Shown here piece by piece: positions 1-64,000 of a DNA stretch of 64,000 bases. Under the pieces are notes generated by a model. That model had not been told where the DNA came from and made no database searches. It worked only from the letters and a program-made list of their open reading frames with translations. Where the stretch lies: contig CAZVTT010000001.1 in assembly GCA_964629685.1 (NCBI GenBank), positions 319,796 through 383,795 on the forward strand. The letters are read 5' to 3'. The position numbers and the translations under genes are program-made. How positions within the stretch are numbered: position 1 is the stretch's first letter; each line of letters starts with the position of its first letter. The stretch comes from an uncultured Gammaproteobacteria bacterium (GTDB lineage: Bacteria > Patescibacteriota > Microgenomatia > UBA10105 > UBA927).

Positions 1-2
1 AA

Positions 3-230
3 CCGGGTTGGCAAGGGATAAGGGAGCATAAGGAGTATTATGAAGAACACAAAACCGATTCGGATAGGATTATAGAAATTATAGACGAACGGATACGTAA
101 CATAACTGCCGTCGTAAAGCGCATGAAAGCAAACCAATGGCTTTCGGATGCTGAAAGACAATATACGGAAAGAGATCAGGGTTTATCAGAGGAGCAGTTA
201 AGGTTAGCGGATAAGTTAAATTCACAATAA
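3..230 (+). CDS. 3' end of a CDS that starts before the window (76 codons, no similarity recognised)
   Basis: Open frame 3 runs from the window edge to TAA at 228-230 with no stops. The product is charged and helical-looking (…ERIRNITAVVKRMKANQWLSDAERQYTERDQGLSEEQLRLADKLNSQ). No motif recognised. Confidence 0.25.
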   Translation, partial: PGWQGIREHKEYYEEHKTDSDRIIEIIDERIRNITAVVKRMKANQWLSDAERQYTERDQGLSEEQLRLADKLNSQ

Positions 231-241
231 CAGCGAGATCA

Positions 242-820
242 TTATTCCGTTTTATATTCCGGTTTTACATATGTACGGAAATCGGTAAGCAACTTGCTGA
301 TTTTTGGATCAATGACGATCTGGCAATACCCCTGGTAAGAATTCTTGGCGTAATAGTCTGCATGATATGATTCTGCCGGAAAAAATTTTGTGGCGGGAAG
401 AATTTCCGTAACAATAGATGTTCCGATTTTTTGGGATTCACTTTCCTTTGATTGTTCTGCTAGTTGCTTTTGCATCGGTGTATGGAAAAAAATTACAGAT
501 CTATATTGGGTTCCTGAGTCTGCTCCTTGTCTGTCTTTACTTGTCGGATCGTGAACGTGCCAAAATATTTCAAGTAGCTGATTAAAGGAAATAAGGGCAG
601 TATCATAAATCATTTCTATTGCTTCGACATGTCCGGTTTTTCCTGAACAGACATCATCATATGTGGGGTTATCTTTCGTACCGCCGATATACCCAGGAGT
701 TACGGATATTACTCCGATTACCCGTTTAAAGATTGCTTCCGTGCACCAAAAACAGCCACCAGCGAATGTTGCTTTTTCCGTACTATCCGTGATTTTGTCC
801 ATATGTCTTGAATTATGCAT
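242..820 (-). CDS. msrA: peptide methionine sulfoxide reductase MsrA
   Basis: 192 aa with the MsrA active-site motif GGCFWC and conserved downstream blocks (HDPT, YHxxYY). Confidence 0.9.
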   Translation of the reverse strand: MHNSRHMDKITDSTEKATFAGGCFWCTEAIFKRVIGVISVTPGYIGGTKDNPTYDDVCSGKTGHVEAIEMIYDTALISFNQLLEIFWHVHDPTSKDRQGADSGTQYRSVIFFHTPMQKQLAEQSKESESQKIGTSIVTEILPATKFFPAESYHADYYAKNSYQGYCQIVIDPKISKLLTDFRTYVKPEYKTE

Positions 821-1052
821 TTTTTGTGTATGGCTCGTCTAGTAGCGCTGTTTCTGTGCCTTTTTATTGTAATTACCTTATCTGACTGGTATACTAGAAG
901 ATATTGTTTAACGATTTAAAGTCGTTCCTCTGCTTCAGTGTGACTGTCCGAATAAAGCGGATTGTATGAGATAAATTTTTCTTATCGCATAGGGAAGCAG
1001 CTAAACACCTTTAAGTGAGAGTATCCCATGACGAAAGGAGGCGAAGAAAAGT

Positions 1053-1403
1053 ATGGCTAAAAGACTATTTGTAGGAAATCTTTCCTATAACACCGCACAG
1101 GATGCACTTGAACAGGCATTCGGACAAGTTGGACCAGTTGCGTCAGTAACAATGGTGACGGATAAATATTCCGGACAAAGCAAAGGATTTGCGTTTGTCG
1201 AAATGACAACTGATGCCGATGCACAATCAGCAATCCAGACATTGAACGGAACGACATTAGACGGTCGACAGATCGTTGTAAATGAAGCACGACCGCGTGA
1301 AGAACGGTCAGATCGGTTTTCAGGAGGTCCGGGAAGAGGCGGAAATCGGGATTTTGACCGACGCGGTGGCGGCGGTTTCTCCCGTTCACCTCGACGACGG
1401 TAA
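1053..1403 (+). CDS. RRM-type RNA-binding protein with Gly/Arg-rich tail
   Basis: RNP-2 (LFVGNL) and RNP-1 (KGFAFVEM) motifs. C-terminal RGG/GR-rich tail. RBS AAAGGAGG lies 9 nt upstream. Confidence 0.85.
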   Translation: MAKRLFVGNLSYNTAQDALEQAFGQVGPVASVTMVTDKYSGQSKGFAFVEMTTDADAQSAIQTLNGTTLDGRQIVVNEARPREERSDRFSGGPGRGGNRDFDRRGGGGFSRSPRRR

Positions 1404-1417
1404 AGAGAAAGGGGCTC

Positions 1418-1654
1418 ATGGCTAATCAAGATACGACATACCCGTGTATTCGTTGCGGTAAAGCGCGCGTAGTTGCACGGAAATGGGAAGAACAGGTAAA
1501 AACACTAACAGGGTTCACCGTTATTATACGGACGGAGACTGTGTGTCCTGATCCGGAATGTCAGCGTGCGTTAGAAGTGACGCTTGCTGATCAGGAACGG
1601 AAAAGGGTGGAGCACCAACGTGGACACAAACACAAAGGTGCGTCTGTAAAATAA
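1418..1654 (+). CDS. small zinc-ribbon protein (two CxxC pairs), hypothetical
   Basis: 78 aa with CIRCG…CPDPEC. It starts 15 nt after the RRM gene on the same strand. Confidence 0.4.
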   Translation: MANQDTTYPCIRCGKARVVARKWEEQVKTLTGFTVIIRTETVCPDPECQRALEVTLADQERKRVEHQRGHKHKGASVK

Positions 1655-1717
1655 CGTTGGCGTTTAGGGTGATACTAATACTATTCAATTCCCGATTCGC
1701 AAAGAGCGTATTTTCTC

Positions 1718-3286
1718 ATGAAAAAAGTCATTTCTTACTGGTACCTGGTCCCCTTTTTCTTAACCGTTCTCGGTATCCTTGATGCAGGTTATTTAACTTG
1801 GGAACATTTCAACAACGTTATTCCTCCCTGTTCAGTTCATATACTATTCGCCGACTGCGGACGCGTACTTACCAGTCCATATTCCATTCTCTTCGGAATC
1901 CCTTTGGCGCTTATCGGGTTAATTCACTATATGCTTGAGGCCGTAACGGCTGCAGTTGTAATTTTAACCGGGAATAAGTGGGCAAAGCGCATCTTAGTAC
2001 TGTTAGTTACCGGCGGATTACTGGCTTCCATGTATTTTGTATACATTATGTTGGGTATTATCGGAGCGATTTGCCTTTATTGTATGGGTTCCGCAATTAT
2101 AAGTTTCCTCCTCTTTGGATTTGTGCATTGGTTAATGCCAAATGAGCGGGTTTATTGGGTAGTATCCATCGGCGGACGGTTATACCGTAATGGAATTAAG
2201 CAAATATTTTTTCGATTCGAACCGGAGAAGATACATGTTTTTATGGTTGCTACAGGAGAGATTCTGGGAGCGAACCCACTGACACGGTGGCTTACTGGGT
2301 TTTTTCTCCATGTTAAGGATACAACTCTATCACAGACGACAAACGGTATATATTTTGAGAATCCTGTTGGGTTGGCAGCGGGATTTGATTATGAAGCTCA
2401 GCTGAGTCAAGTATTGGACCGTATATCCTTCGGGTTTCAAAGTGTGGGTACGATTACGCTAGGATCCTATGGCGGTAATCCCCGTCCCATGCTTGGACGT
2501 TTGCCTAAATCGAAATCGTTAATGGTAAATAAAGGTTTCAAAAATTTAGGGGTAAATGAGACGATCAAACGGTTGCAGAATAAATTATTCCGAATTCCGC
2601 TAGGAGTGAGTATCGGCCGTACCAACGGACGGGATATGTCACAAAAGGAAAGTATTCAGGATATCGTAAATTCATTTGAAGCGTTCGAATCAGCGTCAGT
2701 ATCACACGCGTATTATGAACTAAATATAAGTTGTCCTAACCTGTTGGGTTCCGTTTCATTTTATTCTCCGAAAGATCTGAACGAATTGCTGCAGGCAATT
2801 TCAAGATTAAAGATCATCAAGCCTGTATTCGTAAAGATGCCAATCGACAAAACGGATAAAGAAATATTGGCTATGATGCAGATCATAGCAAAATACGATT
2901 GGATAAAAGGACTTATTTTCGGAAATTTACAGAAAAACCGTAAAGATCCGGCTTTGGATTCCGGTGAAGTTGCGAAATTCCCGGTTGGTAATTTTAGCGG
3001 TAAGCCAACGTACCAACGGTCCAACGAGCTTATTACATTAGCCTACGAACACTATGCGGAACGATTTACTATTATTGGCTGTGGGGGAATTTTTACCGCT
3101 GAGGATGCTTACGAAAAAATCAAAAGAGGTGCATCGCTGGTGCAATTAATCACTGGTATGATTTTTAGGGGACCGCAGGTGATAGCAGATATAAATATCG
3201 GATTACGTGATTTATTGGATAAGGATGGGTACCATTCGTTATCTCAGGCTATTGGTGTATCTACAAAGAAGAAAATTAAAAACTAA
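1718..3286 (+). CDS. pyrD: fusion protein: N-terminal VKOR (vitamin K epoxide reductase-family) membrane domain plus dihydroorotate dehydrogenase (class-2-like, quinone-type) domain
   Basis: The N-terminal ~140 aa have 4 TM helices, a loop Cys pair C-x8-C-GRVLTS (human VKORC1 has C43-x7-C51-SRVFSS) and a TM CLYC motif (VKOR has CIVC). Residues ~150-522 are DHODH: quinone-tunnel helices FFRFEPEKIHVF, NPVGLAAGFD, KGFKNLGV, NISCPN and GCGGI…GASLVQLITG. Confidence 0.8.
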   Translation: MKKVISYWYLVPFFLTVLGILDAGYLTWEHFNNVIPPCSVHILFADCGRVLTSPYSILFGIPLALIGLIHYMLEAVTAAVVILTGNKWAKRILVLLVTGGLLASMYFVYIMLGIIGAICLYCMGSAIISFLLFGFVHWLMPNERVYWVVSIGGRLYRNGIKQIFFRFEPEKIHVFMVATGEILGANPLTRWLTGFFLHVKDTTLSQTTNGIYFENPVGLAAGFDYEAQLSQVLDRISFGFQSVGTITLGSYGGNPRPMLGRLPKSKSLMVNKGFKNLGVNETIKRLQNKLFRIPLGVSIGRTNGRDMSQKESIQDIVNSFEAFESASVSHAYYELNISCPNLLGSVSFYSPKDLNELLQAISRLKIIKPVFVKMPIDKTDKEILAMMQIIAKYDWIKGLIFGNLQKNRKDPALDSGEVAKFPVGNFSGKPTYQRSNELITLAYEHYAERFTIIGCGGIFTAEDAYEKIKRGASLVQLITGMIFRGPQVIADINIGLRDLLDKDGYHSLSQAIGVSTKKKIKN

Positions 3287-3302
3287 ACCTCCGGAAACGC
3301 CA

Positions 3303-4199
3303 TTATAGTCCGTAAAATTCCAATCGTTCTTTTCCGATCCGTATCCGTGGTAAGGCAAGCCTTTGCCGTTTACATAAGATGCTGCCTGGTTGCGTGGAAA
3401 AGGCGAGTGTATAGTGATGAGTATTTAAATACTCAACGGCAGAATGGTTCATACTGCCATAGGGATAAGCAAATACTTTTTGTGAGTTTAAGTTGTTTTG
3501 TTCCAGATGAAGTTCTGCAGTACTAATTTCTTGAGCAATCGTTACGGGCGTACTGGCCACGGATTTATGTGACCAAGTGTGATTGGCAATATAAAAGACA
3601 GTACTATCTGCGAGTTCATGAATATTTTGCCATGTAAGGTATCCCGGATTCTGCAGTAGTCCTGTCGGAATAAACGCTGTAGCGTTAAAGCCAAATTCCT
3701 TTAATATTGGATATCCGTATATGTACAAATCTTCATACCCGTCGTCAAACGTAATTAGTATACTTTTCCGTGGCAGGGGAATAGATTTGTCAAAAAAATC
3801 ATTCAGCTGCGTTATTGAAACTGGTACGTAGCCTTCCTGTTTAAGGTATTCCATCTGTTGTCTGAATATTTCCGGCGAGACTGACAATCCGGAAAATCCC
3901 TGTTCCTTTGCGACGGCTTCCGTTTCGATATGGTGGTACATTAACGCCGGAGTTCTAGTGCAGGGACCATACTGTGTATTCTGTTCCTCAAATGTTAAGG
4001 TTTTTTTAGGAGAAACGACTCCTTGTCCGGCTGTCGGAATTGGTTTGAATGGTGAAGTGGAAACCAGTCCCGCGGTATGCGCTGCTTCCTTTACGGATAA
4101 AGAATTTGGTATGAGAGCAGTACACAATATGGCAGCCGAAAGAATCAGAATATATGGAAAGTGAGTATGAAATAATTTTCGTTTAGTGTACCCTTGCAT
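3303..4199 (-). CDS. polysaccharide deacetylase (NodB-homology/CE4) with N-terminal membrane anchor
   Basis: NodB motif 1 ILITFDDGYED; His-containing motif NHTWSH; N-terminal hydrophobic segment. Confidence 0.75.
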   Translation of the reverse strand: MQGYTKRKLFHTHFPYILILSAAILCTALIPNSLSVKEAAHTAGLVSTSPFKPIPTAGQGVVSPKKTLTFEEQNTQYGPCTRTPALMYHHIETEAVAKEQGFSGLSVSPEIFRQQMEYLKQEGYVPVSITQLNDFFDKSIPLPRKSILITFDDGYEDLYIYGYPILKEFGFNATAFIPTGLLQNPGYLTWQNIHELADSTVFYIANHTWSHKSVASTPVTIAQEISTAELHLEQNNLNSQKVFAYPYGSMNHSAVEYLNTHHYTLAFSTQPGSILCKRQRLALPRIRIGKERLEFYGL

Positions 4200-4239
4200 A
4201 GGTTCCGTATTTTCGCTGATACGGACTACTTTCGCAAGT

Positions 4240-6780
4240 TTATCTAGATTTTAATGAAGTAAAAAAATATCGTTTAACAACCTCGACGCAGCAAAGATAC
4301 GTTATTACTATTCCGATTAGTGTTGTAAACACTAGGGGTGTTAACGGTGTAAATCCAAAAAGTTTCCCCAGTCCGGTAAACGGCAATAACCAACCAACCG
4401 CAACAGCAACAATTGTTGAAAAAAAGAGCGTCGGTTCGGGTGCGCTCTGTATAAACGGAATTTTTTTAGTTCGGATTATATATATAACCAGTGTTTGTGT
4501 CGCAAGTGATTCTAAAAACCAACCTGTTTGGAAACCGGATTGTGATAGGTGAAAAAGGCGATAGAGTACGAAAAATGTTATAAAGTCAAAGACTGAGCTT
4601 ATGCTACCGAATACGATCATAAAATTGCGGAGGAATGGCATATTCCATCGTCTGGGTTGGTTTATGTCTTCCGCATCAACCGTGTCTCCGGGAATAGTAA
4701 TTTGTGAAATATCGTAGAGCAAATTGTTTAGTAAGATCTGCATCGGCAACATGGGGAGAAAAGGTAAAAAAAGTACAGCTCCCAGCACACTGAACATATT
4801 CCCGAAATTAGAACTTACACCCATCATGGTATATTTCAACGTGTTTGCAAACGTTTTTCTTCCTGAAATAATTCCGTCTTTTAATACCGCTAAACTTTTA
4901 TTAGTAAGTATCATGTCTGCGGATTCTTTGGCTACATCTACTGCGTTTTCTACGGAAAGTCCGACATCCGCATTCTGTAATGAAGCTGCGTCATTTATAC
5001 CGTCACCCAAATATCCCACAACATGACCATTCATTTTTAGAGCACTAATAACTCTGTTTTTCTCGTCCGGAGCAAATCTCGCAAAGAGAGTAGTTTTCTC
5101 CACTACGATCCGTAATGCATCGTCAGTTAAATGATCAAGCTCGTGACCAAGAAGTGTTCCCTTAACAGGCAACCCTACTTCCCTGCAGATTTTTTCCGCA
5201 ACCAGCTCGTTGTCTCCCGTGATGACTTTCACGGTAACTCCCATAGTGTTTAGCTGCTGTATTACTTTTGAAACATCTGGTTTTGGCGGGTCCAGAAACG
5301 CAATAAATCCCAGCAGTTCCATCGCGTGCTCGTCTTTTACCGAGTATATATCCGTATGTGAACTAATAGGCTTACGTGCGACCGCTAATACCCGGAATCC
5401 ATCCGCACTCAGCTGTTGATACTGCTTTGTAGCTTTTTCTCTGATTTCTGAGGTAAATGGGTGAATATGATTTTCACGCATAACCTGTGTGCTACATCTG
5501 AATATTTCTTCCGGTGCGCCTTTGGTAATGAGGAAGCGCTGGTTGTGCTTTTCTGCGACGACACTCATTCGTTTTCTGACAAAGTCGAAGGGAATTTCGT
5601 CTATTTTCGTGTAACCATGATTAGGTACCTTCTTGTACGAAATTACGGCTTCGTCCATGGGATTTTTGATTCCGGATTGATAGCAACTATTTATATACGT
5701 ATGGATAAAAACAGTCTCGGAATGTTTCCCGAACATGTCAGTGTATTTTACAAGTTCAATGTGGTCCTTTGTGAGAGTTCCGGTTTTATCGGTACATAAT
5801 ATATCCATACTTCCTAAATTGGGTATGGATGTTAACTTTTTTACGATTACACCATGCTTTGCCATATTTACACTACCGCGAGACATGGTAACGGATAGGA
5901 TCATTGGTAATAATTCCGGCGTAAGTCCGACTGCAATTGCGACGGCAAAAGTAAATGATGTGAATAGATCAGTTTGCTTAAAAACGGTATTAAATAAAAA
6001 CACGAATAAAACAAAAAATATCGTGGTCCGTAGTATTAGAAAACTGAATTGTTTTATTCCTTTGGTAAATTCGCCTTCGATAGGTGTAGATTCAATTTGT
6101 TCAGCGATTTTTCCGAATTCAGTACGTTTCCCGGTATTGATTACGAGTCCTTTTGCCGTACCCGTAATAACACTGCTTCCCGACAATCCAATATTATGTA
6201 AATCTGGTAATCCGGATTGAACTGTGATTGCCTTTTCGTGTTTTTCCACAGGAAATGATTCACCAGTAAGTGCTGATTGATTAACGAAAAAATCTTTAGC
6301 TGTAAGAATTCGAATATCTGCCGGAATAAGTTCTCCTGAATGAAGTGAAACAATATCACCCGGAACCAGCTCCGTACTGGCAATTTCATGCTCTACTCCG
6401 TTACGGATAACAGACGTTTTAAAAGCGACTCTTTCTTTTAATTTCGCTGCTGCCCTGTCTGCTTTGAATTCTTGGGTAAAGTTTAATACGGCACTTACTG
6501 CGACTATTGCGAGAATTATTGTTCCGTCAACCGGTTGGTTTACGGTAAATGAAAGTGCAGCCGCAACAATAAGAGTGAGAACAAGTGGATTTTTAAATGT
6601 ACCGAGGAATTCCAGTAGAATATGTTTTTTTTTCTGTTCGGTAAGTTCGTTCTTACCCCAGAGTTTTTGCCTTTTTAACACTTCCGACTCCGAAAGTCCG
6701 TTTATATTCGAGGTAAGATTCCTTACTGCGGTATTGCAATCTACGCCGGAAATAGCTGAAAGTGATGGGGCGGTCATCAT
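4240..6780 (-). CDS. P-type cation-transporting ATPase (MgtA/Ca2+-type, P2/P3 family)
   Basis: 846 aa with the phosphorylation motif CTDKTGTLT, hinge GDGINDAASL, TGES-like TGESFPVEK, and 10 predicted TM helices. Confidence 0.85.
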   Translation of the reverse strand: MMTAPSLSAISGVDCNTAVRNLTSNINGLSESEVLKRQKLWGKNELTEQKKKHILLEFLGTFKNPLVLTLIVAAALSFTVNQPVDGTIILAIVAVSAVLNFTQEFKADRAAAKLKERVAFKTSVIRNGVEHEIASTELVPGDIVSLHSGELIPADIRILTAKDFFVNQSALTGESFPVEKHEKAITVQSGLPDLHNIGLSGSSVITGTAKGLVINTGKRTEFGKIAEQIESTPIEGEFTKGIKQFSFLILRTTIFFVLFVFLFNTVFKQTDLFTSFTFAVAIAVGLTPELLPMILSVTMSRGSVNMAKHGVIVKKLTSIPNLGSMDILCTDKTGTLTKDHIELVKYTDMFGKHSETVFIHTYINSCYQSGIKNPMDEAVISYKKVPNHGYTKIDEIPFDFVRKRMSVVAEKHNQRFLITKGAPEEIFRCSTQVMRENHIHPFTSEIREKATKQYQQLSADGFRVLAVARKPISSHTDIYSVKDEHAMELLGFIAFLDPPKPDVSKVIQQLNTMGVTVKVITGDNELVAEKICREVGLPVKGTLLGHELDHLTDDALRIVVEKTTLFARFAPDEKNRVISALKMNGHVVGYLGDGINDAASLQNADVGLSVENAVDVAKESADMILTNKSLAVLKDGIISGRKTFANTLKYTMMGVSSNFGNMFSVLGAVLFLPFLPMLPMQILLNNLLYDISQITIPGDTVDAEDINQPRRWNMPFLRNFMIVFGSISSVFDFITFFVLYRLFHLSQSGFQTGWFLESLATQTLVIYIIRTKKIPFIQSAPEPTLFFSTIVAVAVGWLLPFTGLGKLFGFTPLTPLVFTTLIGIVITYLCCVEVVKRYFFTSLKSR

Positions 6781-6861
6781 GTATTAAGTATACGCTTTTA
6801 TTGCATACGTAAAAATAACGTTAATCTTAAGCTTATTTGGCAGATAGAAATAAATGTGGAT

Positions 6862-7449
6862 TTATTTTTTCTGAAATACCGAGATTAAATCGTGTTGTTC
6901 ATTCTCCGACAGCCGAAATCCCGGAGTTAATACTTTCCGACGTGTTGTGACGTCATGTAAAACGATGCCTGCCGTAACAGAAACATTGATACTTTGAACG
7001 AACCCATACATGGGAATTTGGACAAGCATATCTGCCTTTTGTTTCATTGTCTCAGATATGCCGTTATGTTCATTTCCAAACACTAAAGCTATTTTGTTCG
7101 CATCAACAGGAACATGGTCTAACGTTACTGCTGAAGGAGAAAGCGCCGTAGCACAAATCAGGTACTGCTCTTTTTTGAGTTCTTTCAGGCAGTCTTCCGT
7201 TGAAGTAAATATATGAAACGTGAGCCATTTGTTTGCCGATGAGGATGAGGCTTTCCCTATATTTCTGGGATTGTATTCAACCTCCTGGTCAAAGATAAAA
7301 AAAACGTGTTGGATACCGAAAGCGTCGCAGGTACGAAGAATGGCCATGGCGTTGTGAGGATCGTGTATATCTTCAAGCACGACAATTAAACCGGCTTGTC
7401 TGGCGGCGGCTATCTTGGTGAATAGTTCAGTTCTGCTGGTGGAAGTCAT
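6862..7449 (-). CDS. SpoU/TrmH-family RNA 2'-O-methyltransferase
   Basis: 195 aa with SPOUT motifs (LVFGNEHNGIS; C-terminal VSVTAGI block). Confidence 0.8.
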   Translation of the reverse strand: MTSTSRTELFTKIAAARQAGLIVVLEDIHDPHNAMAILRTCDAFGIQHVFFIFDQEVEYNPRNIGKASSSSANKWLTFHIFTSTEDCLKELKKEQYLICATALSPSAVTLDHVPVDANKIALVFGNEHNGISETMKQKADMLVQIPMYGFVQSINVSVTAGIVLHDVTTRRKVLTPGFRLSENEQHDLISVFQKK

Positions 7450-7575
7450 AAACTAAGTATTCAGATACAACGAACATACAGCAATGATGTGTAACATGCA
7501 ACGAAGGTATTAAGATGTACTTTCGGTTGTTTGGTGGATACGTATATAATGAAACCATAAAGAAAAGGAGATCCC

Positions 7576-7830
7576 ATGACAAAACAAAAGGCAAAAGTAG
7601 AATCGTTTACGGTAAATGGTGAAGAATTATTGCGGAAAGTGAAAGAATTAATTCACGAGGGCAATGTCCGAAAAATAACTATCCGTGATAAAGACGGTAA
7701 AACGTTGGTAGTATTGCCCCTGACTGTCGGTGTGGCAGCTGCAGTACTTGCTCCGGTACTGGCCGCTGTCGGCGCGATTGCCGCATTGGTTACTGAATGT
7801 ACGGTTAGTGTGGAACGGGGAGAGCATTAA
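7576..7830 (+). CDS. DUF4342-like small protein
   Basis: 84 aa. An N-terminal charged helix followed by a Gly/Ala/Val-rich hydrophobic segment fits the DUF4342 architecture. Confidence 0.45.
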   Translation: MTKQKAKVESFTVNGEELLRKVKELIHEGNVRKITIRDKDGKTLVVLPLTVGVAAAVLAPVLAAVGAIAALVTECTVSVERGEH

Positions 7831-8147
7831 CCTATCTGTTCTATACGTACGACATCAATTGCCGGTTCTTCATACGGATGCACGTCCCGTATAGCGGTGA
7901 GTACTGCCGGAAGAGGTTCCGGGGGGCATATCATTTCGATTTTTACTTCTTCTTGTTGCGTTAGTGTCCCAATTTCACCGATTGCAGGATGAGACCCAGC
8001 TTGTGCAAACCATTGTCCGATTCCTTTTCCGATAAAGGCGCATTGACTATATCTGCCTACGGTACCTGCTCCGTTTGTAGTAGCAACCCGGATTATTCGC
8101 TGTATAAGCAACGGGTCATCCGGACAATAAATATGGAGCTTATACAT
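7827..8147 (-). CDS. hypothetical small protein (PII/Nif3-insert-like fold suspected)
   Basis: 106 aa, convergent with the previous gene. Family not recognised confidently. Confidence 0.35.
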   Translation of the reverse strand: MYKLHIYCPDDPLLIQRIIRVATTNGAGTVGRYSQCAFIGKGIGQWFAQAGSHPAIGEIGTLTQQEEVKIEMICPPEPLPAVLTAIRDVHPYEEPAIDVVRIEQIG

Positions 8148-8215
8148 ACCGGAAGTATATCATTCCGATAGTGTGGTGGCTATAACAAGCATAGGGATTT
8201 TTATAATAACTGAGC

Positions 8216-8410
8216 TCAACGGGTGTTTCTGATTTTCGCAGAAATAAAATCTTCGTATGAAGCTGTTGGAACTGCAGATTTATAGGTAACCCATTCATCA
8301 TCGATTTTGGTTGATGATATGGCATGTCGGGGAATATATGGACAATTTGAGCAACCATTCCCACAGCATGTTTTTTGTTTGAGTAACGCGTCAACCGGCA
8401 TGGGTTCCAT
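8216..8410 (-). CDS. small Cys-motif protein (CCGNGCSNC; Oxidored-like N-terminal-type motif)
   Basis: 64 aa with a CCG-x-GC-x-NC cluster near the N-terminus. Confidence 0.35.
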   Translation of the reverse strand: MEPMPVDALLKQKTCCGNGCSNCPYIPRHAISSTKIDDEWVTYKSAVPTASYEDFISAKIRNTR

Positions 8411-8455
8411 ATCCTGGTAGTATTGTTTGTTATATGGGTTTGGTCAATAGCAGGA

Positions 8456-9952
8456 CTATTTGGTTAACTGACGCTGTATCTGCTCGAAAGCTTGATTAGG
8501 ATTTTTTATTCCCAATGCTACATCCTGAAAGAATGATGTGAGACTGGAAGCAAAATGAATATTTGATTCACCAATTATAAAACTGTAGCTTGGATAGAGT
8601 CGGAGTGATGTTCCGTATCTTTTGGATAGTTCAAAATTAAATTTACCGAATTGATTTGAAAGAGAGAGTAGGTTTTCAGGTGCAGATGTCTTTTGCATGG
8701 TAGCGGTTTGAGTATATCTAAACCATTCATGCTGAGCCTCTTCAGAGGTATACTGCATAAGAAGTTGAACGGCAAGATCTTTATGTGGACTGTTTTTAAA
8801 CACTGCCCAAGCAGGTTGATACGTACCGGAGTATACGGATGAGGCAGTGTTCATTGATGGCAATTGGACCGGCATAATTTTGGTAAGCGATTCCGAATCA
8901 ATGCTTTGCCAGTGGTTATAGAGACTTGCAGGACCAGCAGCAAACACTATTTCGTTGTTTAGAAACCGGGAATGAATATCATCTGATCTTTGGGATTGCC
9001 AGTCGGGAAGATAGAGATCGGATGCAAATGGAGCCAGGCGAGCGACTTGATTAAACGTATTTCGTAATACAGCTAATTTTGTAGGTGTTACGCTGGAATT
9101 TTCAAGTTCGTCCGGATCAAGCTGAGACAATAATAACTGATGAATAATAGGATCAAGTGCGACACTGTTAAGACTGCCACCCAAAACAGCAATATGTGTT
9201 TTATATTCTTTATTGTAGCGGGACACTGCCTGGACGAAGTCGATAAAATCATCCCACGTTAAGTCGTATGTCGGAATATCGATTCCTATTAACCCTGCGA
9301 TAGTACTGTTGACATATAACGTTTGTATTTCATTTCCGACAAATGGACCGACGAAAATATTTCCCGTATGTTTTCGAAACCAATCATCCTGTAGAAGTTC
9401 TGGTGTATGGCTTGAAGTGAAGCCGGCAATTGATGAAAAATCCACTAAATATTGTTGTCCCCAGTTCGGATCGTTTAGTTCTTCCGAGACATATCCGTAA
9501 ACGGTTGGGTTCATGATAATAATGTCAAAAGGTACTGCGTTACTGCGTATCGCATTTGCTATATATGTGGCCAGCTTTTTTGTATTACTTTCATGAATAA
9601 TTTCCCGGGGGAATTTCATGTCCACGTCAATGCCGGTTTTGCTGCTGTATGCTTGTATGAATTTACGCAGGAACGTTTCTTTCTCTCCTTCGCCATACCA
9701 GTCACCCATAATTCTAATAGTTTCCGATTTGGTACTGGCTTGCGTTCTGTCGGTAGCAGACAGGTTGGGATTACTGGGTGTAAGACCTAAAAAATACAGA
9801 CCCATACTAACCGCAACGAGTAAAACGAGAAGGCCGATTCCGAATTGAGATAAGAACGAAAAAGCGAGGTGTTTAAGGTTGTTACTTTTAGGTGAAACTA
9901 AGAGTAAAGGGGGATTGTGCTGTACCAATTCCGGCGATGCAACATCAATCAT
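8456..9952 (-). CDS. membrane-anchored extracellular solute-binding-like protein (putative glycan binding)
   Basis: N-terminal TM anchor then a ~430-aa domain with weak resemblance to family-1 ABC substrate-binding proteins. No permease or ATPase genes are adjacent. It sits next to the GH130 pair. Confidence 0.4.
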   Translation of the reverse strand: MIDVASPELVQHNPPLLLVSPKSNNLKHLAFSFLSQFGIGLLVLLVAVSMGLYFLGLTPSNPNLSATDRTQASTKSETIRIMGDWYGEGEKETFLRKFIQAYSSKTGIDVDMKFPREIIHESNTKKLATYIANAIRSNAVPFDIIIMNPTVYGYVSEELNDPNWGQQYLVDFSSIAGFTSSHTPELLQDDWFRKHTGNIFVGPFVGNEIQTLYVNSTIAGLIGIDIPTYDLTWDDFIDFVQAVSRYNKEYKTHIAVLGGSLNSVALDPIIHQLLLSQLDPDELENSSVTPTKLAVLRNTFNQVARLAPFASDLYLPDWQSQRSDDIHSRFLNNEIVFAAGPASLYNHWQSIDSESLTKIMPVQLPSMNTASSVYSGTYQPAWAVFKNSPHKDLAVQLLMQYTSEEAQHEWFRYTQTATMQKTSAPENLLSLSNQFGKFNFELSKRYGTSLRLYPSYSFIIGESNIHFASSLTSFFQDVALGIKNPNQAFEQIQRQLTK

Positions 9953-9963
9953 ATGCGATTCCG

Positions 9964-11895
9964 TTAGGTAAGTGCATCTAAAAGTCGTTTAATCTCAATG
10001 GTTGCGACACATAAATATTGGTCAGCCCCGCCATAGTATACGTACAACATACCCCCAATTTGGACAACACCGTTGGAGAAAACGGTTCCGTCACGTACGC
10101 CCTTGTTCTCGTATTCTGTGGTGGGTTCAAGGATTGGATCGTCAAGTCTGGAAATAACTTTTTCCGGTGCATGTAGGTCCAACAGCAATGCACCCAGCCT
10201 ATATTTTCTGTCTTCCTTTGATACACCGTGATAGATAAGTAACCAACCTATATCAGTTTTAATTGGCGGTCCGGCTATTCCCACTTTTTCGCTATCCCAT
10301 CTGGCTACTCTGGGATCTAGCAGAATCTCACCTTTAATCCATTGGTTGTCAGCAAAATGCAATTCGTCTACAAAATCAATCCAGATACAGGGATCAATCC
10401 TATGCAAAATAACATATTTTCCGTTAACCTTTTCAGGGAAGATGCATGAATTTTTTTCATCTATGCCTGGTGGAGATATGAGTACCGGTTTTTCCCATAT
10501 CCACTTCTTATTTACAAAATCCGATGCTGAAATTGAGGTTAGAGCTACCCTGGTAGGACTTTTTGCATCATAAGCGGTATAGCACATGTAAATACGATCA
10601 TCGATTTTAGTAATTCTTGCATCTTCACAACCTGAATTACCATATGCATTTTTCTTTTCGAACGGTTCGCGGGGAACATATATCGGTTCAGGAAGCCTTT
10701 CGTCTATATGCAATCCGTCAGTACTATTCGCATACCCGATTACGGATGTGTCATCATTTCCCATTGCGCGATAGAGTATATGTACTTTTCCTGCTTCGTA
10801 GACAGCTGCAGCATTAAAGGTGGCTTTTGACTCCCAAGAATGATACGGACGTGGTTGTATTGTTGGGTTACCTGCAAAACGTTCAAGTTTTATTATCGGT
10901 TTTTTTGTTGTTTTTGTATTATGACTGGCGTAGGATTCAAAATCCGCCAGCAGGTCTTTTAAAGACATTGTTGCGACACAGCAGGTAGTGTCAGCGGCTC
11001 CGTAATATAAACGAACTTCGTCACCATCAACCGTTGCGCCTGACGGAAATATTACATTTGCAACGTCGCCATACAGTTCATAATCCAACTCAGGTATCAG
11101 TAATGGATTTGTAATTCTTCCAATAATTTGTTGTGGATTTTCCAGGTCTAGTAGTACTGCTTCTATTCCGAATAGCCGGAATGGGGTGGTGTAATTCCGA
11201 ATATACGAATAAAAGAGTAACCACCCTTTTTCGGTTTTAATAGGAGGTGATCCTAGCTCAATATGATCATGTGCCGATCGTTGCAATGGTATGGTGTGTT
11301 CATTGAGGTTGCTATACCAGGATCTCCAAATATCTGCGTTCCATAAATCAGCTTCTCTGTCTACGTAGGCTACGGCTATTTTAGCCGGTGGGATATCGGT
11401 GTTAACCGTAGTAATAACAGCAATTTTTCCGTTAATTCTTTCCGGAAAGATTGCCGTTGCCTTAGCATTAAATGGCGTCATGAGATGTTTTTCTTCAATA
11501 GTTTGGAAGTCCCTGGTAATTGCTAAGGCAACTTTTATATTGTTTGCGCCAAACGGGTATCCGGAAAGGGCTGTATAACAAATGTAATATTTGCCGTCCA
11601 GTTTTGTAACCCGCGGATCTTCACAGCCGTATTTCTCCCAGTCGTACTCCGGAGAAATAAACTGGGTTCTGTTGATAAAATGTTCCCCATCATAGCTTTT
11701 TGCATAGCCAATAGTGGAAAGTTTAAGTGTAATTCCGGAAAAATAAGGAGTCGGAGCAGATAGTGCCCGGTATACCATGTGAAATACACCGCTATCTTTA
11801 ACGGGACAGCCGTTAAATGCCGCATCTGATTCCCACGGATTTTTATTATTGGGGGAAACAATGGGATTCTCTTCCGATCGTTTAACGATAACCAT
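9964..11895 (-). CDS. tandem two-domain GH130-family glycoside phosphorylase/hydrolase (two complete GH130 modules)
   Basis: Both halves carry GH130 hallmarks: CEDPR/CEDAR, GWLL(F/I)Y(S/H)…, YYG(A/G)AD. Confidence 0.75.
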   Translation of the reverse strand: MVIVKRSEENPIVSPNNKNPWESDAAFNGCPVKDSGVFHMVYRALSAPTPYFSGITLKLSTIGYAKSYDGEHFINRTQFISPEYDWEKYGCEDPRVTKLDGKYYICYTALSGYPFGANNIKVALAITRDFQTIEEKHLMTPFNAKATAIFPERINGKIAVITTVNTDIPPAKIAVAYVDREADLWNADIWRSWYSNLNEHTIPLQRSAHDHIELGSPPIKTEKGWLLFYSYIRNYTTPFRLFGIEAVLLDLENPQQIIGRITNPLLIPELDYELYGDVANVIFPSGATVDGDEVRLYYGAADTTCCVATMSLKDLLADFESYASHNTKTTKKPIIKLERFAGNPTIQPRPYHSWESKATFNAAAVYEAGKVHILYRAMGNDDTSVIGYANSTDGLHIDERLPEPIYVPREPFEKKNAYGNSGCEDARITKIDDRIYMCYTAYDAKSPTRVALTSISASDFVNKKWIWEKPVLISPPGIDEKNSCIFPEKVNGKYVILHRIDPCIWIDFVDELHFADNQWIKGEILLDPRVARWDSEKVGIAGPPIKTDIGWLLIYHGVSKEDRKYRLGALLLDLHAPEKVISRLDDPILEPTTEYENKGVRDGTVFSNGVVQIGGMLYVYYGGADQYLCVATIEIKRLLDALT

Positions 11896-13753
11896 ACTTT
11901 TGTGTTAGAACGGGAGTAACCCGAGCATTACCGGACTCTAAGAGTGTATGCAAGAACGGCTGTATGGGCGCAGTCGCGGTGCATACCACGGTATCTGCTC
12001 CTCCGTAGTACACAAATAAGTTGTCGTTGTGGATTACCGCTCCGCAGGGATATGCGACTCCTGCCTTAAATCCGTCGTTTTCATGTTCATGTTCCGGGGC
12101 AAGAATCGGGACTCTGGATCTGGCAATAACTTTCGTCGGATCTTTAAGGTCCAAAAGCATTGCTCCCATTTTATATTTCCCGGGATCCCGTTCTCCGACT
12201 GCATGGTATATAAGCAGCCAGCCGAAAGGAGTTTTGATCGGGGGCGGACCTGCGCCAACTTTGCGGCTGTCCCAGCCGTTACGGCTCGGACGGATCATAT
12301 AATCACCTTTCAGGAAGTTAGTTTCGCCGTCAAAATCCATTGAATCAACAAAATCAATGAGGATATTGGGAAATATCCTATGAAGGATAACGTATTTTCC
12401 GTCGACTTTTTCGGGGAGAATAACGCAGTTTTTATTTACGACTCCAGGACCTGAAATTAGTACCGGCTCGTTCCAATTCCATTCCCGGGCGAGAAAATTA
12501 TCCACTGGAATCGAGCTCAGTGCGACTCTGGGGGGATTTCTTCCGTCATATGCTATATAAGTTAAATACATCGTATCGTCTATTTTAGTGAGTCTTGGGT
12601 CTTCGCAGCCTCCATAGCCACCACCGGACATATAAAGTCTGTTGGGAACATAGGGAGCTTGATTGTTCGGTGATTCAAAAGGAGCTCTAGGGTAATAAAT
12701 CGGTTCGTCCAGACGTTCGTCGATTGAATATCCGTCTGTAGAAGTAGCGTATCCTAACACAGACGTATCGTCTTCTCCGATCGCGCGGTAAACTAAATGT
12801 ATTTTACCGTTCAGGTAAACAGCTGCCGGATTGAACGTTGCCCTGGATTCCCAAAAATGATTGACTATCGGTTTAATAATTGGATTTCCGCGGAATCGTT
12901 TTAATATCATTGAAGGAATAGTCGGGTTTGTGTCGAATGCGCGGGTTAACGATGTATGGGGTATGGCAAAAATACCCTGCGTAGGATGAGACCAGTATGA
13001 AATTAGTTTTCCCCGATAGTAAACTACACCGACGGGAGAAATAGATTGATCTGTCCATTCATCCGTTTGTTCCCAAAGTGTGTCTGATTGCCATAGCAGT
13101 TTTCTCGGGTTTTTACGGTCAAGTAGTACTGCATGGAGCGAGTAGTGATCTTTTCCTTGATGCTCACTGAGTGCCCAGTATACGACTGCTATTCCCTCGG
13201 GTGTCGTGACAATTGTACCCAGTTTGAAGTTTGATGAGCCTGCATGATCCATGGATGGTTCCAGAATGCTTTCGGAAACCGTTTCCCAGGATGTGAGATC
13301 TTTTGACGTTGCCATTCTTATACTTTGTTCACCATAGAGAGCTACATATGAATCGTTGAGGCGGAAGTCAGGGATAAGCATGGTAGTTTCCTGAAGTTCG
13401 CTCATTTTTCCATTGCGTTTCCAATGGATAAGGTCAGTAGAGAATGCACAGTAGATGGCATCCTGAAATCGTTGTTTAAACTTGTAGGTAAGGAAATATT
13501 TACCTTCGATGTGGCTAATGCGGAAATTGCTGCATTTATCGATGGGAAGCTCCCGGCGTTGATTATCCTTTATCTCTCCTATTTGCTTCGTCAGGTGAAA
13601 GTCGAGCCCGTCTTTACTGTTTAGTACTGACCAGTGGAATGTGTCTACATGATTATCCTGTACGAACAGATACACTTCATCCTGCTTGGTCGTGACACCG
13701 AGTCCTTGAGTTTTTTTGAGTTCATTTGAAGGCAGTGCGTCTGACATATTCAT
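11882..13753 (-). CDS. two-domain GH130-like protein (divergent N-terminal beta-propeller plus canonical GH130 C-terminal module)
   Basis: The C-terminal half has WESRATFNPAAVY, CEDPR, GWLLIYHAVG and YYGGAD. The N-terminal half is a divergent propeller lacking these motifs. The gene overlaps the previous GH130 gene by 14 nt. Confidence 0.7.
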   Translation of the reverse strand: MNMSDALPSNELKKTQGLGVTTKQDEVYLFVQDNHVDTFHWSVLNSKDGLDFHLTKQIGEIKDNQRRELPIDKCSNFRISHIEGKYFLTYKFKQRFQDAIYCAFSTDLIHWKRNGKMSELQETTMLIPDFRLNDSYVALYGEQSIRMATSKDLTSWETVSESILEPSMDHAGSSNFKLGTIVTTPEGIAVVYWALSEHQGKDHYSLHAVLLDRKNPRKLLWQSDTLWEQTDEWTDQSISPVGVVYYRGKLISYWSHPTQGIFAIPHTSLTRAFDTNPTIPSMILKRFRGNPIIKPIVNHFWESRATFNPAAVYLNGKIHLVYRAIGEDDTSVLGYATSTDGYSIDERLDEPIYYPRAPFESPNNQAPYVPNRLYMSGGGYGGCEDPRLTKIDDTMYLTYIAYDGRNPPRVALSSIPVDNFLAREWNWNEPVLISGPGVVNKNCVILPEKVDGKYVILHRIFPNILIDFVDSMDFDGETNFLKGDYMIRPSRNGWDSRKVGAGPPPIKTPFGWLLIYHAVGERDPGKYKMGAMLLDLKDPTKVIARSRVPILAPEHEHENDGFKAGVAYPCGAVIHNDNLFVYYGGADTVVCTATAPIQPFLHTLLESGNARVTPVLTQKYGYR

Positions 13754-13899
13754 TCCATCATTTCATGATAATCCGGTGTAATCTGTTGGGCTTCGTACAT
13801 CAGCCCGTACAAATAGATACTATACCGAAAATCCCGATAATTTATCGGTTCGGTTTCTCTCCTGCTGATGATTAGCTTCTATATTAATAGTAGCAGGAT

Positions 13900-14715
13900 T
13901 TGTACAAAAGGAAAGATATTGAATTTGCTAAAAGCGCACTGATTTTTCATTGGCTTCAACGTATAATATGCACCATGTACCATCATCGCACGCAGTCCAT
14001 TGACCAACATATTGCTCAAGAGCATAAACTATCACCGTTTACTACATATCTTAAGGAAATAGTTTATGGGGGGAATGACGGTATTATTACCACATTTGCA
14101 GTTGTGGCAGGTTTTACGGGATCTCAGGCTGGCAATATGGGCTCAATTCCTGTCATTACCGTACTTATTTTCGGGTTCGCGAATTTATTTGCGGATGGAG
14201 TGTCTATGGCGTTGGGGAATTTTTTATCAACCAGATCGGAACAGGAGGTTTACCAAAAAGAAAAAACTAAAGAATTAGCAGAGTTAAGACTGCATCGGGA
14301 TGCTGAAGAAATGGAAACGCTCGAATTATTGCGTATAAAGGGTTTTTCGGAAACACAAGCTAAAACGTTAGTAGAAATATATAAAACAAATGAGCCCTAT
14401 TGGGTGGATTTCATGATGAATCAGGAGTTGCGATTGCCGAATCCGGAAAATGAAAATGCCTTTCTGACTGCCAGTGCTACACTAATTGCATTTATCAGTT
14501 TTGGACTGATTCCGTTATTACCATATTTGTTATTGGGTGAAATAACTAATACGTTTGTTTTCTCTTGTTTGACTACTCTTGTTGCTCTTATAATGCTCTC
14601 CTTGGTCCGCTGGAAAGTGACGGCAAGAAATCCACTAAAAGTGTTGTTGGAAACGCTTCTATTAGGGGGAAGTGCAGCAACAATTGCCTATCTGGTGGGA
14701 ACACTCTTCAGATAG
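13900..14715 (+). CDS. VIT1/CCC1-family iron/manganese transporter
   Basis: EIVYGGNDGIITTFAVVAGFTGS N-terminal block, a central cytoplasmic acidic helix region and C-terminal TM helices. The true start may be an internal Met. Confidence 0.75.
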   Translation: MYKRKDIEFAKSALIFHWLQRIICTMYHHRTQSIDQHIAQEHKLSPFTTYLKEIVYGGNDGIITTFAVVAGFTGSQAGNMGSIPVITVLIFGFANLFADGVSMALGNFLSTRSEQEVYQKEKTKELAELRLHRDAEEMETLELLRIKGFSETQAKTLVEIYKTNEPYWVDFMMNQELRLPNPENENAFLTASATLIAFISFGLIPLLPYLLLGEITNTFVFSCLTTLVALIMLSLVRWKVTARNPLKVLLETLLLGGSAATIAYLVGTLFR

Positions 14716-14727
14716 TCGAAATTATAT

Positions 14728-15495
14728 TTAGAGGATAATTATCCAAAAAAGAAGTGCTAAAAGTATCCGGTAAATTCCGAAGTGAATTAAAGAATATTTT
14801 TGGACAAACTTACGAAAAAGTGAAACCGTAATCCACGCGGAGATAAACGCAACAATAAAGCCTGTCCCGAGGGCAAAGAGTTCCTCTCCGGTATATGCAT
14901 GTTTGCTTTTGACTAGGTCGTACACTGTTGCTGCCAGCATTGTCGGTATGGCTAAGAGAAATGAAAAATCCACGGCTGCAATCCGCGTCAGTCCACTGAT
15001 TTGGCCTCCAATTATTGTGGCAGCTGAACGGGAAACCCCGGGAATAACCGAAAACGATTGTGCGATTCCTATGATGACGGCTTGTTTTGCATTTACGGTA
15101 GTTTGATGATGGTTGTTTTTTTGGTGTGATTGAAGATATTCAAAAAGGATGAGTAATATTCCGCCGATAAAAAGCGTAAGTACAGTAATGTGTGCATTTC
15201 CTAACAGGTATGTTTTAATAAATTTGTAAAAGAACAGACCGACTAATGCGGCAGGCAAGAACGCAATTCCGATCGGTTTCCACAACTGAGTTTTGGTAAA
15301 TATCGATTTACTATACATCAATGTTATTGCACCTATGGCTCCAAGTTGGATAAATATTTCAAAACTTTTTATAAAATCCGTCTGAGGTATTCCCAATAAG
15401 TTACTCACAAGAATCATATGTCCCGTGGAAGAAATGGGAAGGAATTCTGTAATACCTTCAACCAATGCGATGGCAAAAATTTGTAAGAAATTCAT
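14728..15495 (-). CDS. uppP: undecaprenyl-diphosphate phosphatase UppP (BacA)
   Basis: ITEFLPISSTGHMIL and PGVSRSAATI motifs; 8 TM helices. Confidence 0.9.
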   Translation of the reverse strand: MNFLQIFAIALVEGITEFLPISSTGHMILVSNLLGIPQTDFIKSFEIFIQLGAIGAITLMYSKSIFTKTQLWKPIGIAFLPAALVGLFFYKFIKTYLLGNAHITVLTLFIGGILLILFEYLQSHQKNNHHQTTVNAKQAVIIGIAQSFSVIPGVSRSAATIIGGQISGLTRIAAVDFSFLLAIPTMLAATVYDLVKSKHAYTGEELFALGTGFIVAFISAWITVSLFRKFVQKYSLIHFGIYRILLALLFWIIIL

Positions 15496-15596
15496 ATGTC
15501 TGTCTTATCATACTTGATTCTATTTTTAATGGCTACGATTACAGAACGATCGGAACGTTGCGACAATGAAAACTTGTATGTTATGATCGTTAACAC

Positions 15597-16496
15597 ATGA
15601 GGCGTAAGGTTATATTTTTGTTATTAATCGTAGGATTATTTTCAGGAATACTGTTGTTAGTACGGGTAGTTCGTGGTGGCGCACCAAAGTACGGAGTATT
15701 GAAAATTACCAGTAATCCTGCTGCCACTGTTTTCCTGGACAACAAGAATATAGGTAGAACACCATTTGAAGATAAAGTACTAGTCGGTGAATATACGTTG
15801 AAGTTGATTCCCGAGACGACAGTGCAGACGTTGATTCCCTGGCAGGGGAAAATTAGGGTTTCCACAAATTTGCTTACATACATTAATCGTGATTTATCCG
15901 ACTCCGAGTTATCGGCCGCCGGGGAATTATTGTGGTTGGAAAAAATATCCAGCTCGTTATCAGAACTTTCCGTATCAACCGTTCCCGATGGTGGAAATGT
16001 TATTTTGGATGAACAGGTAAAGGGTGTTTCTCCCTTATCTATTACCGGCATATCTGCCGGTGACCACACGCTTACCATTACTTCACCCGGCTTTTTTTCC
16101 AGGACATTGAAGATTAAAAATACCGGGGGGTACAAGTTAAACGCAGCAGTTCAGCTGGGGTTAGCACCAGGAGGATTAACGCCGACGCCTGAACCGGCAA
16201 TAACGGACATACCCGATGAAACGCCGACGCCGTCAAGCATTCTTACGCCTACGCCAAGTAAAAGTGCCACTTCATCTGCAGCTAAAATTCCTAAGAAGCC
16301 TTACGTAACAATTGGAGATACTCCGACAGGATTTTTAAGGGTACGTGCTGAACCGCAGACTAGTGCAGATGAAATAGGAAGAGTAAATCCCGGGGAAAAA
16401 TATTCCTTGCTTGCCTCCGAATCCGGATGGTATAAAATACAGTTTAATGATAAAGAAGGCTGGATCTCGGGCCAATATGCTACGAAGGTAGAGTAA
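15597..16496 (+). CDS. membrane-anchored PEGA-domain / SH3b-domain protein
   Basis: N-terminal TM; PEGA-like repeats (…VFLDNKNIGRTPFE…, …VILDEQVKGVSPL…); TP-rich linker; C-terminal SH3b-like GWYKIQFNDKEGWISGQY. Confidence 0.5.
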   Translation: MRRKVIFLLLIVGLFSGILLLVRVVRGGAPKYGVLKITSNPAATVFLDNKNIGRTPFEDKVLVGEYTLKLIPETTVQTLIPWQGKIRVSTNLLTYINRDLSDSELSAAGELLWLEKISSSLSELSVSTVPDGGNVILDEQVKGVSPLSITGISAGDHTLTITSPGFFSRTLKIKNTGGYKLNAAVQLGLAPGGLTPTPEPAITDIPDETPTPSSILTPTPSKSATSSAAKIPKKPYVTIGDTPTGFLRVRAEPQTSADEIGRVNPGEKYSLLASESGWYKIQFNDKEGWISGQYATKVE

Positions 16497-16497
16497 A

Positions 16498-17436
16498 TTA
16501 TCCTCCAATTCCATAGACGACTAAGAAGATAGTAATACTCCATATAATTACAGTCGAAAGTAAAGGCAGATCAGAAGTAAGTATTTTTTCCGGTGATTCT
16601 CCTTGTCCTTCATAAATAAGCTGCATATAACGCATGATTCCGAATAACACAAATGGTACCGTGATCATAAGCCATTTTCGTTCAGGAAGGTCTGCAGTAA
16701 AGTCATAGTAGTTACGGAAAAAGAATCCCCTGTTGCTCGGCCTTTCAAGGAATGTATAAAGGGCGTACGCGATGAATGTAGAATTTGCGAACATAGCCGT
16801 GTATGTATCGAGTAGTTTTTCGGAATAGTGGGTGAGACTGGTCCTTACGTCTTTTGCTACAACTCCTTGGTATCCCTGAATTAGTGTTAACTCCGCTCTG
16901 CGTTTTCCAATAGCTAAAAATAGTGCCAGTGATAGGGCTGCTAAAGCCAACCATATAGATATGTGGAATCCGGTTGCCGCTTCACCCGCGTATACCCGGA
17001 TAAAATATGCTGCAGTTATGGCAAGAATATCTATAACCGAAATATGTTTTAAAACGAGTGAGTATAAATACTGTAGTAATACGAAAAGTATAGCCAGCAG
17101 GAAAAAGGAGTGACTAATAAAATAACTAATCGTAAGCCCGGTAATAAGAAACGTAATGGAGACGAAAAGTGCGAGTGGGATTGGTACTGTTCCTAAAGCA
17201 ATTGGGCGGAATTTTTTAAACGGATGTAACCTGTCACGCGGAGCGTCAATAATATCGTTAATGAAATAGCTGGATGAGGAGAGAAAACAGAATGCAATAA
17301 ACCCCCACGTTGTAGTACTGAAATACCGGGGATCAAAAAACTGGCCGGTAAATAGTATCGTTGTATAGAGCGCAATATTTTTCAGCCATTGTCTGGGTCT
17401 TGCGGCTTTGATAACTGCGTAAAGAAGTTGACCCAT
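16498..17436 (-). CDS. UbiA-family prenyltransferase, decaprenyl-phosphate phosphoribosyltransferase (DPPR synthase)-like
   Basis: N-terminal RPRQWLKN and NDIIDAPRDRLHP (NDxxDxxxD) motifs typical of the Rv3806c-like UbiA clade; 8-9 TM helices. Confidence 0.7.
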   Translation of the reverse strand: MGQLLYAVIKAARPRQWLKNIALYTTILFTGQFFDPRYFSTTTWGFIAFCFLSSSSYFINDIIDAPRDRLHPFKKFRPIALGTVPIPLALFVSITFLITGLTISYFISHSFFLLAILFVLLQYLYSLVLKHISVIDILAITAAYFIRVYAGEAATGFHISIWLALAALSLALFLAIGKRRAELTLIQGYQGVVAKDVRTSLTHYSEKLLDTYTAMFANSTFIAYALYTFLERPSNRGFFFRNYYDFTADLPERKWLMITVPFVLFGIMRYMQLIYEGQGESPEKILTSDLPLLSTVIIWSITIFLVVYGIGG

Positions 17437-18464
17437 ACTAAAAATCCTCCGATACCTACGCCTACGAGTAAGAGAGCAAAGAATTTTTCACGACTCGTTA
17501 CGAACAGTGCAATTGCCCCAAGTATAGCTGAGACTCCCCAGTAAAACAAGGCAATTCTTCTCTTTCCCCACCCTAAATCCAGTAGCCGGTGATGGAGGTG
17601 ACCCCTATCAGCCCAGACCGGGGATTTACCTTTTCCGATTCTGCGTACGACCGTATAGATAGCGTCGATTGTGGGTATACCGAGAACTAATAGTGCGGTT
17701 CCGAATTTACCGTAGGAAAGTATTCCCAGTACACCTAACAGAAATCCGGCAAGTGTTTTCCCTCCGTATCCCGGCATTATTTTCTGGGGGAAAAAATTCC
17801 ATGGTAAAAATCCTAAAAAAGAGCCGGCGACTATAAACGCCAGAACGGCTACTGTAGCCTGTGATACATCCGGACCACTAAAACGTAATGCCAAAATGCC
17901 AAGTATAAATGCACTAATAGAGACGAAACCGGGCATTTGTCCGTCTACTCCTGCAGACCAGCCTACGATATTCATCGTCCACATAATCCATATAAACGCG
18001 ATTAAATCAGACCAAACGAGGATTGAATGTTCACCGAAAAAAGTAAATGTAAGTCTCCAGGTATCAAGATTCAGAATGCCGCCTGTTAGCGGGTTGGTGA
18101 TAAACGGTATGCCGATTCCGGCAGCTACTACTATAAGCGCAGCCAGAGCGTTAGTAAAAAGCCGTAAATATGGACTAACATCTTTCTTATCGTCCCGTAA
18201 TCCAATATATACCAGCAATCCGGAGGCTAGGAGTATTGCTAGATTCCTTTTTGTGAGTGGAAGAAGAAGAAATGAACAAAGTAGTAATCCCAGGAAAATG
18301 GCAAGTCCTCCAGCTCTCGGAATGATACCAGTGTGAGTATGTGCAGGGTGGTAGCGGGTGCTGGCATCGTCGACAAGTCCCTTTTTCCTAGCCAGGGTAA
18401 TCACAATTGGGGTGATTATATACGTCAAAACGGTTGCCAGAATGAGTGGTACTGCAAAGTCCAT
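17382..18464 (-). CDS. polyprenyl-phosphate N-acetylhexosamine-1-phosphate transferase (GT4 MraY/WecA family)
   Basis: 360 aa, multi-TM, with conserved MraY/WecA cytoplasmic loops (DD…, NxxNxxDGxDGL-like VGWSAGVDGQMPG, HHxxxxGW-like HLHHRLLDLGW). Confidence 0.8.
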   Translation of the reverse strand: MDFAVPLILATVLTYIITPIVITLARKKGLVDDASTRYHPAHTHTGIIPRAGGLAIFLGLLLCSFLLLPLTKRNLAILLASGLLVYIGLRDDKKDVSPYLRLFTNALAALIVVAAGIGIPFITNPLTGGILNLDTWRLTFTFFGEHSILVWSDLIAFIWIMWTMNIVGWSAGVDGQMPGFVSISAFILGILALRFSGPDVSQATVAVLAFIVAGSFLGFLPWNFFPQKIMPGYGGKTLAGFLLGVLGILSYGKFGTALLVLGIPTIDAIYTVVRRIGKGKSPVWADRGHLHHRLLDLGWGKRRIALFYWGVSAILGAIALFVTSREKFFALLLVGVGIGGFLVWVNFFTQLSKPQDPDNG

Positions 18465-18503
18465 ACAGGGTTATGTAAACACTGCTATAGAATGTACGTG
18501 ACG

Positions 18504-18896
18504 CTATGTCACAAGGAAAATAATATTTATTAAAGTAATTGTAGATAAAAGGCTAACCGTAAGTGCTGCCAGAAATAGTATTTGTCCGAATATTCGATAA
18601 AGTTTAAGATACTTACCAACAAACCATAACGTAAAAATATACCAGATGATGCTTCCTCCGGGTAGAAGTAATAACCAGATCGGTTGAGCAAGTTGTTCGT
18701 CTCCCCAGGGTTTGGAGTACCACAACGGAACCATAGGCGGAAGTTGATTCCATCGCCAGATAAGTATAACTATACCTAAACCGCTCAAGGCTAGCGTAAA
18801 TTTTGTTGTAGTTTGGGCAATCCAGTTGGCTTCGATTGTCTCCCGTATCCCTGCCAAGCGTCTACGAACTATTTGTGCAACATGTGAATGAGACAT
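18504..18896 (-). CDS. small integral membrane protein, hypothetical
   Basis: 130 aa with 3-4 TM helices, located between the GT4 and GT-C genes. Confidence 0.4.
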   Translation of the reverse strand: MSHSHVAQIVRRRLAGIRETIEANWIAQTTTKFTLALSGLGIVILIWRWNQLPPMVPLWYSKPWGDEQLAQPIWLLLLPGGSIIWYIFTLWFVGKYLKLYRIFGQILFLAALTVSLLSTITLINIIFLVT

Positions 18897-18898
18897 GA

Positions 18899-20269
18899 TT
18901 ATTTTACGGCAGGCTTTTGACTATTGGTTTGTCCCGAGATTGTATGATGGTATTGTATTGAGAACGTTCCATCGTTATGTATGAAAAATGCCCGAAGCGG
19001 AAATTCCGGAAAGTCCTTTACCATTTGTGAAGGAGAGAATATGGCATCGCCTATATACCATGGGAATGGGGAATTATTTGGATTATAAAGCCTGACTATA
19101 TCCCGATTATCGGAGTAGTATATTGTTTCGAATAATAAGAGTGGCGTTTCAACCAGGATCATATCCTGAGGCTTTTTTACCATGTTTATTTCTTTCACCG
19201 TTTGTCGGATGTTCAGCTTTAGGTGTTGCCCGGGATACCAGATATTAACACCTATAACAAATAAAAGCAGACCCGCGGCAACCAGTTTCTGGATTTTAGC
19301 GTTTTGAATTGCCTCGATACTTAAAGCGAGAAGAATAATTTCTCCAATCGTTACCGGAAGTACATATCTATTTACGAAAAGCGGTTTTATAAACGAGATG
19401 CCTATGGTAACTATTAGGGGAACAAATATTACAATAAAGAAGAGTAGATTTCGATTACGGGTTTTTGGGGATTTTAAGCTCAAAACGAAGAGCAGAAGGA
19501 ATATAACCGAAATTATTGTCGTGTATCTCCAGAGAAACCAGGGAGTGCCTTCATACCCAATAAACATGTTTCCCAGAACCGATTTAATAAGCTGAAAATC
19601 CACGGGAAAATACCAGGATTCTTTTAGGCGGGATGCTTGTTGCAGAATGAGATAAAGCCAGGGAGAAATACAAAGTGCGAGAATAATATTTGCTTTAACA
19701 AATGTATCGTTAAGTATTTTTATCAGACGAAGTTTCGGGTAAATAAGATCTTTATGTGTAATAAAGTAGTGAACCATGAGCGAGAGTGGCAGAATGAGAA
19801 AAAAGCTGTGAGTATAAAATCCGGCAACGAGTCCCAGTATAAATACCGGCCACTTCCTTTCCCAGTAGGCAAACAACGTTAATGTAGTAAAGAATGTATA
19901 CCATCCGTATGTACGTATCTCGAATGCGTAATAAAGCAGCATCGGATTGAGGAAGAAAAAAATCGGCAGAAATATATTGAGCCAGTGCTTTTTGAACAAG
20001 CGTTCAGCCCATAAAATCATTACTACGGTAGCAAGGCAGAATCCCAGTGTTGAAAGCGAGCGTGCTGCTATTTCACTATTTCCAAATAGTTTCATCCAGA
20101 AATGCAGGAGTACGTAGTATAGTGGTGGTTCAAATGTTAGTTTTCCGATAAAGAAGGACAGCGGACGTTCTGCTACTAAAATTGAAAATGCTTCATCTCT
20201 CCAAATGCTTTGGGTTAGGTAAATAATTGGGGAGTGCTGAATTATATATTGGATGACGGAATTACCCAT
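18899..20269 (-). CDS. GT-C-fold glycosyltransferase (ArnT/PMT/arabinofuranosyltransferase-like, polyprenyl-phosphate-sugar dependent)
   Basis: 456 aa, ~11 TM. The N-terminal loop has RDEAF (DE-type motif of GT39/GT83). Confidence 0.65.
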   Translation of the reverse strand: MGNSVIQYIIQHSPIIYLTQSIWRDEAFSILVAERPLSFFIGKLTFEPPLYYVLLHFWMKLFGNSEIAARSLSTLGFCLATVVMILWAERLFKKHWLNIFLPIFFFLNPMLLYYAFEIRTYGWYTFFTTLTLFAYWERKWPVFILGLVAGFYTHSFFLILPLSLMVHYFITHKDLIYPKLRLIKILNDTFVKANIILALCISPWLYLILQQASRLKESWYFPVDFQLIKSVLGNMFIGYEGTPWFLWRYTTIISVIFLLLFVLSLKSPKTRNRNLLFFIVIFVPLIVTIGISFIKPLFVNRYVLPVTIGEIILLALSIEAIQNAKIQKLVAAGLLLFVIGVNIWYPGQHLKLNIRQTVKEINMVKKPQDMILVETPLLLFETIYYSDNRDIVRLYNPNNSPFPWYIGDAIFSPSQMVKDFPEFPLRAFFIHNDGTFSIQYHHTISGQTNSQKPAVK

Positions 20270-20289
20270 GATGTTGCCCCTTATCAGTA

Positions 20290-21771
20290 TTATACCTTTT
20301 CAGTGACACGGTATTCCAGCCGTTTACCGAGCATTAGTCTTGTATGTGCATCTAATCCGGGTAAAGCAGAGAGTAAAAATGAAATTACGGGAAGAGTCAG
20401 CCATTGTAAATAAAGGAAGGGTAACTTCCAGGCTGCCATTTCTTTTGGTTTCGGTGGCTTTATCCGCCAATCAATGATAAATACTACAATAAGAAAGATC
20501 GTTGATATGGTAAGAATTGTAGAAGATATTCGGGACAGGTTATGTCCAAGTGCCGTTCGGCCAAAAGCCGGATTAATAAGTGGGGGAACAGTACTTCCGA
20601 TAGTAAGTAAAAACCAGTTTGCCGGCCAGAAAACGTGGTGTTCTAACAGCATGACAACCCGTCTCACCCTGTCTCCCAACGGAATCCATGAGTTAAGAAC
20701 TATTCCTCTGATTACAAATGGGATATCCGAGACACCCCATGCCCAGCGTTTGGATTGTTCATATTGATTTATCATCGTCCGGAGGAAACCATGGCTTTCT
20801 GCTGCGTCTACAAGGATCGGTAAAAAAATACTTTTTGTCATTACGTTCTTTCCATAAGTAAAATACACTTTAAAAAACATATGGTAGTCTTCGGGAATAA
20901 CATCTACACCCCAATATCCTGCCTTTACTGCTGTAGAGAGTGAAAGCGAGTAGGTTGAAAAGTTAATTAACCTTCCTGTTTGTGAAAGGCTGGCTAAATT
21001 CCATATGCTGTTAACTATGCTTAGAAATCTGTTAGGTAAAGGAATCCTCCAAATATTCGAATAGAACAGGATTGCGCCCTGATAGAAGTGGAATTCTCGT
21101 TCAGGATCAGTCAGAAAACTTACCGTAAGTGCTGAAAAATACTTTGGATGAATGAGAGCGTCCGCATCACATGATGTTACCGTAACAGCATCCAGCGGAA
21201 TACTTTTTTGGTTCAAATATTGAACAAGCTCTTTAGCCGCCCATGCCATATTGGAGGATTTTCCGGCTACTTCGTTTACTTGAAGTTGGTGGCTGGTGAC
21301 AAGAAATTTTCCGAATTGGGAAGAATATTCTTTTTCCAATATTTGTCCGGTTTCCTCCGATGTTTCATCTTTACTTTCCGTGGCCAGAACAAGAATAATA
21401 CGTTCTTTTGGAAAATCCTGTTTAACCAGGTTATCGAGAGTCCTGCGTAAAATATGAATCGGTTCTTTGTATTCAGGAACGATAATCGCGTGATATACCT
21501 GTGAGAATTCAGGGAGTTTCTTTGCCTGTTCAAGCCAATCCACTCTAATATGTGCGTTCATGGTTATATATGACCGAACTGCGGAAATAGCCAGTTGAAA
21601 GGATTTATAGAACCAGTACACATTAAAGCTGATAATGAGGTAGGCGACTAATGCGGGATGCCAGAACGATAACCATAAAGGCATGGTGATTAGCACCCAG
21701 GACATGAGCGGTATAAGTATCTCCAGAAGTCTTTGGGCTTTATGCGGGTAGCGTGTAAAAAGGACTTTCAT
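20290..21771 (-). CDS. membrane-bound GT2-like glycosyltransferase (synthase-type)
   Basis: 493 aa with an N-terminal TM pair, a central GT-A-like domain (…ATESKDETSEETG…, …TSCDADALIHPKY…) and C-terminal TM helices. Confidence 0.55.
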   Translation of the reverse strand: MKVLFTRYPHKAQRLLEILIPLMSWVLITMPLWLSFWHPALVAYLIISFNVYWFYKSFQLAISAVRSYITMNAHIRVDWLEQAKKLPEFSQVYHAIIVPEYKEPIHILRRTLDNLVKQDFPKERIILVLATESKDETSEETGQILEKEYSSQFGKFLVTSHQLQVNEVAGKSSNMAWAAKELVQYLNQKSIPLDAVTVTSCDADALIHPKYFSALTVSFLTDPEREFHFYQGAILFYSNIWRIPLPNRFLSIVNSIWNLASLSQTGRLINFSTYSLSLSTAVKAGYWGVDVIPEDYHMFFKVYFTYGKNVMTKSIFLPILVDAAESHGFLRTMINQYEQSKRWAWGVSDIPFVIRGIVLNSWIPLGDRVRRVVMLLEHHVFWPANWFLLTIGSTVPPLINPAFGRTALGHNLSRISSTILTISTIFLIVVFIIDWRIKPPKPKEMAAWKLPFLYLQWLTLPVISFLLSALPGLDAHTRLMLGKRLEYRVTEKV

Positions 21772-21817
21772 AACTGCGTTATGCTTTAATTATAGCATGC
21801 TAAAGCCCTATATTCGT

Positions 21818-22513
21818 CTATCGGACGTCGGGAAAACCAATGCGGTTTGCTTTGCGAAAAATAAAGTACAGTAAGAATGCTTTGAATACTCTCGTGAACA
21901 TGCCAACACCTTCGTTTCCTCGTCTTCCTGAGCTGATTACAACCAGATCTTGTCGGAAAATAACCCTCCCTGCACCTTTTAGTCTTCTGACCATCTCTAT
22001 GTCTTCTGCAATTTTGAAATCTATCGGGAACCCACCGACCTGTAATGCTTTCTCTCTCCAAAAAGCCATATTTTGACCGGGTGCCATCGTAATGCCGATC
22101 CAGAAGTAGAGTTGGTTAAAAATTGGTTGGAGAACGTTAATATAAAATCTGTACGGCCACCATCCGTCCGGAACACGAAACGTACCGTAGACACATGAAA
22201 TATTAGGAAGCGTTAAGTATTTTTCTACTTTGTTGAGCCAGTCCTTCGGTACGGTCGTGTCAGCATCGGTGAATGCCACGATATCACCAGTTGCGGCTTC
22301 TAAGCCTTTTTGTCTGGCATACCCTATACCCTTATGGGCGACGACGACTACTTTTGCACCGGCTTTTTCGGCAATTTGGACCGTTTTATCTGTTGAACTG
22401 CCATCTACCACTATAATTTCATCAGGCATACGCAGCAATTGGTGCAGTGAAGTAATTGTGGTCAGTAAATATTTTTCTTCGTTATAGGCCGGGATAATTA
22501 CGGATATTTTCAT
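21818..22513 (-). CDS. GT2 glycosyltransferase (dolichyl/polyprenyl-phosphate hexose synthase-like)
   Basis: MKISVIIPAYNEEKYL…, DGSSTD and FTDADT(D-x-D) motifs. Confidence 0.85.
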   Translation of the reverse strand: MKISVIIPAYNEEKYLLTTITSLHQLLRMPDEIIVVDGSSTDKTVQIAEKAGAKVVVVAHKGIGYARQKGLEAATGDIVAFTDADTTVPKDWLNKVEKYLTLPNISCVYGTFRVPDGWWPYRFYINVLQPIFNQLYFWIGITMAPGQNMAFWREKALQVGGFPIDFKIAEDIEMVRRLKGAGRVIFRQDLVVISSGRRGNEGVGMFTRVFKAFLLYFIFRKANRIGFPDVR

Positions 22514-22574
22514 AGTGCTATTTATAAGCCTACCAGAATGGGTTTATAAAAGAAAACATTACGAACAGTCCTCC

Positions 22575-23351
22575 TCAGATTCTTTCGGATAAGTTGAAAA
22601 GTGATTGAGCATTTTTAGTGGTAATTTCTGCAATAGTTTGCAATTCGGTGTTTTTTAACTTTGCCAGTATTTCCGCAATTAACGGGATGTACTTGGGTTC
22701 ATTCCTGGTACCGCGATGCGGAATTGGCGTAAGAAAAGGGGAATCTGTTTCTAACAATAACATGGAAAGCGGAATTTCCGGCACGATTGACTGTAAATGT
22801 TTGGAAAATGTGAGGTTACCGTCTATTCCGATAAAGAATCCTCGTTGTTGGGCAAATCTGATTTCCTGTAATCCACCGGAAAAACAATGGATTACTCCCC
22901 TCGGAAGACTAGAGACGCTGTCTATTGTGTCAAAAAAGTCTTCGAAAGCATCCCTACAGTGGCAAATGACAGGCAGATTGTGTTGAATAGCAAACTCGAG
23001 TTGCTCAGCGAAAAGTCGCTTCTGATTAGTTTTTTTCCCGGCCGCTACTTCATTTTTATATAAGTGATAATCTAAACCGCATTCTCCTACGGCTACAACA
23101 TGTGATCCCAATAATGACGCTAAGCTATGTATATCCGGAAGCTCCTGAGCCTCGTATGGGTGAAATCCGATCGCGGAAAAGATAGTATTCGGATTCTCTT
23201 TCGCAAGTGACACACTTATTTTTGATGACAAGGAGTCTACTCCGGGAATAATAAATTGTTTCACCCCGGCTTTTTTTGCGTTGCCAATGACCATTGCGCG
23301 GTCATCGTTATAATTCTCAAAATTAAGGTGACAATGTGTATCTATAAACAT
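22575..23351 (-). CDS. tatD: TatD-family metal-dependent hydrolase/DNase
   Basis: MFIDTHCHLNF start and conserved His/Asp/Glu blocks (GECGLD, HCRDA, ETDSP). Confidence 0.85.
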   Translation of the reverse strand: MFIDTHCHLNFENYNDDRAMVIGNAKKAGVKQFIIPGVDSLSSKISVSLAKENPNTIFSAIGFHPYEAQELPDIHSLASLLGSHVVAVGECGLDYHLYKNEVAAGKKTNQKRLFAEQLEFAIQHNLPVICHCRDAFEDFFDTIDSVSSLPRGVIHCFSGGLQEIRFAQQRGFFIGIDGNLTFSKHLQSIVPEIPLSMLLLETDSPFLTPIPHRGTRNEPKYIPLIAEILAKLKNTELQTIAEITTKNAQSLFNLSERI

Positions 23352-23368
23352 GCATTAAATGGATTCTA

Positions 23369-24835
23369 TTATTTCGTTTGGATACGCGGAAAAAGGGGTT
23401 TGTTTGAAAAGGGTTCTTTTCCGGTAAATTGACGAATGAGTTTGGCTGATGTCGATGGCAAGAACGGCTGTAATGAATCAACCACTTCCAGAAATGAATC
23501 AAGTTCTTTCGTTCCCATAAGTATATCTGAAATAGTAACGGAAAATTCCGCAGGGTTTTGCTCCCAGGGCTTCGTATCATTTATATATTTGTCTATATTT
23601 TTAATTTTTGACCAAAGTATTCCCAATGCTTCGTTAAATTTGTATTGTTCAATGAGAGGAGAAACAGTCTCAAATACGTTATTCGGTTGAGCAATTTTAA
23701 ATTTATCGAGCTGAATGTTGTTGTTCTGAATTAATTTTGCCAAGCGGGAGGATAAATTTCCTAATCCATTTGCAAGGTCAGCATTATATAATTCCGCGAA
23801 ACGGCGTTCTGAAAAATCGCCATCTGCAAAAGGCGGAATTTCCCGTAAAAAATAATAACGGAGAGCATCTGCTCCGTTTTCATATTTTTGAATTAACTCG
23901 ATGGGATCTACGACATTTCCTAATGTTTTACTCATTTTCTGACCGTTTACCGTGAAATATCCGTGTACAAATAGGGATTTTGGAAGTTTTAGATTTGCCG
24001 AAAGCAAAAAAGCGGGCCAGTATACCGCATGGAAACGTGATATACCTTTACCGATAACGTGAATATCTGCTGGCCACCATTTGTTGTATGTTTCATTGTT
24101 CCAACCGAAACCTATCCCTGACTGATAAATGTTTAGAGCATCGAACCAGACATACATACGTTGTGTACTGTCCGTAGGAACAGGAACTCCCCAATTTCTT
24201 GCCCGCTCGTTTGATCTTGAAATAGATATATCCTGCAGGGGTTGTTTTAAAAAGGAGAGTACTTCATTCTTTCGCACTTCCGGATCAATTTTTAACGTGT
24301 CAGTACGTATAAGTTCGACAAGTTGTTGTTGATATTTTGAGAGTTTAAAAAAATAGTTTTCTTCTTTAACGGTTTCTAATTTTTTCCCTGGATGCTCGAA
24401 GCATTCACCCTGATCATTTAATTCTTCCGGTGCATAAAACGCTTCACACCCCAGACAATACAAACCTTCATATGATTTTTTGTAAATGTCTCCTTTGGCA
24501 TCACATAAATTCCAAAGTTGTTGACTTGATGGATAATGGGTTTCCTGATTACTGCCTTTTTGCCAGACATCATATTGGCAAAACAGTTTTTTCGTGAGTT
24601 CAAAAAATAACTGATTATTTTCGTCAATAAAGTTTTGTACTGGTTTTCCGGCTTTTTCTGCTGCCTGGACGTTCTTTAGCGCATTTTCATCACCTCCACA
24701 CAACATGCATACATCGTATCCTTTTAATTTATAATACCTAGCAATCAGGTCGGTTTGAACAAACTCCAGTGCATGACCAATGTGAGGCTTTGCGTTAACA
24801 TAAGGGATGGCACTGGTGATATAGAATTTGTTCAT
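23369..24835 (-). CDS. metG: methionine--tRNA ligase
   Basis: HIGH-type PHIGHALE, KMSKT, and CxxC…CxxC zinc knuckles. Confidence 0.9.
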   Translation of the reverse strand: MNKFYITSAIPYVNAKPHIGHALEFVQTDLIARYYKLKGYDVCMLCGGDENALKNVQAAEKAGKPVQNFIDENNQLFFELTKKLFCQYDVWQKGSNQETHYPSSQQLWNLCDAKGDIYKKSYEGLYCLGCEAFYAPEELNDQGECFEHPGKKLETVKEENYFFKLSKYQQQLVELIRTDTLKIDPEVRKNEVLSFLKQPLQDISISRSNERARNWGVPVPTDSTQRMYVWFDALNIYQSGIGFGWNNETYNKWWPADIHVIGKGISRFHAVYWPAFLLSANLKLPKSLFVHGYFTVNGQKMSKTLGNVVDPIELIQKYENGADALRYYFLREIPPFADGDFSERRFAELYNADLANGLGNLSSRLAKLIQNNNIQLDKFKIAQPNNVFETVSPLIEQYKFNEALGILWSKIKNIDKYINDTKPWEQNPAEFSVTISDILMGTKELDSFLEVVDSLQPFLPSTSAKLIRQFTGKEPFSNKPLFPRIQTK

Positions 24836-24844
24836 AGAGTAATT

Positions 24845-25225
24845 TTACTGGTTTTTCAGGTAGAGCTCAAGCGAAAAGAGAGTTGCGACAAGCAAAATGA
24901 CGTATGAGGGTTCCCGTAAATTTAATGCTCTCAGAGATAAAATTATTACAATACCAAGTGTAATCAGTGTTGTTTGCCTTATGTTTACAGTACTGAAATA
25001 AACTATACACCATATCGATAAGCCAGTTAGGAATAACATAAATACAATAAGGGTTGGCGTGTTTGGTTGGTACGAGTTAATCAACCATCCGAGAGTACTG
25101 AAAGCAACTACACTGACAAAAAGTAAAATAAACGGTCGATTTTTTTGATGTAGAATCCGTTGTATGCGTTCTCGCATGGTTATTGTATGTAGATTCATTG
25201 TACGGACTAGCACCTCATAGTACAA
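24845..25225 (-). CDS. small membrane protein, hypothetical
   Basis: 126 aa, 3-4 TM helices. Confidence 0.35.
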   Translation of the reverse strand: MYYEVLVRTMNLHTITMRERIQRILHQKNRPFILLFVSVVAFSTLGWLINSYQPNTPTLIVFMLFLTGLSIWCIVYFSTVNIRQTTLITLGIVIILSLRALNLREPSYVILLVATLFSLELYLKNQ

Positions 25226-25237
25226 TGATTTGGGATT

Positions 25238-26104
25238 TTGGAGGAATGTATGTATAAAAAAGCATTTTATTCAATGGTAATTGTTACTGTCCTATGTCTA
25301 CTTGCATTTTCAGAGAAAGTTTCCGCTCATGGATCAGGTCCACCATATGTAAAAGTGAACATGCTCTATGCTCAGACAAATCCTTTAACTACGTACACTA
25401 CGCCCACGAAGTTCCGCGTCGGCGCTGATTTGGCATCGCCGTCGGCCTTTTTGGTAAATAAGCAGATTATATTTGAAATAGATGAACAATTTTTCCCGAA
25501 CCCATATAGGTTTGCCGCAAATCCCTTGGGTGGAATTGCGGTCCCCAGTAAAGAACAGATAACTCCTGAATTTCAGTGGGATTTTGATGATGGAAGTCAG
25601 CTTGTATCCGGTGGCAAAGTTACGCATATATATACAAAACCCGGGACATATATTGTAAATATTCTGGTTAAATTTCCGGGTAAAACGCAGGAATATTCCG
25701 GCGTAAATAGCGTTCAGTTAAATGTCGTGCCAACAGAGGACTATATCCTTCCTGAAGCGATTATTCGTGTGGATCAAACGGTAATTGCTAACCCTACCAG
25801 AGATGTTCAGGAAATATCACCCGGAAAACAAATTCGGTTTAGTGGAGAATCTTCACGCGGACAAATTGTAAAATATCTGTGGGATTTTGCTGACGGATCT
25901 GAATACAGCGATAAAGAAGTTTCCAAGCGGTTCAAATACGATGATTATTTCCCTATATTTCCGGTTTTGCGGGTACTTGATCAGAATGGAATTGCCAGTG
26001 ATACCTTTGTGTTCCTGGATACCCCTTTGGAAAATCCCAATCCGGTTATGCGGTTATGGCTACGGCTGCGTGACGCGTTGAGTTCTCTGTGGGATCGTAC
26101 ATAG
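25238..26104 (+). CDS. secreted PKD-domain protein
   Basis: Signal peptide (…SA-HGSGPP) and two PKD-like repeats (FQWDFDDGSQ, YLWDFADGSE). Confidence 0.6.
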   Translation: MEECMYKKAFYSMVIVTVLCLLAFSEKVSAHGSGPPYVKVNMLYAQTNPLTTYTTPTKFRVGADLASPSAFLVNKQIIFEIDEQFFPNPYRFAANPLGGIAVPSKEQITPEFQWDFDDGSQLVSGGKVTHIYTKPGTYIVNILVKFPGKTQEYSGVNSVQLNVVPTEDYILPEAIIRVDQTVIANPTRDVQEISPGKQIRFSGESSRGQIVKYLWDFADGSEYSDKEVSKRFKYDDYFPIFPVLRVLDQNGIASDTFVFLDTPLENPNPVMRLWLRLRDALSSLWDRT

Positions 26105-27681
26105 TGCTTATGATACTTGGATGGTTTATCCCTTTGTTGGCAATTGTTACTACAGCTGCAGTCGCGATTTTTTCAAAGAAACTGCATCCTTTTTCCAGTG
26201 CGATGCCGGCAAAAGCTGTAGTTGTACTTCCTTACGTCAGAAGATTTGTTTATGGTGTGGTTCTCCTGTGGGTCGCCGGTGTATATATGTATGCTGTTTA
26301 TATGTTCCCTACAGAGGCGGCTTCCTGGAGATTGATGACGCGGGTTTTCGGTTTTAGCGCACTTGCTTTAGTATATATAACACTTGTCCCCGGGCTTGTG
26401 CGTATATATTTCCCCGGTTTTCCGTTCACTCCGATATTCGTCCATGCGCGCAGAGCTCTGGGTGTAAGCGTTTTTCTTTTTGGAGTTTTGCATGGTGCAT
26501 TAGGTTTTATATTTAATCTTACGGGGTCAATCAATGCATTTTTTTTCCTGGCGTTGCAACATCAGCTAGCATTACTATCAAGCGGGATTGCATTATTTAT
26601 ATTCACTTTGCTTACATTAACATCAACGGATTATGCCGTTCGTTTATTGGGTAAGCGTTGGAAATGGCTGCACAGGTGGGTTTACGTGGCAGCTATCTGC
26701 ACAGTATTCCATGCATTCTTGATTGGATCGCACTTTGTGAGCGGAAAGTCGTTTATTCCCGTGGTTGTTAATTTCATAACATTAGTTTTTATTTTGCTGG
26801 AAACCGGTGCTACCTGGAAAAGAATAAGTAGTACAAATTCGACTTTCGTACGAAAGCGGTTGGTTGCGGCAGGCTTGATTTTCATATCGGTGGCGGCAAT
26901 CGGAATAAGTTCATGGTCGGTATCCCTTGCCTATGATCCACATTCCCGTCACAGGCAAGGGTATAGTAAAGACTATTCGGTAGAAATGATAACTGCACCC
27001 GCAGAGATAAAACCAAATAGTCCTTTAACCCTTACATTTAGTATTACTGATAAGCGAACCGGTAAGAGAGTAGAGAAGTTTAGGATTATTCAGGAAAAGT
27101 TAATGCATGTCATTGTGTTATCGAAAGATTTGACATACTACGATCATATTCACCCTGAATACCTGGGCAACGGAACGTTTTCCGTAACAACTATGTTGCC
27201 GAAAGAAGGTACATATCAATTGTATATCGAGTATTCTCCTCCGGATTTTTTTGAAAATGTAACTATTGTTTCTCTTAAGACTAATGGTGCTCAAAGTGCG
27301 GACGACGCTCATATATCCGTGGGAGCATTTGATAAACACTTTGCATCGCGCTACCAGGTTAAATTAAGTCCTGAAGGACCATTTAGAAAGAATGAGTCTG
27401 TAGATTTTATTTACACGCTTTCCGACGATAAAACGGGAAAACCTCTGGATACGCTAGAGCCGTATTTAGGTGCGTTTGGTCATTTAGCTATGGTCAGCGA
27501 AGATGGATTAACCTATGTTCACGTGCATCCGGTCGATATTCCTACGATTGGACAAACGGTTGGTGGCCCTTCCGTTCGGTTTAATACCTATTTTCCTAAA
27601 GCCGGAAAATACAAACTGTTCGCGCAATTTCAACATGAAGGTAAGTTATTCGTAACAGATTTTGTAGTGGAGGCTAAATGA
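26089..27681 (+). CDS. ferric-reductase-like (FRD/YedZ-type, bis-His heme) membrane domain fused to two periplasmic beta-sandwich metal-binding-like domains (YtkA-like)
   Basis: N-terminal ~280 aa have 6 TM helices with paired His (LHGALGF, FHAFLIGSH), typical of the ferric reductase TM component. The C-terminal part carries two repeated modules sharing H(I/V)HP…(L/F)PK-x-G-x-Y-x-L (YYDHIHPEY…LPKEGTYQLYIEY; YVHVHPVD…FPKAGKYKLFAQF). Confidence 0.6.
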   Translation: MGSYIVLMILGWFIPLLAIVTTAAVAIFSKKLHPFSSAMPAKAVVVLPYVRRFVYGVVLLWVAGVYMYAVYMFPTEAASWRLMTRVFGFSALALVYITLVPGLVRIYFPGFPFTPIFVHARRALGVSVFLFGVLHGALGFIFNLTGSINAFFFLALQHQLALLSSGIALFIFTLLTLTSTDYAVRLLGKRWKWLHRWVYVAAICTVFHAFLIGSHFVSGKSFIPVVVNFITLVFILLETGATWKRISSTNSTFVRKRLVAAGLIFISVAAIGISSWSVSLAYDPHSRHRQGYSKDYSVEMITAPAEIKPNSPLTLTFSITDKRTGKRVEKFRIIQEKLMHVIVLSKDLTYYDHIHPEYLGNGTFSVTTMLPKEGTYQLYIEYSPPDFFENVTIVSLKTNGAQSADDAHISVGAFDKHFASRYQVKLSPEGPFRKNESVDFIYTLSDDKTGKPLDTLEPYLGAFGHLAMVSEDGLTYVHVHPVDIPTIGQTVGGPSVRFNTYFPKAGKYKLFAQFQHEGKLFVTDFVVEAK

Positions 27682-28244
27682 AAAGAGCGTTTTTTCCTGT
27701 ATGTATAACTTTCTTTATGCTGCTTTTATTTCCACCCTATGCTTTCGCGCACATATTGAAAGTCGACGGGAAAATCGGTGTAACCGTGCATATTGACCCT
27801 GACGATCAGCCAGTAGCCGGAAAAGAAAGTAAAATATTTGTTGATATTCAGGATCAGAGTGGCAGGTTTAATCCCAGTAATCCCGAATCTTGCGATTGTT
27901 TTATTACTATAACATCCGAAGGGAAAAAAATGGCATCGATGTCTTTAGTTTCCGGAGGCACTTATGCTCAACTTAGGTATACCTTTCCTAAAGCCGGTGA
28001 ATATTTGTTAACTATAGACGGAAACCCCAATGGTACCGGTAAAGTATTTCAATCGTTTCATACGGAGTTTGAGTATTATGCTATGGGGGATACCCAAAAT
28101 CGGACGCAATCGGAAAATCCACTGAGAAATTATAGTCCATTAGTAATACTTATTGTCGGTATAGGATTAGTGTTGCTTGTCTTCATCCCTATGAATTCTC
28201 CCCGGACTTCCACTAAAGTTGACAAAGTGCGGAAGCGTGTGTAA
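27678..28244 (+). CDS. secreted/anchored paralogue of the periplasmic modules of the upstream FRD-fusion; predicted N-terminal His after signal cleavage
   Basis: Signal peptide …AFA|HILKV. Shares the VHIDP and FPKAGEYLLTIDG motifs with the upstream FPKAGKYKLF and LPKEGTYQLY modules. CDC pair; C-terminal TM anchor. Overlaps the upstream stop by 4 nt (translational coupling). Confidence 0.5.
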   Translation: MKRAFFPVCITFFMLLLFPPYAFAHILKVDGKIGVTVHIDPDDQPVAGKESKIFVDIQDQSGRFNPSNPESCDCFITITSEGKKMASMSLVSGGTYAQLRYTFPKAGEYLLTIDGNPNGTGKVFQSFHTEFEYYAMGDTQNRTQSENPLRNYSPLVILIVGIGLVLLVFIPMNSPRTSTKVDKVRKRV

Positions 28245-28653
28245 GGTGTATTACAATTCTACTGCAGGTATGATAAACATTAGAAGTTTCTTTTATTCTC
28301 ATCGCTATAGCATCTCCCTGATGATCAGTATATTTATGTTCGGATCGGTGTTATCAACTATATTTCGGGTAAACCCTTTCTCCTCACGAATTGTTTCGGT
28401 TGACTGTATTCAGCCGCTCCCTGCGTGTTCACAGCAAAAATGGTGGTTAATGGCCATTGCTCTGTGTGTACCATTCACATTCCTAGCAGGGATACTACAC
28501 AAGCGGAATAATACCTCACGTACCTATGTCGTAAAAAGACGTGTTCTCTACACTCAATTTACGCAGGTAAATAATGTATTTATAACTATAATCAGACGTG
28601 GGTTAACTCAGCCACTGCTGTATTCGTAAAACAACTTCGTTTCTCCGTTTTTT

Positions 28654-29328
28654 TTGAATCCATATCGAAAGGAGGTGAGTAAAATGAAACGTGTACTTAG
28701 TTTAGGTATTTTATTACTAGCTGTATTTTCTTTAGTTCCACAAATAAGTGCTCATGTTACGATTGACCCGAAGCAAGGTCTGGTCGGATCTCAAATCATT
28801 ACGGTTCGTGTTCCCAATGAACGGAAAATTCCAACGACGGAATTACGGGTTGTGGTTCCAGAGGGCGTAGATGTTACGGGCATATTGCCTGTCTCGGGTT
28901 GGAGTCATTCAGAGAAACGCACAGAGACACCAAAAATGTCCGGTACCAGCGGAATGCCGACTCAAACCGAAGAGGATGATCATGATCATGAAGAATCAAC
29001 CGGACCGATTTCGGAAATAACTTGGACTGGAGGAAAAATCGGAGTTGATGAATTTACTGAATTTAAAATAAGTATTCATTCTACGATGGAGAAAACTACA
29101 GTCTGGAAAACATATCAAAAGTATAGCGACGGTGTAGTTGTAGCCTGGGATGACAGCAGTGAGAAAAATCCTGCTCCAAAAGTGGAATTGACTGGCACAA
29201 AAACGACTGACAATTCTACGGCGATGACTGCTTCAAGCACAGCGGATACCATGCAATCACAATGGTTATCAGTCGGTGCAATTATACTTTCCGTAGCTTC
29301 ATTGGCTATCGGTTTACGGAAAAAGTAA
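28654..29328 (+). CDS. YcnI-like (DUF1775) copper-binding surface protein
   Basis: Signal peptide …ISA|HVTIDPKQG gives a mature N-terminal His (DUF1775/YcnI histidine brace). Contains an HDHEE patch and a C-terminal TM anchor. RBS AAAGGAGGTGA upstream. Confidence 0.6.
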   Translation: MNPYRKEVSKMKRVLSLGILLLAVFSLVPQISAHVTIDPKQGLVGSQIITVRVPNERKIPTTELRVVVPEGVDVTGILPVSGWSHSEKRTETPKMSGTSGMPTQTEEDDHDHEESTGPISEITWTGGKIGVDEFTEFKISIHSTMEKTTVWKTYQKYSDGVVVAWDDSSEKNPAPKVELTGTKTTDNSTAMTASSTADTMQSQWLSVGAIILSVASLAIGLRKK

Positions 29329-29389
29329 ATAAGAAAAGTGAACGTTTTTACGGCAATCCCTCTCTATGAGGGATTTGTCGTATTTTCAC

Positions 29390-29803
29390 CTATGGTTTTA
29401 GACATCTGGGACAAATTCCAAAAAATTCCAGACGGTGTGCGTTGATTTTATATCCGGTATTATTTGCGACGTTTTCCTGAATTTCTTGTGGTATGCAGTC
29501 AGAAATATCCGCGATTGCGCCACATTGTTGGCATACGGCATGGTGATGATGCGTGTGCGCTGCCAGTTCGTACCGGAATTTGCCTTCCATCAAGTCGAGT
29601 TTAAACAGAATGCCGTTGCTTACAAATGCCTCAAGTGTGCGGTAGACCGTCACTTGGTCAATTTTATATTTCTTGTCAGTCAGTTTTTGGTATATGTCCT
29701 GTGCGCTGAGAGGTAGTTGAGAATGCTTGAAAATGGCAATAATCTGCTCTCGTGCCTTGGTCCTGCGTAAGGAAGTAGATGACTGATTTTGGTTTGTCTC
29801 CAT
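29390..29803 (-). CDS. Fur-family metalloregulator
   Basis: 137 aa; winged-helix N-terminal part (YRTLEAF), an HHHH patch, and a C-terminal CxxC…CxxC. Confidence 0.85.
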   Translation of the reverse strand: METNQNQSSTSLRRTKAREQIIAIFKHSQLPLSAQDIYQKLTDKKYKIDQVTVYRTLEAFVSNGILFKLDLMEGKFRYELAAHTHHHHAVCQQCGAIADISDCIPQEIQENVANNTGYKINAHRLEFFGICPRCLKP

Positions 29804-29945
29804 AGGCTAATTATACCATGAGCTAGCTCGAACCGTTTCGTAGGTGACAGTAAATACTTTCTGAGTATAATGTATAGTACTCAAGTAAACGCCTAATAGT
29901 AATACTACCGACAGTGTACAAATCACTGTTGATACGTAACTGCCT

Positions 29946-30950
29946 ATGGATATACTTTCGCTGCTAATTGTCATTTGTACAATTATTATTAGTTTTATTG
30001 CCGTTTACGTTCTCCTTAAAAAAAATCTAAATTCCGGGCAGGATGCTACCCTGGTGGAGTGGCTTAAGAGTATGCAGGTATCGTTAGAACAGACTAACAA
30101 AACATTGAACGATACGATGAGAGGCTCAACAAATGATGTGGCTAAGCTGATGCAGCTCCAGAATCGGGAAATAAATCAACGACTGGATACGGCATCGCGT
30201 GTGATCGGTGATTTACAAAAGCATGTCGGCGAATTATCTGAAGTAGGGAGGGGTATCCGGGATTTACAGGAATTTCTGCAGTCGCCTAAGCTACGGGGTA
30301 ACATCGGTGAGCAAGTTTTGGGAGATATGATCAGTCAAACTTTTCCCAAAAATACATATCATTTACAGTATACATTTCGCTCCGGTGTTAAAGTTGATGC
30401 GGCAATTAAGACAGATGCAGGTTTACTTTGTATAGATTCAAAATTTCCGCTGGAAAATTATGCAAAAAGTTATACTGCAGAAACGGCATCTGAAAGGGGT
30501 GCAGCCAAAAAACAATTTATGCAGGATGTAAAAAAGCACGTTGGCGATATCAGTAAGAAATATATTCTTCCCGAAGAGGGAACTATGGATTTTGCACTAA
30601 TGTATATCCCATCAGAGTCAGTATACTATGAAATAATAAATGAAACTGAACTGATTGATTTTTCCAGAAGGCAGCATATTTACCCTGTATCTCCCAATAC
30701 ACTTTACGCGCATTTGCAGGTAATCTTATTAAGTTTTCAAGGTAAAGAATTAGAGAAGCGATCACGGGAAATAATGAAAATGCTAAATGCTATGCAGGCT
30801 GATTACGATAAACTATATGAGCAAACAGGCGTACTTAGTAAACATGTAAATAATGCATATAACACCATGAATGCAGTGGCTGTAACGGTAAATCAGGTCG
30901 GTTTAAAATTATCTACAACCAGACAACTCCCTGTCGCTGACGAAAGCTAA
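29946..30950 (+). CDS. rmuC: DNA recombination protein RmuC
   Basis: N-terminal TM, a coiled-coil region and the conserved RmuC C-terminal nuclease-like domain (…DFALMYIPSESVYYEI…). Confidence 0.8.
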   Translation: MDILSLLIVICTIIISFIAVYVLLKKNLNSGQDATLVEWLKSMQVSLEQTNKTLNDTMRGSTNDVAKLMQLQNREINQRLDTASRVIGDLQKHVGELSEVGRGIRDLQEFLQSPKLRGNIGEQVLGDMISQTFPKNTYHLQYTFRSGVKVDAAIKTDAGLLCIDSKFPLENYAKSYTAETASERGAAKKQFMQDVKKHVGDISKKYILPEEGTMDFALMYIPSESVYYEIINETELIDFSRRQHIYPVSPNTLYAHLQVILLSFQGKELEKRSREIMKMLNAMQADYDKLYEQTGVLSKHVNNAYNTMNAVAVTVNQVGLKLSTTRQLPVADES

Positions 30951-30997
30951 ATTATAGAAATGGAACTTCACTTTCCATCAGGTATAATGCCTTTATC

Positions 30998-33958
30998 GTG
31001 AGAAGTAAAAATACTACATCGACCCGTGTGTTAAATGAAGCTCAGCTTCAGGCTGTAGAATTTGGAGACGGCCCTTTAATGATTATTGCCGGTGCGGGAA
31101 CCGGAAAAACAACCGTTATAACGGAAAGAATTCAGCACCTTATTTCAGAACGTAAAGTATTACCACAAAGTATTCTCGCGTTGACCTTTACCGAAAAAGC
31201 CAGTAGGGAAATGGAAGAGCGGGTAGAAGAGAATCTGCCGTATGGTCTACCTGAAATGTGGATTTCCACATTTCATGCTTTCTGTGATCGGATACTCCGT
31301 GCAGAAGCAATTAATATCGGTTTGGATCCGGGATATCGATTGATGACCGAAGCGGAAACGATTATGTTTTTTCGCCGGCATCTGTTCTCGTTTGCATTAC
31401 ATCAGTTTAGGCCGTTAGGGAATCCAACGAAGTTTATTTCCGGAATGATTCAGCATTTTAGTAGATTAAAAGATGAAGATGTGTTGCCCGGAGTGTATCT
31501 GAAATGGGTAAATGACTTGCCGAGAAGTACTCCCGAAGAAGAGCAAGAGTACGAAAAATATCTGGAATTAGCAAACGCGTATTCATTGTATGAAGATTTT
31601 AAACAAAAGGAAGGTGTAGCTGATTACGCGGATTTAATAAGTAATGTCCTGCAGCTATTCAGAACACGTCCGGCGATACTTGAAAAATATCAAACGCAAT
31701 TTCGTTATATTTTAATAGATGAGTTTCAGGATACTAATTTTGCGCAAAATGAATTGGCGATTCTATTAGCCGGTGAATCGCAAAACATTACTGTTGTGGG
31801 AGATGATGATCAGGCCATTTATCGATGGCGTGGTGCGGCGGTAAGTAACATGGTACAGTTCCGTACCAGGTTTCCGAAAGTAAAGATTGTAGTTCTTAAA
31901 CAAAACTACAGATCTTCAAAAGAAATTTTAGATCGTTCGTATGAATTAATTCAGTTTAATAACCCGGATCGGTTAGAGGTGGTTGAGAAGGTGGATAAAA
32001 AATTAGAGAGCATGCGGATGATACAAGGTGAAGAAATAGAATTTATTTATACTGACAGGGTGGAAAATGAAGCCGATGAAGTCGCAAAAACAATAACTCG
32101 ACTTATTACAGAACATCAGTATTCTTATTCAGATTTCGGTATCCTTGTCAGGGCAAATAATCATGCTGAACCGTTTACCAGGGCACTTGTTCGACATGGG
32201 ATACCGTATCAATTTTTAGGGCCTGGTCAACTGTTTAGGCAACCTGAAGTTAAAGATCTAATTGGCTATCTTAAGGTGCTATATAATTTCGAAGATAATG
32301 TCGCTATGTATAGAGTTCTGACTATGGAGTGGCTAAATTTGCCGCCTCGTGATATAGCAGCGCTAATGAATTTTGCAAAACGTAATGGAGTCTCGCTTTT
32401 TGAAACGTGTGAAAAGGTTGTATTGCATAAAGATACGCCTCAGTTAGAAGAGAATACAGTGCAGAATTCTAAACCGGAACTCAATATCGCGGAACTGTCT
32501 CCTGAGACGCCAATTCGGTTAAAAATGTTTGTTGAGATGGTAAAGCGGCATTTGCATAGTATTAAAAAAGAAACAGCGGGACAGATCCTGTATTATTTTT
32601 TGCAGGATTCCGGATTATTGCAGCAGTTTACCGCATATAAAACCGTTGCTGAGGAGCGAACCGCGCTTAATATTGCTAAGTTTTTTGATAAGTTAAAAAC
32701 ATATGAAGCCGAACACGAGGAAGCCGACATATTTACTGTTGTGGATTGGATAGATTTGTCGTTAACCTTAGGCGAGTCTCCTGCCGCTAGTGATACCGAT
32801 TGGACAGAAAATAACGCAGTTACCCTAATGACGATTCATGCCGCCAAGGGATTAGAATTTCCGGTAGTGTTTATGATCAATCTGGTATCAGCACGCTTTC
32901 CCACGACGGAACGGAAGGAGCAAATACCTATTCCTGACCAATTAATTAAGGAAATCGTTCCGACTGGTGACTTCCATTTACAGGAAGAACGACGTTTGTT
33001 CTATGTAGGCATGACCCGTGCAAGAGATTATCTGTTTTTCACCGGTGCAAAATATTACGGAGAAGGAAAGCGGGAGAAAAAAATTTCACCATTTATTGTA
33101 GAGGCTTTGGGATCATCCGCGGTAAAAAAATTGGAACAGCGCGTTATTAAACCAATGTCTCAATTATCGCTATTGGATTGGCAGACTCATCCCGAGCCGG
33201 TTGTTCAAAATACAAGCCATGCACCGGTAACGTATTTATCCTATTCTCAGCTGCACACATTCACAACATGTCCGCTTCAATATAAGTACAGGTATATATT
33301 AAAAATTCCCGTTCCGCCTTCCGCTGCACTTACATTTGGAGATACTATACACAAAGTTATTAATGTGTTTTATGAGCGGATCAAACAGGGTGAAAAAGCT
33401 CATCCGGAAATGCTTCTGGAATTGCTGGATACACTGTGGTCATCAATTGGATTTGGCGATAAAGCCTATGAAAAAAAGATGAAACTACATGGGAAAGATT
33501 TGTTAACAAGTTTTTATACCCATGCGTTTGATCCTGCGAGAATTCCCCTGTCCCTTGAGCATCCGTTTCGAATAAAAATATCACCGGAATTAAAATTAGG
33601 TGGGAAAATAGACAGGGTTGACAGATTAACCGATGGTACGCTGGAAATTATTGACTACAAAACAGGTCATGCTCCGAAAGCCCGAGATGTTAAAAATGAT
33701 TTACAGTTAACGGTATATGCAATGGCTGCTACGGATGAGGGATTATATCGACAGCCTGTCGATAAAGTTATTGTTTCGTTTTATTTTTTTGAAGGGGACG
33801 AAAAGATATCCGCTACACGGACACAGGAACAGATAGATGAGGCAAGAATAAAAATCCGCACCAAAGCCGAAGAAATTAGTACTAGCATTTTTACGCCGAC
33901 TCCGGGAAAGCATTGCGATTTCTGTGAGTTTCGACTAATCTGTGAAGCCTGGCAGTAA
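30998..33958 (+). CDS. UvrD/PcrA-like superfamily-1 helicase fused to a C-terminal PD-(D/E)XK (Cas4/AddB-like, Fe-S) nuclease domain
   Basis: Walker A AGAGTGKTT, helicase motifs (DEFQDTN, VVGDDDQAIYRWRGA, LKQNYRS) and a C-terminal nuclease module (GKIDRVD, EIIDYKTG, QLTVYA) with four Cys (C…, CDFCEF…C). Confidence 0.8.
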   Translation: MRSKNTTSTRVLNEAQLQAVEFGDGPLMIIAGAGTGKTTVITERIQHLISERKVLPQSILALTFTEKASREMEERVEENLPYGLPEMWISTFHAFCDRILRAEAINIGLDPGYRLMTEAETIMFFRRHLFSFALHQFRPLGNPTKFISGMIQHFSRLKDEDVLPGVYLKWVNDLPRSTPEEEQEYEKYLELANAYSLYEDFKQKEGVADYADLISNVLQLFRTRPAILEKYQTQFRYILIDEFQDTNFAQNELAILLAGESQNITVVGDDDQAIYRWRGAAVSNMVQFRTRFPKVKIVVLKQNYRSSKEILDRSYELIQFNNPDRLEVVEKVDKKLESMRMIQGEEIEFIYTDRVENEADEVAKTITRLITEHQYSYSDFGILVRANNHAEPFTRALVRHGIPYQFLGPGQLFRQPEVKDLIGYLKVLYNFEDNVAMYRVLTMEWLNLPPRDIAALMNFAKRNGVSLFETCEKVVLHKDTPQLEENTVQNSKPELNIAELSPETPIRLKMFVEMVKRHLHSIKKETAGQILYYFLQDSGLLQQFTAYKTVAEERTALNIAKFFDKLKTYEAEHEEADIFTVVDWIDLSLTLGESPAASDTDWTENNAVTLMTIHAAKGLEFPVVFMINLVSARFPTTERKEQIPIPDQLIKEIVPTGDFHLQEERRLFYVGMTRARDYLFFTGAKYYGEGKREKKISPFIVEALGSSAVKKLEQRVIKPMSQLSLLDWQTHPEPVVQNTSHAPVTYLSYSQLHTFTTCPLQYKYRYILKIPVPPSAALTFGDTIHKVINVFYERIKQGEKAHPEMLLELLDTLWSSIGFGDKAYEKKMKLHGKDLLTSFYTHAFDPARIPLSLEHPFRIKISPELKLGGKIDRVDRLTDGTLEIIDYKTGHAPKARDVKNDLQLTVYAMAATDEGLYRQPVDKVIVSFYFFEGDEKISATRTQEQIDEARIKIRTKAEEISTSIFTPTPGKHCDFCEFRLICEAWQ

Positions 33959-33959
33959 C

Positions 33960-34817
33960 CTATTTATACCAGAGGGGATATGTGCGTTCCAATCCCCCAA
34001 AGCCTTCTTTGAATTTTGTAAATCCCTTCCATGAATCAAACTCTTTTGCCAAGCGTTCATCCCATACTCCCACAAAGTCAAACCATTGAGCACCCCGAAG
34101 TTTTGCTAATTTCATGCATTCCCATGCCAGCAGTGTCGGTGCAAAAACATGTTTACCTTTTTTTGTAGCTCCTGCTATCCAGTAATACGCAGTGTTTTCC
34201 CAGAATAACATCAGTACGCCACCAACTATTTCGTCGTTAATAGTTCTGCGGAAGATGTGACGGCTTGGAGCAGTTGCCAGAAGAATTGCAGCGTGTCGGG
34301 GTGCAAAAACCGGCCAAATTTTGGCTATACCGTAAGTAGTAACAAATCCAAAAGGGCCTGCTGATTTGTTTTTAATGCGTATAAGTTCAGATATATCGTG
34401 TGATTCCCGGATTTTTACTCCGTATTTAGTTGCTCGCCTGACTGCTCTTCTTTTGGCAGGTGTAAACGAATTAAAAATTTCATTGAGTGGGGGATCTAAA
34501 TTCACTAGGATAGTTTTTGTAGGAAGGTAGGGAGATGAGGTTAAGGAGAAGTCTTTCCGAAGTTGTTGCGTCCATGCTTTGAATTCGGCTGAGGATTGAT
34601 TGGGTTGTGCTTCCGCGACTATGGTACGAACATGATGTGATTTAAGCAGAGGTATGAGTTTATTTAACGGTGGCAAACTATGCGGACGTTGTATTTTTGC
34701 CATTGTGCCGACGAACGGAAAATTTTTTATGAATACATTTGTGCCATCTATGGTAAGAACGTTCCAGTGTAAACGGCGGGTAAATTCTGCAAATAACGGG
34801 GATTGTTGGAGTTCCAT
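33960..34817 (-). CDS. FemAB-family peptidoglycan bridge aminoacyltransferase
   Basis: FemAB-family C-terminal block (…LLAWECMKLAKLRGAQWFDFVGV…FKEGFGG). Confidence 0.7.
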   Translation of the reverse strand: MELQQSPLFAEFTRRLHWNVLTIDGTNVFIKNFPFVGTMAKIQRPHSLPPLNKLIPLLKSHHVRTIVAEAQPNQSSAEFKAWTQQLRKDFSLTSSPYLPTKTILVNLDPPLNEIFNSFTPAKRRAVRRATKYGVKIRESHDISELIRIKNKSAGPFGFVTTYGIAKIWPVFAPRHAAILLATAPSRHIFRRTINDEIVGGVLMLFWENTAYYWIAGATKKGKHVFAPTLLAWECMKLAKLRGAQWFDFVGVWDERLAKEFDSWKGFTKFKEGFGGLERTYPLWYK

Positions 34818-34820
34818 ACC

Positions 34821-35843
34821 TTAAAATAATTTCTGTTTAAGCCGTAAATATTTCCATCGGATGGCGTCTGCGAGAGTGTATCCGGAGTAAAGAACCGGGT
34901 TAATAATATAATCGAATGACCCGATTGAGTGTATTAATTCCGGGTGAAAACCTTCCTTAAAGCGGTGAAATCCATACCAAGGGTCATTCTGATCAGGGTT
35001 TGGTCCGAGTGCTCCCCATAAGTCAAATGAACTGAAATTGTGCTGTTTTGCCCAGCGGATTATTTCCCAAAGTAGGAGTGTGGGCGCCATGACCTGTCTA
35101 TACTCTCGGGAAGAAGCTCCATATGGGTAATACAGCGAGTTTTTCCATTTAAACAGTATCCAGGCTGCTACTGTTTTATGCTGATAGGTTGCCGTAAACA
35201 TTGTGGCTATATTCGCCTGACGCATAATCTGCCACATACTGCGATGGTACTGGGAATTGTGAGCATAGAATCCTTGTCTGGCGGTAGTTTCCTGAGATAA
35301 AGATATATATTGATCAAATGCGGCAGGAGAATTATCTTCCTGAATGCTTACAGAATGTTTCTGTGCGATTTTAATATTGTATCGTGTTTTGGGATGTAAT
35401 TTCTTCATTAACTCTTCTTCGGACTGCCGCAGATCAATAGCAAAAGTGTAAGGGGTAAAAAGAGCACGATGAGAGGGAACAAACCTGTTTGAATGCGGTA
35501 ACTGATCGTAAGTTGCTTCGGAATATACAAGGTTTGGCTCTATTTGAATACTTATGCTGTTGTTTGGTTTCGTAAAGCGGGCGAGCGCATTAATCATGTC
35601 CCTCGTAGGTAGGGGACCTTTAGCAAAATAGCCTACCGTATAGTTGGTCATAGGAATACGGTGTAGCGTAACTTGCCAACCGTCCACTATTTCGCCACCT
35701 TCGGTGGTTACGATTCTTTGAACTTGTACTCCCATAGATGCGCGAAATTCACCCCATGCCCAGGATTGCAGAGGATGATGAATGACGCGATCCCAATGGT
35801 GCTTATCTTCCTGATTTGCCGGTCGGATTGTTCTGATAGGCAT
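34821..35843 (-). CDS. FemAB-family peptidoglycan bridge aminoacyltransferase (paralogue)
   Basis: Conserved FemAB blocks (…LLLWEIIRWAKQHNFSSFDLWGA…FHRFKEGF). Separated by 3 nt from the downstream paralogue. Confidence 0.75.
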   Translation of the reverse strand: MPIRTIRPANQEDKHHWDRVIHHPLQSWAWGEFRASMGVQVQRIVTTEGGEIVDGWQVTLHRIPMTNYTVGYFAKGPLPTRDMINALARFTKPNNSISIQIEPNLVYSEATYDQLPHSNRFVPSHRALFTPYTFAIDLRQSEEELMKKLHPKTRYNIKIAQKHSVSIQEDNSPAAFDQYISLSQETTARQGFYAHNSQYHRSMWQIMRQANIATMFTATYQHKTVAAWILFKWKNSLYYPYGASSREYRQVMAPTLLLWEIIRWAKQHNFSSFDLWGALGPNPDQNDPWYGFHRFKEGFHPELIHSIGSFDYIINPVLYSGYTLADAIRWKYLRLKQKLF

Positions 35844-36094
35844 AATTATATTGTTATTATCTCTTTTTTCCCCTTATGGTACAATCAGGATAGAATGAAA
35901 AAGCGAAAGCGTATTCGTGAAACACAGCAGGAAAAAGCGATTTCGTGGTTACCAATCGATAGTAGACTCTTTATGCCGTTTATTGGTTTTGGGAGAGTAA
36001 AGGGTCTCTCAAAAGTATTTCTAGAGGTTGAATTAGCACTTTCAATATTCGTGGTTACAGGTACGGTATTGTTAATGATATTCAGAATTTTTTA

Positions 36095-37951
36095 CTAAAT
36101 TAAAAGGTCATCTTCCCTAAATCCCCGATCATAATCCAGTGAAACTTGTGATCTTAATATTTCTTCCGGAATATCTCCAAGAAAACGCGAGGGCATGTTT
36201 TGTGTTCGCGTGCCAAAGAATAGTCGATGGTTGGCATGGGTAAGGTAGAGAGTATCTTTCGCTCTGGTAATTGCCACATAACAAAGTCGACGTTCTTCTT
36301 CAAGTTCTTCTTTATCCAGAAGCGCTCTGCTGTGAGGGAAGAGACCTTCTTCCATTCCGATTACAAATACGGTTGGATACTCTAATCCTTTAGCAGTATG
36401 AATTGTCATAAGCGTAACTGCAGAACGGTTTGTGTCGCGCTGTTTAACTTTGTCCGGTTCGTACTCCCGTTCTACTAATGCCACATTCTCCAGAAATGTT
36501 GTTAGTTCAGGAAATTCCATCGCAACAGACCGGAGTTCCTTAATATTTTCGAGTCTGTATGCTTCTTCTTCCTTATTTATGTCGTAGAGAGAGAGGTATT
36601 CTGTTTGTTCTATTACTTTATCCAACAACTCTAAAGTAGTTTCAGAAATAAGTGTATTATCTTGTTGCAATTGCTGTTGAAGCTTCTGAAATCGTTCTAA
36701 ACGGCCTTTACCAAGTTTTTCTATCCGTTTGTATGATACCGAATCTTTTGGGTTTGAAAGAACACGTAAATATGCCAGTACGTCTTTAATTTCTTTCCGT
36801 TCGTAGAACCTTGTTCCTCCTACCAATAAATACGGAATTCCGGCGTGGAGTAAAGCTTCTTCTACTACACGCGATTGTGCATTAGTACGGTATAAAATGG
36901 CAAAGTCTGTATAGGGTCTCCCTGATTGGAGAATAGTTTGTATCAGAAACATTGCTTCGTCATGTTCATTTCTGGCTTCATAAAGCACGATATTTTGTCC
37001 TTTGGGTTTTTCTGTCCATAGTTTCAGAATTGGATGTGACGTATTTTTTGATATTACGGCATAAGCGGCATCTAGTATCGTTTGCGTAGAGCGGTAGTTC
37101 TGTTCAAGATGAAATTCCTTAACATTGGGATAGTCTACCCTGAAATTAGTAATATTCCGGTAATCGGCACCTCTCCAGCGATATATACTTTGTGAAGCAT
37201 CACCTACAACGCAAATATTGAGGTAGCGACCGCTTAGTTGTCGTGTAAGTACATACTGGGCTTTATTAGTATCCTGGTATTCATCTACCAGTATGTATTT
37301 GTATTGTTCCTGATATTTCCCCTGAATTTCGGGAAATTTCTCAAAAAGTTGAACGGTCTTCATTAATAAATCATCAAAATCAAGAGCTTCATTCTGTTGA
37401 AGCAGTTTCTGATATTCCAAGTACACTTGGGCAACCGTTTCCTGATAGTATCCACGTGCCAGTTGTGGATATTCCAGTGCCGTAATTAGTTCGTTTTTTA
37501 TTTCCGATATGGTATGAAGTAACGCGTTAGGATTAAAATTTTTGGCTGAGATATCCAACTTGCGCAGAACTTCTTTAATTGCGTCTGACTGATCCTGGTC
37601 ATCATATATTACGAATGACGGGGCAATTCCTAAATGCATGCCTTCCCGCCGTAACACTTTTACTGCAAAGGAATGAAATGTTCCCGCGTAAGGAAGTTCA
37701 GTAGATAGTCCATTCTGACTAAGTAGTGTGAGAATTCTCTTTTTCATTTCTGCCGCGGCTTTATTGGTAAATGTACACATGAGAATGTTATGTGGCGGAA
37801 CTGCATGATCAGCAATAAGATGGGCAACTTTATATGTTAAAACTTTTGTTTTACCGCTGCCTGCCCCAGCAAAAATAAGTGTTGGCCCTTTAACGTGGGT
37901 TGCGGCTTTACGCTGCTCTTGGTTTAATTCATTGAGGAATGCTGAAAGCAT
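36095..37951 (-). CDS. pcrA: ATP-dependent DNA helicase PcrA/UvrD
   Basis: FAGAGSGKT, DEYQDTN, GDASQSIYRWRGA, and a C-terminal conserved block. The ORF track extends to 38107, but the family-typical N-terminus begins at MLSAFLNELNQEQRKAA (start ~37951), so the longer call would overlap tpiA. Confidence 0.85.
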   Translation of the reverse strand: MLSAFLNELNQEQRKAATHVKGPTLIFAGAGSGKTKVLTYKVAHLIADHAVPPHNILMCTFTNKAAAEMKKRILTLLSQNGLSTELPYAGTFHSFAVKVLRREGMHLGIAPSFVIYDDQDQSDAIKEVLRKLDISAKNFNPNALLHTISEIKNELITALEYPQLARGYYQETVAQVYLEYQKLLQQNEALDFDDLLMKTVQLFEKFPEIQGKYQEQYKYILVDEYQDTNKAQYVLTRQLSGRYLNICVVGDASQSIYRWRGADYRNITNFRVDYPNVKEFHLEQNYRSTQTILDAAYAVISKNTSHPILKLWTEKPKGQNIVLYEARNEHDEAMFLIQTILQSGRPYTDFAILYRTNAQSRVVEEALLHAGIPYLLVGGTRFYERKEIKDVLAYLRVLSNPKDSVSYKRIEKLGKGRLERFQKLQQQLQQDNTLISETTLELLDKVIEQTEYLSLYDINKEEEAYRLENIKELRSVAMEFPELTTFLENVALVEREYEPDKVKQRDTNRSAVTLMTIHTAKGLEYPTVFVIGMEEGLFPHSRALLDKEELEEERRLCYVAITRAKDTLYLTHANHRLFFGTRTQNMPSRFLGDIPEEILRSQVSLDYDRGFREDDLLI

Positions 37952-37968
37952 AGGTATAATCTTATCAT

Positions 37969-38661
37969 ATGAAAACTTTATATCTAATCGGTAATTGGAA
38001 AAGTAACAAAACAATTTCGGAGACAAAGGACTGGCTTTCTCAATTATCGGGATATAAAGACAAACTGGAACAGTTTGCCGATTTGCGGATAGTTCTTTGT
38101 GCTCCATATACAGCGCTTTCTACTCTTAAGGACGAGATTGAACGATTAGGTCTGCCAATTTCTGCAGGGGCTCAGGATTTGTCTCCTTTTGTTGAAGGCG
38201 CATATACGGGAGCGGTAACGGCAAGAATGGTCAGGGAAGTAGCAGATTACGTCATAGTCGGGCATTCTGAGCGGAGAAAGTATTTTGGTGAAACGGATGA
38301 AATGTTACAGAAAAAAGTTGATCAGGCAAAATTACAGGGCCTAAAAGTGGTATATTGCGTTCCCGATGCAACGTCTGCTATTGCAAAAGGCAGCGATATC
38401 GTTGGCTATGAGCCTGTTTGGGCTATTGGAACAGGACAATCAGAAACACCGGAAAATGCCAACGCCGTGATTGCCAAAATTAAGGCTACCACCGGAGTGC
38501 CGGTAATTGTATACGGAGGCAGTGTGAATGCTGAAAATGTAGCTTCTTTTCTCGGTCAGCCCGAGATTGATGGAGTTTTGTTAGGGGGAGCGAGTTTGGA
38601 CCCTGACAAGTTCTTTCAACTCCTTACCGCTGCCGTCTCAGTGCCACAACCAAAACAATAA
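37969..38661 (+). CDS. tpiA: triosephosphate isomerase
   Basis: LIGNWKSN, VGHSERR, and EPVWAIGTG catalytic motifs. Confidence 0.85.
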   Translation: MKTLYLIGNWKSNKTISETKDWLSQLSGYKDKLEQFADLRIVLCAPYTALSTLKDEIERLGLPISAGAQDLSPFVEGAYTGAVTARMVREVADYVIVGHSERRKYFGETDEMLQKKVDQAKLQGLKVVYCVPDATSAIAKGSDIVGYEPVWAIGTGQSETPENANAVIAKIKATTGVPVIVYGGSVNAENVASFLGQPEIDGVLLGGASLDPDKFFQLLTAAVSVPQPKQ

Positions 38662-38771
38662 GCTGATATTGCCGTTAGTAGTTTGCAACGTTAAGCTTCA
38701 ACGTGCTATTTTCCACATACTCATAGGTTTTGTTACGGAAAATAGTGAAGGCAACGTAAAATGTTAGGATG

Positions 38772-39824
38772 TTAGAAGGCTAATCCCAGCAGTAGAAGTA
38801 GTATTCCTCCGGCGATTACCGCTATCCCCAGTATGCTTGGACCAGTTCCTGCTACCGGTACTTCCGGTGTCGGCACGGCCGTTTCTCCCGGAGGCAGCGG
38901 TGTTGGGGTAGGTGTCGCTACGTCACAGCTACAATTAGTTTTGTTTGTGCAGGAGGGGTTGCGGCATTTTCCGCTGGAACAAATGAGTCCGTCTTCACAG
39001 TCACCATTATCTGAACATGAATTGTTACAGGATAACGGACAGGAACAGTCTGCTTCGTTTGTGCAGGAAGGATTTCTACATACTCCGCCTGAGCAAACCA
39101 ATCCTGATTTACAATCACTTGTGGCATTACATCCGTTATTACAACTTGCAGGTGTCGGTGTCTGAGTCGGTGTATTTGTTGCGACATCACAGGTACAATT
39201 GGATTTATTCGTACAGGAAGGATTGCGGCAGAGTCCGCCGGAGCAGATAAGCCCATCAGTACAATCTCCGTTGTCTGAACATGCATTGTTACATGCAACC
39301 GGACAGGTACAATCCGACTCGCTGGTGCAGGAAGGATTGCGGCACATTCCGCCTGAACACACTAAACCAGCCTTACAATCACTGTTGCTGGCACAGGCAC
39401 TGTCACAGCTCAATGGTGGTGTGGTTGGAGACGGTGTATTTGTCGGTGTGTTTGATGGTGTGTTTGTAGGGGTTACACACGTACAATCTTCACGATTCGT
39501 ACAGGAAGGGTTGCGGCATAGCCCACCGGAACAAACTAAACCTGCTGCACAATCGGCATTTCTTCCGCAGGATGCATTACAGGCACCTGGTGGGGAAGTG
39601 GGCGTTGGTGTTGGGGATACGTTTAAGGCAAACGTGATTTTGCATGCTTCAGGTTGCTGCACTCTGAATGTAAGTGTACAAGCAGGTGTAGCCGCCTTTG
39701 GTTCGTCCGGAGTAATTGGTTTTGTTTGTTGTAGTCTTAAGCTTGTAATTAGCGTTACGACACCCAGTCCAAGTGTTCCAATAGTAAGTAATGTTATATA
39801 CCAGTATTTTCGGATCATCTTCAT
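38772..39824 (-). CDS. cell-surface protein built from six cysteine-rich modules (C-N-x-(S/A)-C-x5-DC-x2-GL-x-CSGG-x-CRNPSCT-x5-C-(T/S)-C) separated by T/P-rich linkers; N- and C-terminal hydrophobic anchors
   Basis: The pattern is read directly from the translation. N-terminal signal/TM; C-terminal …PEVPVAGTG + hydrophobic helix. Confidence 0.6.
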   Translation of the reverse strand: MKMIRKYWYITLLTIGTLGLGVVTLITSLRLQQTKPITPDEPKAATPACTLTFRVQQPEACKITFALNVSPTPTPTSPPGACNASCGRNADCAAGLVCSGGLCRNPSCTNREDCTCVTPTNTPSNTPTNTPSPTTPPLSCDSACASNSDCKAGLVCSGGMCRNPSCTSESDCTCPVACNNACSDNGDCTDGLICSGGLCRNPSCTNKSNCTCDVATNTPTQTPTPASCNNGCNATSDCKSGLVCSGGVCRNPSCTNEADCSCPLSCNNSCSDNGDCEDGLICSSGKCRNPSCTNKTNCSCDVATPTPTPLPPGETAVPTPEVPVAGTGPSILGIAVIAGGILLLLLGLAF

Positions 39825-39826
39825 AG

Positions 39827-41065
39827 TTATCTCCAGACGCCTCCGATAAAGAGTTCGGCCTCAATGGTAAAGGTCGTCGTGCCACTTGAAGGAATTGTAA
39901 AGTTGAGAATGTATTCTCCGGCATCATTTTTAGCTGACGTTTCGGTGAATGTTCCGCCGTTGACTCTGATTCTGGCTTTGGTTGCGTTCGTTCCGACGAC
40001 TGCAATCACGATGCTGTCTCCCGGTTGCAGGTTGTTCGGATTGACGACTTCACCGTTTCTGTAAATCTTGATGTTCTGACATTGTCCCGTAATATCCGTT
40101 GGTGTCGGTGTATAGGTAACGGTAACTGTCGCTGTGGGCGTGTTCGTTGGCGTGATGGTACATTTGTCGTCGCTGCAGACTACACCATTCTGTAGACAGG
40201 CTGTCAGGACACATTTGTTGGCGCTGCAGGTGTGATTCTGTGGACATTGTGCATTACCGGTACAGGCATTTCCACATTGCGGGTTCGGTGTTGGCGTTGG
40301 TGTCGGTGTCTTGGTTGGAGTAGCCGTCGGTGTTTTGGTCGGTGTGTGTGTTGGTGTATTGGTGTTGCCTGTCGGTGTGGTTGGTGTTGGGGTATTTCCG
40401 CCACCGCCACCACAACTTGAGCTGATAACTTCAAAACTTCCACAACCTAAATTATCCCGTGAGCCTCCACGGCAGACTTCATCAACTTGTCCGCATCCTT
40501 GGGTGTATGCTTTTGCAGCTGCCCAGTTCGGGAAATCATAGGAAAGATTCTCGTGACATTCTCCGCCTGAAAGATTCCCACAACGGTAGGCGTTAATTTT
40601 GCCACAGGTACCTCCGGGACAAAGATCGCCGCCGACCTGATTACAGACGCGATTTCCACTTGTTCCGGTACAGACAAGATTCTGTCCACCGCAACATGGT
40701 TTGTTTTCATCACAAGCCTGTAACTTTGCCGCGCATTGACCATTAGTAGGGGTAGGCGTACTGTACGGACCACTAGCTGCTCGATTCCTAGTGTCTTGAA
40801 CTGATTGTGCACCGAAGTAAATTACCGGAAGTGAAAGCAGCATTAACAACATTACTGCCATCAATATCATCTTTTTCTTGTTATTCTTGCCGGCTGCAGG
40901 TGGAGGAGATGCTGGGGGAACACTGGAACCGGCACTTGCTCCCGGTGTCCATGATCCTGTCTGACCCATTAATGCATCTAAATTCGGTTCAGCTTCCGGT
41001 GTCGGTGGAGGAGTTGTTGCACTTGTTGTATCCGTCGGCTGATTAGCTAGTATGTCTGCTGTCAT
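39827..41065 (-). CDS. N-in membrane-anchored surface protein with two Cys-rich modules, (TP)n linkers and a C-terminal beta-rich domain; copy 1 of a tandem pair
   Basis: 412 aa. A Pro-rich cytoplasmic N-terminus with KNNKKK before a single TM. The extracellular part has CCGG, CPGGTC and CGGGGG motifs, a (TPT/KTP)n linker, and QCGNACTGNAQC…KCVLTAC…CSDDKC. Identical to the next gene except for the first ~8 codons. Confidence 0.6.
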   Translation of the reverse strand: MTADILANQPTDTTSATTPPPTPEAEPNLDALMGQTGSWTPGASAGSSVPPASPPPAAGKNNKKKMILMAVMLLMLLSLPVIYFGAQSVQDTRNRAASGPYSTPTPTNGQCAAKLQACDENKPCCGGQNLVCTGTSGNRVCNQVGGDLCPGGTCGKINAYRCGNLSGGECHENLSYDFPNWAAAKAYTQGCGQVDEVCRGGSRDNLGCGSFEVISSSCGGGGGNTPTPTTPTGNTNTPTHTPTKTPTATPTKTPTPTPTPNPQCGNACTGNAQCPQNHTCSANKCVLTACLQNGVVCSDDKCTITPTNTPTATVTVTYTPTPTDITGQCQNIKIYRNGEVVNPNNLQPGDSIVIAVVGTNATKARIRVNGGTFTETSAKNDAGEYILNFTIPSSGTTTFTIEAELFIGGVWR

Positions 41066-41067
41066 AG

Positions 41068-42303
41068 TTATCTCCAGACGCCTCCGATAAAGAGTTCGGC
41101 CTCAATGGTAAAGGTCGTCGTGCCACTTGAAGGAATTGTAAAGTTGAGAATGTATTCTCCGGCATCATTTTTAGCTGACGTTTCGGTGAATGTTCCGCCG
41201 TTGACTCTGATTCTGGCTTTGGTTGCGTTCGTTCCGACGACTGCAATCACGATGCTGTCTCCCGGTTGCAGGTTGTTCGGATTGACGACTTCACCGTTTC
41301 TGTAAATCTTGATGTTCTGACATTGTCCCGTAATATCCGTTGGTGTCGGTGTATAGGTAACGGTAACTGTCGCTGTGGGCGTGTTCGTTGGCGTGATGGT
41401 ACATTTGTCGTCGCTGCAGACTACACCATTCTGTAGACAGGCTGTCAGGACACATTTGTTGGCGCTGCAGGTGTGATTCTGTGGACATTGTGCATTACCG
41501 GTACAGGCATTTCCACATTGCGGGTTCGGTGTTGGCGTTGGTGTCGGTGTCTTGGTTGGAGTAGCCGTCGGTGTTTTGGTCGGTGTGTGTGTTGGTGTAT
41601 TGGTGTTGCCTGTCGGTGTGGTTGGTGTTGGGGTATTTCCGCCACCGCCACCACAACTTGAGCTGATAACTTCAAAACTTCCACAACCTAAATTATCCCG
41701 TGAGCCTCCACGGCAGACTTCATCAACTTGTCCGCATCCTTGGGTGTATGCTTTTGCAGCTGCCCAGTTCGGGAAATCATAGGAAAGATTCTCGTGACAT
41801 TCTCCGCCTGAAAGATTCCCACAACGGTAGGCGTTAATTTTGCCACAGGTACCTCCGGGACAAAGATCGCCGCCGACCTGATTACAGACGCGATTTCCAC
41901 TTGTTCCGGTACAGACAAGATTCTGTCCACCGCAACATGGTTTGTTTTCATCACAAGCCTGTAACTTTGCCGCGCATTGACCATTAGTAGGGGTAGGCGT
42001 ACTGTACGGACCACTAGCTGCTCGATTCCTAGTGTCTTGAACTGATTGTGCACCGAAGTAAATTACCGGAAGTGAAAGCAGCATTAACAACATTACTGCC
42101 ATCAATATCATCTTTTTCTTGTTATTCTTGCCGGCTGCAGGTGGAGGAGATGCTGGGGGAACACTGGAACCGGCACTTGCTCCCGGTGTCCATGATCCTG
42201 TCTGACCCATTAATGCATCTAAATTCGGTTCAGCTTCCGGTGTCGGTGGAGGAGTTGTTGCACTTGTTGTATCCGTCGGCTGATTTAAAGATTGATTGTC
42301 CAT
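41068..42303 (-). CDS. copy 2 of the tandem Cys-rich/TP-linker surface protein
   Basis: 411 aa, identical to copy 1 from residue ~8 onward. The N-terminus is MDNQSLNQ versus MTADILANQ in copy 1. Confidence 0.6.
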   Translation of the reverse strand: MDNQSLNQPTDTTSATTPPPTPEAEPNLDALMGQTGSWTPGASAGSSVPPASPPPAAGKNNKKKMILMAVMLLMLLSLPVIYFGAQSVQDTRNRAASGPYSTPTPTNGQCAAKLQACDENKPCCGGQNLVCTGTSGNRVCNQVGGDLCPGGTCGKINAYRCGNLSGGECHENLSYDFPNWAAAKAYTQGCGQVDEVCRGGSRDNLGCGSFEVISSSCGGGGGNTPTPTTPTGNTNTPTHTPTKTPTATPTKTPTPTPTPNPQCGNACTGNAQCPQNHTCSANKCVLTACLQNGVVCSDDKCTITPTNTPTATVTVTYTPTPTDITGQCQNIKIYRNGEVVNPNNLQPGDSIVIAVVGTNATKARIRVNGGTFTETSAKNDAGEYILNFTIPSSGTTTFTIEAELFIGGVWR

Positions 42304-42376
42304 GTAATAATTTCTAAAACCAAATTGGCCTATTTCTACATTAGATGATTAATAAATTCCTCGTCAAGTATATCTT

Positions 42377-43714
42377 TTAAAATAAGACTAAAACTCCCGA
42401 TGCAAGTAATACGATTCCGAAAACTAACAGTAGCAATGTCGGTAATGAGGTAGCTGTAGTTGGAATAGGTTGAGGCGTCGCTGATGCGACTGGAGTAGAT
42501 GTCGGTGTAAGAGTGGCTGTGGCAGTAGCGGTGGGCGTAAGGGTAGCAGACGGCGTAGCTTCGCCTAATACTTGTGTACCGCTTTTAAAAATTGTGAATC
42601 CATGAGTGATGGCTACTGGTTTACCTTGAGCATCTACTGTGGTTACGGTGACACTCTGTTTGCCGGATCCCAGTTCTTTCGTCGGAGTATATCTCCATAC
42701 GCCATCGGTTCCTACTTTCGTTGTTCCGCTAAAAGGATTAGTGATACCAAGCGTTATGGTGACTACTTTTGACGGAATGCCTGTACCCTGAATAAGTGGA
42801 AGTCGGCTGGTAAGGGTAGCTCCTTCGGCAGGAGCGTTTAATGATATTTTTTCTGTAGCGAACGTTGATTGAGTCGTTCCGAGTACCGCGGTTTCTTCTT
42901 TTGGAGTAGCGCTAGGTATAGGCGTTACTGTCGGGCTTAGTTGTAAAGCCAGCTGGGCAGTTGCATTGACTTTCGCTTGTTGTTTTCGGAAATCGTATGT
43001 TTTACCGATAATCATTGTCGGTACTGGAGAATCATTAAAGGTGTCGCTCACAGCCGTGGCCTCTTCTTCAGCATATTTTACAACCAATGTTTCGGTTAAG
43101 CGATCCTGTGTGGTTATATACGTATTCAAATCTGTGGTTCGAATTAAGTTGAGTGGGATTATCCATGAACCTGTAGGTTTTACCAGTGCGGAAAGTGTCT
43201 GGCTTCCTTCTAAAGTTAGAAAGATTAGTGCTCCGTCGGCAGGTTGATTGTCAGTTGTAAGTACGGTACCGTAGGCAGGTTCAAGTGATCCTGCGTTCGA
43301 ATCCAGTGTCGGGGCTGTACTTACATGATATGGTTTACCCCCTGCATCATAATATTCTTGCCCGTTTGCAAGTATTTTTAATGTATAGTCGGTTTCCGCT
43401 TTGAGATTTCTTAAAGTAACGCTGTGACTTTGATATTTCCCTAGTTTTCCGTTTCCGTCGCGTTCATCTATAAACGTCTGCGGTCGCTGCTGAGGACCCG
43501 TTAATACCACTGCTCCGGAGGTAGAGCCGCCAGTCAGCCACGTTATTGTTACCGTTGTGTCTGTGATATTTGTAAATTGAATATTAGCAGGTCGTTCGGA
43601 GGGGGATGCTTTTGTAGGACTTCGGAATGCCTGATCAAGTACAACAACAACTCCTACAATCGTAAGGAGCAGTAGTAATCCAATAACAGTAGGAATTTTT
43701 CGCGGAAATTGCAT
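42377..43714 (-). CDS. membrane-anchored surface protein with a fibronectin type III-like domain
   Basis: N-terminal TM; FN3-like PANIQFTNITDTTVTITW…; a long Thr/Ser-rich beta region; C-terminal (T/A/P)-rich linker + hydrophobic helix. Confidence 0.55.
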   Translation of the reverse strand: MQFPRKIPTVIGLLLLLTIVGVVVVLDQAFRSPTKASPSERPANIQFTNITDTTVTITWLTGGSTSGAVVLTGPQQRPQTFIDERDGNGKLGKYQSHSVTLRNLKAETDYTLKILANGQEYYDAGGKPYHVSTAPTLDSNAGSLEPAYGTVLTTDNQPADGALIFLTLEGSQTLSALVKPTGSWIIPLNLIRTTDLNTYITTQDRLTETLVVKYAEEEATAVSDTFNDSPVPTMIIGKTYDFRKQQAKVNATAQLALQLSPTVTPIPSATPKEETAVLGTTQSTFATEKISLNAPAEGATLTSRLPLIQGTGIPSKVVTITLGITNPFSGTTKVGTDGVWRYTPTKELGSGKQSVTVTTVDAQGKPVAITHGFTIFKSGTQVLGEATPSATLTPTATATATLTPTSTPVASATPQPIPTTATSLPTLLLLVFGIVLLASGVLVLF

Positions 43715-43719
43715 GAATT

Positions 43720-43914
43720 CTAATATACCTGTTTCTTTTGTAACACACTTAGTATGCCAGTGTCTAAAGTAGGGTTCAATGGGGTAATTACCTGCTTAAC
43801 TGTACTGGAAACAGTCGTAGTTTTAGCGGTCTTAACCAGTTCGAAAAATATCCAAGATAATACGGTTAAAAATGTAAATACCGAAACGAGCAATATGTCA
43901 CGGTCATTATCCAT
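43720..43914 (-). CDS. small single-TM protein (possible minor pilus-assembly component)
   Basis: 64 aa with one TM, packed between the pilO-like and FN3 genes. Confidence 0.3.
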   Translation of the reverse strand: MDNDRDILLVSVFTFLTVLSWIFFELVKTAKTTTVSSTVKQVITPLNPTLDTGILSVLQKKQVY

Positions 43915-43926
43915 GTCACTCCTATT

Positions 43927-44628
43927 CTATTGTGTTTTTCCTTTTAGTGAATAGTACCCTTGAAGTCGGATTACAAGTCTTAGTGATTTTGGTGCTAATG
44001 GGTCATCAGATACCTCTTCGTCTTTGAGTGAACTGATTATCGAAGAATTAACGGTAACAATTCGTCTCATGTTAATAACCCCTTCAAGAAATGCTTTGAT
44101 GTTTGAGTATGGCCCGTTGACCGAAACAACCATAGGAACTATTTTTTCTTTCGGCTGGTTTTGGGTTTTTTGACTGCTGGGCGTAGCTTCCTGTCCCAAT
44201 AACGGGATACTGGGAATTGAAATTGAGCTCACTGTAACTTGTGTCTGTTCTGCTAAATTTTTTAATTGGAATACCAGTGTTAATGCATCCGGTGTTTCCG
44301 GTACTGCCTGATCAATAAGCGGTAACTGATCTTCAATAGCCTGATAGTTTGCTTGAGCCTCAATCAGGTTTGTTATTTTTTCTTCCATTATTTTATTTAC
44401 GACCGTATTATCGGCAATTTCCCGTCTGAGGAATAAAATTGTTTGTAGTGTCGGGCGTATTCCGTACCAACCAAAAAGTGAAATTGCAAGAAATGAGAAA
44501 ATTGTGGTGGTATACGCACGATTTTTAGGTTTGCTTATCAATGGTTCAATAGTCTGATAGTACCGTTTATATTGTTGATAATTTGGTTTTTGATTGACTG
44601 CCATATTATTTTTTCTTTGGTGTCGCAA
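43927..44628 (-). CDS. pilO: type IV pilus assembly protein PilO-like
   Basis: N-terminal TM, coiled-coil and C-terminal alpha/beta region. Overlaps the upstream pilN-like gene by 23 nt. Confidence 0.5.
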   Translation of the reverse strand: MRHQRKNNMAVNQKPNYQQYKRYYQTIEPLISKPKNRAYTTTIFSFLAISLFGWYGIRPTLQTILFLRREIADNTVVNKIMEEKITNLIEAQANYQAIEDQLPLIDQAVPETPDALTLVFQLKNLAEQTQVTVSSISIPSIPLLGQEATPSSQKTQNQPKEKIVPMVVSVNGPYSNIKAFLEGVINMRRIVTVNSSIISSLKDEEVSDDPLAPKSLRLVIRLQGYYSLKGKTQ

Positions 44629-45157
44629 TAAATGCGGTAATTTTAAATTGTATCCCCACTAAAGGTTGTTTTTTTATATCTCCAACTTCGATTTGAGTAA
44701 TTTGTTTTGTACTTTGAAGGTTTGCAATAAATTGTGAGAAACCTGTGGTGCTCCCAGCCGTTGCGCTTATAAGAATTCTCTCGGGACCATAGTCAAGTGA
44801 TTCTAAGTAAACATCGGGTGGCAGTAGCGTCTGGAAAAGAGAAACCATTTCGACTGGTTTCGATTGGTTGTTTAATAATGTGTTTACATTTACAAGTCGT
44901 TCCTGAAGTTGTTTAAATGAAGCCTCAAAGTCTTGATTAGCTTTTAGGATTGCCTGCTTTTGGCCAATTTCCTCTTTAAGGTCGGTTAATTTACGGTCGA
45001 GACTAAATCGGGAGATAAAGGCGAGTAATACAATTATCTCAGTGCCGATCATGATATATCGGCCATACGTTACCGCCCACGTAGTAATTCTGCCAATGGG
45101 CGAGTTCTCCAGATCATCACGTTGTAATAAATTAATTGTCGGAGTCTTGGCAGGCAT
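44606..45157 (-). CDS. pilN: type IV pilus assembly protein PilN-like
   Basis: Conserved N-terminal INLL motif (…TPTINLLQRDD…) followed by a TM helix, a coiled-coil and a C-terminal ferredoxin-like domain. Confidence 0.6.
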   Translation of the reverse strand: MPAKTPTINLLQRDDLENSPIGRITTWAVTYGRYIMIGTEIIVLLAFISRFSLDRKLTDLKEEIGQKQAILKANQDFEASFKQLQERLVNVNTLLNNQSKPVEMVSLFQTLLPPDVYLESLDYGPERILISATAGSTTGFSQFIANLQSTKQITQIEVGDIKKQPLVGIQFKITAFIATPKKK

Positions 45158-45199
45158 ACTGCTAGTATAGCAAGGATTTGCCTTTGCGGAAAAGGGAAG

Positions 45200-45436
45200 T
45201 TATTTCTTAAGCAGTTTAGCTAACCTCGATTTTAGACGATCAGCTTTGTTCTGGTGGATTACATTGCGTTTTGCAGCCTTATCGAGAGTCTTGAACGCTG
45301 AAGTCAGTGTTTTTTCTGATGGCTTTTTACGCATTGATTTAACAATTTCACGTACTGACTCTTTCGTAACACGATTTGTCTCCGTGCGTTTTCGGTCGTG
45401 GCGAAGTTTTTTTATGGCACTAGCAATAATTGGCAT
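45200..45436 (-). CDS. rpsT: 30S ribosomal protein S20
   Basis: 78 aa, highly basic, S20 signature (…AIKKLRHDRKR…NRVTKES…). Confidence 0.9.
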   Translation of the reverse strand: MPIIASAIKKLRHDRKRTETNRVTKESVREIVKSMRKKPSEKTLTSAFKTLDKAAKRNVIHQNKADRLKSRLAKLLKK

Positions 45437-45561
45437 GAGATGTAGTATAGCTGATTATTACTGGCTGGTCAAGATTTCTTAGCGTATAATGACACTATCC
45501 TGTTTTCTGCAGGTTAATTGATGCTCCAAATAGGTAATAATATATAGGTTCACTGCTTAGT

Positions 45562-47214
45562 ATGAAGAACATATTAGTATTCTTGAGTAGAAAACAGAGT
45601 TCGGTTCGTTCTGCTGCGCTCGTTATGATGCTCATGGTGCTGACTTCCCGAATACTCGGTTTGGTGCGGGACAGACTGCTGTCAGCACGATTTGCACCGG
45701 AGGAGTTAGGAGTATACTTTGCGGCATTTCGATTACCAAATCTTCTTTTTGAATTACTGGTGATGGGAGTGCTAAGTACAGCCTTTATTCCAGTCTTTAC
45801 CAGATATCTGACGAAGGAAAATGAGAATGCAGCCTGGAGAATGGCGTCTAACTTAATTAATTTAGGCATCCTGTCTCTAACCGTTTGTTCGATCCCCATT
45901 CTGGTATTTACGGAGACTATTTCGAAGTGGGTTGCGCCAGGATTTAGTGATCCGCAAATAGCGCAAATGGCAATATTTACGAGAATAATGATTCTGTCCC
46001 AGGTAATTCCGCTGATGATCGGCAATTTTTTTACCGGAATTTTACAGTCATATAATATTTTTTTAATCCCCGCCGCAGCTCCGGTTATATACAACGTTGG
46101 GATTATTCTGGCAATACTCTTTGGAACTTCAGCGTTTGGTTTGTACGCTCCGGTCATTGGTGTCGGAGTTGGTGCCGTACTATTTATGCTATTACAAATT
46201 CCTATTCTTCTGCATTTGGGGTATAGACACAAATTTGAGTTCAACCCAAAAGTCCCCGGTGTGAAAGAGGTAGTAACTTTGATGATTCCCAGGACATTAG
46301 GTTTAGCGGTATCACAAATAGATACGACTGTAGACTTGATTTTAGCAACTATTCTGGGAGCCAGAATGGTTACAATCTTTACATTTGCACAACAGCTTCA
46401 ACAGTTACCTATCGGGTTGTTTGGCGCCACTATAGCTCAAGCATCATTGCCGGCATTATCTGTAGCATCGGTTAGGTCAGATTTGGATAAATTTAAAGAG
46501 GCAATATTGTCGGCCATTAATCAGGTATTGTTCTTTGTACTTCCAGCGTCTGCATTATTTATGGTATTGCGAATACCCGTAGTTCGGTTGATATACGGAT
46601 CATCACGGTTTGATTGGCAAGCTACAGTACTAACAGGCACTACATTATCGATGTTTAGTATATCGTTGTTTGCACAGGCGCTTATTCATGTTTTAACCAG
46701 AGGTTTTTATGCGTTATACGACAGTAGAACGCCGGTATTTGTGGGCATTGTAGGTATCACAATAAACACGGTGTTAAGTATTTGGTTCGTAAATGTATTA
46801 CATCTTCCGGTTTGGTCTTTAGGATTATCCACATCCGTAGCCAGTATCGTACATGTAATACTGTTGTTTATATTTCTTGACAGAAAAGTTAAGGGTTTTT
46901 CACGGAGTCAGCTTATTATTCCACCGATAAAGATTGGAATTGCTGCCGTGTTAACTGGCGTGATGTTGTATATTCCTATTAAATTACTGGATCAATTAGT
47001 ATTCGATACGACCAGGACTTTTAATTTAATCCTTTTAACCGGGATAAGCGGTTGTATTGGGTTAACGACATATCTTTTTCTAGCGTGGGTGCTTGGCGTC
47101 AGTGAGGTGCAGTCGTTCTTTCTGTTGTTGAAAAAGGTTCGTTCATCAGGTCATATTCTATTGGAACCTGCGAACGAAGCTGTAAATAGCAGTACCCAGG
47201 ATCAGGTTTCCTAG
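45562..47214 (+). CDS. murJ: lipid II flippase MurJ (MviN)
   Basis: 550 aa, 14 TM; conserved N-terminal SRILGLVRDRLLSARF and FAAFRLPNLL motifs. Confidence 0.85.
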   Translation: MKNILVFLSRKQSSVRSAALVMMLMVLTSRILGLVRDRLLSARFAPEELGVYFAAFRLPNLLFELLVMGVLSTAFIPVFTRYLTKENENAAWRMASNLINLGILSLTVCSIPILVFTETISKWVAPGFSDPQIAQMAIFTRIMILSQVIPLMIGNFFTGILQSYNIFLIPAAAPVIYNVGIILAILFGTSAFGLYAPVIGVGVGAVLFMLLQIPILLHLGYRHKFEFNPKVPGVKEVVTLMIPRTLGLAVSQIDTTVDLILATILGARMVTIFTFAQQLQQLPIGLFGATIAQASLPALSVASVRSDLDKFKEAILSAINQVLFFVLPASALFMVLRIPVVRLIYGSSRFDWQATVLTGTTLSMFSISLFAQALIHVLTRGFYALYDSRTPVFVGIVGITINTVLSIWFVNVLHLPVWSLGLSTSVASIVHVILLFIFLDRKVKGFSRSQLIIPPIKIGIAAVLTGVMLYIPIKLLDQLVFDTTRTFNLILLTGISGCIGLTTYLFLAWVLGVSEVQSFFLLLKKVRSSGHILLEPANEAVNSSTQDQVS

Positions 47215-47243
47215 AAGAAGATTTCAAACAGGGGAGTGTTATT

Positions 47244-48707
47244 CTATTGGTTTGTTGTTTGCTCCGTCGGTTGGGTATCAACTGCTTCCTGAGGCTGTTC
47301 CGGTAAAGGGGCGGTCAATGTTAATTCCAGTACTGCGATGCTTTGAGCTGGCATGAATACTTCACGGGTAAATGTATCTCCCGAAATGGTTTCAGTGAAC
47401 TTAGCATCTCTCCCCAGCATAAATTTTTCACGATAGGTGTAAATTCCGGGCTCAAGGTTATTTATCGTCACAGGAACGTTTTCTGAGTGAGTTCCGGCTC
47501 TGTCGAAATTAACCAACATGATTCTAAGGGTATTGTTTCTGGTACTGGCAAAGCCGGTTACCCAGCTCCCTTCACCGTCAAGCTGAAGCCTTGTTCCCGT
47601 CATGGCATCTAAGAATGAGTAAACATAGTATCGTGGTTTTGGCTTTTTACCTTTAGATTCGTGACCCAATAGTCCCCACCCATCTTCCTGGCCCGGTCCG
47701 TCCTTAATTTGGAAGCTAAGTAAATACGTTGGTCCTCCCGAAATCAATTGTCTGACAGTGGCAGCGGTATGGGCTGCGGCGTACATCGTTCCGTAACGCT
47801 TATCCTTCGCGCCGGTGAAGCCAAATTCCGAAATTATCTTCGGAATAAGTGTGTAGCGTGGATAGGTGATGAGCCAGGATGCCAAGTTTTGTTGGTCAAT
47901 GTTAAATTGCGCAGGATCCTGCAGGTAAGAATGCCAAGAAAGGAAATCCAGTCGGTTCCCGCTTGTAACTAATGCTAATACCCAGTTTTTGTAGAGACCG
48001 GTAGTTGATGGACCTCCCAGTAAGAATGGGTTTACACCCTTTGCACGAGACGCTCCTAACGCGGCGTATTTATATAATGTTAAATAGTTTTTTTCGCCAG
48101 AAAGCTTCCATTTCCCGAATTGTTCAAGGTCTGGCTCGTTCCATACTTCATAGTAAATACCGTTTAAATTTTTCCCCGTTCGTCCACTGTAGTGTTCTAT
48201 CGTTCGCTGTACTACGAGTGACCATTCGTCCCAATTATTGGGTGGGTTTATGATTGAGCCGTCTTTGGCGATCACGGAAGGCATGTACGATAGTGCTAAT
48301 ATAGGTTTAGCTCCGGTAGCTAAAATGGAATTTACTGCCTGATCAAGTTGAGTAAAATCAAATGTTAAGTCATTACCGGAACGGCCTACAACATTATAAT
48401 GGTCATAGAGGTGGTCCAGTCTGATAAGTAGTGGTTTAAGGGCTTTGGTTTCACCTATTACCGGTGAGATCATATCTGCTGACTCTTCTCCTCCTTGTGC
48501 GAAAGCGTGGTAGAAGTCAGTTTTAATCGGTTCCAATACTGCTTTTGCGTCAACAATAATATTTGCCTTTGTTCCTGCCGCTCTGGCGGCAATATCAAAT
48601 GCGTTATAAACTCCCAGTAAAAAGAGTGGCAAGAATGTGAAAATAGCGACCAGGGAGACAACGGAAGTAAATCGTGAAGATGAGTCTCGTTCAAGAAAAT
48701 TGGTCAT
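47244..48707 (-). CDS. membrane-anchored clan GH-A glycoside hydrolase (GH39/GH5-like)
   Basis: N-terminal TM; YYEVWNEPD (acid/base Glu in the NEP motif), later ISEFG (candidate nucleophile Glu); TIM-barrel-like pattern. Confidence 0.55.
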   Translation of the reverse strand: MTNFLERDSSSRFTSVVSLVAIFTFLPLFLLGVYNAFDIAARAAGTKANIIVDAKAVLEPIKTDFYHAFAQGGEESADMISPVIGETKALKPLLIRLDHLYDHYNVVGRSGNDLTFDFTQLDQAVNSILATGAKPILALSYMPSVIAKDGSIINPPNNWDEWSLVVQRTIEHYSGRTGKNLNGIYYEVWNEPDLEQFGKWKLSGEKNYLTLYKYAALGASRAKGVNPFLLGGPSTTGLYKNWVLALVTSGNRLDFLSWHSYLQDPAQFNIDQQNLASWLITYPRYTLIPKIISEFGFTGAKDKRYGTMYAAAHTAATVRQLISGGPTYLLSFQIKDGPGQEDGWGLLGHESKGKKPKPRYYVYSFLDAMTGTRLQLDGEGSWVTGFASTRNNTLRIMLVNFDRAGTHSENVPVTINNLEPGIYTYREKFMLGRDAKFTETISGDTFTREVFMPAQSIAVLELTLTAPLPEQPQEAVDTQPTEQTTNQ

Positions 48708-48710
48708 ACA

Positions 48711-49739
48711 TCAGTGCAGTACGATCGGGATACTTATTCCGGCAATCAACAGTATACTGGCAAGTGCAATCAAGAGATAGGTATTGTCCATAATGCCGGT
48801 AACAGGTACAGCACTGGAGGTTGATGTGGATGTGCTGCTTTGAATAATAAATGTGGTACTTGTTGTTTGGCTGGCTCCTGTCGTTGTATCTGTTGCCGTT
48901 ACTACTAACTGATGTGATCCGGTTGTTAGGGCAGTCTGCGGTGTGAAACTCCAGTTTCCGCTGCTGTCTGTCGTAGTCGTTCCCGTTTGCGGAGCAGAGT
49001 AAATTGTTACGGTAATTGTGGCACTCGGTGTGGCTTTTCCCTGAAACGTAGGACGGGTAGTAGTTAAGATACTATCTTTGGTAGGATAGGTTATAAGTAA
49101 TGCCGAACCGGAAGCCGTACCTGTTGGCGTGGGGGTTGGCGTAAGCGTAATTGTTCCGGAAGGATTGGGAGTAGTGGTGGGGGTAGGTGTTCCGGTTCCA
49201 CCTGCTCCTGTGCCTTCGGTGATAGTAACGGTAGCGCCATTTTGACCGCTTAGGGCGTTCGTTGTACCTTCACCAGGACTTCCTACAAACGTGTTCGATG
49301 CGAATCTAATTGAAATCGGTGTATCGGTTTTCTGTAATGCTTTGAACTTAACGGTGGCTACAGTACCTGTTCCTTTAACCGGTTGGGCAGCGCTTGCAGC
49401 ACCTACCGTGATGGATGCGACGCCTTTATCAACAACTCCGGATGCCAGGATGTTGGGGAAAAGCGTCCCATTGGTAATTGTTTCCGCTTCCAGTTTTGTT
49501 TGATCAAACGTGAGATGGATTTCTGCCGCTATGACTTGGTTGTCGCCAGTATCAATTGTGACATCAAATGAAAATTCATCGCCTATTTTTTTAGTGATTT
49601 TTGAAGGAGTAATGGAGAGCACTGTTGCCGGTGCAGCACGTTTCCGCAGTTCGGTATTTCGTTGAACCAGCAATACCGTAGCAGGTATAGCTATTACGAC
49701 TAAAAGAATACTTATGAGCAGGAATAATTTCTTCATCAC
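48711..49739 (-). CDS. surface protein with cohesin-like domain, T/P-rich linker and C-terminal VPVTG + hydrophobic anchor
   Basis: N-terminal TM; cohesin-like beta-sandwich (…FSFDVTIDTGDNQVIAAEIHLTFDQTKLEAETI…GTVATVKFKALQ…); (TPTP)n linker; C-terminal SSAVPVTG-hydrophobic helix. Confidence 0.5.
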   Translation of the reverse strand: MMKKLFLLISILLVVIAIPATVLLVQRNTELRKRAAPATVLSITPSKITKKIGDEFSFDVTIDTGDNQVIAAEIHLTFDQTKLEAETITNGTLFPNILASGVVDKGVASITVGAASAAQPVKGTGTVATVKFKALQKTDTPISIRFASNTFVGSPGEGTTNALSGQNGATVTITEGTGAGGTGTPTPTTTPNPSGTITLTPTPTPTGTASGSALLITYPTKDSILTTTRPTFQGKATPSATITVTIYSAPQTGTTTTDSSGNWSFTPQTALTTGSHQLVVTATDTTTGASQTTSTTFIIQSSTSTSTSSAVPVTGIMDNTYLLIALASILLIAGISIPIVLH

Positions 49740-49796
49740 TATCTATTATGGATAAATACTATCCCGATGACAAGAATATAAATAGAAATGTTACTC

Positions 49797-49833
49797 TTGA
49801 CAGCAGTTAGCACTCATTATATATTACTGCTAA
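49797..49833 (+). promoter_or_regulatory. sigma-70-like -35 box (TTGACA 49797-49802) overlapping a CIRCE-like HrcA operator (TTAGCACTC-N9-TACTGCTAA, 49807-49833)
   Basis: The left CIRCE arm is perfect. The right arm matches 7/9 to GAGTGCTAA. The site lies 13 nt upstream of the hrcA start. Confidence 0.6.
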
Positions 49834-49845
49834 ATATAAATTACT

Positions 49846-50580
49846 ATGATTGACGTTGCAAATCTTACACCCAGACAAATTCAAATCTTGAAAGCAATTG
49901 TTGATGAATATATCAAGACTGCTGAGCCCGTGGGTTCCGAAACCCTTGAGAAGAAGTATAGCTTAAGTGTTTCTCCTGCGACTATTAGGAATGAAATGGT
50001 GCGCTTAACGGAAATGAAATTATTAAATCAACCTCACGCATCGGCTGGAAGAACGCCGACTCCCGATGCCCTTAAGTACTATGTTGATAATCTTATGAAG
50101 CCGAAAGATATGTCTGTAGCGGAAGAAGTAGCCGTAAAAGAAAAAGTGTGGGATTATCGGCAAAAGGCGGATAAATTATTTCGGGAAGCAACACGGATGC
50201 TGGCGGAAAAAACTCATACATTGGCAATTACCGCTACCAATGATGGTGATTTATATTACTCTGGTGCTGCAAATATATTAGAAATGCCTGAATTTTACGA
50301 TTTTGATCTGACACACAACGTATTAGCAGCGTTAGACAGGTCTGATTATTGGTGGGATTTATTAGAAAATCAGGCAGATCCGTTTGCAATTCTACTTGGC
50401 GACCAGATGGGTTCACAGTCCGTGCTTACACAATGTGGTTTTATTTATAGTAAATTTAGTTCACCGAGAATTTCTGGAGCCATTGGCGTAATTGGTCCGA
50501 CCCGATTGAATTATCCTTATATAATCCCGATTGTCAGATACATGGGTAATTTAATAAGTGAGTTTGCACATACATGGTAA
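49846..50580 (+). CDS. hrcA: heat-inducible transcription repressor HrcA (short form)
   Basis: N-terminal winged-helix block LTPRQIQILKAIVDEYIKTAEPVGSETL; sits immediately upstream of grpE-dnaK-dnaJ. Confidence 0.8.
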   Translation: MIDVANLTPRQIQILKAIVDEYIKTAEPVGSETLEKKYSLSVSPATIRNEMVRLTEMKLLNQPHASAGRTPTPDALKYYVDNLMKPKDMSVAEEVAVKEKVWDYRQKADKLFREATRMLAEKTHTLAITATNDGDLYYSGAANILEMPEFYDFDLTHNVLAALDRSDYWWDLLENQADPFAILLGDQMGSQSVLTQCGFIYSKFSSPRISGAIGVIGPTRLNYPYIIPIVRYMGNLISEFAHTW

Positions 50581-50589
50581 TAAGCATTT

Positions 50590-51096
50590 ATGAAAAAACA
50601 GGACTTTGTAAATCCCGATGCTCATCTGGATGGAGAACAAGATCAATCGACGGAAAAAACCAAGAGCATGGTTCAGGAACAGGAAAAGCAGGTCGAGGAG
50701 TGGAAGCAGAAATATTTTAGAGCCTTAGCCGATTATCAAAATCTGGAAAGGCGCGTGCAAGCCGAAAAAACTGAGATTCGTAATTTTGCTGCACAAGTAC
50801 TGATTGAACGATTGTTACCGGTAGTAGATACATTTGAGCGTGCTCAAACACATCTTCACGATTCCGGTTTAGCGTTAGCGCTAAAACAATTCAATGGTGT
50901 GTTAACTGAGAGAGGTTTGGAGCGTATACAGACCATCGGTTTGGATTTTAATCCTCACGAGATGGAATGTGTAGACGTTGTTCCCGGAGAGGATAACGTG
51001 GTGGTAGAGGAATTTACACCAGGTTATCGGTTGAACGGAAAAGTAATCCGAGCTGCTCAGGTAAAAGTCGGGAAATCAGTGAAATCAACTACATAA
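50590..51096 (+). CDS. grpE: nucleotide exchange factor GrpE
   Basis: Coiled-coil N-terminal part (…YLRALADYQNLERR…) and GrpE C-terminal beta domain. Confidence 0.85.
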   Translation: MKKQDFVNPDAHLDGEQDQSTEKTKSMVQEQEKQVEEWKQKYFRALADYQNLERRVQAEKTEIRNFAAQVLIERLLPVVDTFERAQTHLHDSGLALALKQFNGVLTERGLERIQTIGLDFNPHEMECVDVVPGEDNVVVEEFTPGYRLNGKVIRAAQVKVGKSVKSTT

Positions 51097-51111
51097 TTAA
51101 AAGGAGGAACT

Positions 51112-53019
51112 ATGGCAAAGATTATAGGTATAGATTTAGGAACAACGAATTCTTGCGTAGCCGTTATGGAGGGTGGTGCTCCTAAGGTTATTCATTCAGC
51201 AGAAGGTCGCAATGTTATCCCCTCTGTTGTAGATCCCATAAAAAATATTGTAGGTGATGTGGCCAAACGTCAGATGGTTATTAATCCAAAATCTACTATT
51301 TTTTCGGTTAAACGCTTAATGGGTCGGAAAGCCAGCGATCCCTCCGTTGAACGGGATTTAAAGTGGCTACCATACACAGTTAAAGCCGGAAAAAATGATA
51401 TGGCAGTTGTGGAAGTGGAAGGCCGTCAATTTACGCCTCAAGAAATTTCCGCAAAAGTATTGACAAAAATTAAGGCAGATGCTGAGAATTATTTAGGTGA
51501 ACCAGTAAAACAGGCAGTTATAACTGTGCCGGCATACTTTGACGACAGTCAACGGCAGGCAACCAAACAGGCTGGAGAGATTGCTGGGTTGGAGGTACTG
51601 CGGATTATTAATGAACCTACTGCTGCTGCACTATCTTATGGACTGGATAAGAAAAATGCTCACACTATAGCCGTTTATGACCTGGGTGGTGGAACATTCG
51701 ATATTTCCATTCTCGAGTTGGGTGATGGCGTATACGAGGTTAAATCAACGAATGGAGATACTCACCTTGGCGGTGATGATTTTGATAAATCATTGGTAGA
51801 TTATTTAGCGGATGAGTTTAAAAAAGAGCATTCGGTAGATCTCAGGAAAGACCCACAAGCGCTTCAACGGCTTCGTGATGCAGCAGAAAAGGCTAAAATT
51901 GAACTATCTTCCTCCATGGAGGCAGAGGTTAATTTACCGTTTATTACGCAAGGGAAAGATGGACCGTTACATTTGGTCATGAAGATTACCCGAGCGAAGT
52001 TTGAAGGGATAGTCGATGAGTTGATTCAAAAAACCATCGAACCGGTTAAGAAATGCCTTAAAGATGCGGGTATTACTGCAAAAGAAGTGGATGAAGTGGT
52101 AATGGTCGGTGGTATGACGCGCATGCCGAAAGTAACCGAAGTCGTTAAGAATTTTTTTGGGAAGGATCCGAATAAATCCGTAAACCCTGACGAAGTTGTC
52201 GCTGTCGGCGCTGCAGTTCAGGGAGGAGTACTGGCAGGAGATGTTAAGGATGTCGTTTTGTTAGATGTTACACCGCTTACTTTAGGTGTCGAAACTTTGG
52301 GTTCTGTCTCTACGCCACTTATACCAAGGAATACGACAATTCCGACCAGTAAAAGTGAAGTGTTTTCAACGGCTGCCGATAGTCAAACGTCCGTGGAAAT
52401 ACATGTGTTACAGGGAGAACGGCCGATGGCGTCAGATAATAAGTCTTTAGGGAGGTTTGTATTGTCGGGAATTCCGCCGGCTCCCCGTGGAGTCCCACAA
52501 ATTGAGGTAACTTTCGATATAGATGCGTCTGGGATTCTGAATGTTACTGCTAAGGATAAGGCTAGCGGGAAGGCTGCGAACATTAAAATAACCGGCTCCA
52601 CCGGTTTATCAAAGGACGAAATAGAAAAAATGCGGAAAGAGGCAGAAGAAAATGCTGCCGCTGATTCCGAGAAGAAAGAACGGATTGAAGTAAGAAACAA
52701 AGCAGACAACATGCTGTATGTAGCCGAAAAAACGTTGAAGGACGCCGGTGAAAAGGTAAAACCTGAAGATAAATCATCCGTTGAGGAGAAAATAAAAGCA
52801 TTAAAAGATATTCTGGAGTCAGGTTCAAAAACCGATTTAGAAGCGAAAACCAATGAGTTATCAGATGCAGTTCAGAAGGTTGGAGCCGGTATGTATCAGC
52901 AAGATGCATCGAATCAGACACCAAATGCAGACCCTCAATCTGCAGACACTAAAGAAACGGATTCAACCGAAGACAAAAAAGATGATAAGAAGGTGGAAGA
53001 AGGGGAAGTTGTAAGTTAA
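51112..53019 (+). CDS. dnaK: molecular chaperone DnaK (Hsp70)
   Basis: [18 protein letters not shown], and an acidic C-terminal tail ending EEGEVVS. Confidence 0.95.
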
Positions 53020-53046
53020 TTCCCCCGCTAAGTTTAATGCAGGAAG

Positions 53047-53066
53047 CGGCCCATTAGGGCCGTTTT
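53047..53066 (+). terminator. rho-independent terminator/attenuator between dnaK and dnaJ
   Basis: cggccc-atta-gggccg stem-loop followed by tttt. Confidence 0.5.
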
Positions 53067-53078
53067 CTCAGTATAGTT

Positions 53079-53963
53079 ATGGCTGAAAAACGTGATTTCT
53101 ATGAAGTTTTAGGTGTCTCTAAGACTGCCAGTGCAGAAGAATTAAAAAAGGCTTATCGGAAGCTGGCTTTGGAATGGCATCCTGACAGAAACAAGTCTGA
53201 AGAGGCTTCAGGAAAGTTTAAAGAAATTAATGAAGCATACGAAGTGTTGTCTGACACGAATAAAAGAGCTGCTTATGACCAGTTTGGTCATACCGCTTTT
53301 CAAAATGGAGCCGGGGGAGGTAATCAGGGTCCATTTGGTAATGCATATAGACAGGGACCTTTTTCGTATTCATACTACGGCGGAAATCAGGGGCAGAATC
53401 CTTTCGATAGCTTTGATTTTTCGGATCCCTTTGATATTTTTGAACAGTTTTTCGGAGGCGGATTTAATAGAAATCAGCGAGCACGACGTCAACTTTATCA
53501 AATTTCAATTGATTTTCAGGAAGCGGTTAAAGGTACGACCAAAGAGATTCATTTACCAAAAGGACAGGCAGGTGAAGGCAGTGTCGTAAAAACAATTCGT
53601 ATTCCTGCCGGAGTAGACACAGGCTCACGGATTCGTTTCGAGGATTTTGAGATTGTGCTGGAAGTGCGTCCTGATGACCGTTTTAAGCGTGAAGGTGACG
53701 ATTTAATTCTGGATCAGGAAATTACGTTTTCCCAGGCAGCATTGGGGACAGTGTTGGAAGTACCTACTGTCGAAGGTTCAGTGAGCATCCGTGTCCAGCC
53801 GGGAACACAGCCTGGGACAATGATCAGACTTAAAGGAAAAGGTGTAGCCCACGTTCGCGGAGGTGGAAAGGGTGATGAATACGTGCGTATATTGATTAAA
53901 ATTCCCACAAAACTTAACAGAAGACAAAAAGAGCTTCTGGAAGAACTGCAATCGTTGCAATAA
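53079..53963 (+). CDS. dnaJ: DnaJ-class co-chaperone lacking the Zn-finger domain (type II, CbpA-like)
   Basis: J domain with HPD (…EWHPDRNK…), G/F-rich region and two C-terminal beta-sandwich domains. No CxxCxGxG repeats. Confidence 0.8.
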
Positions 53964-53977
53964 CTGTGCGGGTTAGA

Positions 53978-54005
53978 TTGACTGATCTTAAATTCGTGCT
54001 ATACT
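53978..54005 (+). promoter_or_regulatory. candidate sigma-70 promoter for nusA-infB (TTGACT-16 nt-TATACT)
   Basis: -35 at 53978-53983, -10 at 54000-54005, ~35 nt upstream of the nusA ORF. Confidence 0.35.
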
Positions 54006-54038
54006 ATGGAAGGTGTTTTGGAGAGGAGAGGTGGGTAA

Positions 54039-55121
54039 GTGCCCGCCTTTTTTAATACTATGCCAGCAATTGTACGAAGTGAATTTTCATTAGCATTAAA
54101 TCAAGTAGCCACGGAGCGGGGTATTGATCCCAATGTGGTTATGGAAACAATTAAAGCTGCCATTGTGGCTGCATATCGGAAAGATTATGGTGCAGATGAG
54201 ATCGAAACAATTACTGTTGATTTGAACCCGGATACCGGTGAAGCGCGTCTATTAAGGGATAATAAAGATATTACCCCTCCGGGTTTTGGACGTATCGCAG
54301 CTCAAACAGCCAAGCAAGTAATTCTTCAACGTATCAGAGAAGCTGAGAAACAGGCAGTCTTAGCAGATTATCAGACAAAGGTAGGAAATATTATTTCGGG
54401 TATGGTTTTGAGATTTGACGGTCCCAATATTGTTATAGATATTGGGCGAGCTCAGGCTGTAATGCCTACTCAGGAGCAGAGTGCGGGAGAACGGTATCAT
54501 CTGAATCAGCGTTTGACGTTCTATATAGAAGGTATTCGTGAAACGATGCGTGGCAGTGAAATAATCGTTTCCCGAGCTCATAAGGGTTTAGTTGAAGGGT
54601 TATTTCGTCGGGAAGTTCCCGAGGTAGCTCAGGGAGCAGTAGAACTTAGAATAGTAGCCCGTGAAGCAGGTGGTAGAACTAAAGTGGCCGTTTATTCAAA
54701 CCAATCTGGGGTTGATCCGGTTGGCTCTTGTGTCGGGCAAAAAGGAGTTCGGGTTCAAGCAGTCATTAATGAATTAGGTGGAAGCGAAAAAGTAGATATT
54801 ATTCAGTGGAGTGATGACCAGCGTCAATTTATTATGGCGGCTTTAGCACCTGCAAAAGATGTTGAAGTAACTCTTGATGAAGAGCGGAAGACAGCAGAAG
54901 TACTGGTGCCAGATGATCAACTGTCTCTTGCAATCGGTAGAGACGGTCAAAACGTTCGCTTAGCTGCAAAACTTACCGGATGGAAAATTGATATTCGAGG
55001 TAAAGGTCAACCAGTAGCTTCGGAACAACCGGCAGAATCACTAGAAGTAAAAGCAGAAGTTTCAAGTACGGAAGTATCAGAGCAACCGGTGTCTGAGCCA
55101 GAGCCTAAGGTTAAAGAATAG
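54039..55121 (+). CDS. nusA: transcription termination/antitermination factor NusA
   Basis: N-terminal domain, S1 and two KH domains (…GVDPVGSCVGQKGVRVQAV…GRDGQNVRLAAKLTGW…). The true start may be the internal Met at codon 8. Confidence 0.9.
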   Translation: MPAFFNTMPAIVRSEFSLALNQVATERGIDPNVVMETIKAAIVAAYRKDYGADEIETITVDLNPDTGEARLLRDNKDITPPGFGRIAAQTAKQVILQRIREAEKQAVLADYQTKVGNIISGMVLRFDGPNIVIDIGRAQAVMPTQEQSAGERYHLNQRLTFYIEGIRETMRGSEIIVSRAHKGLVEGLFRREVPEVAQGAVELRIVAREAGGRTKVAVYSNQSGVDPVGSCVGQKGVRVQAVINELGGSEKVDIIQWSDDQRQFIMAALAPAKDVEVTLDEERKTAEVLVPDDQLSLAIGRDGQNVRLAAKLTGWKIDIRGKGQPVASEQPAESLEVKAEVSSTEVSEQPVSEPEPKVKE

Positions 55122-55136
55122 GTATGAGACAGGCAG

Positions 55137-56645
55137 TTGCCCAAGAATTATATGACCAAAGCTACAACACAACAGATTTCTACTGTGCGTCCGCCCATTG
55201 TTGCCGTGCTTGGTCATGTGGATCACGGAAAAACTTCCTTGCTTGATAGTATCCGTAAGTCTGCAGTTGCCGCCCGGGAACACGGGGGAATTACCCAGCA
55301 TATAGGTGCGTATCAAATATCATTTACTCCAAAACAGGCTAAAAAAACAGCTCAGCTTATTACGTTTATAGATACTCCCGGACATGAAGCATTTATAAAG
55401 ATGCGGTCCCGAGGTGCTCAGGTTGCTGATATCGCCATTTTAGTAGTAGCTGCGGATGATAGTGTTATGCCGCAAACTAAAGAGTCCATAGAGCAGATTC
55501 GCAAGGCAGGAATTCCGCTCATAGTAGCGCTAAATAAAGTTGACCTTCCAACTGCGAACCCTCAAAAAGTAAAACAGGATTTGGCCAAAGTCGGTATTCA
55601 AGTCGAAGGGTTCGGCGGTGACACACCTATAGTAGCCGTATCTGCTAAAAATGGTACGGGTATTTCAGACCTGCTAGATATGATTCTGCTTGTGTGGGAA
55701 ATGAATGAAAAACCGGTATCTACCCAAACGGCTATTAGTGCTCCCGTTATTGAAACGCGATTAGATAAAGGTAAAGGCATGGTAGCTACCGTGGTTGTCC
55801 ATACTGGTACCATTAAAAACGGAACTTTGTTATTTGAAGGTGTGACGCAGGTAGCAAAGGTACGGGCGATGTTCGATGAATATGGAAAAATGGTAAAGGA
55901 AGCATTACCCAGTAGACCGGTGGAAATATTGGGTTTTACCAGGTTACCCGAGGTAGGTACCGTACTCCGGGATACACAGGTCGAACCTGAAGTAAAGATT
56001 TCGTTAAGTGCTCAGATAAGTAAGGAACCTTGGATTCCGGATTTTCTTAAACCCGTTTCCGAACAAGAAAAGCCAAAATTGTCAGTTATGCTTAAAGCAG
56101 ATACCGCAGGTTCACTGGAAGCGATTACAGAATCACTTGATGAACGGATAAATGTCGTTTCCCAGGGAGTTGGGGACATTACGGAAGCGGATATCCTTGA
56201 GGCAAAGGCCCACCATGCGTTCGTGATCGGATTTAATATCAGTGTGAAGCCTACAGTCGAAAAATTGGCTCAGGCTGAAAAAGTCATATTCCGTACATAC
56301 ACAATAATTTACGAGCTATTGGAAGAAATGGCAGAGGTTGTGGCGGGAATGAAAGAAGTGATTACGCATGAGCGTGAACTGGGACAGGGACGAATTGTGG
56401 CGGAGTTTCCGTTTGATAAACAACGCGTTGCCGGAACAAAAGTTACTGTAGGACGGATTGCCAGGGGCGATCAGGTGAGAATTATGCGAGGCGAAACGGA
56501 AATAGGTCGTGCAAAAGTTAAAACTATTCGCCATGGCCGGGAGGAAGTCACCAAAATTGAAATGGGTGGTGAATGCGGTATTCTCTTTGATCGTAAGGTT
56601 GATTTTCAGCTAGATGATGATATAATTGCCTTCACACTCTCATAA
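55137..56645 (+). CDS. infB: translation initiation factor IF-2 (short form beginning at the G domain)
   Basis: GHVDHGKTSLLD, DTPGHEAF, NKVD; domain II-IV follow. Confidence 0.9.
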   Translation: MPKNYMTKATTQQISTVRPPIVAVLGHVDHGKTSLLDSIRKSAVAAREHGGITQHIGAYQISFTPKQAKKTAQLITFIDTPGHEAFIKMRSRGAQVADIAILVVAADDSVMPQTKESIEQIRKAGIPLIVALNKVDLPTANPQKVKQDLAKVGIQVEGFGGDTPIVAVSAKNGTGISDLLDMILLVWEMNEKPVSTQTAISAPVIETRLDKGKGMVATVVVHTGTIKNGTLLFEGVTQVAKVRAMFDEYGKMVKEALPSRPVEILGFTRLPEVGTVLRDTQVEPEVKISLSAQISKEPWIPDFLKPVSEQEKPKLSVMLKADTAGSLEAITESLDERINVVSQGVGDITEADILEAKAHHAFVIGFNISVKPTVEKLAQAEKVIFRTYTIIYELLEEMAEVVAGMKEVITHERELGQGRIVAEFPFDKQRVAGTKVTVGRIARGDQVRIMRGETEIGRAKVKTIRHGREEVTKIEMGGECGILFDRKVDFQLDDDIIAFTLS

Positions 56646-56695
56646 TTATAGGATATTGAGTGTTCTACAGACTCACTGCCGGGTGCTGAAATATT

Positions 56696-57583
56696 ATGGA
56701 TTTTTCAACAGATATAAATAAATTAAAAGAGCATCTTGATAAGGCTAAAGACGTATTAATCGTGACGCATGAACGCCCCACGTTTGATAGTATCGGCAGT
56801 GCATTGTCTCTCTATACCGTATTAATGGAAATGGGTAAAAAAGTGACTATAGCATGTCCTGATCCGATTACAGTAGAGCTTTCAAGTTTTGTAGGTGCAA
56901 ACAAAGTAGTAACGGAAGTATCCAAGAAAAACTTCATAATTTCGCTCGATTATCTGGAAGGTTCAATTGAAAAAGTTAGCTATAATATCGAGGGGAATAA
57001 ATTTAACTTGGTTATTGAGCCCCGCGAAGGATTCGATTCATTCTCGCAGGACAAAGTACAGTATTCTCACGCAGGAACAAGCGCAGATGTAATTATTGCG
57101 GTAGATACCATACACCTGGGTGGTTTAAAAAAACTATACGAAGCAGATAAAGAGTTGTATGCGAGTAAGCCGGTCATAAATATTGACAGACATCCCAATA
57201 ACGTTCATTTTGGTCAAATAAATATTGTCGATCCGCAGGCATCTACAACCACGGAAATTGTCGGACAAATTATAAAAGGGCTAGGTGTTACCATGTCCGA
57301 GGATGTAGCGACGAATATGTATAATGCCGTATTCGCCGGAACAAATAATTTTACAAACGGAAATACAACAGCAGCTGCATTTGAACTGGCAGCACTTTGT
57401 GTACGGTCCGGCGGGAAACGGTTTAAAAAGGGAACTGTGAGTGAAGAGCTGCCTAAAGTAGAAGTAGCCACATCAGAACCAACCCAACCGGCTCAAGAGA
57501 TTCAACCAAAACCAACTAAACCGCAGGAAGCGCCGGCAGATTGGTTGAAACCAAAGATTTTTAAGAGTTCTAACCTGCTTTAA
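56696..57583 (+). CDS. DHH-family phosphoesterase (NrnA-like oligoribonuclease/pAp phosphatase)
   Basis: DHH-family motifs in order (…VTHERPTFDSIGS…, DT…, IDRHPNN); conserved position after infB. Confidence 0.65.
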   Translation: MDFSTDINKLKEHLDKAKDVLIVTHERPTFDSIGSALSLYTVLMEMGKKVTIACPDPITVELSSFVGANKVVTEVSKKNFIISLDYLEGSIEKVSYNIEGNKFNLVIEPREGFDSFSQDKVQYSHAGTSADVIIAVDTIHLGGLKKLYEADKELYASKPVINIDRHPNNVHFGQINIVDPQASTTTEIVGQIIKGLGVTMSEDVATNMYNAVFAGTNNFTNGNTTAAAFELAALCVRSGGKRFKKGTVSEELPKVEVATSEPTQPAQEIQPKPTKPQEAPADWLKPKIFKSSNLL

Positions 57584-57714
57584 GAGGTGCCGAAAGTACG
57601 GTAAAACAGGGAGTTTGGGGTATTTCCGGTCACTGTATGGGCTTGTCTTCCCCCGGCAAATCGTGTACAATTAAGCCCTCAGGACAGGTAATTGTCTAAG
57701 GAGTAAGAGAATTT

Positions 57715-58122
57715 ATGGCAAAAGCAACCAAAAAAACAGAAAAAACCGCTGCAGCACCTAAGACGGCAGCTCCTGCAGAAAAAGCAGAAAAGAAAGAAAA
57801 AGTTAAGAAAGCTAAAACCACTAAAAAAACAGTAGTTGCTGAAGTAGCGGCTGCAAAACCACCGAGCGAAGATAAGCAAGCTATTATTGCTCAATTTCAG
57901 GTGAAGCAAGGTGATACCGGAAGCCCTGAGGTGCAGGTAGCTTTGCTGAGTTCACGTATTGAGAAATTGATTTCCCATCTAAAGCTTAATCCGGCAGACA
58001 ATCATTCACGTCGTGGATTATTGGGAATAGTCAGTAAACGACGTCGTTTACTGAATTATTTAGAAAAAAAAGATGCCGCCCGGTATCAGGAAATAGCTGG
58101 AAAACTCGGTTTGGCAAAGTAA
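57715..58122 (+). CDS. rpsO: 30S ribosomal protein S15 with ~55-aa Lys/Ala-rich N-terminal extension
   Basis: C-terminal 80 aa are canonical S15 (…[51 protein letters not shown]…). The N-terminal extension is a KA-rich, histone-H1-like stretch ([22 protein letters not shown]). Confidence 0.9.
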
Positions 58123-58247
58123 CCGCTGCCAGTGTACAATATTAACTAACCGAAGGAGTTGGGGAACTGGGATTGTGAAGTTAGAGTGTAGAATAGAATC
58201 TTCTACTTTCTCACTTCATAATCACTCCTCGTTTCCCCGTAATTTAT

Positions 58248-60431
58248 ATGAACATTATTACCAAAACCAAAGAAGTAGGTGGTCGTACCCTTAGTCTTGA
58301 AATAGGCAGATTTGCAGAGCAGGCAGGAGCGGCCGTCCTTGCGCGTTATGGTGACACCATGGTACTTTCTACCGTGACTGCGTCATCGAAAGAATCTTCA
58401 TTAGATTATTTTCCGTTAAGCGTTGAATACGTCGAACGACTTTATGCAGGTGGACGAATTAAGGGTTCACGTTGGGTAAAACGCGAAGGTCGTCCTTCAG
58501 ACGATGCCATTCTGGCCGGAAGAGTAATTGACAGATCTATTCGTCCGCTATTCCCCAAGGGTTTTAAGCGAGATGTGCAGATTATTATTACCGTTCTTTC
58601 GGTTGATGGTGAAAACGATCCGGATGTTTTAGGATTGATCGCTACATCAGCAGCTATTTCTATTTCACCGGTTCCGTGGAAAGGCCCGATTAGTGGCGTC
58701 AGAATGGGATATGTGAAAGGACAGGAAGAAGGCAAAGCCGGCGGACTTGTCGTTAATCCTACATTAGCCCAACAGGAACAATCAGAATTCGATTTTGTGA
58801 TTGCTTCAAATAAAGATAAAGTCATCATGCTGGAAGGTGGTTTTTGTGAAACGCCGGAACCTATTGTTCTGGAAGCCATAGCAAAAGCAAAAGAAGAGAA
58901 TGCAGCTATTATTTCGTTGATAGAGGAATTTACGGCAGAAGTGGCTAAACCCAAACTTCCGGTACCGGAATCTACACCGCTTGACGAACTTAAAGCTAAA
59001 ATAAAGGCTGATTACAAAAAGGAAACTGAAGAATTATTTAAACGAAATGCACAAAAAGAAGGTGCGGCCGAAGGTATTACGGAATTAGTTAATATTATCG
59101 CCACAGCCTATGCCAATGCCTATACCAATAAAGACATTGCCGAAGCATTAGACAAGTTGTTTAAGGAAAAAGTCAGATATGACATTCTTGATCATAAGAA
59201 ACGAGTCGATGGTCGAAAACTTGACGAACTTCGGGAAATTAGCGTAGACGTTGGTATTCTTCCCAGAACCCACGGAAGTGCAATGTTTAAGCGTGGTCAA
59301 ACTCAAGCACTTACAGTGGCAACATTGGGAACGCCGTCACTGGAACAGCTCATTGAAAGTCCGGTCGGAGAAGAATCCAAGCGGTACATTCATCATTACA
59401 GCATGCCTCCTTATTCAGTCGGTGAAACCGGGAGAGTCGGTACGCCATCACGGCGGGAAATTGGACATGGTGCACTTGCAGAGAGAGCGTTGCTGGCTGT
59501 CATCCCTTCTGAAGAACATTTTCCGTATACTATTCGTTTAGTTAGCGAAATTATGTCCAGTAACGGATCTACATCAATGGCTTCAACTTGCGGATCTACT
59601 CTGGCTTTAATGGATGCCGGGGTTCCGATTAAGGAGCCTGTTGCAGGTATATCTATCGGTCTTATGACCCGTGGAGATGAATATACACTCCTTACGGATA
59701 TCATGGGGATTGAAGATTTCTCAGGCGATATGGATTTTAAAGTCGCAGGTACCAAAAACGGGATTACGGCAATTCAACTGGATATGAAAGTAGAGGGAAT
59801 ATCTGATGAAATCGTAACAGAGACTATGACGCGGGCGCACGATGCCAGACTGGTGATTCTGGAAAAAATGTTGGCATTAATTCCGGCACCACGTAAATCA
59901 TTATCGGTATATGCGCCGAAGGTCGAAGTAGTAAAAATCCCGCCGGAAAAGATTGGTGAGGTTATTGGTCCCGGAGGCAGAACTATTCGGGCAATTCAGG
60001 CTTCTACCGGTGCCACTCTGGATGTGGAAGATGACGGATCCGTCATGATTTCCGGTACGGATGAGGAATCAGTGAAAAAGGCTGTTACCTGGGTAGAAGG
60101 TATTACCCATGAAGTAACGGTGGGAGAAGAGTTTGAAGGTGAAGTAAAACGAATACTTCCTTTTGGAGCTTTTGTGGAAATTCTTCCAGGAAAAGAAGGA
60201 ATGGTTCATGTATCTCAGATGTCAACCGGATATGTAAATTCACCAAATGACGTAGTTTCTCTTGGAACTAAGGTGAAAGTACGGGTTATGGAAATTGATG
60301 ATCAGCATAGAATAAATCTTTCTATGTTATTCGGCGAAGATGCGACGAAGGCTCCTGCGCCACGTGAACGCAGAGATGACAGTAGAGGCGGGGGACCACG
60401 TCGTTTCGACCGGAATCGTAAACGATTCTAA
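58248..60431 (+). CDS. pnp: polyribonucleotide nucleotidyltransferase (PNPase)
   Basis: Two RNase PH domains, KH and S1 domains, and a C-terminal RG-rich tail. Confidence 0.95.
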   Translation: MNIITKTKEVGGRTLSLEIGRFAEQAGAAVLARYGDTMVLSTVTASSKESSLDYFPLSVEYVERLYAGGRIKGSRWVKREGRPSDDAILAGRVIDRSIRPLFPKGFKRDVQIIITVLSVDGENDPDVLGLIATSAAISISPVPWKGPISGVRMGYVKGQEEGKAGGLVVNPTLAQQEQSEFDFVIASNKDKVIMLEGGFCETPEPIVLEAIAKAKEENAAIISLIEEFTAEVAKPKLPVPESTPLDELKAKIKADYKKETEELFKRNAQKEGAAEGITELVNIIATAYANAYTNKDIAEALDKLFKEKVRYDILDHKKRVDGRKLDELREISVDVGILPRTHGSAMFKRGQTQALTVATLGTPSLEQLIESPVGEESKRYIHHYSMPPYSVGETGRVGTPSRREIGHGALAERALLAVIPSEEHFPYTIRLVSEIMSSNGSTSMASTCGSTLALMDAGVPIKEPVAGISIGLMTRGDEYTLLTDIMGIEDFSGDMDFKVAGTKNGITAIQLDMKVEGISDEIVTETMTRAHDARLVILEKMLALIPAPRKSLSVYAPKVEVVKIPPEKIGEVIGPGGRTIRAIQASTGATLDVEDDGSVMISGTDEESVKKAVTWVEGITHEVTVGEEFEGEVKRILPFGAFVEILPGKEGMVHVSQMSTGYVNSPNDVVSLGTKVKVRVMEIDDQHRINLSMLFGEDATKAPAPRERRDDSRGGGPRRFDRNRKRF

Positions 60432-60545
60432 ACATCTTCAGTAAAAGCCATAACCGGCACACTACGAATTAATTCCGCCTGGGAATTGGGATTGTGCTTG
60501 TTATCCGACTATCAGTTCTCGAACTTCTACGCTATCATAATAGCT

Positions 60546-61661
60546 ATGAGTAAGTTTTTGGATGAAATATTAAAGCTTCGGAAAACTATTGGAGAAACCC
60601 AATTACCTCCTGATTTAGAGTCTAGAGTGCTTGGCAATCTTGAAGAAGCTGTAAGACTGGAGAACGAAATTACCGCTCGGGTTCATATTGAACAAATGCT
60701 GCGCTATATCGATTGGGCTGTCAATCTTCCATGGAATGAGCGTACAACGGATATGCTCGATTTAGAGAAAGCCAAAGAAATATTGGGAAAAAATCATTAT
60801 GGTTTACAACCGGTAAAGGATAGGATTCTAGAATATCTTTCCGTATTAAAGCTTAATATAGATAGGTGGCATGCGGAATCGTCAGTAAATGTACAAGGTC
60901 ATTCGGCTGAAGTTGCCAGTGATGCGAAGCTGTCGCATGCGATGCTGGCACGGAGAGCTCCAATTCTTTGCTTAGTTGGTCTTGTAGGAACGGGAAAAAC
61001 CACTTTGGCAAAATCGATTGCTCAAGCTATGGGAAGGCGTTTTGTACGTATTCCCTTCGGTGGCATGAGTGACGCGTTGGATTTGCGCGGACAGTCAAGG
61101 GTCCGTCCGGATGCGGAAATTGGGTTAATTATGAAGGGTTTACGTTTTGCAGGGAGTAAGAATCCGGTTATTTTACTTGACGAAATTGATCGTGTAGCCG
61201 AGCATTCACGCGGTGATATTATGGGTGTCTTGGTAGAGTTATTGGATCCTGAGCAAAATGCAGCATTTACGGATCATTATCTAGATTATCCGTTTGATCT
61301 TTCTGAGGTATTATTTGTGGCTACGGCAAATAACACTGCCAATATTGCGACTGCCGTACTTGATCGTTTAGAACCAATTCAGATGCCTTCGTATACAGAT
61401 GAGGAAAAAACAACGATTGCGAAACAATATGTACTGCCTCAATTAATGAAAGAATCGGGGTTAACGCCAGAAAATTTATCTATTGCAGATGATATTTGGC
61501 CAAAATTAGTTCGTCCTCTGGGATATGACGCAGGTATTCGTAGTTTAGAGAGGACTATGAATAGTTTGTGCCGGAAAGTTGCCAGACAAATAGTAGAAGG
61601 AAAAGGAAAAAAATTTACCATTACTGCCGAAAATATAAAAGATTTCGTGCAGGTGTATTAA
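60546..61661 (+). CDS. Lon-type AAA+ ATPase module without N domain and without S16 protease domain
   Basis: Aligns to Lon from the helix preceding the AAA+ core (YIDWAVNLPWNERT, HYGLQPVKDRILEYL) through Walker A GLVGTGKTT, Walker B ILLDEIDRV, and the sensor/α-domain (LDRLEPIQMPSYTDEEK). The ORF ends ~20 aa after the AAA+ α-domain. Start placed at MSKFL; the ORF track starts 20 codons earlier. Confidence 0.7.
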   Translation: MSKFLDEILKLRKTIGETQLPPDLESRVLGNLEEAVRLENEITARVHIEQMLRYIDWAVNLPWNERTTDMLDLEKAKEILGKNHYGLQPVKDRILEYLSVLKLNIDRWHAESSVNVQGHSAEVASDAKLSHAMLARRAPILCLVGLVGTGKTTLAKSIAQAMGRRFVRIPFGGMSDALDLRGQSRVRPDAEIGLIMKGLRFAGSKNPVILLDEIDRVAEHSRGDIMGVLVELLDPEQNAAFTDHYLDYPFDLSEVLFVATANNTANIATAVLDRLEPIQMPSYTDEEKTTIAKQYVLPQLMKESGLTPENLSIADDIWPKLVRPLGYDAGIRSLERTMNSLCRKVARQIVEGKGKKFTITAENIKDFVQVY

Positions 61662-61770
61662 CGGGTATCCCGTGAAAATAGCCGCCAGGTTATTTATGAG
61701 ATAAGGAGAATGTATGCAAGTTCCACACACAGTTTATGAAGGTTCCTCCCGTTCTACGGGAAGGGAATCA

Positions 61771-63432
61771 ATGAGGATAATCGCGCTTGGAGGTTCGGGG
61801 AACGTCACGAAAAATATGTTTGTGTATGAGTACCGTATTGAAGGCGTGATAAAAGATATATTAATAGTCGATTGCGGAATAGGATTTCCTGACCCCGATA
61901 TGTTCGGAGTGGACTTGGTTATACCGGATGTCAGATATTTACAAAGCAAATTAGATAAAATTCGCGGTCTTGTGTTTACACACGGACATGATGATCATAT
62001 CGGTGCAATTCCGTATCTTTATCCTAAATTGGGTAAAGTTCCGATGTGGGGTACCAAACTTGCTGCGGCTTTCGCTAATCTTAAATTGCGAGAAGCGCAG
62101 ATTAAAACGCAAGTGAAGCCTGTCGATTTTGACGCTGAACTTCATATCGGGCCGTTTGTCGTTTCATTCGTGAGGGTTACCCATTCCATTCCGGATACAT
62201 CCCACGTAGTTATTCAAACACCTATGGGTATTTTTTACCACGGGAGTGATTTTAAGTTTGATTTTAGTCCGCTGGATGGAAAATTATCCGAATTAGATAA
62301 AATTACGGCACTCGGAAAAAAGGGCATCCTCTGTATGCTCACTGATTGCTTGGGTAGCGAACGCCCGGGGTTTACTCAGTCGGAACAAATAGTTGGAACG
62401 TCACTGGAAAAAGAATTAAGTATGTGTCCGGGGAAGCTTATTTTTACAACGCAATCCAGTAATATCTCCCGGGTGCAACTTGCGATAGAAATTGCATTGA
62501 AGCATGGGAGACAGATAGCATTTTTTGGCCGGAGCATGGATCAGAATATAGAAGAATCCGTCAAATTGGGGTATATGCGTTTTCCTCGGGAGGCAATAAT
62601 CAGGGATCAGGATTTACGTCGATTACCCGCAAGTAAACAGTTTCTTATCGTTGCCGGAGCTCAGGGGCAGCCTGATTCAGCATTATCCCGTATCGCAAAT
62701 GATGATCATCGGTTTGTACATATAGATGAAGGGGACACTGTTGTCTTTTCAGCAGATCCGATTCCGGGAAACGAAGGGAATGTTTCCGCAGTAATCGAAC
62801 AAGTTTACCGTCGGGGTGCAAGAGTCGCGTATTCGGATATAATGGAAGATCTTCATGTGTCCGGACATGGTAGCCAGGGAGATTTGATGTTGCTGCTTTC
62901 CGCCTTAGGTCCGAAATATATATATCCCATTGGGGGAACATATAGGCATATTATGCAATATAGGCGTTTATCCGAGGAATTGGGTTATCGCAAAAGCGAG
63001 GTATTAATTCCTGAAGATGGTGATGTTATTGAGTTTAAACCGGATACGGCGCCGGTCATTACCGAAACGATAGAGTTGGAGAATGTAATGGTGGACGGGT
63101 TGGGAGTTGGGGATGTAAGTCACGTAGTATTGCGCGATAGGCAGACGATCGCTACTGACGGCATTTTGGTAATAGTGATCCCAATGGAGAAACAGACGGG
63201 GAGAATTACGGCAGAGCCCGATATTATTTCCCGGGGATTTATTTATCTTAAAGAATCCGCGGAGCTGTTAGAGAAAATTAAACATACTGTTAATACATCG
63301 TTGCGACTGAAAAAAGGAAGAATAGTGGATTGGCAATTTGTGCGAAAACAGATAAGCGAAAACGTGGAGCGGATGATTTCTCAGGAACTGGGGCGGTATC
63401 CATTAATAGTTCCGGTGATAGTTGAAGTTTAA
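61771..63432 (+). CDS. rnj: ribonuclease J (metallo-beta-lactamase/beta-CASP)
   Basis: HGHDDHIGA motif, beta-CASP region and a C-terminal domain. Start placed at MRIIALGG; the ORF track begins 19 codons upstream. Confidence 0.85.
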   Translation: MRIIALGGSGNVTKNMFVYEYRIEGVIKDILIVDCGIGFPDPDMFGVDLVIPDVRYLQSKLDKIRGLVFTHGHDDHIGAIPYLYPKLGKVPMWGTKLAAAFANLKLREAQIKTQVKPVDFDAELHIGPFVVSFVRVTHSIPDTSHVVIQTPMGIFYHGSDFKFDFSPLDGKLSELDKITALGKKGILCMLTDCLGSERPGFTQSEQIVGTSLEKELSMCPGKLIFTTQSSNISRVQLAIEIALKHGRQIAFFGRSMDQNIEESVKLGYMRFPREAIIRDQDLRRLPASKQFLIVAGAQGQPDSALSRIANDDHRFVHIDEGDTVVFSADPIPGNEGNVSAVIEQVYRRGARVAYSDIMEDLHVSGHGSQGDLMLLLSALGPKYIYPIGGTYRHIMQYRRLSEELGYRKSEVLIPEDGDVIEFKPDTAPVITETIELENVMVDGLGVGDVSHVVLRDRQTIATDGILVIVIPMEKQTGRITAEPDIISRGFIYLKESAELLEKIKHTVNTSLRLKKGRIVDWQFVRKQISENVERMISQELGRYPLIVPVIVEV

Positions 63433-64000
63433 GCTTTCCGTTCAGCGCGTACTCTATCAACTTTTGTCAGGTGTTTTTTCCGTAAGCGCAGCGTCTGCGG
63501 AGTTACTTCCAATAGTTCGTCTTCTTCAATAAAATCGAGACATTGTTCCAAACTGAAGACAGTAGGTGGTTCAAGTACGATGCCCACTTCACCATTTGAA
63601 CGCACGTTTGTAAGTTTTTTCGATCGACAAACGTTAATATCAATATCTTCCATGCGGGTATTTATACCGACGATCATACCTTCGTATGTCGGGGTACCAG
63701 GTCCTACGAATGTTTTTCCGCGAGCTTGTGCAGTTTCCAAGGCATATGCTGTGGCCTTTCCCGATTCCGTAGAGATGAGAACCCCGTTTCTGAGCTTCGG
63801 TAACGGTGCCGACACGGCGAAATATCCGATGAATCTGGTAGCAAAAATACCATTTCCTCGGGTTTTTGTAAGAATATCACTTCTGAATCCTAATAGATTT
63901 CTACTGCTGATTTTATATACAGCTCGCGTAATGCCTTGTTCGCTGGTGTGTGTATCCAACAATTCTCCCCGTCGCTTCCCTAATTCTTCGGTAATTACCC
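63429..64000 (-). CDS. typA: translational GTPase TypA/BipA, C-terminal part (gene continues beyond window end)
   Basis: C-terminal domain with …LRLRKKHLTKVDRVRAERKA tail; the open frame continues to the window edge. Confidence 0.7.
   Translation of the reverse strand, partial: VITEELGKRRGELLDTHTSEQGITRAVYKISSRNLLGFRSDILTKTRGNGIFATRFIGYFAVSAPLPKLRNGVLISTESGKATAYALETAQARGKTFVGPGTPTYEGMIVGINTRMEDIDINVCRSKKLTNVRSNGEVGIVLEPPTVFSLEQCLDFIEEDELLEVTPQTLRLRKKHLTKVDRVRAERKA

Follow-up and report, generated by a model that had tools for sequence, protein, structure and literature searches.

The window analyzed here, a stretch of 64,000 nucleotides taken as a whole, comes from a groundwater CPR bacterium of the Microgenomates with a tiny genome. 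One of its genes encodes a protein of a kind that public annotation labels 'quinone-dependent dihydroorotate dehydrogenase', passing over the VKOR half. The gene is complete and joins an N-terminal four-helix VKOR membrane domain to a C-terminal dihydroorotate dehydrogenase (DHODH) in one reading frame (Table 1).

Table 1 Features of the VKOR–DHODH gene and its product, in nucleotide positions of the window
Feature	Position	Strand	Basis
VKOR–DHODH fusion gene, complete	1718..3286	+	522 aa, ATG..TAA, single ORF
VKOR four-helix membrane domain	1745..2134	+	PF07884, AF2 helices, hydropathy/positive-inside, alignment to 4nv2/3kp9
Loop 1, outward-facing: shuttle Cys pair C38/C47 (nt 1829–1858), conserved S53/Y55	1811..1903	+	Conservation, acidic charge
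CXXC redox motif C119-L-Y-C122, outer end of TM4	2072..2083	+	Invariant; aligns with Synechococcus CMYC
Domain junction W138-L-M-P-N-E-R-V145	2129..2152	+	AF2 helices, K/R-rich after TM4
N-terminal helical (quinone-tunnel) domain, aa 141–197	2138..2308	+	NCBIfam, TM-score to 8ofw
H173 (= E. coli H19 / human H56)	2234–2236	+	110/110 fused
FMN-binding TIM-barrel catalytic domain, aa 204–515	2327..3262	+	PF01180, PDB matches
GFDY: Tyr225 for class-2 Lys (E. coli K66 / human K100)	2381..2392	+	Residue comparison, tree
R261, quinone-site arginine (= E. coli R102 / human R136)	2498..2500	+	Invariant, 110/110 fused
VNKGFKN: Val270 for orotate-binding Asn (E. coli N111); Asn271 next	2525..2545	+	Residue comparison
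NISCPN active-site loop, aa 336–341; C339 (nt 2732–2734) at catalytic-base position	2723..2740	+	Alignment
GCGG FMN-phosphate motif, clade-enriched Cys455 (class 2: GVGG)	3077..3088	+	Residue comparison
QLITG: Ile478 for FMN/quinone-interface Tyr (E. coli Y318 / human Y356)	3143..3157	+	Residue comparison

The sequence-only reading of this DNA had described the fusion and named a frameshift or assembly join as one way it could be wrong. In the Pfam searches it proposed, each family matches its own half: VKOR (PF07884) covers aa 13–135 (90 bits against a cut-off of 27.5, E = 1.9e-25, profile positions 4–132 of 134), and DHO_dh (PF01180) covers aa 204–500 (167.5 bits against 27, E = 4.9e-49). 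Merging of neighboring VKOR and pyrD genes through a frameshift, a missing stop codon or a chimeric assembly has a starting point in one Nanoarchaeota MAG, where separate DHODH and VKOR genes overlap by 4 nt, so that adjacent arrangements do exist; there, however, the order is opposite to that of the fusion, with DHODH first and VKOR second. An independent Logan assembly (SRR14271365) matches the gene and its domain junction at 100% over 1801 nt. In a database of 5.8 billion proteins, all of the best 120 matches, drawn from NCBI, JGI, ENA and Logan, carry PF07884 and PF01180 together in a continuous chain of 510–550 aa at 52–75% identity to the window protein (that protein itself, P0001, excepted); the named carriers among them are Roizman-, Levy- and Woesebacteria. 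The predicted junction is a continuous helix-Pro-helix. An artefact is for practical purposes refuted by the independent assembly and the shared architecture, and we give it next to no credence. That the protein exists with this architecture is nearly certain, and a single conserved bifunctional membrane protein is strongly supported as the gene product. The pairing is apparently new to the literature: our search of papers on VKOR, DHODH, CPR/Patescibacteria and metagenomes yielded no account of a VKOR–DHODH fusion, and a phylogeny of the VKOR family makes no mention of one.

The VKOR half consists of four transmembrane helices (TM1, res. 10–31; TM2, res. 63–84; TM3, res. 87–115; TM4, res. 120–139 in the AF2 model). 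Loop 1, between TM1 and TM2, is the most conserved stretch of this half, and its Cys pair does not vary among 110 fused proteins or in any divergent fused lineage; the same sets also keep Ser53 and the two cysteines of the CXXC motif unchanged. Pairwise identity among the 110 proteins is about 45% in this half, and the linker and the cytoplasmic face and loops are weakly conserved across fused lineages. Both Cys pairs and the serine align in register with the Synechococcus VKOR–thioredoxin protein (3KP9, 4NV2), which shares the four-TM core; overall sequence similarity is low (E = 6e-5). All four catalytic cysteines ascribed to this domain in the sequence-only reading are thus in place within a PF07884 match, and the alignments strongly support a catalytically complete VKOR.

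The C-terminal half follows the build of class-2 DHODHs, which use membrane quinone. It scores above the cut-offs of two NCBIfam models for quinone-dependent DHODH, TIGR01036 (pyrD_sub2; 215 bits against 200) and, marginally, NF003652 (269 against 267), and under those of eight further class-2 equivalog models. The NCBIfam class-2 alignments start at aa ~155 and thereby take in the N-terminal helices typical of class 2; the AF2 model places these helices at res. 141–164, 169–185 and 187–197. The whole half superimposes on full-length M. tuberculosis DHODH (8OFW) with a TM-score of 0.95, in keeping with the earlier description of a full quinone-type enzyme with its tunnel helices. One class-1A trait, a catalytic Cys base, is present as C339. 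Membership in class 1A fails on the remaining evidence: the protein has the N-terminal domain, its NF002702 score of 58.9 bits falls short of the cut-off (301), and PDB matches to class-1A enzymes (E = 1e-9 to 1e-13) fall far behind those to class 2 (1e-45). A cytoplasmic FMN enzyme of class-2 build is strongly supported.

We compared the active-site residues of 110 fused proteins, 37 unfused CPR/DPANN proteins and 37 canonical class-2 proteins, with E. coli numbering confirmed against 1F76. Pairwise identity among the fused proteins is about 59% in this half, and H173, R261, N336, C339, N341, K373 and N403 are invariant in all 110. The invariant residues found in both halves suggest selection on both chemistries. 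The NISCPN loop aligns with NVSSPN in the M. tuberculosis enzyme and NISSPN in E. coli PyrD, placing C339 at the position of E. coli Ser175. A Cys at the base, read earlier from the letters as a departure from class-2 enzymes, is confirmed, though not as a peculiarity of the fusion: Cys occupies this position in all 110 fused and all 37 unfused CPR/DPANN proteins and in 4/37 canonical enzymes (Flavobacteriia), the other 33 having Ser. In the sequences compared, the Cys base marks the whole CPR/DPANN DHODH clade, together with N111V, N139S, T247L and Y318I. Tyr225 is more restricted, with Tyr in 109/110 fused proteins and Lys in 30/37 unfused and 37/37 canonical ones, and Cys455 is found in 100/110, 12/37 and 0/37, respectively.

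Set beside the class-2 enzymes of E. coli (PyrD, 1F76), M. tuberculosis and human, the fusion retains the fold, H19, R102, N172, N177, K217, N246 and the FMN-phosphate glycines, and differs at K66 (Tyr), N111 (Val), N139 (Ser), Ser175 (Cys), T178 (Leu), T247 (Leu) and Y318 (Ile). We take K66, N111, N139, N172, N177, K217, N246, T247 and Y318 to be the residues that contact orotate or FMN. With presumed pyrimidine or FMN contacts altered (N111V, K66Y, N139S, T247L), dihydroorotate (DHO) may not be the substrate. Class-2 DHODHs are also peripheral or single-anchor proteins, whereas the DHODH described here is covalently joined to a polytopic membrane protein, in a host reportedly devoid of quinone synthesis and of a respiratory chain.

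The class-II scaffold, the Cys base and a lineage from anoxic niches match the Cys-type class-II DHODs already published for anaerobic fungi, in which the Cys base is linked with respiration-independent function (PMC8520639). These enzymes (ArUra9, SjUra9 and DbUra9) share the scaffold, the Cys-for-Ser exchange and the anoxic setting, and they act independently of respiration; for the DHODH half they are the nearest precedent in function. They differ in being eukaryotic, of independent origin and never fused to VKOR (PMC8520639). Unlike ArUra9, which no longer has its N-terminal quinone domain and works with free flavins, the CPR enzyme retains that domain with its His and Arg.

The two halves are predicted to lie on opposite sides of the membrane. 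The chain contains four hydrophobic segments, K/R-rich stretches at the N-terminus, in loop 2 and after TM4, and a net acidic Cys loop. Hydropathy, charge distribution and the AF2 helices together strongly support a topology with the N-terminus inside, the cysteines outside the cell and the FMN domain in the cytoplasm, the arrangement that the sequence-only reading had proposed to confirm by prediction. TM4 passes nearly straight into DHODH helix α1 (res. 120–139, then 141–164; pLDDT about 97), and the K/R enrichment after TM4 places this junction in the cytoplasm. The AF2 and Pfam results leave no place for a fifth TM helix or an exported domain of the thioredoxin type, the features of the VKOR–thioredoxin subfamily. 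Synechococcus VKOR is likewise hard-wired to a redox partner by fusion, but its fifth helix puts that partner outside, at the thiol end of the relay, whereas here the partner is a cytoplasmic flavoenzyme at the quinone end. The whole-chain model has a mean pLDDT of 94.7 and a pTM of 0.92, which exceeds the expectation for random placement of a 27% domain; the prediction is of high confidence for the chain as one unit.

The fusion recurs among relatives, as the best 120 matches already indicate. In a rough tree, fused forms make up about 11 clusters at 50% identity that are interleaved with truly unfused forms, and all fusions except one fall within a single subclade marked by K66Y. The interleaving and the overlapping Nanoarchaeota genes suggest a functional VKOR–DHODH linkage that reaches beyond one fusion event. 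The stand-alone archaeal VKOR (L034), used as a query in a word-index search of low sensitivity, returned only itself. A DHODH of the same type is also fused to a PAP2 phosphatase in a single cluster (P0145), which suggests that some fusions are possibly mere membrane tethers.

Gene context is variable. At three annotated loci from distantly related fusions we found no conserved pyr, Dsb/Trx or quinone gene neighborhood, and a pooled Pfam scan of 138 neighbors from 39 loci gave 153 families, the commonest (NUDIX) with 3 members. A search of the 64-kb window for pyr, Dsb, Trx/DsbA or quinone-synthesis genes found none, and pyrB, pyrC, pyrE and pyrF were absent from the window and from 735 kb of flanks around related loci. 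A PyrB-like match in L002 proved to be an ornithine carbamoyltransferase followed by a serine recombinase, with no dihydroorotase. A UbiA-family gene in the window (16498–17436) was rejected as MenA/UbiA, NCBIfam identifying it as a decaprenyl-phosphate phosphoribosyltransferase, a cell-envelope enzyme. The 78-aa ORF with four cysteines immediately upstream of the fusion gene (1418–1654) is without counterpart at other loci, Rfam gave no match in the window, and a sigma-70-like promoter scan gave nothing close to the fusion gene. The window does encode extremely Cys-rich proteins that are anchored and exported.

The remark that no pyrimidine genes are adjacent, from which a substrate other than DHO had been suggested, holds across the 64-kb window, but it says little about the substrate of a gene whose neighborhood is conserved nowhere. 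Doubt about DHO is better grounded in the active-site changes, the 735-kb flanks and a survey of CPR genomes in which the pyrimidine module commonly found complete leaves out the de novo part (PMC11608272). The sequence-only reading expected the fusion to matter most in an organism lacking a quinone pool, and the literature describes Microgenomates as devoid of respiratory chains (PMC7143001) and reports that quinone-synthesis genes are missing from CPR genomes (PMC8407418).

A self-contained transmembrane redox wire would suit such a cell. It would combine a single quinone with two enzymes that both ordinarily do nothing but reduce quinone. One half would reduce the captive, scavenged quinone and the other would re-oxidize it at the opposite membrane face, tying flavin chemistry in the cytoplasm (oxidation of DHO, or reduction of an enoate at Cys339) to extracytoplasmic thiol/disulfide chemistry. 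We put this general reading a little short of even chances. In its fullest version FMN would act as a hub, with Cys-enabled enoate reduction as the joint sink for DHO oxidation and VKOR-driven disulfide formation.

The specific version that we prefer, and hold tentatively, runs from DHO through FMN, quinone and the VKOR cysteines to extracytoplasmic disulfides; it takes up, in one form, the shared quinone or electron relay imagined in the sequence-only reading, an idea that is plausible, with coupling and direction as hypotheses. The quinone would be scavenged because the cell cannot make any. FMN would oxidize DHO, and FMNH2 would reduce a quinone entering the conserved His173/Arg261 tunnel from the inner leaflet. 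The quinol would then move to the VKOR pocket within the same chain, where VKOR, running opposite to its textbook direction, would reduce the CXXC disulfide and regenerate the quinone. The loop cysteines would pass the electrons on, either to disulfides made outside the cell or to a partner of the thioredoxin type that is exported, for a net reaction of DHO + extracytoplasmic R-S-S-R → orotate + 2 R-SH. A cell without a respiratory chain would gain a sink for the electrons of DHODH as well as reducing power for its envelope, a service performed elsewhere by DsbD/CcdA. Like the preferred model, DsbD, CcdA and ScsB deliver cytoplasmic reducing equivalents to exported thiol–disulfide proteins; they are, however, cysteine cascades that draw on thioredoxin/NADPH, work without quinone or flavin and share no sequence kinship with the fusion.

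The energetics are compatible with this direction. Menaquinone lies at about −74 mV, and the thiol/menaquinone step is near equilibrium, so a strong quinone reductase fused to VKOR would tend to drive it backwards. FMN bound to DHOD has a potential of −242 to −330 mV (PMC8520639), lower than those of DsbA (−120 mV) and the periplasm (about −160 mV; PMC11921322), so transfer from DHO to disulfide would be downhill overall. Coupling is also favored by the window itself, in which neither an alternative quinol sink nor quinone synthesis was found. Several points count against the preferred model. The Cys-rich window proteins suggest disulfide formation, not reduction; the supply of DHO is putative, given the missing pyr genes; and with the linker and the cytoplasmic VKOR face poorly conserved, a quinone path between the domains of the model would be hypothetical. 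To our knowledge, physiological activity as a quinol:disulfide reductase is without demonstrated precedent among VKOR and DsbB homologues. The characterized bacterial homologues all oxidize DsbA-like partners (PMC12453122, PMC13486548).

This uniform record of bacterial VKORs as thiol oxidases (PMC12453122) favors two independent canonical activities, which need no new chemistry: VKOR would oxidize an exported DsbA-like partner, DHODH would oxidize DHO, and both would reduce quinone. The fusion would then anchor DHODH to the membrane and co-locate two users of scarce, scavenged quinone, with the quinol re-oxidized by O2 autoxidation, a host-derived system or, for example, an MsrQ-like haem protein. 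Such independence is in line with the two NCBIfam equivalog cut-offs passed by the DHODH half, with the fungal Cys-type class-II enzymes, which remain DHODHs (PMC8520639), and with the weakly conserved linker and cytoplasmic VKOR loops. The PAP2 fusion is what one would expect if tethering were the benefit, but a single such cluster stands against about 11 VKOR-fused clusters and an independent operon, which points to a specific partnership. The Cys-rich exported proteins call for an oxidase. A possible quinol consumer is encoded in the window, a ferric-reductase/MsrQ-like transmembrane haem protein (26089–27681), although its match is far under the family cut-off (47.5 against 130 bits). Proximity, moreover, pays only when one enzyme uses the product of the other, and two competing quinone reducers would gain nothing from channeling. 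As a respiratory chain is absent (PMC7143001), quinone nearby would remain reduced; DHODH, at about −250 mV, would then halt the near-equilibrium VKOR reaction or run it backwards. On balance we rate independent activities only slightly below the coupling that we prefer.

The same Cys-rich exported proteins would also fit a disulfide-forming machine that works independently of respiration, with VKOR running forward and FMN as the sink. Exported thiols would pass electrons through the Cys relay to quinone and from quinol through the tunnel to FMN, and FMNH2, with Cys339 as general acid, would reduce a cytoplasmic enoate (fumarate, orotate or a similar compound), as class-1A DHODHs do with fumarate; the DHODH-like domain may be an orphan outside pyrimidine synthesis. 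Precedents for the route exist under anoxia, where E. coli DsbB passes electrons through menaquinone to fumarate reductase and yeast Erv1 passes them to Osm1 (PMC5638582, PMC11921322). Both lead from extracytoplasmic oxidation of thiols to a C=C-reducing flavoenzyme and so provide a working model, but they employ separate proteins of unrelated folds, Frd and Osm1 being FAD fumarate reductases. A Cys base at this site is typical of C=C-reducing enzymes such as class 1A and DPD, and the anaerobic function of the Cys-type DbUra9 was improved by FUM1 mutations (PMC8520639). The flanks without pyr genes and the CPR survey (PMC11608272) are consistent with a role outside pyrimidine synthesis.

Polar residues involved in recognition of the pyrimidine ring are also lost (N111V, T247L, K66Y). 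The entire NxSCPN loop, K217 and all but one of the four orotate-binding Asn, however, are kept as in true DHODHs. Transfer from menaquinol to DHOD-bound FMN would be uphill by 170–250 mV at the potentials given above, and a fumarate source is hard to place in an organism without a TCA cycle. We know of no DHODH that accepts electrons from quinol, which counts against this forward-running scheme, and of no DHODH-family enzyme that serves as an anaerobic sink for disulfide formation. We regard the forward-running scheme as quite unlikely.

Pairing of VKOR with an enzyme other than thioredoxin has a recently described parallel in giant viruses, in which VKOR is linked by adjacency or fusion to epoxidase–desaturase modules through the vitamin K/quinol that VKOR yields (PMC13486548). 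Those modules combine a gamma-carboxylase-like epoxidase and a desaturase with VKOR in its normal direction and belong to the eukaryotic ER.

Enzymes annotated as quinone-dependent persist in organisms described as lacking quinone synthesis and respiratory chains alike, and a redox wire, if real, would explain those of CPR and DPANN that have no quinone pool. A fusion spread across the Microgenomates, its repeated gain or loss, and the DPANN archaeal operon provide a Rosetta-stone hint that VKOR and DHODH cooperate. If they do, what accepts the electrons of DHODH in the absence of respiration, and what drives or balances extracytoplasmic disulfide chemistry, would become questions that one recombinant protein could address, and in either direction the protein would be the first VKOR or the first class-2-type DHODH to oxidize quinol physiologically. 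The association of a Cys base with anaerobic function in class-II DHODs, known from three fungal lineages, now takes in a very large clade of prokaryotes, whose further active-site changes (K66Y, N111V and Y318I) are a possible guide for enzymology. For cells without a respiratory chain, the fusion may be a means of moving electrons across the membrane.

The fusion is encoded by a single open reading frame (window 1718–3286, + strand) running from ATG to TAA and specifying 522 residues. Pfam places a VKOR domain (PF07884) at res. 13–135, scoring 90 bits (cut-off 27.5), and a DHO_dh domain (PF01180, 167.5 bits) at res. 204–500. The quinone-dependent DHODH models of NCBIfam align from about residue 155 through to the C-terminus and thereby cover the N-terminal helices typical of class 2; the protein passes the cut-offs of TIGR01036 (215 > 200) and NF003652 (269 > 267) and scores under those of eight further class-2 equivalogs. 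The VKOR half can be aligned with Synechococcus VKOR (4nv2, 3kp9) across all four helices, with the loop cysteines C38/C47, the conserved Ser, and C119-x-x-C122 in register. The closest solved structure to the fusion is full-length M. tuberculosis DHODH (8ofw, E 9e-45), whose vvNVSSPN pairs with elNISCPN of the fusion. Numbered by E. coli PyrD (100% identical to 1f76), C339 aligns to Ser175, the class-2 catalytic base. The sequence-only reading had proposed these same elements, a VKOR domain with both Cys motifs, a quinone-type DHODH with its N-terminal helices, and Cys in place of the class-2 Ser, and it is borne out. Within window 1000–4300, no clear Shine-Dalgarno sequence is visible 5' of the ATG at 1718, and sigma-70-like promoters gave 0 matches versus 7.5 ± 2.7 expected from shuffles.

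An artefactual join of two genes, by frameshift or assembly, is exceedingly improbable. The independent Logan assembly of run SRR14271365 shows 100% identity across 1801 nt spanning the gene and the domain junction, and both domains occur in 120/120 best matches (510–550 aa; NCBI, JGI, ENA, and Logan) among 5.8 billion proteins searched. Except for P0001, the window's own protein (100% identical), these are 52–75% identical to the fusion; named members are Roizmanbacteria, Levybacteria, and Woesebacteria, and source annotation reads only 'quinone-dependent dihydroorotate dehydrogenase'. The bifunctional VKOR-DHODH protein is conserved, recurring in relatives as one gene.

The VKOR half contains four hydrophobic segments. 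Across 110 family members, the N-terminus, loop 2, and the post-TM4 stretch are rich in Lys/Arg and the loop with the Cys pair is acidic overall, a pattern that predicts the canonical VKOR topology, both Cys motifs facing outward; as a fifth helix is absent, the DHODH domain is predicted to be cytoplasmic, the orientation first proposed. In an AlphaFold2 model built on the 110-sequence alignment (mean pLDDT 94.7, pTM 0.92), TM4 (res. 120–139) continues via Pro141 into DHODH helix α1 (res. 141–164) with pLDDT ~97. Because the smaller domain makes up 27% of the chain, the pTM suggests that the mutual arrangement of the domains is confidently predicted. The DHODH half superimposes on 8ofw with a TM-score of 0.95 and an rmsd of 1.6 Å, N-terminal helices included.

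When the DHODH half was searched against 1.84 billion cluster representatives, VKOR fusions made up ~11 of the best 150 clusters (50% identity). A rough neighbor-joining tree without support values places all fused clusters but one inside the GFDY subclade (E. coli K66 replaced by Tyr), interleaved with genuinely unfused forms (confirmed by upstream in-frame stops), implying that fusion or fission took place several times. The four Cys and the Ser of the VKOR half are invariant in all fused lineages, even at 38–44% identity. The outward loop is the best-conserved VKOR region (10/29 columns ≥ 90%), and the linker and cytoplasmic loop 2 are poorly conserved; both catalytic residue sets are under purifying selection. 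A Nanoarchaeota MAG (L034) carries a CPR/DPANN-type DHODH gene overlapping by 4 nt a gene labeled VKOR family protein by NCBI, whose ATG lies on the DHODH stop (ATGA). The order, DHODH then VKOR, is opposite to that of the bacterial fusion, and the adjacency is independent of it. The search of cluster representatives also returned one CPR/DPANN-type DHODH with an N-terminal PAP2 membrane phosphatase (P0145) and one with a C-terminal cytidylyltransferase/FAD-synthetase-like domain (P0136).

Species-representative genomes scanned with two patterns yielded at least 4 fused loci and at least ~35 close unfused relatives (35–53% identity, query res. ~150–517). Among the matches listed, the latter come from Saccharibacteria, Paceibacterota, and Levy-, Andersen-, Berkel-, Uhr-, and Magasanikbacteria and from the DPANN archaea Pace-, Woese-, and Nanoarchaeota, and every one has NISCPN, although one scan pattern, YYELNISC, favors Cys-bearing members. 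Since unfused relatives share it, the Cys base marks the clade and is no consequence of fusion. It also occurs in four otherwise canonical class-2 DHODHs of Flavobacteriia (NVSCPN; L041, L055, L069, L075), of the genera Kordia, Aurantibacter, and Vicingus. A residue map of 110 fused, 37 unfused CPR/DPANN, and 37 canonical class-2 proteins (E. coli numbering) shows clade-wide retention of N172, N177, N246, K217, the FMN-phosphate glycines, and the quinone-site H19 and R102, with clade-wide changes S175C, N111V, N139S, T178L/A, T247L, Y318I, and Q92Y/C. K66Y (GFDK to GFDY) occurs almost exclusively in the fused proteins (109/110) and in the unfused ones closest to them (6/37). In 25/37 unfused members an additional Cys precedes the GN motif by two residues, at the Q92 position. 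Lacking the textbook Ser base and full Asn/Lys set, the DHODH half is more aptly termed a Cys-type class-2-like DHODH. Cys-type class-II DHODs are reported to sustain pyrimidine synthesis anaerobically and independently of respiration in Neocallimastigomycetes, Schizosaccharomyces japonicus, and Dekkera bruxellensis; Cys is necessary in one, one uses free flavins, and another is aided by fumarase mutations (Bouwknegt et al., PMC8520639). Loci L005–L039 represent a single DHODH clade common to CPR bacteria and DPANN archaea (35–50% identity), which suggests transfer between domains. Four TPA MAG records with CPR/DPANN-type DHODH genes (L003, L004, L014, L021), two of them VKOR fusions, are labeled Pseudomonadales, Gammaproteobacteria, or Methanosarcinales, a taxonomy that looks unreliable.

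The gene content of the 64-kb window is in keeping with CPR Microgenomates (type-IV pilus, FemAB, MurJ, GH130, and an absence of respiratory/TCA genes) and includes no Dsb/Trx or quinone-synthesis genes. Its sole UbiA-family gene is a decaprenyl-phosphate phosphoribosyltransferase (NF008978, 212 > 207 bits), and the surrounding cluster represents an arabinan-type lipid-carrier step, here in a bacterium of the CPR. Each GH130 protein has an unannotated N-terminal extension of ~300 aa, and the pair adjoins a solute-binding protein gene. GC skew is positive in all 2-kb bins but one (window 1–64000), regardless of gene orientation, and climbs cumulatively to 3.04, in agreement with the strand asymmetry of some Microgenomates genomes (PMC7143001). 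Annotation and a Pfam scan of neighbors at related loci found no conserved neighbors of the fusion; a Nudix hydrolase gene lies ≤ 20 nt from the fused gene in 3/7 fused loci with flanks, ≤ 4.2 kb away in L001, and is absent from the window.

Coordinates of genes and clusters in the window and at related loci
Feature	Locus	Position (strand)	Description
GH130 mannoside phosphorylases	window	9964–13753 (-)	two tandem genes, 643 + 623 aa
Cell-envelope cluster	window	14728–22513 (-)	BacA, UbiA-family phosphoribosyltransferase, GT4 (MraY/WecA-like), several GT2 glycosyltransferases
Ferric-reductase/MsrQ-like	window	26089–27681 (+)	nine TM, fused to YtkA-like domain
DUF1775 protein	window	28654–29328 (+)	beside MsrQ-like gene
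Fur-family regulator	window	29390–29803 (-)	beside MsrQ-like gene
Third Cys-rich anchored protein	window	38772–39824 (-)	adjacent to tandem pair
Tandem Cys-rich proteins	window	39827–41065 (-), 41068–42303 (-)	411/412 aa
DHODH	L034	9911–11062	CPR/DPANN type
VKOR	L034	11059–11487	142 aa, all four Cys
Nudix hydrolase	L002	7229–7687	near fusion
Nudix hydrolase	L082	9526–9984	near fusion
Nudix hydrolase	L083	11568–12032	near fusion

Microgenomates lack respiratory capacity (PMC7143001) and CPR genomes lack quinone-synthesis genes (PMC8407418); VKOR homologues of quinone-less Clostridia are thought to rely on scavenged quinones (PMC12453122). All electron flow through the fusion is inferred. Both parent families reduce quinone. 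Without a quinol oxidase, two quinone reducers could not turn over together, and proximity is useful only if one half uses the product of the other; a coupled quinone cycle is therefore favored. Ranked first, tentatively, is a conduit in which dihydroorotate electrons would pass to FMN, from FMN to quinone, from quinone to the VKOR CXXC, and via the loop Cys to extracytoplasmic disulfides. Menaquinone lies at about -74 mV, placing the thiol/menaquinone step near equilibrium. With DHOD-bound FMN at -242 to -330 mV (PMC8520639), DsbA at -120 mV, and the periplasm at ~-160 mV (PMC11921322), dihydroorotate to disulfide would be downhill overall.

Three extremely Cys-rich anchored proteins make extracytoplasmic cysteine chemistry relevant to this organism, most other predicted exported proteins of the window having zero Cys. 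The tandem pair is 100% identical (405/405 aligned residues), each protein combining 23 Cys with Pro/Thr-rich linkers and an N-terminal anchor; the third contains 42 Cys (12%), arranged in repeated C-x3-C-x5-C-like modules. None of the three has a Pfam match, and their genes sit in a GC-rich stretch (0.47–0.50 versus ~0.41). A need to oxidize such proteins is consistent with a second-ranked reading, nearly as probable as the first, in which the halves keep independent canonical activities, VKOR and DHODH being joined for piggyback anchoring and the quinol sink being external; it requires no new chemistry and agrees with the PAP2-DHODH fusion. The MsrQ-like protein (47.5 bits, far under the MsrQ cut-off of 130) and its neighbors may constitute a cluster for metal reduction or haem-b electron transfer and, as the organism has no respiratory chain, may be candidate consumers of quinol.

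The absence of adjacent pyrimidine genes noted at the outset extends to the whole window. Probing with E. coli PyrB, PyrC, PyrE, and PyrF, with canonical class-2 loci as positive controls, found no pyr genes in ~735 kb of CPR/DPANN sequence around related genes; only ~3 matches would be expected if all genomes had the pathway, randomly placed, so this absence is weakly suggestive. The pyrimidine module that is commonly complete in CPR genomes leaves out the de novo part (PMC11608272). A third-ranked, quite doubtful reading has VKOR working in its forward direction, with the Cys-type flavoenzyme as a quinol-oxidizing enoate reductase. It is consistent with the lack of pyr genes, with the changed substrate pocket, and with the precedents of DsbB-menaquinone-fumarate reductase and Erv1-Osm1 (PMC5638582); however, quinol to FMN would be uphill by 170–250 mV.

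Each domain comes from a known family. Known VKOR fusions (3KP9) carry a thioredoxin-like domain on the thiol side, and giant-virus VKORs are partnered with epoxidase-desaturases (PMC13486548), whereas here the partner is a cytoplasmic flavoenzyme on the quinone side, an arrangement of which our literature search found no description. The fusion bears directly on how 'quinone-dependent' enzymes are used in organisms that have neither respiratory chain nor quinone synthesis.

Follow-up and report, generated by a model that had tools for sequence, protein, structure and literature searches.

A conserved cell-surface gene cluster of candidate-phyla bacteria with a possible role in copper reduction and hand-off

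Gene content and layout of the cluster

The window analysed here is a stretch of 64,000 nucleotides, numbered from its first letter. An ORF check of the window recovered five open reading frames, A to E, at the coordinates given in a preliminary description of this DNA. Gene order, domains and motifs also agree with that description, which had listed a PKD protein, a fusion of a ferric-reductase (FRD) domain with outer modules, a paralogue of these modules, a DUF1775 protein and a convergent Fur, in that order. Its domain calls are all correct, and the motifs it quoted are present (HIHPE...LPKEGTYQL, HVHPV...FPKAGKYKL, AFA/HILKV and ISA/HVTIDPK; here and below a slash marks the predicted signal peptide cleavage site). 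The features are as follows.

25238-26104, + strand: gene A, a secreted protein with two PKD domains (Pfam PKD_4, 66.8 bits)
26089-27681, + strand: gene B, eight TM helices fused to two extracytoplasmic beta-sandwich modules
26209-26832, + strand: FRD core of B, residues 41-248, from BLASTP to MsrQ and conservation
26941-26952, + strand: H285-x-x-H288 (in YDPHxxHR) of B, just after TM7, from the alignment and AF2 helices
26959-27288, + strand: module 1 of B, residues 291-400, Ig-like, with a YtkA Pfam match; H340, H353, H355, P356 and E389 invariant
27301-27678, + strand: module 2 of B, residues 405-530, a duplicate of module 1; Y459, L460, G464, H465, H478, H480 and P481 invariant
27678-28244, + strand: gene C, with a signal peptide, a single beta-sandwich domain and a TM anchor at the C-terminus
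28270-28629, + strand: gene S, a possible small membrane protein (119 aa from ATG), on weak evidence
28654-29328, + strand: gene D, YcnI/DUF1775 (Pfam, 68.2 bits)
29355-29375, no strand: terminator-like hairpin followed by a T-run between convergent D and E, from a consensus scan
29390-29803, - strand: gene E, Fur-family regulator convergent with D (Pfam FUR, 106 bits)

The 3' end of A overlaps the start of B (25238-26104 against 26089-27681), B and C share 4 nt (ATGA) as judged from the coordinates, and A and B form a single polypeptide in P0010 (809 aa) and P0201 (787 aa). Synteny was assessed across 15 loci, among which the B proteins share 30-65% identity. Gene C follows B in all 15, D is found in 13 and A in 12, and this retention across such divergent B proteins indicates that the gene arrangement is non-random. 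The Fur gene occurs in just two of the 15 loci. Gene S is weakly conserved directly upstream of DUF1775 and carries the motif FDPxHP...CxQ; phmmer matched it in loci L006 and L085 alone, a match was seen by eye in L002 and L005, and in L001 it was missed by gene calling.

The cluster encodes neither a copper importer, whether CopD, Ctr or any other, nor a regulator that responds to Cu, and copper exporters and copper sensors are missing from the CPR clusters examined. Among neighbouring genes, a cupredoxin gene follows D in locus L087, an RND pump adjoins the cluster in L092, and DsbB or DsbA adjoins it in L088 and L091. We found no published description of this architecture in the literature searched, in keeping with the earlier view that the domain combination is uncharacterised.

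A membrane electron-transfer domain in B

Of the eight helices of B, one is N-terminal, six form a ferric-reductase domain of the MsrQ/STEAP type and a seventh (TM7) follows these six. The extra N-terminal helix explains the PKD-B fusions, and the six helices plus the seventh (alignment and AF2 model) place the modules outside the cell. Residues 88-205 match Ferric_reduct (PF01794, 31.2 bits against a cut-off of 28), and an ungapped BLASTP alignment to residues 71-164 of E. coli MsrQ (E 1e-7) maps R77/R78, H91, W147, H151 and H164 of MsrQ onto R121/R122, H135, W191, H195 and H208 of B. In MsrQ, H91 and H164 are haem residues and R77, R78, W147 and H151 belong to the FMN site (PMC12525009; for FRD residue roles see also PMC3591440). 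Across 29 sequences, H135, H195 and H208 are invariant, and R121, R122, S179, W191 and H215 are at least 90% conserved. We therefore regard H135 and H208 as putative ligands of an outer haem b and R121, R122, S179, W191 and H195 as a putative flavin site; B presumably binds both cofactors.

The preliminary description had proposed a bis-His haem FRD domain in place of the CopD channel and had made four haem-ligating His residues a requirement of its reading. The domain has three conserved His residues and is not of a four-His, two-haem type. Together with the Arg pair, these three point to a one-haem-plus-flavin domain of the MsrQ/STEAP1 type. The idea of transmembrane electron transfer by B still stands, as does the replacement of CopD by an electron-transfer domain.

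Further His residues lie near the outer side. H215 is at the outer end of TM5, and H285-x-x-H288, invariant in the alignment, is predicted by topology to sit at the outer membrane surface, where it may form part of a metal site.

Outer modules and partner proteins

The two modules of B are an internal repeat, as previously proposed (hhalign aligns module 1 with module 2 at 99.2%, E 1.7e-19). Residues 293-380 give a marginal match to YtkA (PF13115, 27.1 bits against a cut-off of 25.9), and YtkA is CtaK, a CuA assembly factor (PMC13344008, PMC9145763). Neither CopC nor P19 has a Pfam match in the cluster. Each module has three invariant His residues (six in all), and the same three are also invariant in stand-alone homologues. 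These His3 sites probably bind copper, although three-His sites suit Zn, Ni or Fe as well.

Gene C has no Pfam match. It had been described as a free-standing paralogue of the modules; the relationship holds but is only remote (hhalign 83.7%, E 8e-6). Cleavage is predicted at AFA/H25 (codon 27750-27752). H25, P41, D43, P45, D59, C72 and C74 are invariant and H38 is more than 90% conserved. The candidate ligands thus differ from those of the modules, being the N-terminal His25, His38 and C72-x-C74, and the modelled hairpin (DSSP strands 26-30 and 33-40) suggests that His38 faces His25. The best fold matches of C are CrdA and PmoD. The fold matches further include Cu-plus-Fe proteins of the P19/Tp34 type, an observation that weighs against a copper reading.

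The signal peptide of D is predicted to be cleaved at ISA/H34 (codon 28753-28755); the protein also contains an acidic, His-rich insert (EDDHDHEES) and is anchored by a TM segment at its C-terminus. It aligns with YcnI (PDB 7me6, E 1.2e-8) from mature residue 1 and retains the Glu (VPNER) and Trp (VVAWDD) of YcnI; each of the 11 orthologues compared keeps His, Glu and Trp unchanged. In B. subtilis YcnI these three residues are the Cu(II) ligands (PMC8424229). The earlier assignment of D as a histidine-brace-type protein with a mature N-terminal His holds in that all three YcnI ligands are present, but the site is a mono-histidine brace rather than a classical one.

Gene A belongs to the conserved set as well and is predicted to have a His start, which the earlier reading overlooked. 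Its predicted mature N-terminus is VSA/H31 (codon 25328-25330), it carries the conserved motif HGSGPPYVKVN, and the A/H junction is retained in 10 of 11 A orthologues, followed by GxPP[YF]xK[IV]N.

Copper context of the module family

The family of the B modules is large and carries no name (4,152 clusters at E<=0.001); its members include fusions to a copper-type P1B ATPase (TIGR01511, 619 bits) and to cupredoxin and HMBD domains. Among 74 non-CPR loci, a P1B ATPase lies within 6 kb of the module homologue in 17, and 13 of these ATPases have the Cu(I) motifs CPC, YNx4P and MxxSSx5N, while two have CPH; all typable ATPases are copper-type. Heavy-metal RND pumps occur near the homologue in 35 of the 74 loci, MerR regulators in 18. 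In cyanobacteria, module homologues adjoin Cu(I)-type ATPases and heavy-metal RND pumps, and in Nostoc pCC7120beta one lies within a copper island. On a staphylococcal plasmid csoR-copA-copZ has the homologue as its fourth gene, and a homologue occurs on 99 Staphylococcus plasmids. All the contexts examined are copper or heavy-metal loci, with csoR, copZ, cupredoxin and Csp present, and these copper operons support copper much better than iron as the metal.

Proposed function and alternatives

With an electron-exporting membrane protein fused to copper-binding domains, beside three surface proteins with a His start, the cluster probably serves to reduce copper at the cell surface and hand it on. 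We therefore propose, with a probability of about 0.5, that it forms a system, conserved among candidate-phyla (Patescibacteria) bacteria, for the redox handling and hand-off of copper. B would accept electrons on the cytoplasmic side via the flavin site and relay them by way of one outer haem b, in the manner of MsrQ and STEAP, to copper held outside by its two His3 domains; the conserved His cluster at the membrane surface (H215, H285, H288) may join in. For the STEAP family, both ferric and cupric reductase activity is reported (PMC3591440). D, C (with its N-terminal His and CxC) and A (N-terminal-His PKD) would act as membrane-tethered or secreted partners that capture Cu(II) and exchange it with B. 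On balance, extracellular Cu(II) would become Cu(I), to be acquired or delivered to cuproproteins. We infer this direction of electron flow, a role of reduction in uptake or metallation, a cytoplasmic donor and any importer. Against this reading stand the missing importer and Cu-responsive regulator, the marginal YtkA match, and the placement of stand-alone module homologues in efflux and resistance loci, not uptake loci, where reduction to the more toxic Cu(I) would be counter-intuitive. A further point against it is that bacteria of this kind are generally considered to have neither quinones nor haem synthesis, which leaves the electron donor and the haem source without explanation.

The preliminary description had left copper and iron reduction side by side; extracytoplasmic metal handling with an electron-transfer domain stands, with copper favoured over iron as the metal. 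An assimilatory iron system, in which B is a Fur-controlled STEAP/MsrQ-like ferric reductase, Fe(II) passes to a transporter encoded elsewhere, and the modules are P19/FtrA/Tp34-like with copper as cofactor and iron as cargo, seems unlikely. The FRD domain does fall in the ferric-reductase family, and STEAP4 is an Fe(III) reductase. Iron reduction has been proposed as the role of MsrQ-like systems with VIT1 (PMC8238504), and a VIT1 gene lies in the window (13975-14715), but 11 kb from the cluster and in none of the 15 loci. The earlier inclusion of Fur in the island holds as far as a Fur-family gene adjoins it, but the gene is not part of the conserved unit: it is rare among the loci and convergent, with the terminator-like hairpin separating it from D. 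No Fur box emerged from the scan, matches being not enriched (10 against 6.8 expected). The lack of a P19 match, the module contexts and the conserved Cu(II) partner YcnI also argue against iron.

Equally unlikely, in our judgement, is an extracytoplasmic redox-defence or repair enzyme analogous to MsrPQ, in which B feeds electrons to catalytic copper centres that reduce, for example, superoxide, peroxide, O2 or oxidised surface proteins, and the CxC of C is a redox-active disulfide. The TM domain resembles MsrQ, and type-2 copper enzymes contain HxH plus His sites. MsrA lies within 6 kb of the cluster in three of the 15 loci, against roughly 1% expected per locus (an estimate assuming a genome of about 900 genes), which points to oxidative-damage repair and away from the copper reading. 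The adjoining DsbB or DsbA genes fit as well, as does regulator E, for which Fur and PerR models score about equally and which has Asp at the PerR D104 position. However, neither MsrP nor another known catalytic partner is present, His3 modules without an electron-transfer domain in copper export operons fit cargo binding better than catalysis, and YcnI is described as Cu(II)-binding and chaperone-like (PMC8424229, PMC12362106).

Less likely again is surface copper detoxification or buffering, with the modules, C, D and A sequestering copper like CopC, PcoC and CrdA and the FRD domain merely tuning the oxidation state of bound copper or keeping the CxC thiols reduced: stand-alone module homologues do sit in efflux and resistance loci, CrdA is a resistance determinant (PMC9182242) and the L092 cluster adjoins an RND pump, but electrons supplied to copper yield the more toxic Cu(I), the CPR clusters examined have no copper exporter or sensor, and in B. 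subtilis YcnI has a link with copper acquisition (PMC12362106, PMC13344008).

Comparison with known systems

The copper acquisition system ycnKJI of B. subtilis consists of YcnJ (a CopC-CopD-YtkA fusion), YcnI and YcnK. As in that operon, a C-terminally anchored YcnI/DUF1775 protein bearing the His/Glu/Trp Cu(II) site is encoded in the cluster next to a polytopic membrane protein with extracytoplasmic CopC/YtkA-like Ig-fold copper domains. Unlike ycnKJI, it has no CopD domain, Pfam CopC match, YcnK or CsoR regulator; its membrane part is a predicted electron-transfer flavocytochrome instead of the putative channel in YcnJ, and it has two extra N-terminal-His proteins (C and A).

The TM core of B resembles E. 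coli MsrQ (YedZ): the haem His pair and the Arg-Arg, Trp and His of the FMN site are spaced identically in the two, and B likewise lacks a fused NAD(P)H domain. Yet B scores 47.5 with the NCBIfam MsrQ model, far under the cut-off of 130, has two extra TM helices and a fused outer domain of 250 residues, and is not accompanied by the molybdoenzyme MsrP. The STEAP1-4 metalloreductases and yeast Fre1/Fre2 reduce Cu(II) or Fe(III) ahead of uptake, but they are eukaryotic, have no metal-binding Ig domains fused to them and, in the case of STEAP2-4 and Fre, include an NADPH domain of their own.

CopC/PcoC/CrdA and PmoD have no detectable sequence similarity to the cluster proteins, and their His brace with a Met-rich loop contrasts with the His3, or N-terminal His with CxC, of the cluster. 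The P19/FtrA/Tp34/HftA proteins of copper-dependent iron uptake have no Pfam match in the cluster and no Ftr1 permease is encoded nearby; the likeness is one of fold.

Organization and conservation of the gene cluster

A preliminary description of this DNA had proposed a copper/iron redox-uptake island of five open reading frames at window positions 25238-29803. All five lie where it placed them, and every motif that it quoted is present:

Gene A, 25238-26104 (+), 288 aa: PKD protein with two PKD domains (PKD_4, 66.8 bits, Pfam)
Gene B, 26089-27681 (+), 530 aa: ferric-reductase-domain (FRD) fusion; Ferric_reduct 31.2 bits (cut-off 28) at residues 88-205, YtkA 27.1 bits (cut-off 25.9) at residues 293-380
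Gene C, 27678-28244 (+), 188 aa: N-terminal-His/CxC protein, no Pfam match
Gene D, 28654-29328 (+), 224 aa: YcnI/DUF1775 protein (DUF1775, 68.2 bits, Pfam)
Gene E, 29390-29803 (-), 137 aa: Fur-family regulator (FUR, 106 bits, Pfam)

The stop of A overlaps the start of B, and the stop of B shares 4 nt (ATGA) with the start of C. Among 15 loci that carry a B homologue at 30-65% identity, C is found directly 3' of B in all 15. D is present in 13, with one of the two loci that lack it on a truncated contig, and A in 12, either before B or after D; A is also fused to B in two cluster-representative proteins. B is obligately paired with C, and in most loci a true YcnI and a PKD protein with a predicted N-terminal His accompany them. 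A cupredoxin gene (L087) and an RND pump gene (L092) each occur in one of the 15 loci.

Between C and D is a small open reading frame (28270-28629, +) for a predicted membrane protein with the motif FDPxHP...C(I/V)Q. No gene is called there in the public annotation of the identical contig. Similar open reading frames lie directly 5' of DUF1775 in four close relatives (L002, L005, L006 and L085), and conservation is too weak for us to accept this as a confident gene. A 6-bp inverted repeat (TTGTAC-17 nt-GTACAA, 25198-25226) is located just 5' of the ribosome-binding site of gene A and is short enough that it may be due to chance. No Rfam families were detected in the window, and a scan for promoters and terminators returned counts at chance level, except for one hairpin and its T-run in the gap between D and E, which are convergent.

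The membrane domain of B resembles MsrQ and STEAP1

The six-transmembrane core of B is recognized by PF01794. An ungapped BLASTP alignment (E 1e-7) places B residues 115-208 on residues 71-164 of Escherichia coli MsrQ (sequence from NC_000913), and pairs MsrQ R77/R78, H91, W147, H151 and H164 with B R121/R122, H135, W191, H195 and H208, respectively. In an alignment of 29 sequences (A1), H135, H195 and H208 are invariant, with R121, R122, S179, W191 and H215 conserved in 90% or more. In MsrQ, a single outer haem b is held by H91 and H164, the FMN site is lined by R77, R78, W147 and H151, and the position of the fourth His in NOX-type proteins is taken by an Arg (PMC12525009, PMC3591440). B has the corresponding MsrQ/YedZ-STEAP1 signature, with an outer bis-His pair, an Arg where the inner TM3 His would be and, at the flavin site, a third His. 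Because these residues match in the MsrQ alignment, we assign B to a putative one-haem-plus-flavin domain of the MsrQ/STEAP1 type.

The preliminary description had expected four haem-binding His at TM3/TM5 positions; in the two-haem NOX/FRE type, each of these two helices carries a pair. This expectation fails, as three are conserved in the core of B and the fourth position is Arg121, yet the MsrQ/STEAP1 subgroup is a proven transmembrane electron carrier. B is not an MsrQ orthologue (47.5 bits against an NCBIfam MsrQ cut-off of 130), and the gene for the molybdoenzyme MsrP was found in none of the 15 loci.

The structural model of B contains eight helices, comprising an N-terminal transmembrane helix, the six-helix core and a seventh transmembrane helix, by which residues 285-530 come to lie on the outside. 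The additional helix at the N terminus accommodates fusions with A in front of B (P0010, 809 aa; P0201, 787 aa) in which the PKD part is also outside. Sequence searches of B and C against the PDB gave no meaningful match.

Two duplicated outer modules of B

B residues 291-400 (module 1) and 405-530 (module 2) are beta-sandwiches in the predicted model and are clear duplicates of one another (hhalign 99.2%, E 1.7e-19). Each has three invariant His (H340, H353 and H355 in module 1; H465, H478 and H480 in module 2), and a further invariant pair, H285-x-x-H288, follows directly after TM7. The match of module 1 to YtkA (PF13115) is marginal, at 27.1 versus 25.9 bits with no single stretch passing; the homologue in the related locus L016 scores 31.5 bits, and module 2 is unmatched in Pfam. 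YtkA is CtaK, a CuA assembly factor (PMC13344008, PMC9145763), and its conserved His/Met residues include His118 (PMC9145763). CopC is not matched in B or C by Pfam, and the resemblance is one of fold only, to CrdA. The PF10634 match and adjoining Ftr1 permease that mark the P19/FtrA family were not found.

The module family occurs in copper loci

A phmmer search with B residues 288-530 against 1.84 billion cluster representatives retrieved 4,152 proteins that reach E<=0.001, of which 2,025 also reach E<=1e-10. About a quarter of the top 150 resemble FRD fusions of ~500 aa, as judged by length and match position, and Ferric_reduct was matched in five of six such proteins tested (three above the Pfam cut-off). 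Other members are fused to a P1B ATPase at the C terminus (P0210, which passes the copper-ATPase model TIGR01511 with 619 bits), to a cupredoxin domain (P0206) or to an HMBD heavy-metal-binding domain (P0219 and P0235). The stand-alone forms are ~300 aa long, are often lipoproteins with a His-rich linker, and keep all six His (alignment A4).

Neighbouring genes up to 6 kb away from stand-alone forms were counted at 74 loci outside the candidate-phyla radiation (CPR; Patescibacteria), mostly cyanobacterial:

Table. Neighbours of stand-alone module proteins at 74 non-CPR loci (<=6 kb)
Heavy-metal RND pump: 35
Conserved ~165-170-aa lipoprotein: 30
MerR regulator: 18
P1B ATPase: 17

Among the P1B ATPase matches, 13 have CPC, YNx4P and MxxSSx5N, which we take to be Cu(I)-type motifs in the P1B classification, two have CPH, and the others are untypable fragments. 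The cyanobacterial RND pump passes only a mixed CusA/CzcA model, and the cyanobacterial MerR regulator has similar Hg-, Zn- and Cu-type scores. The lipoprotein gene sits between the RND pump and the two-module gene (L016:5098-5610, L059:8941-9429 and 28 other cyanobacterial loci); its product has no Pfam or NCBIfam match and carries the motifs YHLE...THxDxYLQTGDxHEA...NGRFxF.

By tblastn, the family was also detected on 237 plasmids, of which 99 come from Staphylococcus. Among the matches listed, nearly all plasmid homologues are annotated as "hypothetical protein", and a few from Hymenobacter as "heavy metal-binding domain-containing protein". On the Staphylococcus epidermidis plasmid SAP108A (L093:5887-6543), a homologue with all six His lies directly 3' of csoR, copA and copZ. 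On Nostoc pCC7120beta (L094:7001-7879), a stand-alone homologue is found inside a copper island with genes for a DUF305 protein, a four-helix-bundle copper-binding protein, a P1B ATPase, a cupredoxin-domain protein, a MerR-type regulator and an HMA-domain protein. The family appears to form an unnamed part of copper operons, and nothing else speaks as strongly as this context for copper handling by the modules.

Putative copper-binding partners A, C and D

D aligns with Bacillus subtilis YcnI (PDB 7me6, E 1.2e-8) from the first mature residue crystallized, and its His34, Glu (in VPNER) and Trp (in VVAWDD) correspond to YcnI His27, Glu50 and Trp137, which form a mono-histidine-brace Cu(II) site (PMC8424229). 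None of the three varies among 11 orthologues. With PF07987 and these copper-site residues, D is on sequence grounds a YcnI/DUF1775 protein of the mono-His brace type.

The signal peptides of A, C and D fit the -3/-1 rule, which suggests that all three mature proteins begin with His. For D (ISA|H) this is further supported because the position equals the N terminus of crystallized YcnI. The preliminary description had recognized the N-terminal His of C and D and overlooked that of A, where a predicted cleavage at VSA|H31 precedes a conserved GxPP[YF]xK[IV]N and 10 of 11 orthologues retain the His.

At least 221 homologues of C were found, with no Pfam assignment bar one stray match; the few with a source name are from CPR bacteria. 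Invariant positions are A24|H25, L27, G34, P41, D43, P45, D59, C72, C74, Y109 and G115, and H38 is more than 90% conserved. C is only a remote relative of module 1 (hhalign 83.7%, E 8e-6, with module His340 opposite Cys74 in the alignment). In its model (pLDDT 84.5), strands 26-30 and 33-40 form a hairpin at the N terminus that would place His25 opposite His38; the domain is followed by a C-terminal transmembrane helix. Proteins with a classical histidine brace (LPMO, CopC, PmoB CuB type) combine an N-terminal His and a second His in T-shaped Cu coordination, for which His25 and His38 would be the candidate pair in C.

The C family occurs without the FRD fusion at a locus labelled Saccharimonadales (L091:5001-6553), where genes for DsbB and a DUF2231 membrane protein come directly after it, and DsbB and DsbA are encoded 5' of B in one of the 15 loci (L088). 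This proximity hints that the CxC of C may be a redox-active or Dsb-dependent pair. A 277-aa gene 5' of C at a Saccharimonadales locus was considered as a stand-alone two-module protein and is not one.

Proposed copper reduction and alternative functions

The most likely function of the cluster is copper reduction. A donor in the cytoplasm, flavin- or NAD(P)H-dependent, would give electrons to the flavin and haem of B, and these would pass on to copper held by the modules; H215, H285 and H288 could perhaps also hold copper. D, C and A, as tight binders, would catch Cu(II), and its reduction to Cu(I) would free it for hand-off or uptake. Reduction would thereby solve the release of copper from a Cu(II) binder of nanomolar affinity (the reported Kd of YcnI is ~2 nM; PMC8424229). 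Two points weaken this reading: the cluster encodes no importer, and the stand-alone module homologues sit in efflux loci.

Three other functions rank below copper reduction. Iron assimilation is unlikely. STEAP proteins reduce Fe(III) as well as Cu(II), as reported in the FRD paper (PMC3591440), and the preliminary description had included Fur in the system and suggested a search for Fur/CsoR operators. Fur is present in only 2 of the 15 loci, and the 7-1-7 Fur-box consensus (TGATAATNATTATCA, <=3 mismatches) is not enriched (10 found, 6.8 expected), with none convincing near promoters. E should not be counted as part of the system. Fur and PerR models fit it about equally well, with 91.5 bits for Fur versus 89.1 for PerR (NCBIfam), and 80 versus 74 bits for PDB matches. 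The residue at the PerR D104 position separates PerR from Fur, and here E has Asp whereas the aligned Fur has Glu. A VIT1-family iron transporter is encoded 11 kb 5' of the cluster (13975-14715, +; 189 bits); VIT1 was found near B in no other locus (0 of the 15).

A role as a redox-defence or repair enzyme is similarly improbable. MsrA is encoded within 6 kb of B in 3 of the 15 loci, directly upstream in L042 (5445-5963) and also in L007 (11307-11924) and L092 (10169-10543), and this proximity may link the cluster to the repair of oxidative damage. The MsrA gene of the window (242-820, -) is ~25 kb from B, and the loci are without the MsrP that MsrQ serves.

Copper buffering or detoxification seems still more doubtful. 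It draws on the stand-alone module homologues in efflux loci, whereas electrons supplied to copper would yield the more toxic Cu(I).

Very improbably, the haem/flavin domain could serve not copper uptake but the supply of electrons for copper-dependent oxidative chemistry at the surface, where A, C and D would be tethered LPMO-like or oxygen-activating enzymes, reduced by the three-His modules of B and acting on host or own envelope polymers. Many CPR bacteria are thought to live attached to other cells, and B would then be the first dedicated bacterial transmembrane reductase powering histidine-brace enzymes.

Other features of the window

In a single 522-aa open reading frame (1718-3286, +), a VKOR domain at the N terminus (90 bits) is joined to a dihydroorotate dehydrogenase domain (167.5 bits), an unusual disulfide/quinone oxidoreductase fusion in an organism presumed to be without a respiratory chain. 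Two adjacent ~411-aa open reading frames (39827-41065, - and 41068-42303, -) have near-identical N-terminal halves (TSATTPPPTPEAEPNLDALMGQTGSWTPGASAGSS...) and look like a tandem duplication; nowhere in the window is the G+C content higher than where they lie (0.47-0.50, versus ~0.41 elsewhere).

Comparison with known systems

We know of no settled route for extracytoplasmic Cu(II) reduction in bacteria, nor, to our knowledge, has it been resolved how YcnI- and CopC-type Cu(II) binders release so tightly bound a metal. No dedicated bacterial cupric reductase was found in the literature searched. The cluster is a candidate for such an enzyme, in which a STEAP/MsrQ-like flavocytochrome with copper-binding domains would be translationally coupled to a His/CxC partner. 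It also offers an entry point, a name and a copper context for a large module family so far labelled "hypothetical protein". Candidate-phyla bacteria, to which the gene content of the DNA points, are usually described as lacking respiratory chains, and the cluster points to an extracytoplasmic haem-dependent electron path in these organisms.

None of the papers on YcnI, YcnJ and CtaK mentions a partner reductase. The fusion partners described in the FRD-fusion portion of a 2013 survey are electron-transfer domains only, with no YtkA, CopC or copper-binding partner among them (PMC3591440). A survey of MsrQ-like extracytosolic electron-transfer systems describes flavinylation-linked, mostly actinobacterial clusters with VIT1 (PMC8238504).

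The cluster resembles ycnKJI in having YcnI and CopC/YtkA-like outer domains on a membrane protein, and differs in that CopD and a Cu-responsive repressor (YcnK/CsoR) are absent from both the window cluster and the related loci. With MsrQ and STEAP it shares transmembrane electron delivery, but unlike MsrPQ it has no MsrP, and B fails the MsrQ equivalog score. In eukaryotes, STEAP and Fre1 act upstream of Ctr1, a parallel to the Cu(II) reduction proposed here. In its working, the cluster is a hybrid of ycnKJI and MsrQ/STEAP, and a member of neither.

What the first reader, a model, noticed from the sequence alone, without database searches (positions are those of the whole stretch)
39821..42303. 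Two 1241-bp tandem gene copies identical apart from ~6-8 N-terminal codons
The two units are base-for-base identical over ~1224 bp, as far as can be read here. The only differences are the 18-19 nt encoding the extreme N-terminus of each protein (MTADILANQ versus MDNQSLNQ). A simple collapse or expansion artefact would not create two distinct in-frame start regions. This looks like a very recent duplication or ongoing gene conversion, with only the cytoplasmic tip diverging. It could be a copy-number-variable or phase-variable surface-protein locus.
Basis: seen in the sequence. Interest (0 to 1): 0.6.

Follow-up and report, generated by a model that had tools for sequence, protein, structure and literature searches.

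The report
Old tandem gene pair homogenised by recombination
Two neighbouring genes for an uncharacterised surface protein of a Patescibacteria (CPR) bacterium are an old gene pair whose bodies have been made identical by recombination between the copies, leaving only the first 6-7 codons different; this is a clear example of a known process, not a new mechanism.

Summary
Window 39821-41044 equals 41062-42285 base for base (1224 bp, period 1241). This gives two minus-strand genes, B (411 aa) and A (412 aa), that differ only in their first 6-7 codons.

It is not a fresh duplication. Both N-terminal tips are old. A's tip (MTADILANQ) is the usual N-terminus of this protein family, and it matches, at DNA level, the tip of the second gene of a diverged tandem pair in a syntenic relative (L006, paralogues 49% identical). 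B's tip and its upstream motif match the first gene of that pair. Other relatives show a 126-nt patch at 90% identity (L027), a 507-bp identical 3' block (L008), or a single copy (L011).

The best explanation is concerted evolution by gene conversion and/or unequal crossing-over. The tips escape because they lie at or outside the 5' edge of the repeat unit.

Independent k=31 assemblies from five sequencing runs break exactly at the repeat edges and contain the junction, so the head-to-tail arrangement is real. The exact copy number and the strict 100% identity cannot be verified without reads.

I found no sign of phase variation. Copy-number variation between samples is hinted at but not shown. 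Protein function is unknown; it is membrane-anchored and Cys-rich with a C-terminal beta-sandwich.

The parts
41068..42303 (-). Gene B (411 aa), upstream copy. Tip is MDNQSL; the sequence is identical to A from NQPTD... to the end.
   Evidence: ORF; it equals P0001, on an NCBI contig of 953,690 bp.
39827..41065 (-). Gene A (412 aa), downstream copy. Tip is MTADILA; the sequence is identical to B from NQPTD... to the end.
   Evidence: the exact gene is on Logan contigs L001 and L002.
41062..42285 (-). Repeat copy 1 (R, 1224 bp): codon 7 of B to its stop, then CT + ATGA (the start of A).
39821..41044 (-). Repeat copy 2 (R, 1224 bp): codon 8 of A to its stop, then CT + ATGA (the start of D).
41045..41061 (-). 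Junction J, 17 nt unique to A (minus strand CAGCAGACATACTAGCT, giving T-A-D-I-L-A after ATG-A). It is a relic of the old second paralogue's N-terminus.
   Evidence: Orthology to the L006 G2 tip ATGGCAGATATACTCGAT. Family N-terminus M-x-(A/D)-D-I-L.
42286..42303 (-). B-specific tip, 18 nt (ATGGACAATCAATCTTTA, MDNQSL). It is conserved in sister species: L011 MDNQPL, L012 MDNNPS.
42304..42376 (-). Intergenic region upstream of B. It carries a conserved ACTTGAC...TCTAATGTAGAAATAGG...GAAATTATTAC motif (possible promoter or 5' UTR) and has no Shine-Dalgarno sequence.
   Evidence: conserved in window, L011/L024, L012/L025, L026, L006. The consensus promoter scan did not call it, so promoter function is inferred only.
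41072..41075 (-). GGAG Shine-Dalgarno for gene A, inside the last codons of B (TGG AGA TAA CT ATG). The same element at 39831-39834 serves gene D.
   Evidence: Read from the sequence; alignment.
38772..39824 (-). Gene D (350 aa). It has five Cys-rich modules and a C-terminal hydrophobic anchor. Its ATG-A is the last 4 nt of repeat copy 2.
   Evidence: An orthologue follows the single gene in L011.
42377..43714 (-). Upstream gene (445 aa): fn3 / Big_13 surface protein. It is the conserved left neighbour of the pair.
43720..45157 (-). PilN-like (44606-45157), PilO-like (43927-44628) and a 64-aa membrane protein (43720-43914). These are the first genes of the same-strand cluster.
   Evidence: The same order occurs in L003, L006, L008, L024-L027.

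Best explanation
B and A are an ancient tandem pair of paralogous genes. They encode a Patescibacteria-specific, single-pass (N-in) membrane protein with two Cys-rich extracellular domains, Thr/Pro linkers and a C-terminal beta-sandwich. They sit in a conserved pilN-pilO-fn3-G-G-D cell-surface gene cluster. In this genome, homologous recombination between the two copies (gene conversion and/or cycles of unequal crossing-over) has recently made everything identical, from codon 7/8 through the stop codon to the ATG-A of the next gene. The first 6-7 codons escape because of where they lie. B's tip and its upstream region are outside the repeat unit. A's tip is the 17-nt junction between units, too short and too diverged to be swept along. 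Any exchange between the R bodies therefore preserves the layout nB-R-(J-R)n-D. As a result, two almost identical proteins are made from two different translation-start contexts. B has its own conserved upstream region without a Shine-Dalgarno sequence. A has a GGAG embedded in the end of B. The locus can in principle collapse to one copy or expand.

Shown here: exact identity, antiquity of both tips, conserved synteny, graded homogenisation in relatives, and the junction present in independent assemblies.

Inferred, not shown: the recombination mechanism and its direction, the expression consequences, and the protein's role at the cell surface.
For: (1) The repeat is an exact 1224 bp with sharp edges.

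(2) A's tip is the family-typical N-terminus: P0005 MADILD, P0006 MPDDILD, P0010 MADDILN, P0018 MADLLD. Its DNA matches the tip of the second paralogue in L006: GCAGAYATACTNGNT...AATCAG. The blastn alignment of L006 11087-11580 to window 41553..41043 runs across the B-end/A-tip junction.

(3) B's tip and upstream motif are conserved in L011, L012, L026 and L006-G1.

(4) Relatives keep two genes in the same order but diverged. L006 G1/G2 are 49% identical. L027 G1 (MADPAPD) and G2 (MADDIL) are 36-62% identical, with a 126-nt island at 90%. L008 has G1-D1-G2-D2 with 507 bp 100% identical over the C-terminal domain plus the start of D, and unrelated N-terminal halves. This is a graded series of homogenisation.

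(5) The window paralogues are 100% identical, while the nearest orthologue (L011) is about 78% identical in nucleotides. Paralogues more similar than orthologues is the signature of concerted evolution.

(6) R is a mosaic relative to its orthologues. Its flanks are 86-95% identical in amino acids to L011/P0002. Its central domain is only 47-53% identical to them, although L011, P0002 and L006-G1 share that domain at 75-85%. That implies past segmental exchange.

(7) The arrangement is not an artefact of one assembler. Logan k=31 contigs L001 and L002 are exactly the last 30 nt of R + J + R. L003, L004 and L005 end exactly 30 nt into R.
Against: No reads were available, so copy number (2 or more) and strict identity cannot be checked. 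A short-read assembler that walks a loop twice would output identical copies even if they differed at a few sites. The direction and number of conversion events are unresolved. The donor of R's divergent central domain is unknown: it is no closer to L006-G2 (46%) than to the type-1 domain. The 3' edge of the repeat shows no decayed margin; I attribute this to constraint on the C-terminus, SD and start codon, which is an assumption. Evidence for the same repeat in sister species is indirect, resting on contig end-points only.
Confidence: 0.78

Rival explanations
1. A brand-new tandem duplication of a single ancestral gene, with the 17-nt junction created de novo as filler or microhomology. No older second paralogue is involved.
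For: There are zero differences over 1224 bp. A close relative (L011) has only one copy between the fn3 gene and D. ATGA occurs at both unit ends and could serve as microhomology.
Against: The junction encodes the family's canonical N-terminus (ADIL) and matches the L006 second-paralogue tip at DNA level. A simple duplication of any segment of U-nB-R-D cannot produce these 17 nt, because they match neither B's tip nor D's continuation. Two-gene loci with the same pair of tip types exist in L006 and L027.
Confidence: 0.06
2. An assembly artefact. Either the second copy does not exist, or two appreciably different paralogues or strain alleles were collapsed into one consensus and written out twice.
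For: A 1.2-kb exact repeat exceeds short-read length. In all Logan short-read assemblies the repeat is collapsed and contigs break at its edges. L001 carries one SNP relative to the window, so some variation exists in the population.
Against: The junction R-end + J + R-start is assembled independently in two other runs (L001, L002). Three further runs break exactly where a second incoming path must join (L003-L005). So a head-to-tail R-J-R arrangement exists in the reads. Many differences between the copies would have broken the single 1271-nt unitig-like contigs. A few hidden differences cannot be excluded.
Confidence: 0.08
3. A selected variation device: a copy-number-variable, recombination-driven locus that changes dosage or swaps domains of a host-contact surface protein. 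The two tips would be kept distinct by selection, for different translation starts or cytoplasmic partners.
For: In two sister species, contigs identical at the strain level either run into the gene or stop 30 nt after the tip, depending on the sample (L011 vs L024, L012 vs L025). L011 shows a single-copy allele. The B tip and its non-SD upstream region are conserved across species. The central domain is swapped relative to orthologues. The proteins are surface-exposed and Cys-rich, in an episymbiont-type lineage.
Against: All the copy-number evidence is indirect and could come from coverage and graph-cleaning effects. Retention of the tips follows automatically from repeat geometry, without selection. 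No dedicated recombinase, inverted repeats or simple-sequence tracts occur nearby. No silent cassettes were found in the 64-kb window.
Confidence: 0.12

Closest known systems
Concerted evolution of duplicated bacterial protein genes by RecA-dependent gene conversion, e.g. tufA/tufB of Salmonella (own knowledge; PMC5485169, 'The processive kinetics of gene conversion in bacteria', listed) and rRNA operons (PMC8022953)
   Same: The paralogues are far more alike than the orthologues. Identity is sharp-edged and ends where homology ends. Relatives show mosaic or partial tracts.
   Different: Here the copies are adjacent direct repeats, so unequal crossing-over with copy gain or loss is equally possible. 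The genes encode a fast-evolving surface protein rather than a conserved housekeeping factor. The repeat carries the start signals of the next gene. Nothing has been tested experimentally.
Tandem or multi-copy surface-protein gene families of pathogens that are homogenised or diversified by recombination (e.g. Neisseria opa/pilE-pilS, Anaplasma msp2; own knowledge)
   Same: These are surface-exposed proteins where segmental exchange between paralogues gives mosaic genes. The window's central domain differs from that of its orthologues.
   Different: There are no silent partial cassettes, no evidence of programmed switching, and both copies are complete and presumably expressed. The outcome here is identity, not diversity.
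Tandem gene amplification / segmental duplication arrays in bacteria (own knowledge)
   Same: Head-to-tail units share one constant junction. They are expected to be unstable through recombination between 1.2-kb perfect repeats. A possible single-copy allele exists in a relative.
   Different: The junction is not a novel join. It is the conserved N-terminus of an old paralogue, so the array is ancient rather than a transient amplification.
CBM56 / Ig / FN3-like beta-sandwich modules (structural resemblance of the C-terminal domain only)

Membership tests
Concerted evolution (gene conversion / unequal crossing-over) of tandem paralogues | Paralogues within a genome are more similar to each other than to orthologues in related genomes | tested here: met
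   A and B are 100% identical over 1224 bp, against about 78% nucleotide identity to the L011 orthologue and 66-70% to L006.
Concerted evolution (gene conversion / unequal crossing-over) of tandem paralogues | The duplication predates the divergence of the compared lineages | tested here: met
   The same gene order and the same two tip types occur in L006 and L027. The A tip aligns at DNA level to the L006 G2 tip. The B upstream motif is conserved.
Concerted evolution (gene conversion / unequal crossing-over) of tandem paralogues | Discrete tracts or mosaic similarity along the genes, differing between lineages | tested here: met
   L027 has a 126-nt island at 90% identity. L008 has a 507-bp block at 100%. 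The window has 1224 bp at 100%. L006 has none. R is a mosaic relative to its orthologues.
Concerted evolution (gene conversion / unequal crossing-over) of tandem paralogues | Direct demonstration of non-reciprocal transfer (genetic experiment or polymorphism data) | not testable with these tools
   No reads, isolates or population haplotypes were available.
Phase-variable surface-protein locus (slipped-strand or invertible-promoter type) | A simple-sequence tract in the promoter or 5' coding region, or inverted repeats flanking a promoter together with a site-specific recombinase | tested here: not met
   There are no homopolymer or short tandem tracts in the tips or in 42304-42376. There are no inverted repeats of 80 nt or more in the window. 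The only ones near the locus are 34 nt at 71%.
Diversity-generating retroelement target (TR/VR pair) | A short template repeat and a variable repeat differing mainly at adenines | tested here: not met
   The repeat is a whole gene with zero mismatches. I did not search for a reverse transcriptase.
Copy-number-variable tandem array | Different numbers of units in different cells, strains or samples | tested here: inconclusive
   L011 (single-copy path) and L024 (contig stops 30 nt into R') share 100% identical flanks, and L012 and L025 behave likewise. Coverage effects cannot be excluded.
Type IV pilus components (pilins, PilMNOPQ) | Pfam PilN/PilO domains, or a class III signal peptide in pilins | tested here: not met
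   Only the neighbouring genes hit PilN (PF05137) and PilO (PF04350). A, B and D have no hit in Pfam or NCBIfam, and their N-termini show no G/FTLxE pilin signal (read).
CBM56-like / Ig-like beta-sandwich domain (C-terminal 85 aa) | Significant fold match plus conserved ligand-binding residues | tested here: inconclusive

The most novel reading that the evidence does not exclude
Across several Gottesmanbacteria-like species, the first gene of this locus is followed by one or more copies that are kept identical from codon 7 onward, and the copy number differs between natural populations (from 1 to 2 or more). On this reading the locus is a conserved, recombination-driven dosage and domain-swapping device for a host-contact surface protein of CPR bacteria. 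The two N-terminal tips, and the SD versus non-SD start contexts, would be maintained by selection as two expression forms.
Probability: 0.15. Interest if true: 0.6.

Novelty: new member of a known kind. Interest (0 to 1): 0.35.

Why it matters
This is a well-documented natural case of near-complete concerted evolution in a tiny CPR genome. The relatives provide intermediate stages: no homogenisation, a patch, a third of the gene, the whole gene, and collapse to one copy. It shows that homologous recombination actively reshapes surface-protein genes in these uncultivated, probably episymbiotic bacteria.

It also carries a practical warning. Short-read assemblies break or collapse at this locus. 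Public gene calls miss the neighbouring gene D. The protein family has no annotation. Surface-protein repertoires and copy numbers of CPR MAGs are therefore likely to be underestimated.

It does not reveal a new molecular mechanism.

Tried and rejected
- Pfam, NCBIfam and PDB-sequence searches of A/B and D found no family.
- Rfam and tRNA scans of the window found nothing.
- The consensus promoter scan did not call the conserved upstream motif of B.
- The genome contigs and metagenome-contig scans with the family alignment found only distant relatives. The first attempt failed for lack of a conserved stretch.
- Exact look-ups of protein B and of D found nothing. B can never be complete on a short-read contig, and D seems to be miscalled on the opposite strand in public data.
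- I tried to find contigs starting at the R' end in the L011 species through a D' homologue search. It failed because D' is not in the collection.
- Searching papers for the SRA run prefix, and for gene conversion in CPR, returned nothing.
- The afdb50 fold library was unavailable.
- I considered a 1241-bp circular element, because L001 and L002 are 1271 bp (1241 + 30). I rejected it because the contigs break exactly at the R-end branch point rather than at an arbitrary position, and the window plus L003-L005 show chromosomal flanks.
- I rejected DGR, pilin and phase-variation readings (see the membership tests).
Full report
**1. The observation**

Reading the region and comparing it with itself at offset 1241 shows that window 39821-41044 and 41062-42285 are identical at all 1224 positions. 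No other offset gives a run of even 10 nt. It is the only long repeat in the 64-kb window, apart from a 70%-identical internal repeat of the next gene, and tblastn finds no further paralogue in the window.

The coding strand is the minus strand:
- Gene B is 42303..41068 (411 aa, MDNQSLNQPTD...).
- Gene A is 41065..39827 (412 aa, MTADILANQPTD...).
- Gene D is 39824..38772 (350 aa).

On the coding strand the repeat R begins at AAT CAG (N-Q, codon 7 of B and codon 8 of A). It ends ...TGG AGA TAA CT ATG A. So R contains the stop codon, a GGAG Shine-Dalgarno sequence and the ATG-A of whichever gene follows. The non-shared DNA is 18 nt in B (its ATG plus five codons) and a 17-nt junction J in A (CAGCAGACATACTAGCT).

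**2. Is it an assembly artefact?**

Exact-protein look-ups returned independent Logan (k=31) assemblies of five sequencing runs from one study.
- L001 and L002 (SRR14271339, SRR14271365) are 1271-nt contigs. Each is exactly the last 30 nt of R, then J, then all of R. That is the path R-end to J to R-start, broken at the branch at the end of R.
- L003 (a 245-kb contig), L004 and L005 (SRR14271333, -372, -370) come in from the upstream fn3 gene and all stop exactly 30 nt (k-1) after the first base of R. That is the signature of a second path joining there.

So a head-to-tail R-J-R arrangement embedded in chromosomal flanks exists in the reads. The duplication is not an invention of one assembler.

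Two things cannot be checked without reads. One is whether there are exactly two units. The other is whether the copies are strictly identical: a loop walked twice yields identical copies by construction, and L001 shows one synonymous SNP at window 40682. Both A and B are on an NCBI contig of 953,690 bp, presumably the source genome.

**3. What the genes are**

A/B have no Pfam, NCBIfam or PDB-sequence match. Their homologues are few, and those that carry a name are from Patescibacteria.

The family alignment and an AlphaFold2 model (mean pLDDT 63.5, with domains at about 75-90) show this layout:
- a proline-rich N-terminal tail of about 60 aa;
- a lysine cluster and one TM helix (N-in, so the tail is cytoplasmic);
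- a conserved AD-x-RNRAA motif;
- a Cys-rich domain of about 110 aa;
- a Thr/Pro linker, then a Cys-rich module of about 45 aa, then a second linker;
- a C-terminal beta-sandwich of about 85 aa.

The genes lie in a same-strand cluster: pilN-like, pilO-like, a 64-aa gene, a 445-aa fn3/Big_13 protein, B, A, D. That cluster is conserved in many Gottesmanbacteria/Microgenomates-type genomes. A cell-surface role, possibly adhesive or glycan-binding, is an inference only.

**4. The pair is old**

Three lines of evidence support this.

First, the tip of A is the family's canonical N-terminus: P0005 MADILD, P0006 MPDDILD, P0010 MADDILN, P0018 MADLLD.

Second, the syntenic relative L006 has two tandem genes after the fn3 gene, and they are only 49% identical to each other. 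The second starts ATG GCA GAT ATA CTC GAT ... AAT CAG, against ATG ACA GCA GAC ATA CTA GCT AAT CAG for A. The blastn alignment between L006 and the window runs straight across the B-end/A-tip junction.

Third, B's tip and a conserved upstream element (ACTTGAC ... TCTAATGTAGAAATAGG ... GAAATTATTAC-ATG) recur upstream of the first gene in L011, L012, L026 and L006.

L027 (GCA_042569225.1) again has G1 (MADPAPD...) followed by G2 (MADDIL...) and then D.

The 17-nt junction therefore cannot be filler from a new duplication. It is the surviving N-terminus of an old second paralogue.

**5. Graded homogenisation in relatives**

| Locus | State of the paralogues |
|---|---|
| L006 | Diverged throughout; only the last about 48 nt are 75% alike |
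| L027 | 126-nt island of 90% nucleotide identity (TM/juxtamembrane) in an otherwise 36-62% pair |
| L008 | Unit is G-D duplicated; 507 bp 100% identical, covering the C-terminal domain, the stop and the first about 210 nt of D; N-terminal halves of G1 and G2 unrelated |
| Window | Whole gene minus the tip is identical |
| L011 (about 78% nucleotide identity to the window) | A single gene with the B-type tip runs directly into D |

The L011 state is what a crossover between two homogenised copies would leave.

The window's R is itself a mosaic. Residues 8-104 and 327-412 are 86-95% identical to L011/P0002. The central Cys-rich domain is only 47-53% identical to them, although L011, P0002 and L006-G1 share that domain at 75-85%. 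Its donor is unresolved.

**6. Mechanism**

The pattern is concerted evolution: paralogues identical, orthologues 78% or less, the duplication older than the speciation events, and lineage-specific tracts. The cause would be homologous recombination between the two direct repeats, through gene conversion and/or unequal sister-chromatid exchange. Both are established processes in bacteria (tuf genes and rRNA operons; PMC5485169 and PMC8022953, plus my own knowledge).

Repeat geometry alone explains why only the tips differ. B's tip lies outside the unit, and A's tip is the inter-unit junction. Every exchange within R preserves nB-R-(J-R)n-D, so no selection on the tips is needed.

The 3' edge stays identical up to ATG-A. 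I suggest this is because the C-terminal residues, the SD and the start codon are constrained; this is an inference.

The two proteins differ only in 6-7 cytoplasmic residues, but they have different translation-start contexts. B has a conserved leader without an SD. A has a GGAG inside the end of B.

**7. Hints beyond the window**

Contigs from three other species stop at the equivalent point:
- L024, 100% identical to L011 over 531 nt, ends exactly 30 nt after AATCAG.
- L025, 100% identical to L012 over 380 nt, ends 28-30 nt after (CC)AATCAA.
- L026 ends 46 nt after its ATG.
- L012 ends right after TAA T ATG A.

This fits the same repeat structure in sister species. With L011 it also fits differences in copy number between samples. 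However, it could equally reflect coverage and graph cleaning, so I treat it as a lead, not a finding.

**8. Comparison and verdict**

The closest known phenomena are gene-conversion-driven concerted evolution of bacterial paralogues and unstable tandem amplifications. Phase variation, DGR targeting and a pilin identity were tested and not met.

The finding is real and well explained. It is a new example of a known kind, in an unannotated CPR surface-protein family. Interest is moderate to low (0.35). It would rise if read-level data showed conserved, population-variable arrays across species.

Noticed in passing
window 38772-39824 (minus); L011 1849-2901: Gene D encodes five Cys-rich modules (C..C....DC..GL.CSGG.CRNPSC) built on a 264-nt tandem unit (38902-39165 / 39166-39429, 70% identical). 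It has a conserved C-terminal 'VPVAG.GPS.LG + hydrophobic' tail, also seen in L008 D1 and D2. Neither D nor its L011 orthologue is in the 15-billion-protein collection, and the public gene call in L011 is on the opposite strand, so this family is probably systematically miscalled.
   Followed up: partly
window 42304-42376 (minus); L011 405-483; L012 254-334; L026 11347-11430; L006 9760-9820: A conserved upstream element, ACTTGAC(G)...TCTAATGTAGAAATAGG...GAAATTATT(T)AC-ATG, precedes the first paralogue in five species. No Shine-Dalgarno sequence is present. It is a possible promoter and leader, but the consensus scan did not call it.
   Followed up: partly
L008 5966-6472 and 7381-7887 (CAZUOM010000006.1): A two-gene unit (G + D) is duplicated, with 507 bp 100% identical spanning the C-terminal domain of G, the stop and the start of D. 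The N-terminal halves of G1 and G2 are unrelated. The record is titled 'uncultured Gammaproteobacteria', but the synteny is that of Patescibacteria.
   Followed up: partly
L027 4810-4935 and 6283-6408 (GCA_042569225.1, JBHPHQ010000002.1): A 126-nt island of 90% nucleotide identity (TM and juxtamembrane segment) lies between two otherwise diverged tandem paralogues. It is probably an old conversion patch.
   Followed up: partly
window 40406-40744 and 41647-41985 (residues about 108-220 of A and B): The central Cys-rich domain of R is of a different type from that of its closest orthologues: 47-53% identity, against the 75-85% they share with each other. The flanks are 86-95% identical. The donor is unknown.
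   Followed up: partly
window 43927-45157 (minus) and 45200-45436 (minus): The PilN-like and PilO-like genes head the cluster with no pilM, pilin or secretin gene next to them, directly downstream of rpsT. The 445-aa fn3/Big_13 neighbour has more than 430 homologues, mostly from Gottesmanbacteria/Microgenomates.
   Followed up: no
window 40682 (L001 position about 410): There is one synonymous difference (CAG to CAA) between the window and the collapsed repeat contig of SRR14271339. L002 is identical to the window.
   Followed up: no
window 47244-49739 (minus): A cohesin + Big_13 domain protein (342 aa) lies next to a GH39-like glycoside hydrolase (487 aa). The pair is conserved next to the cluster in L003, L006, L024 and L026.
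   Followed up: no
window 36095-38107 (minus) and 37969-38661 (plus): The listed UvrD-like helicase ORF and the triose-phosphate isomerase ORF overlap by about 140 nt head to head. The helicase start is probably further downstream than the first ATG of the ORF.
   Followed up: no
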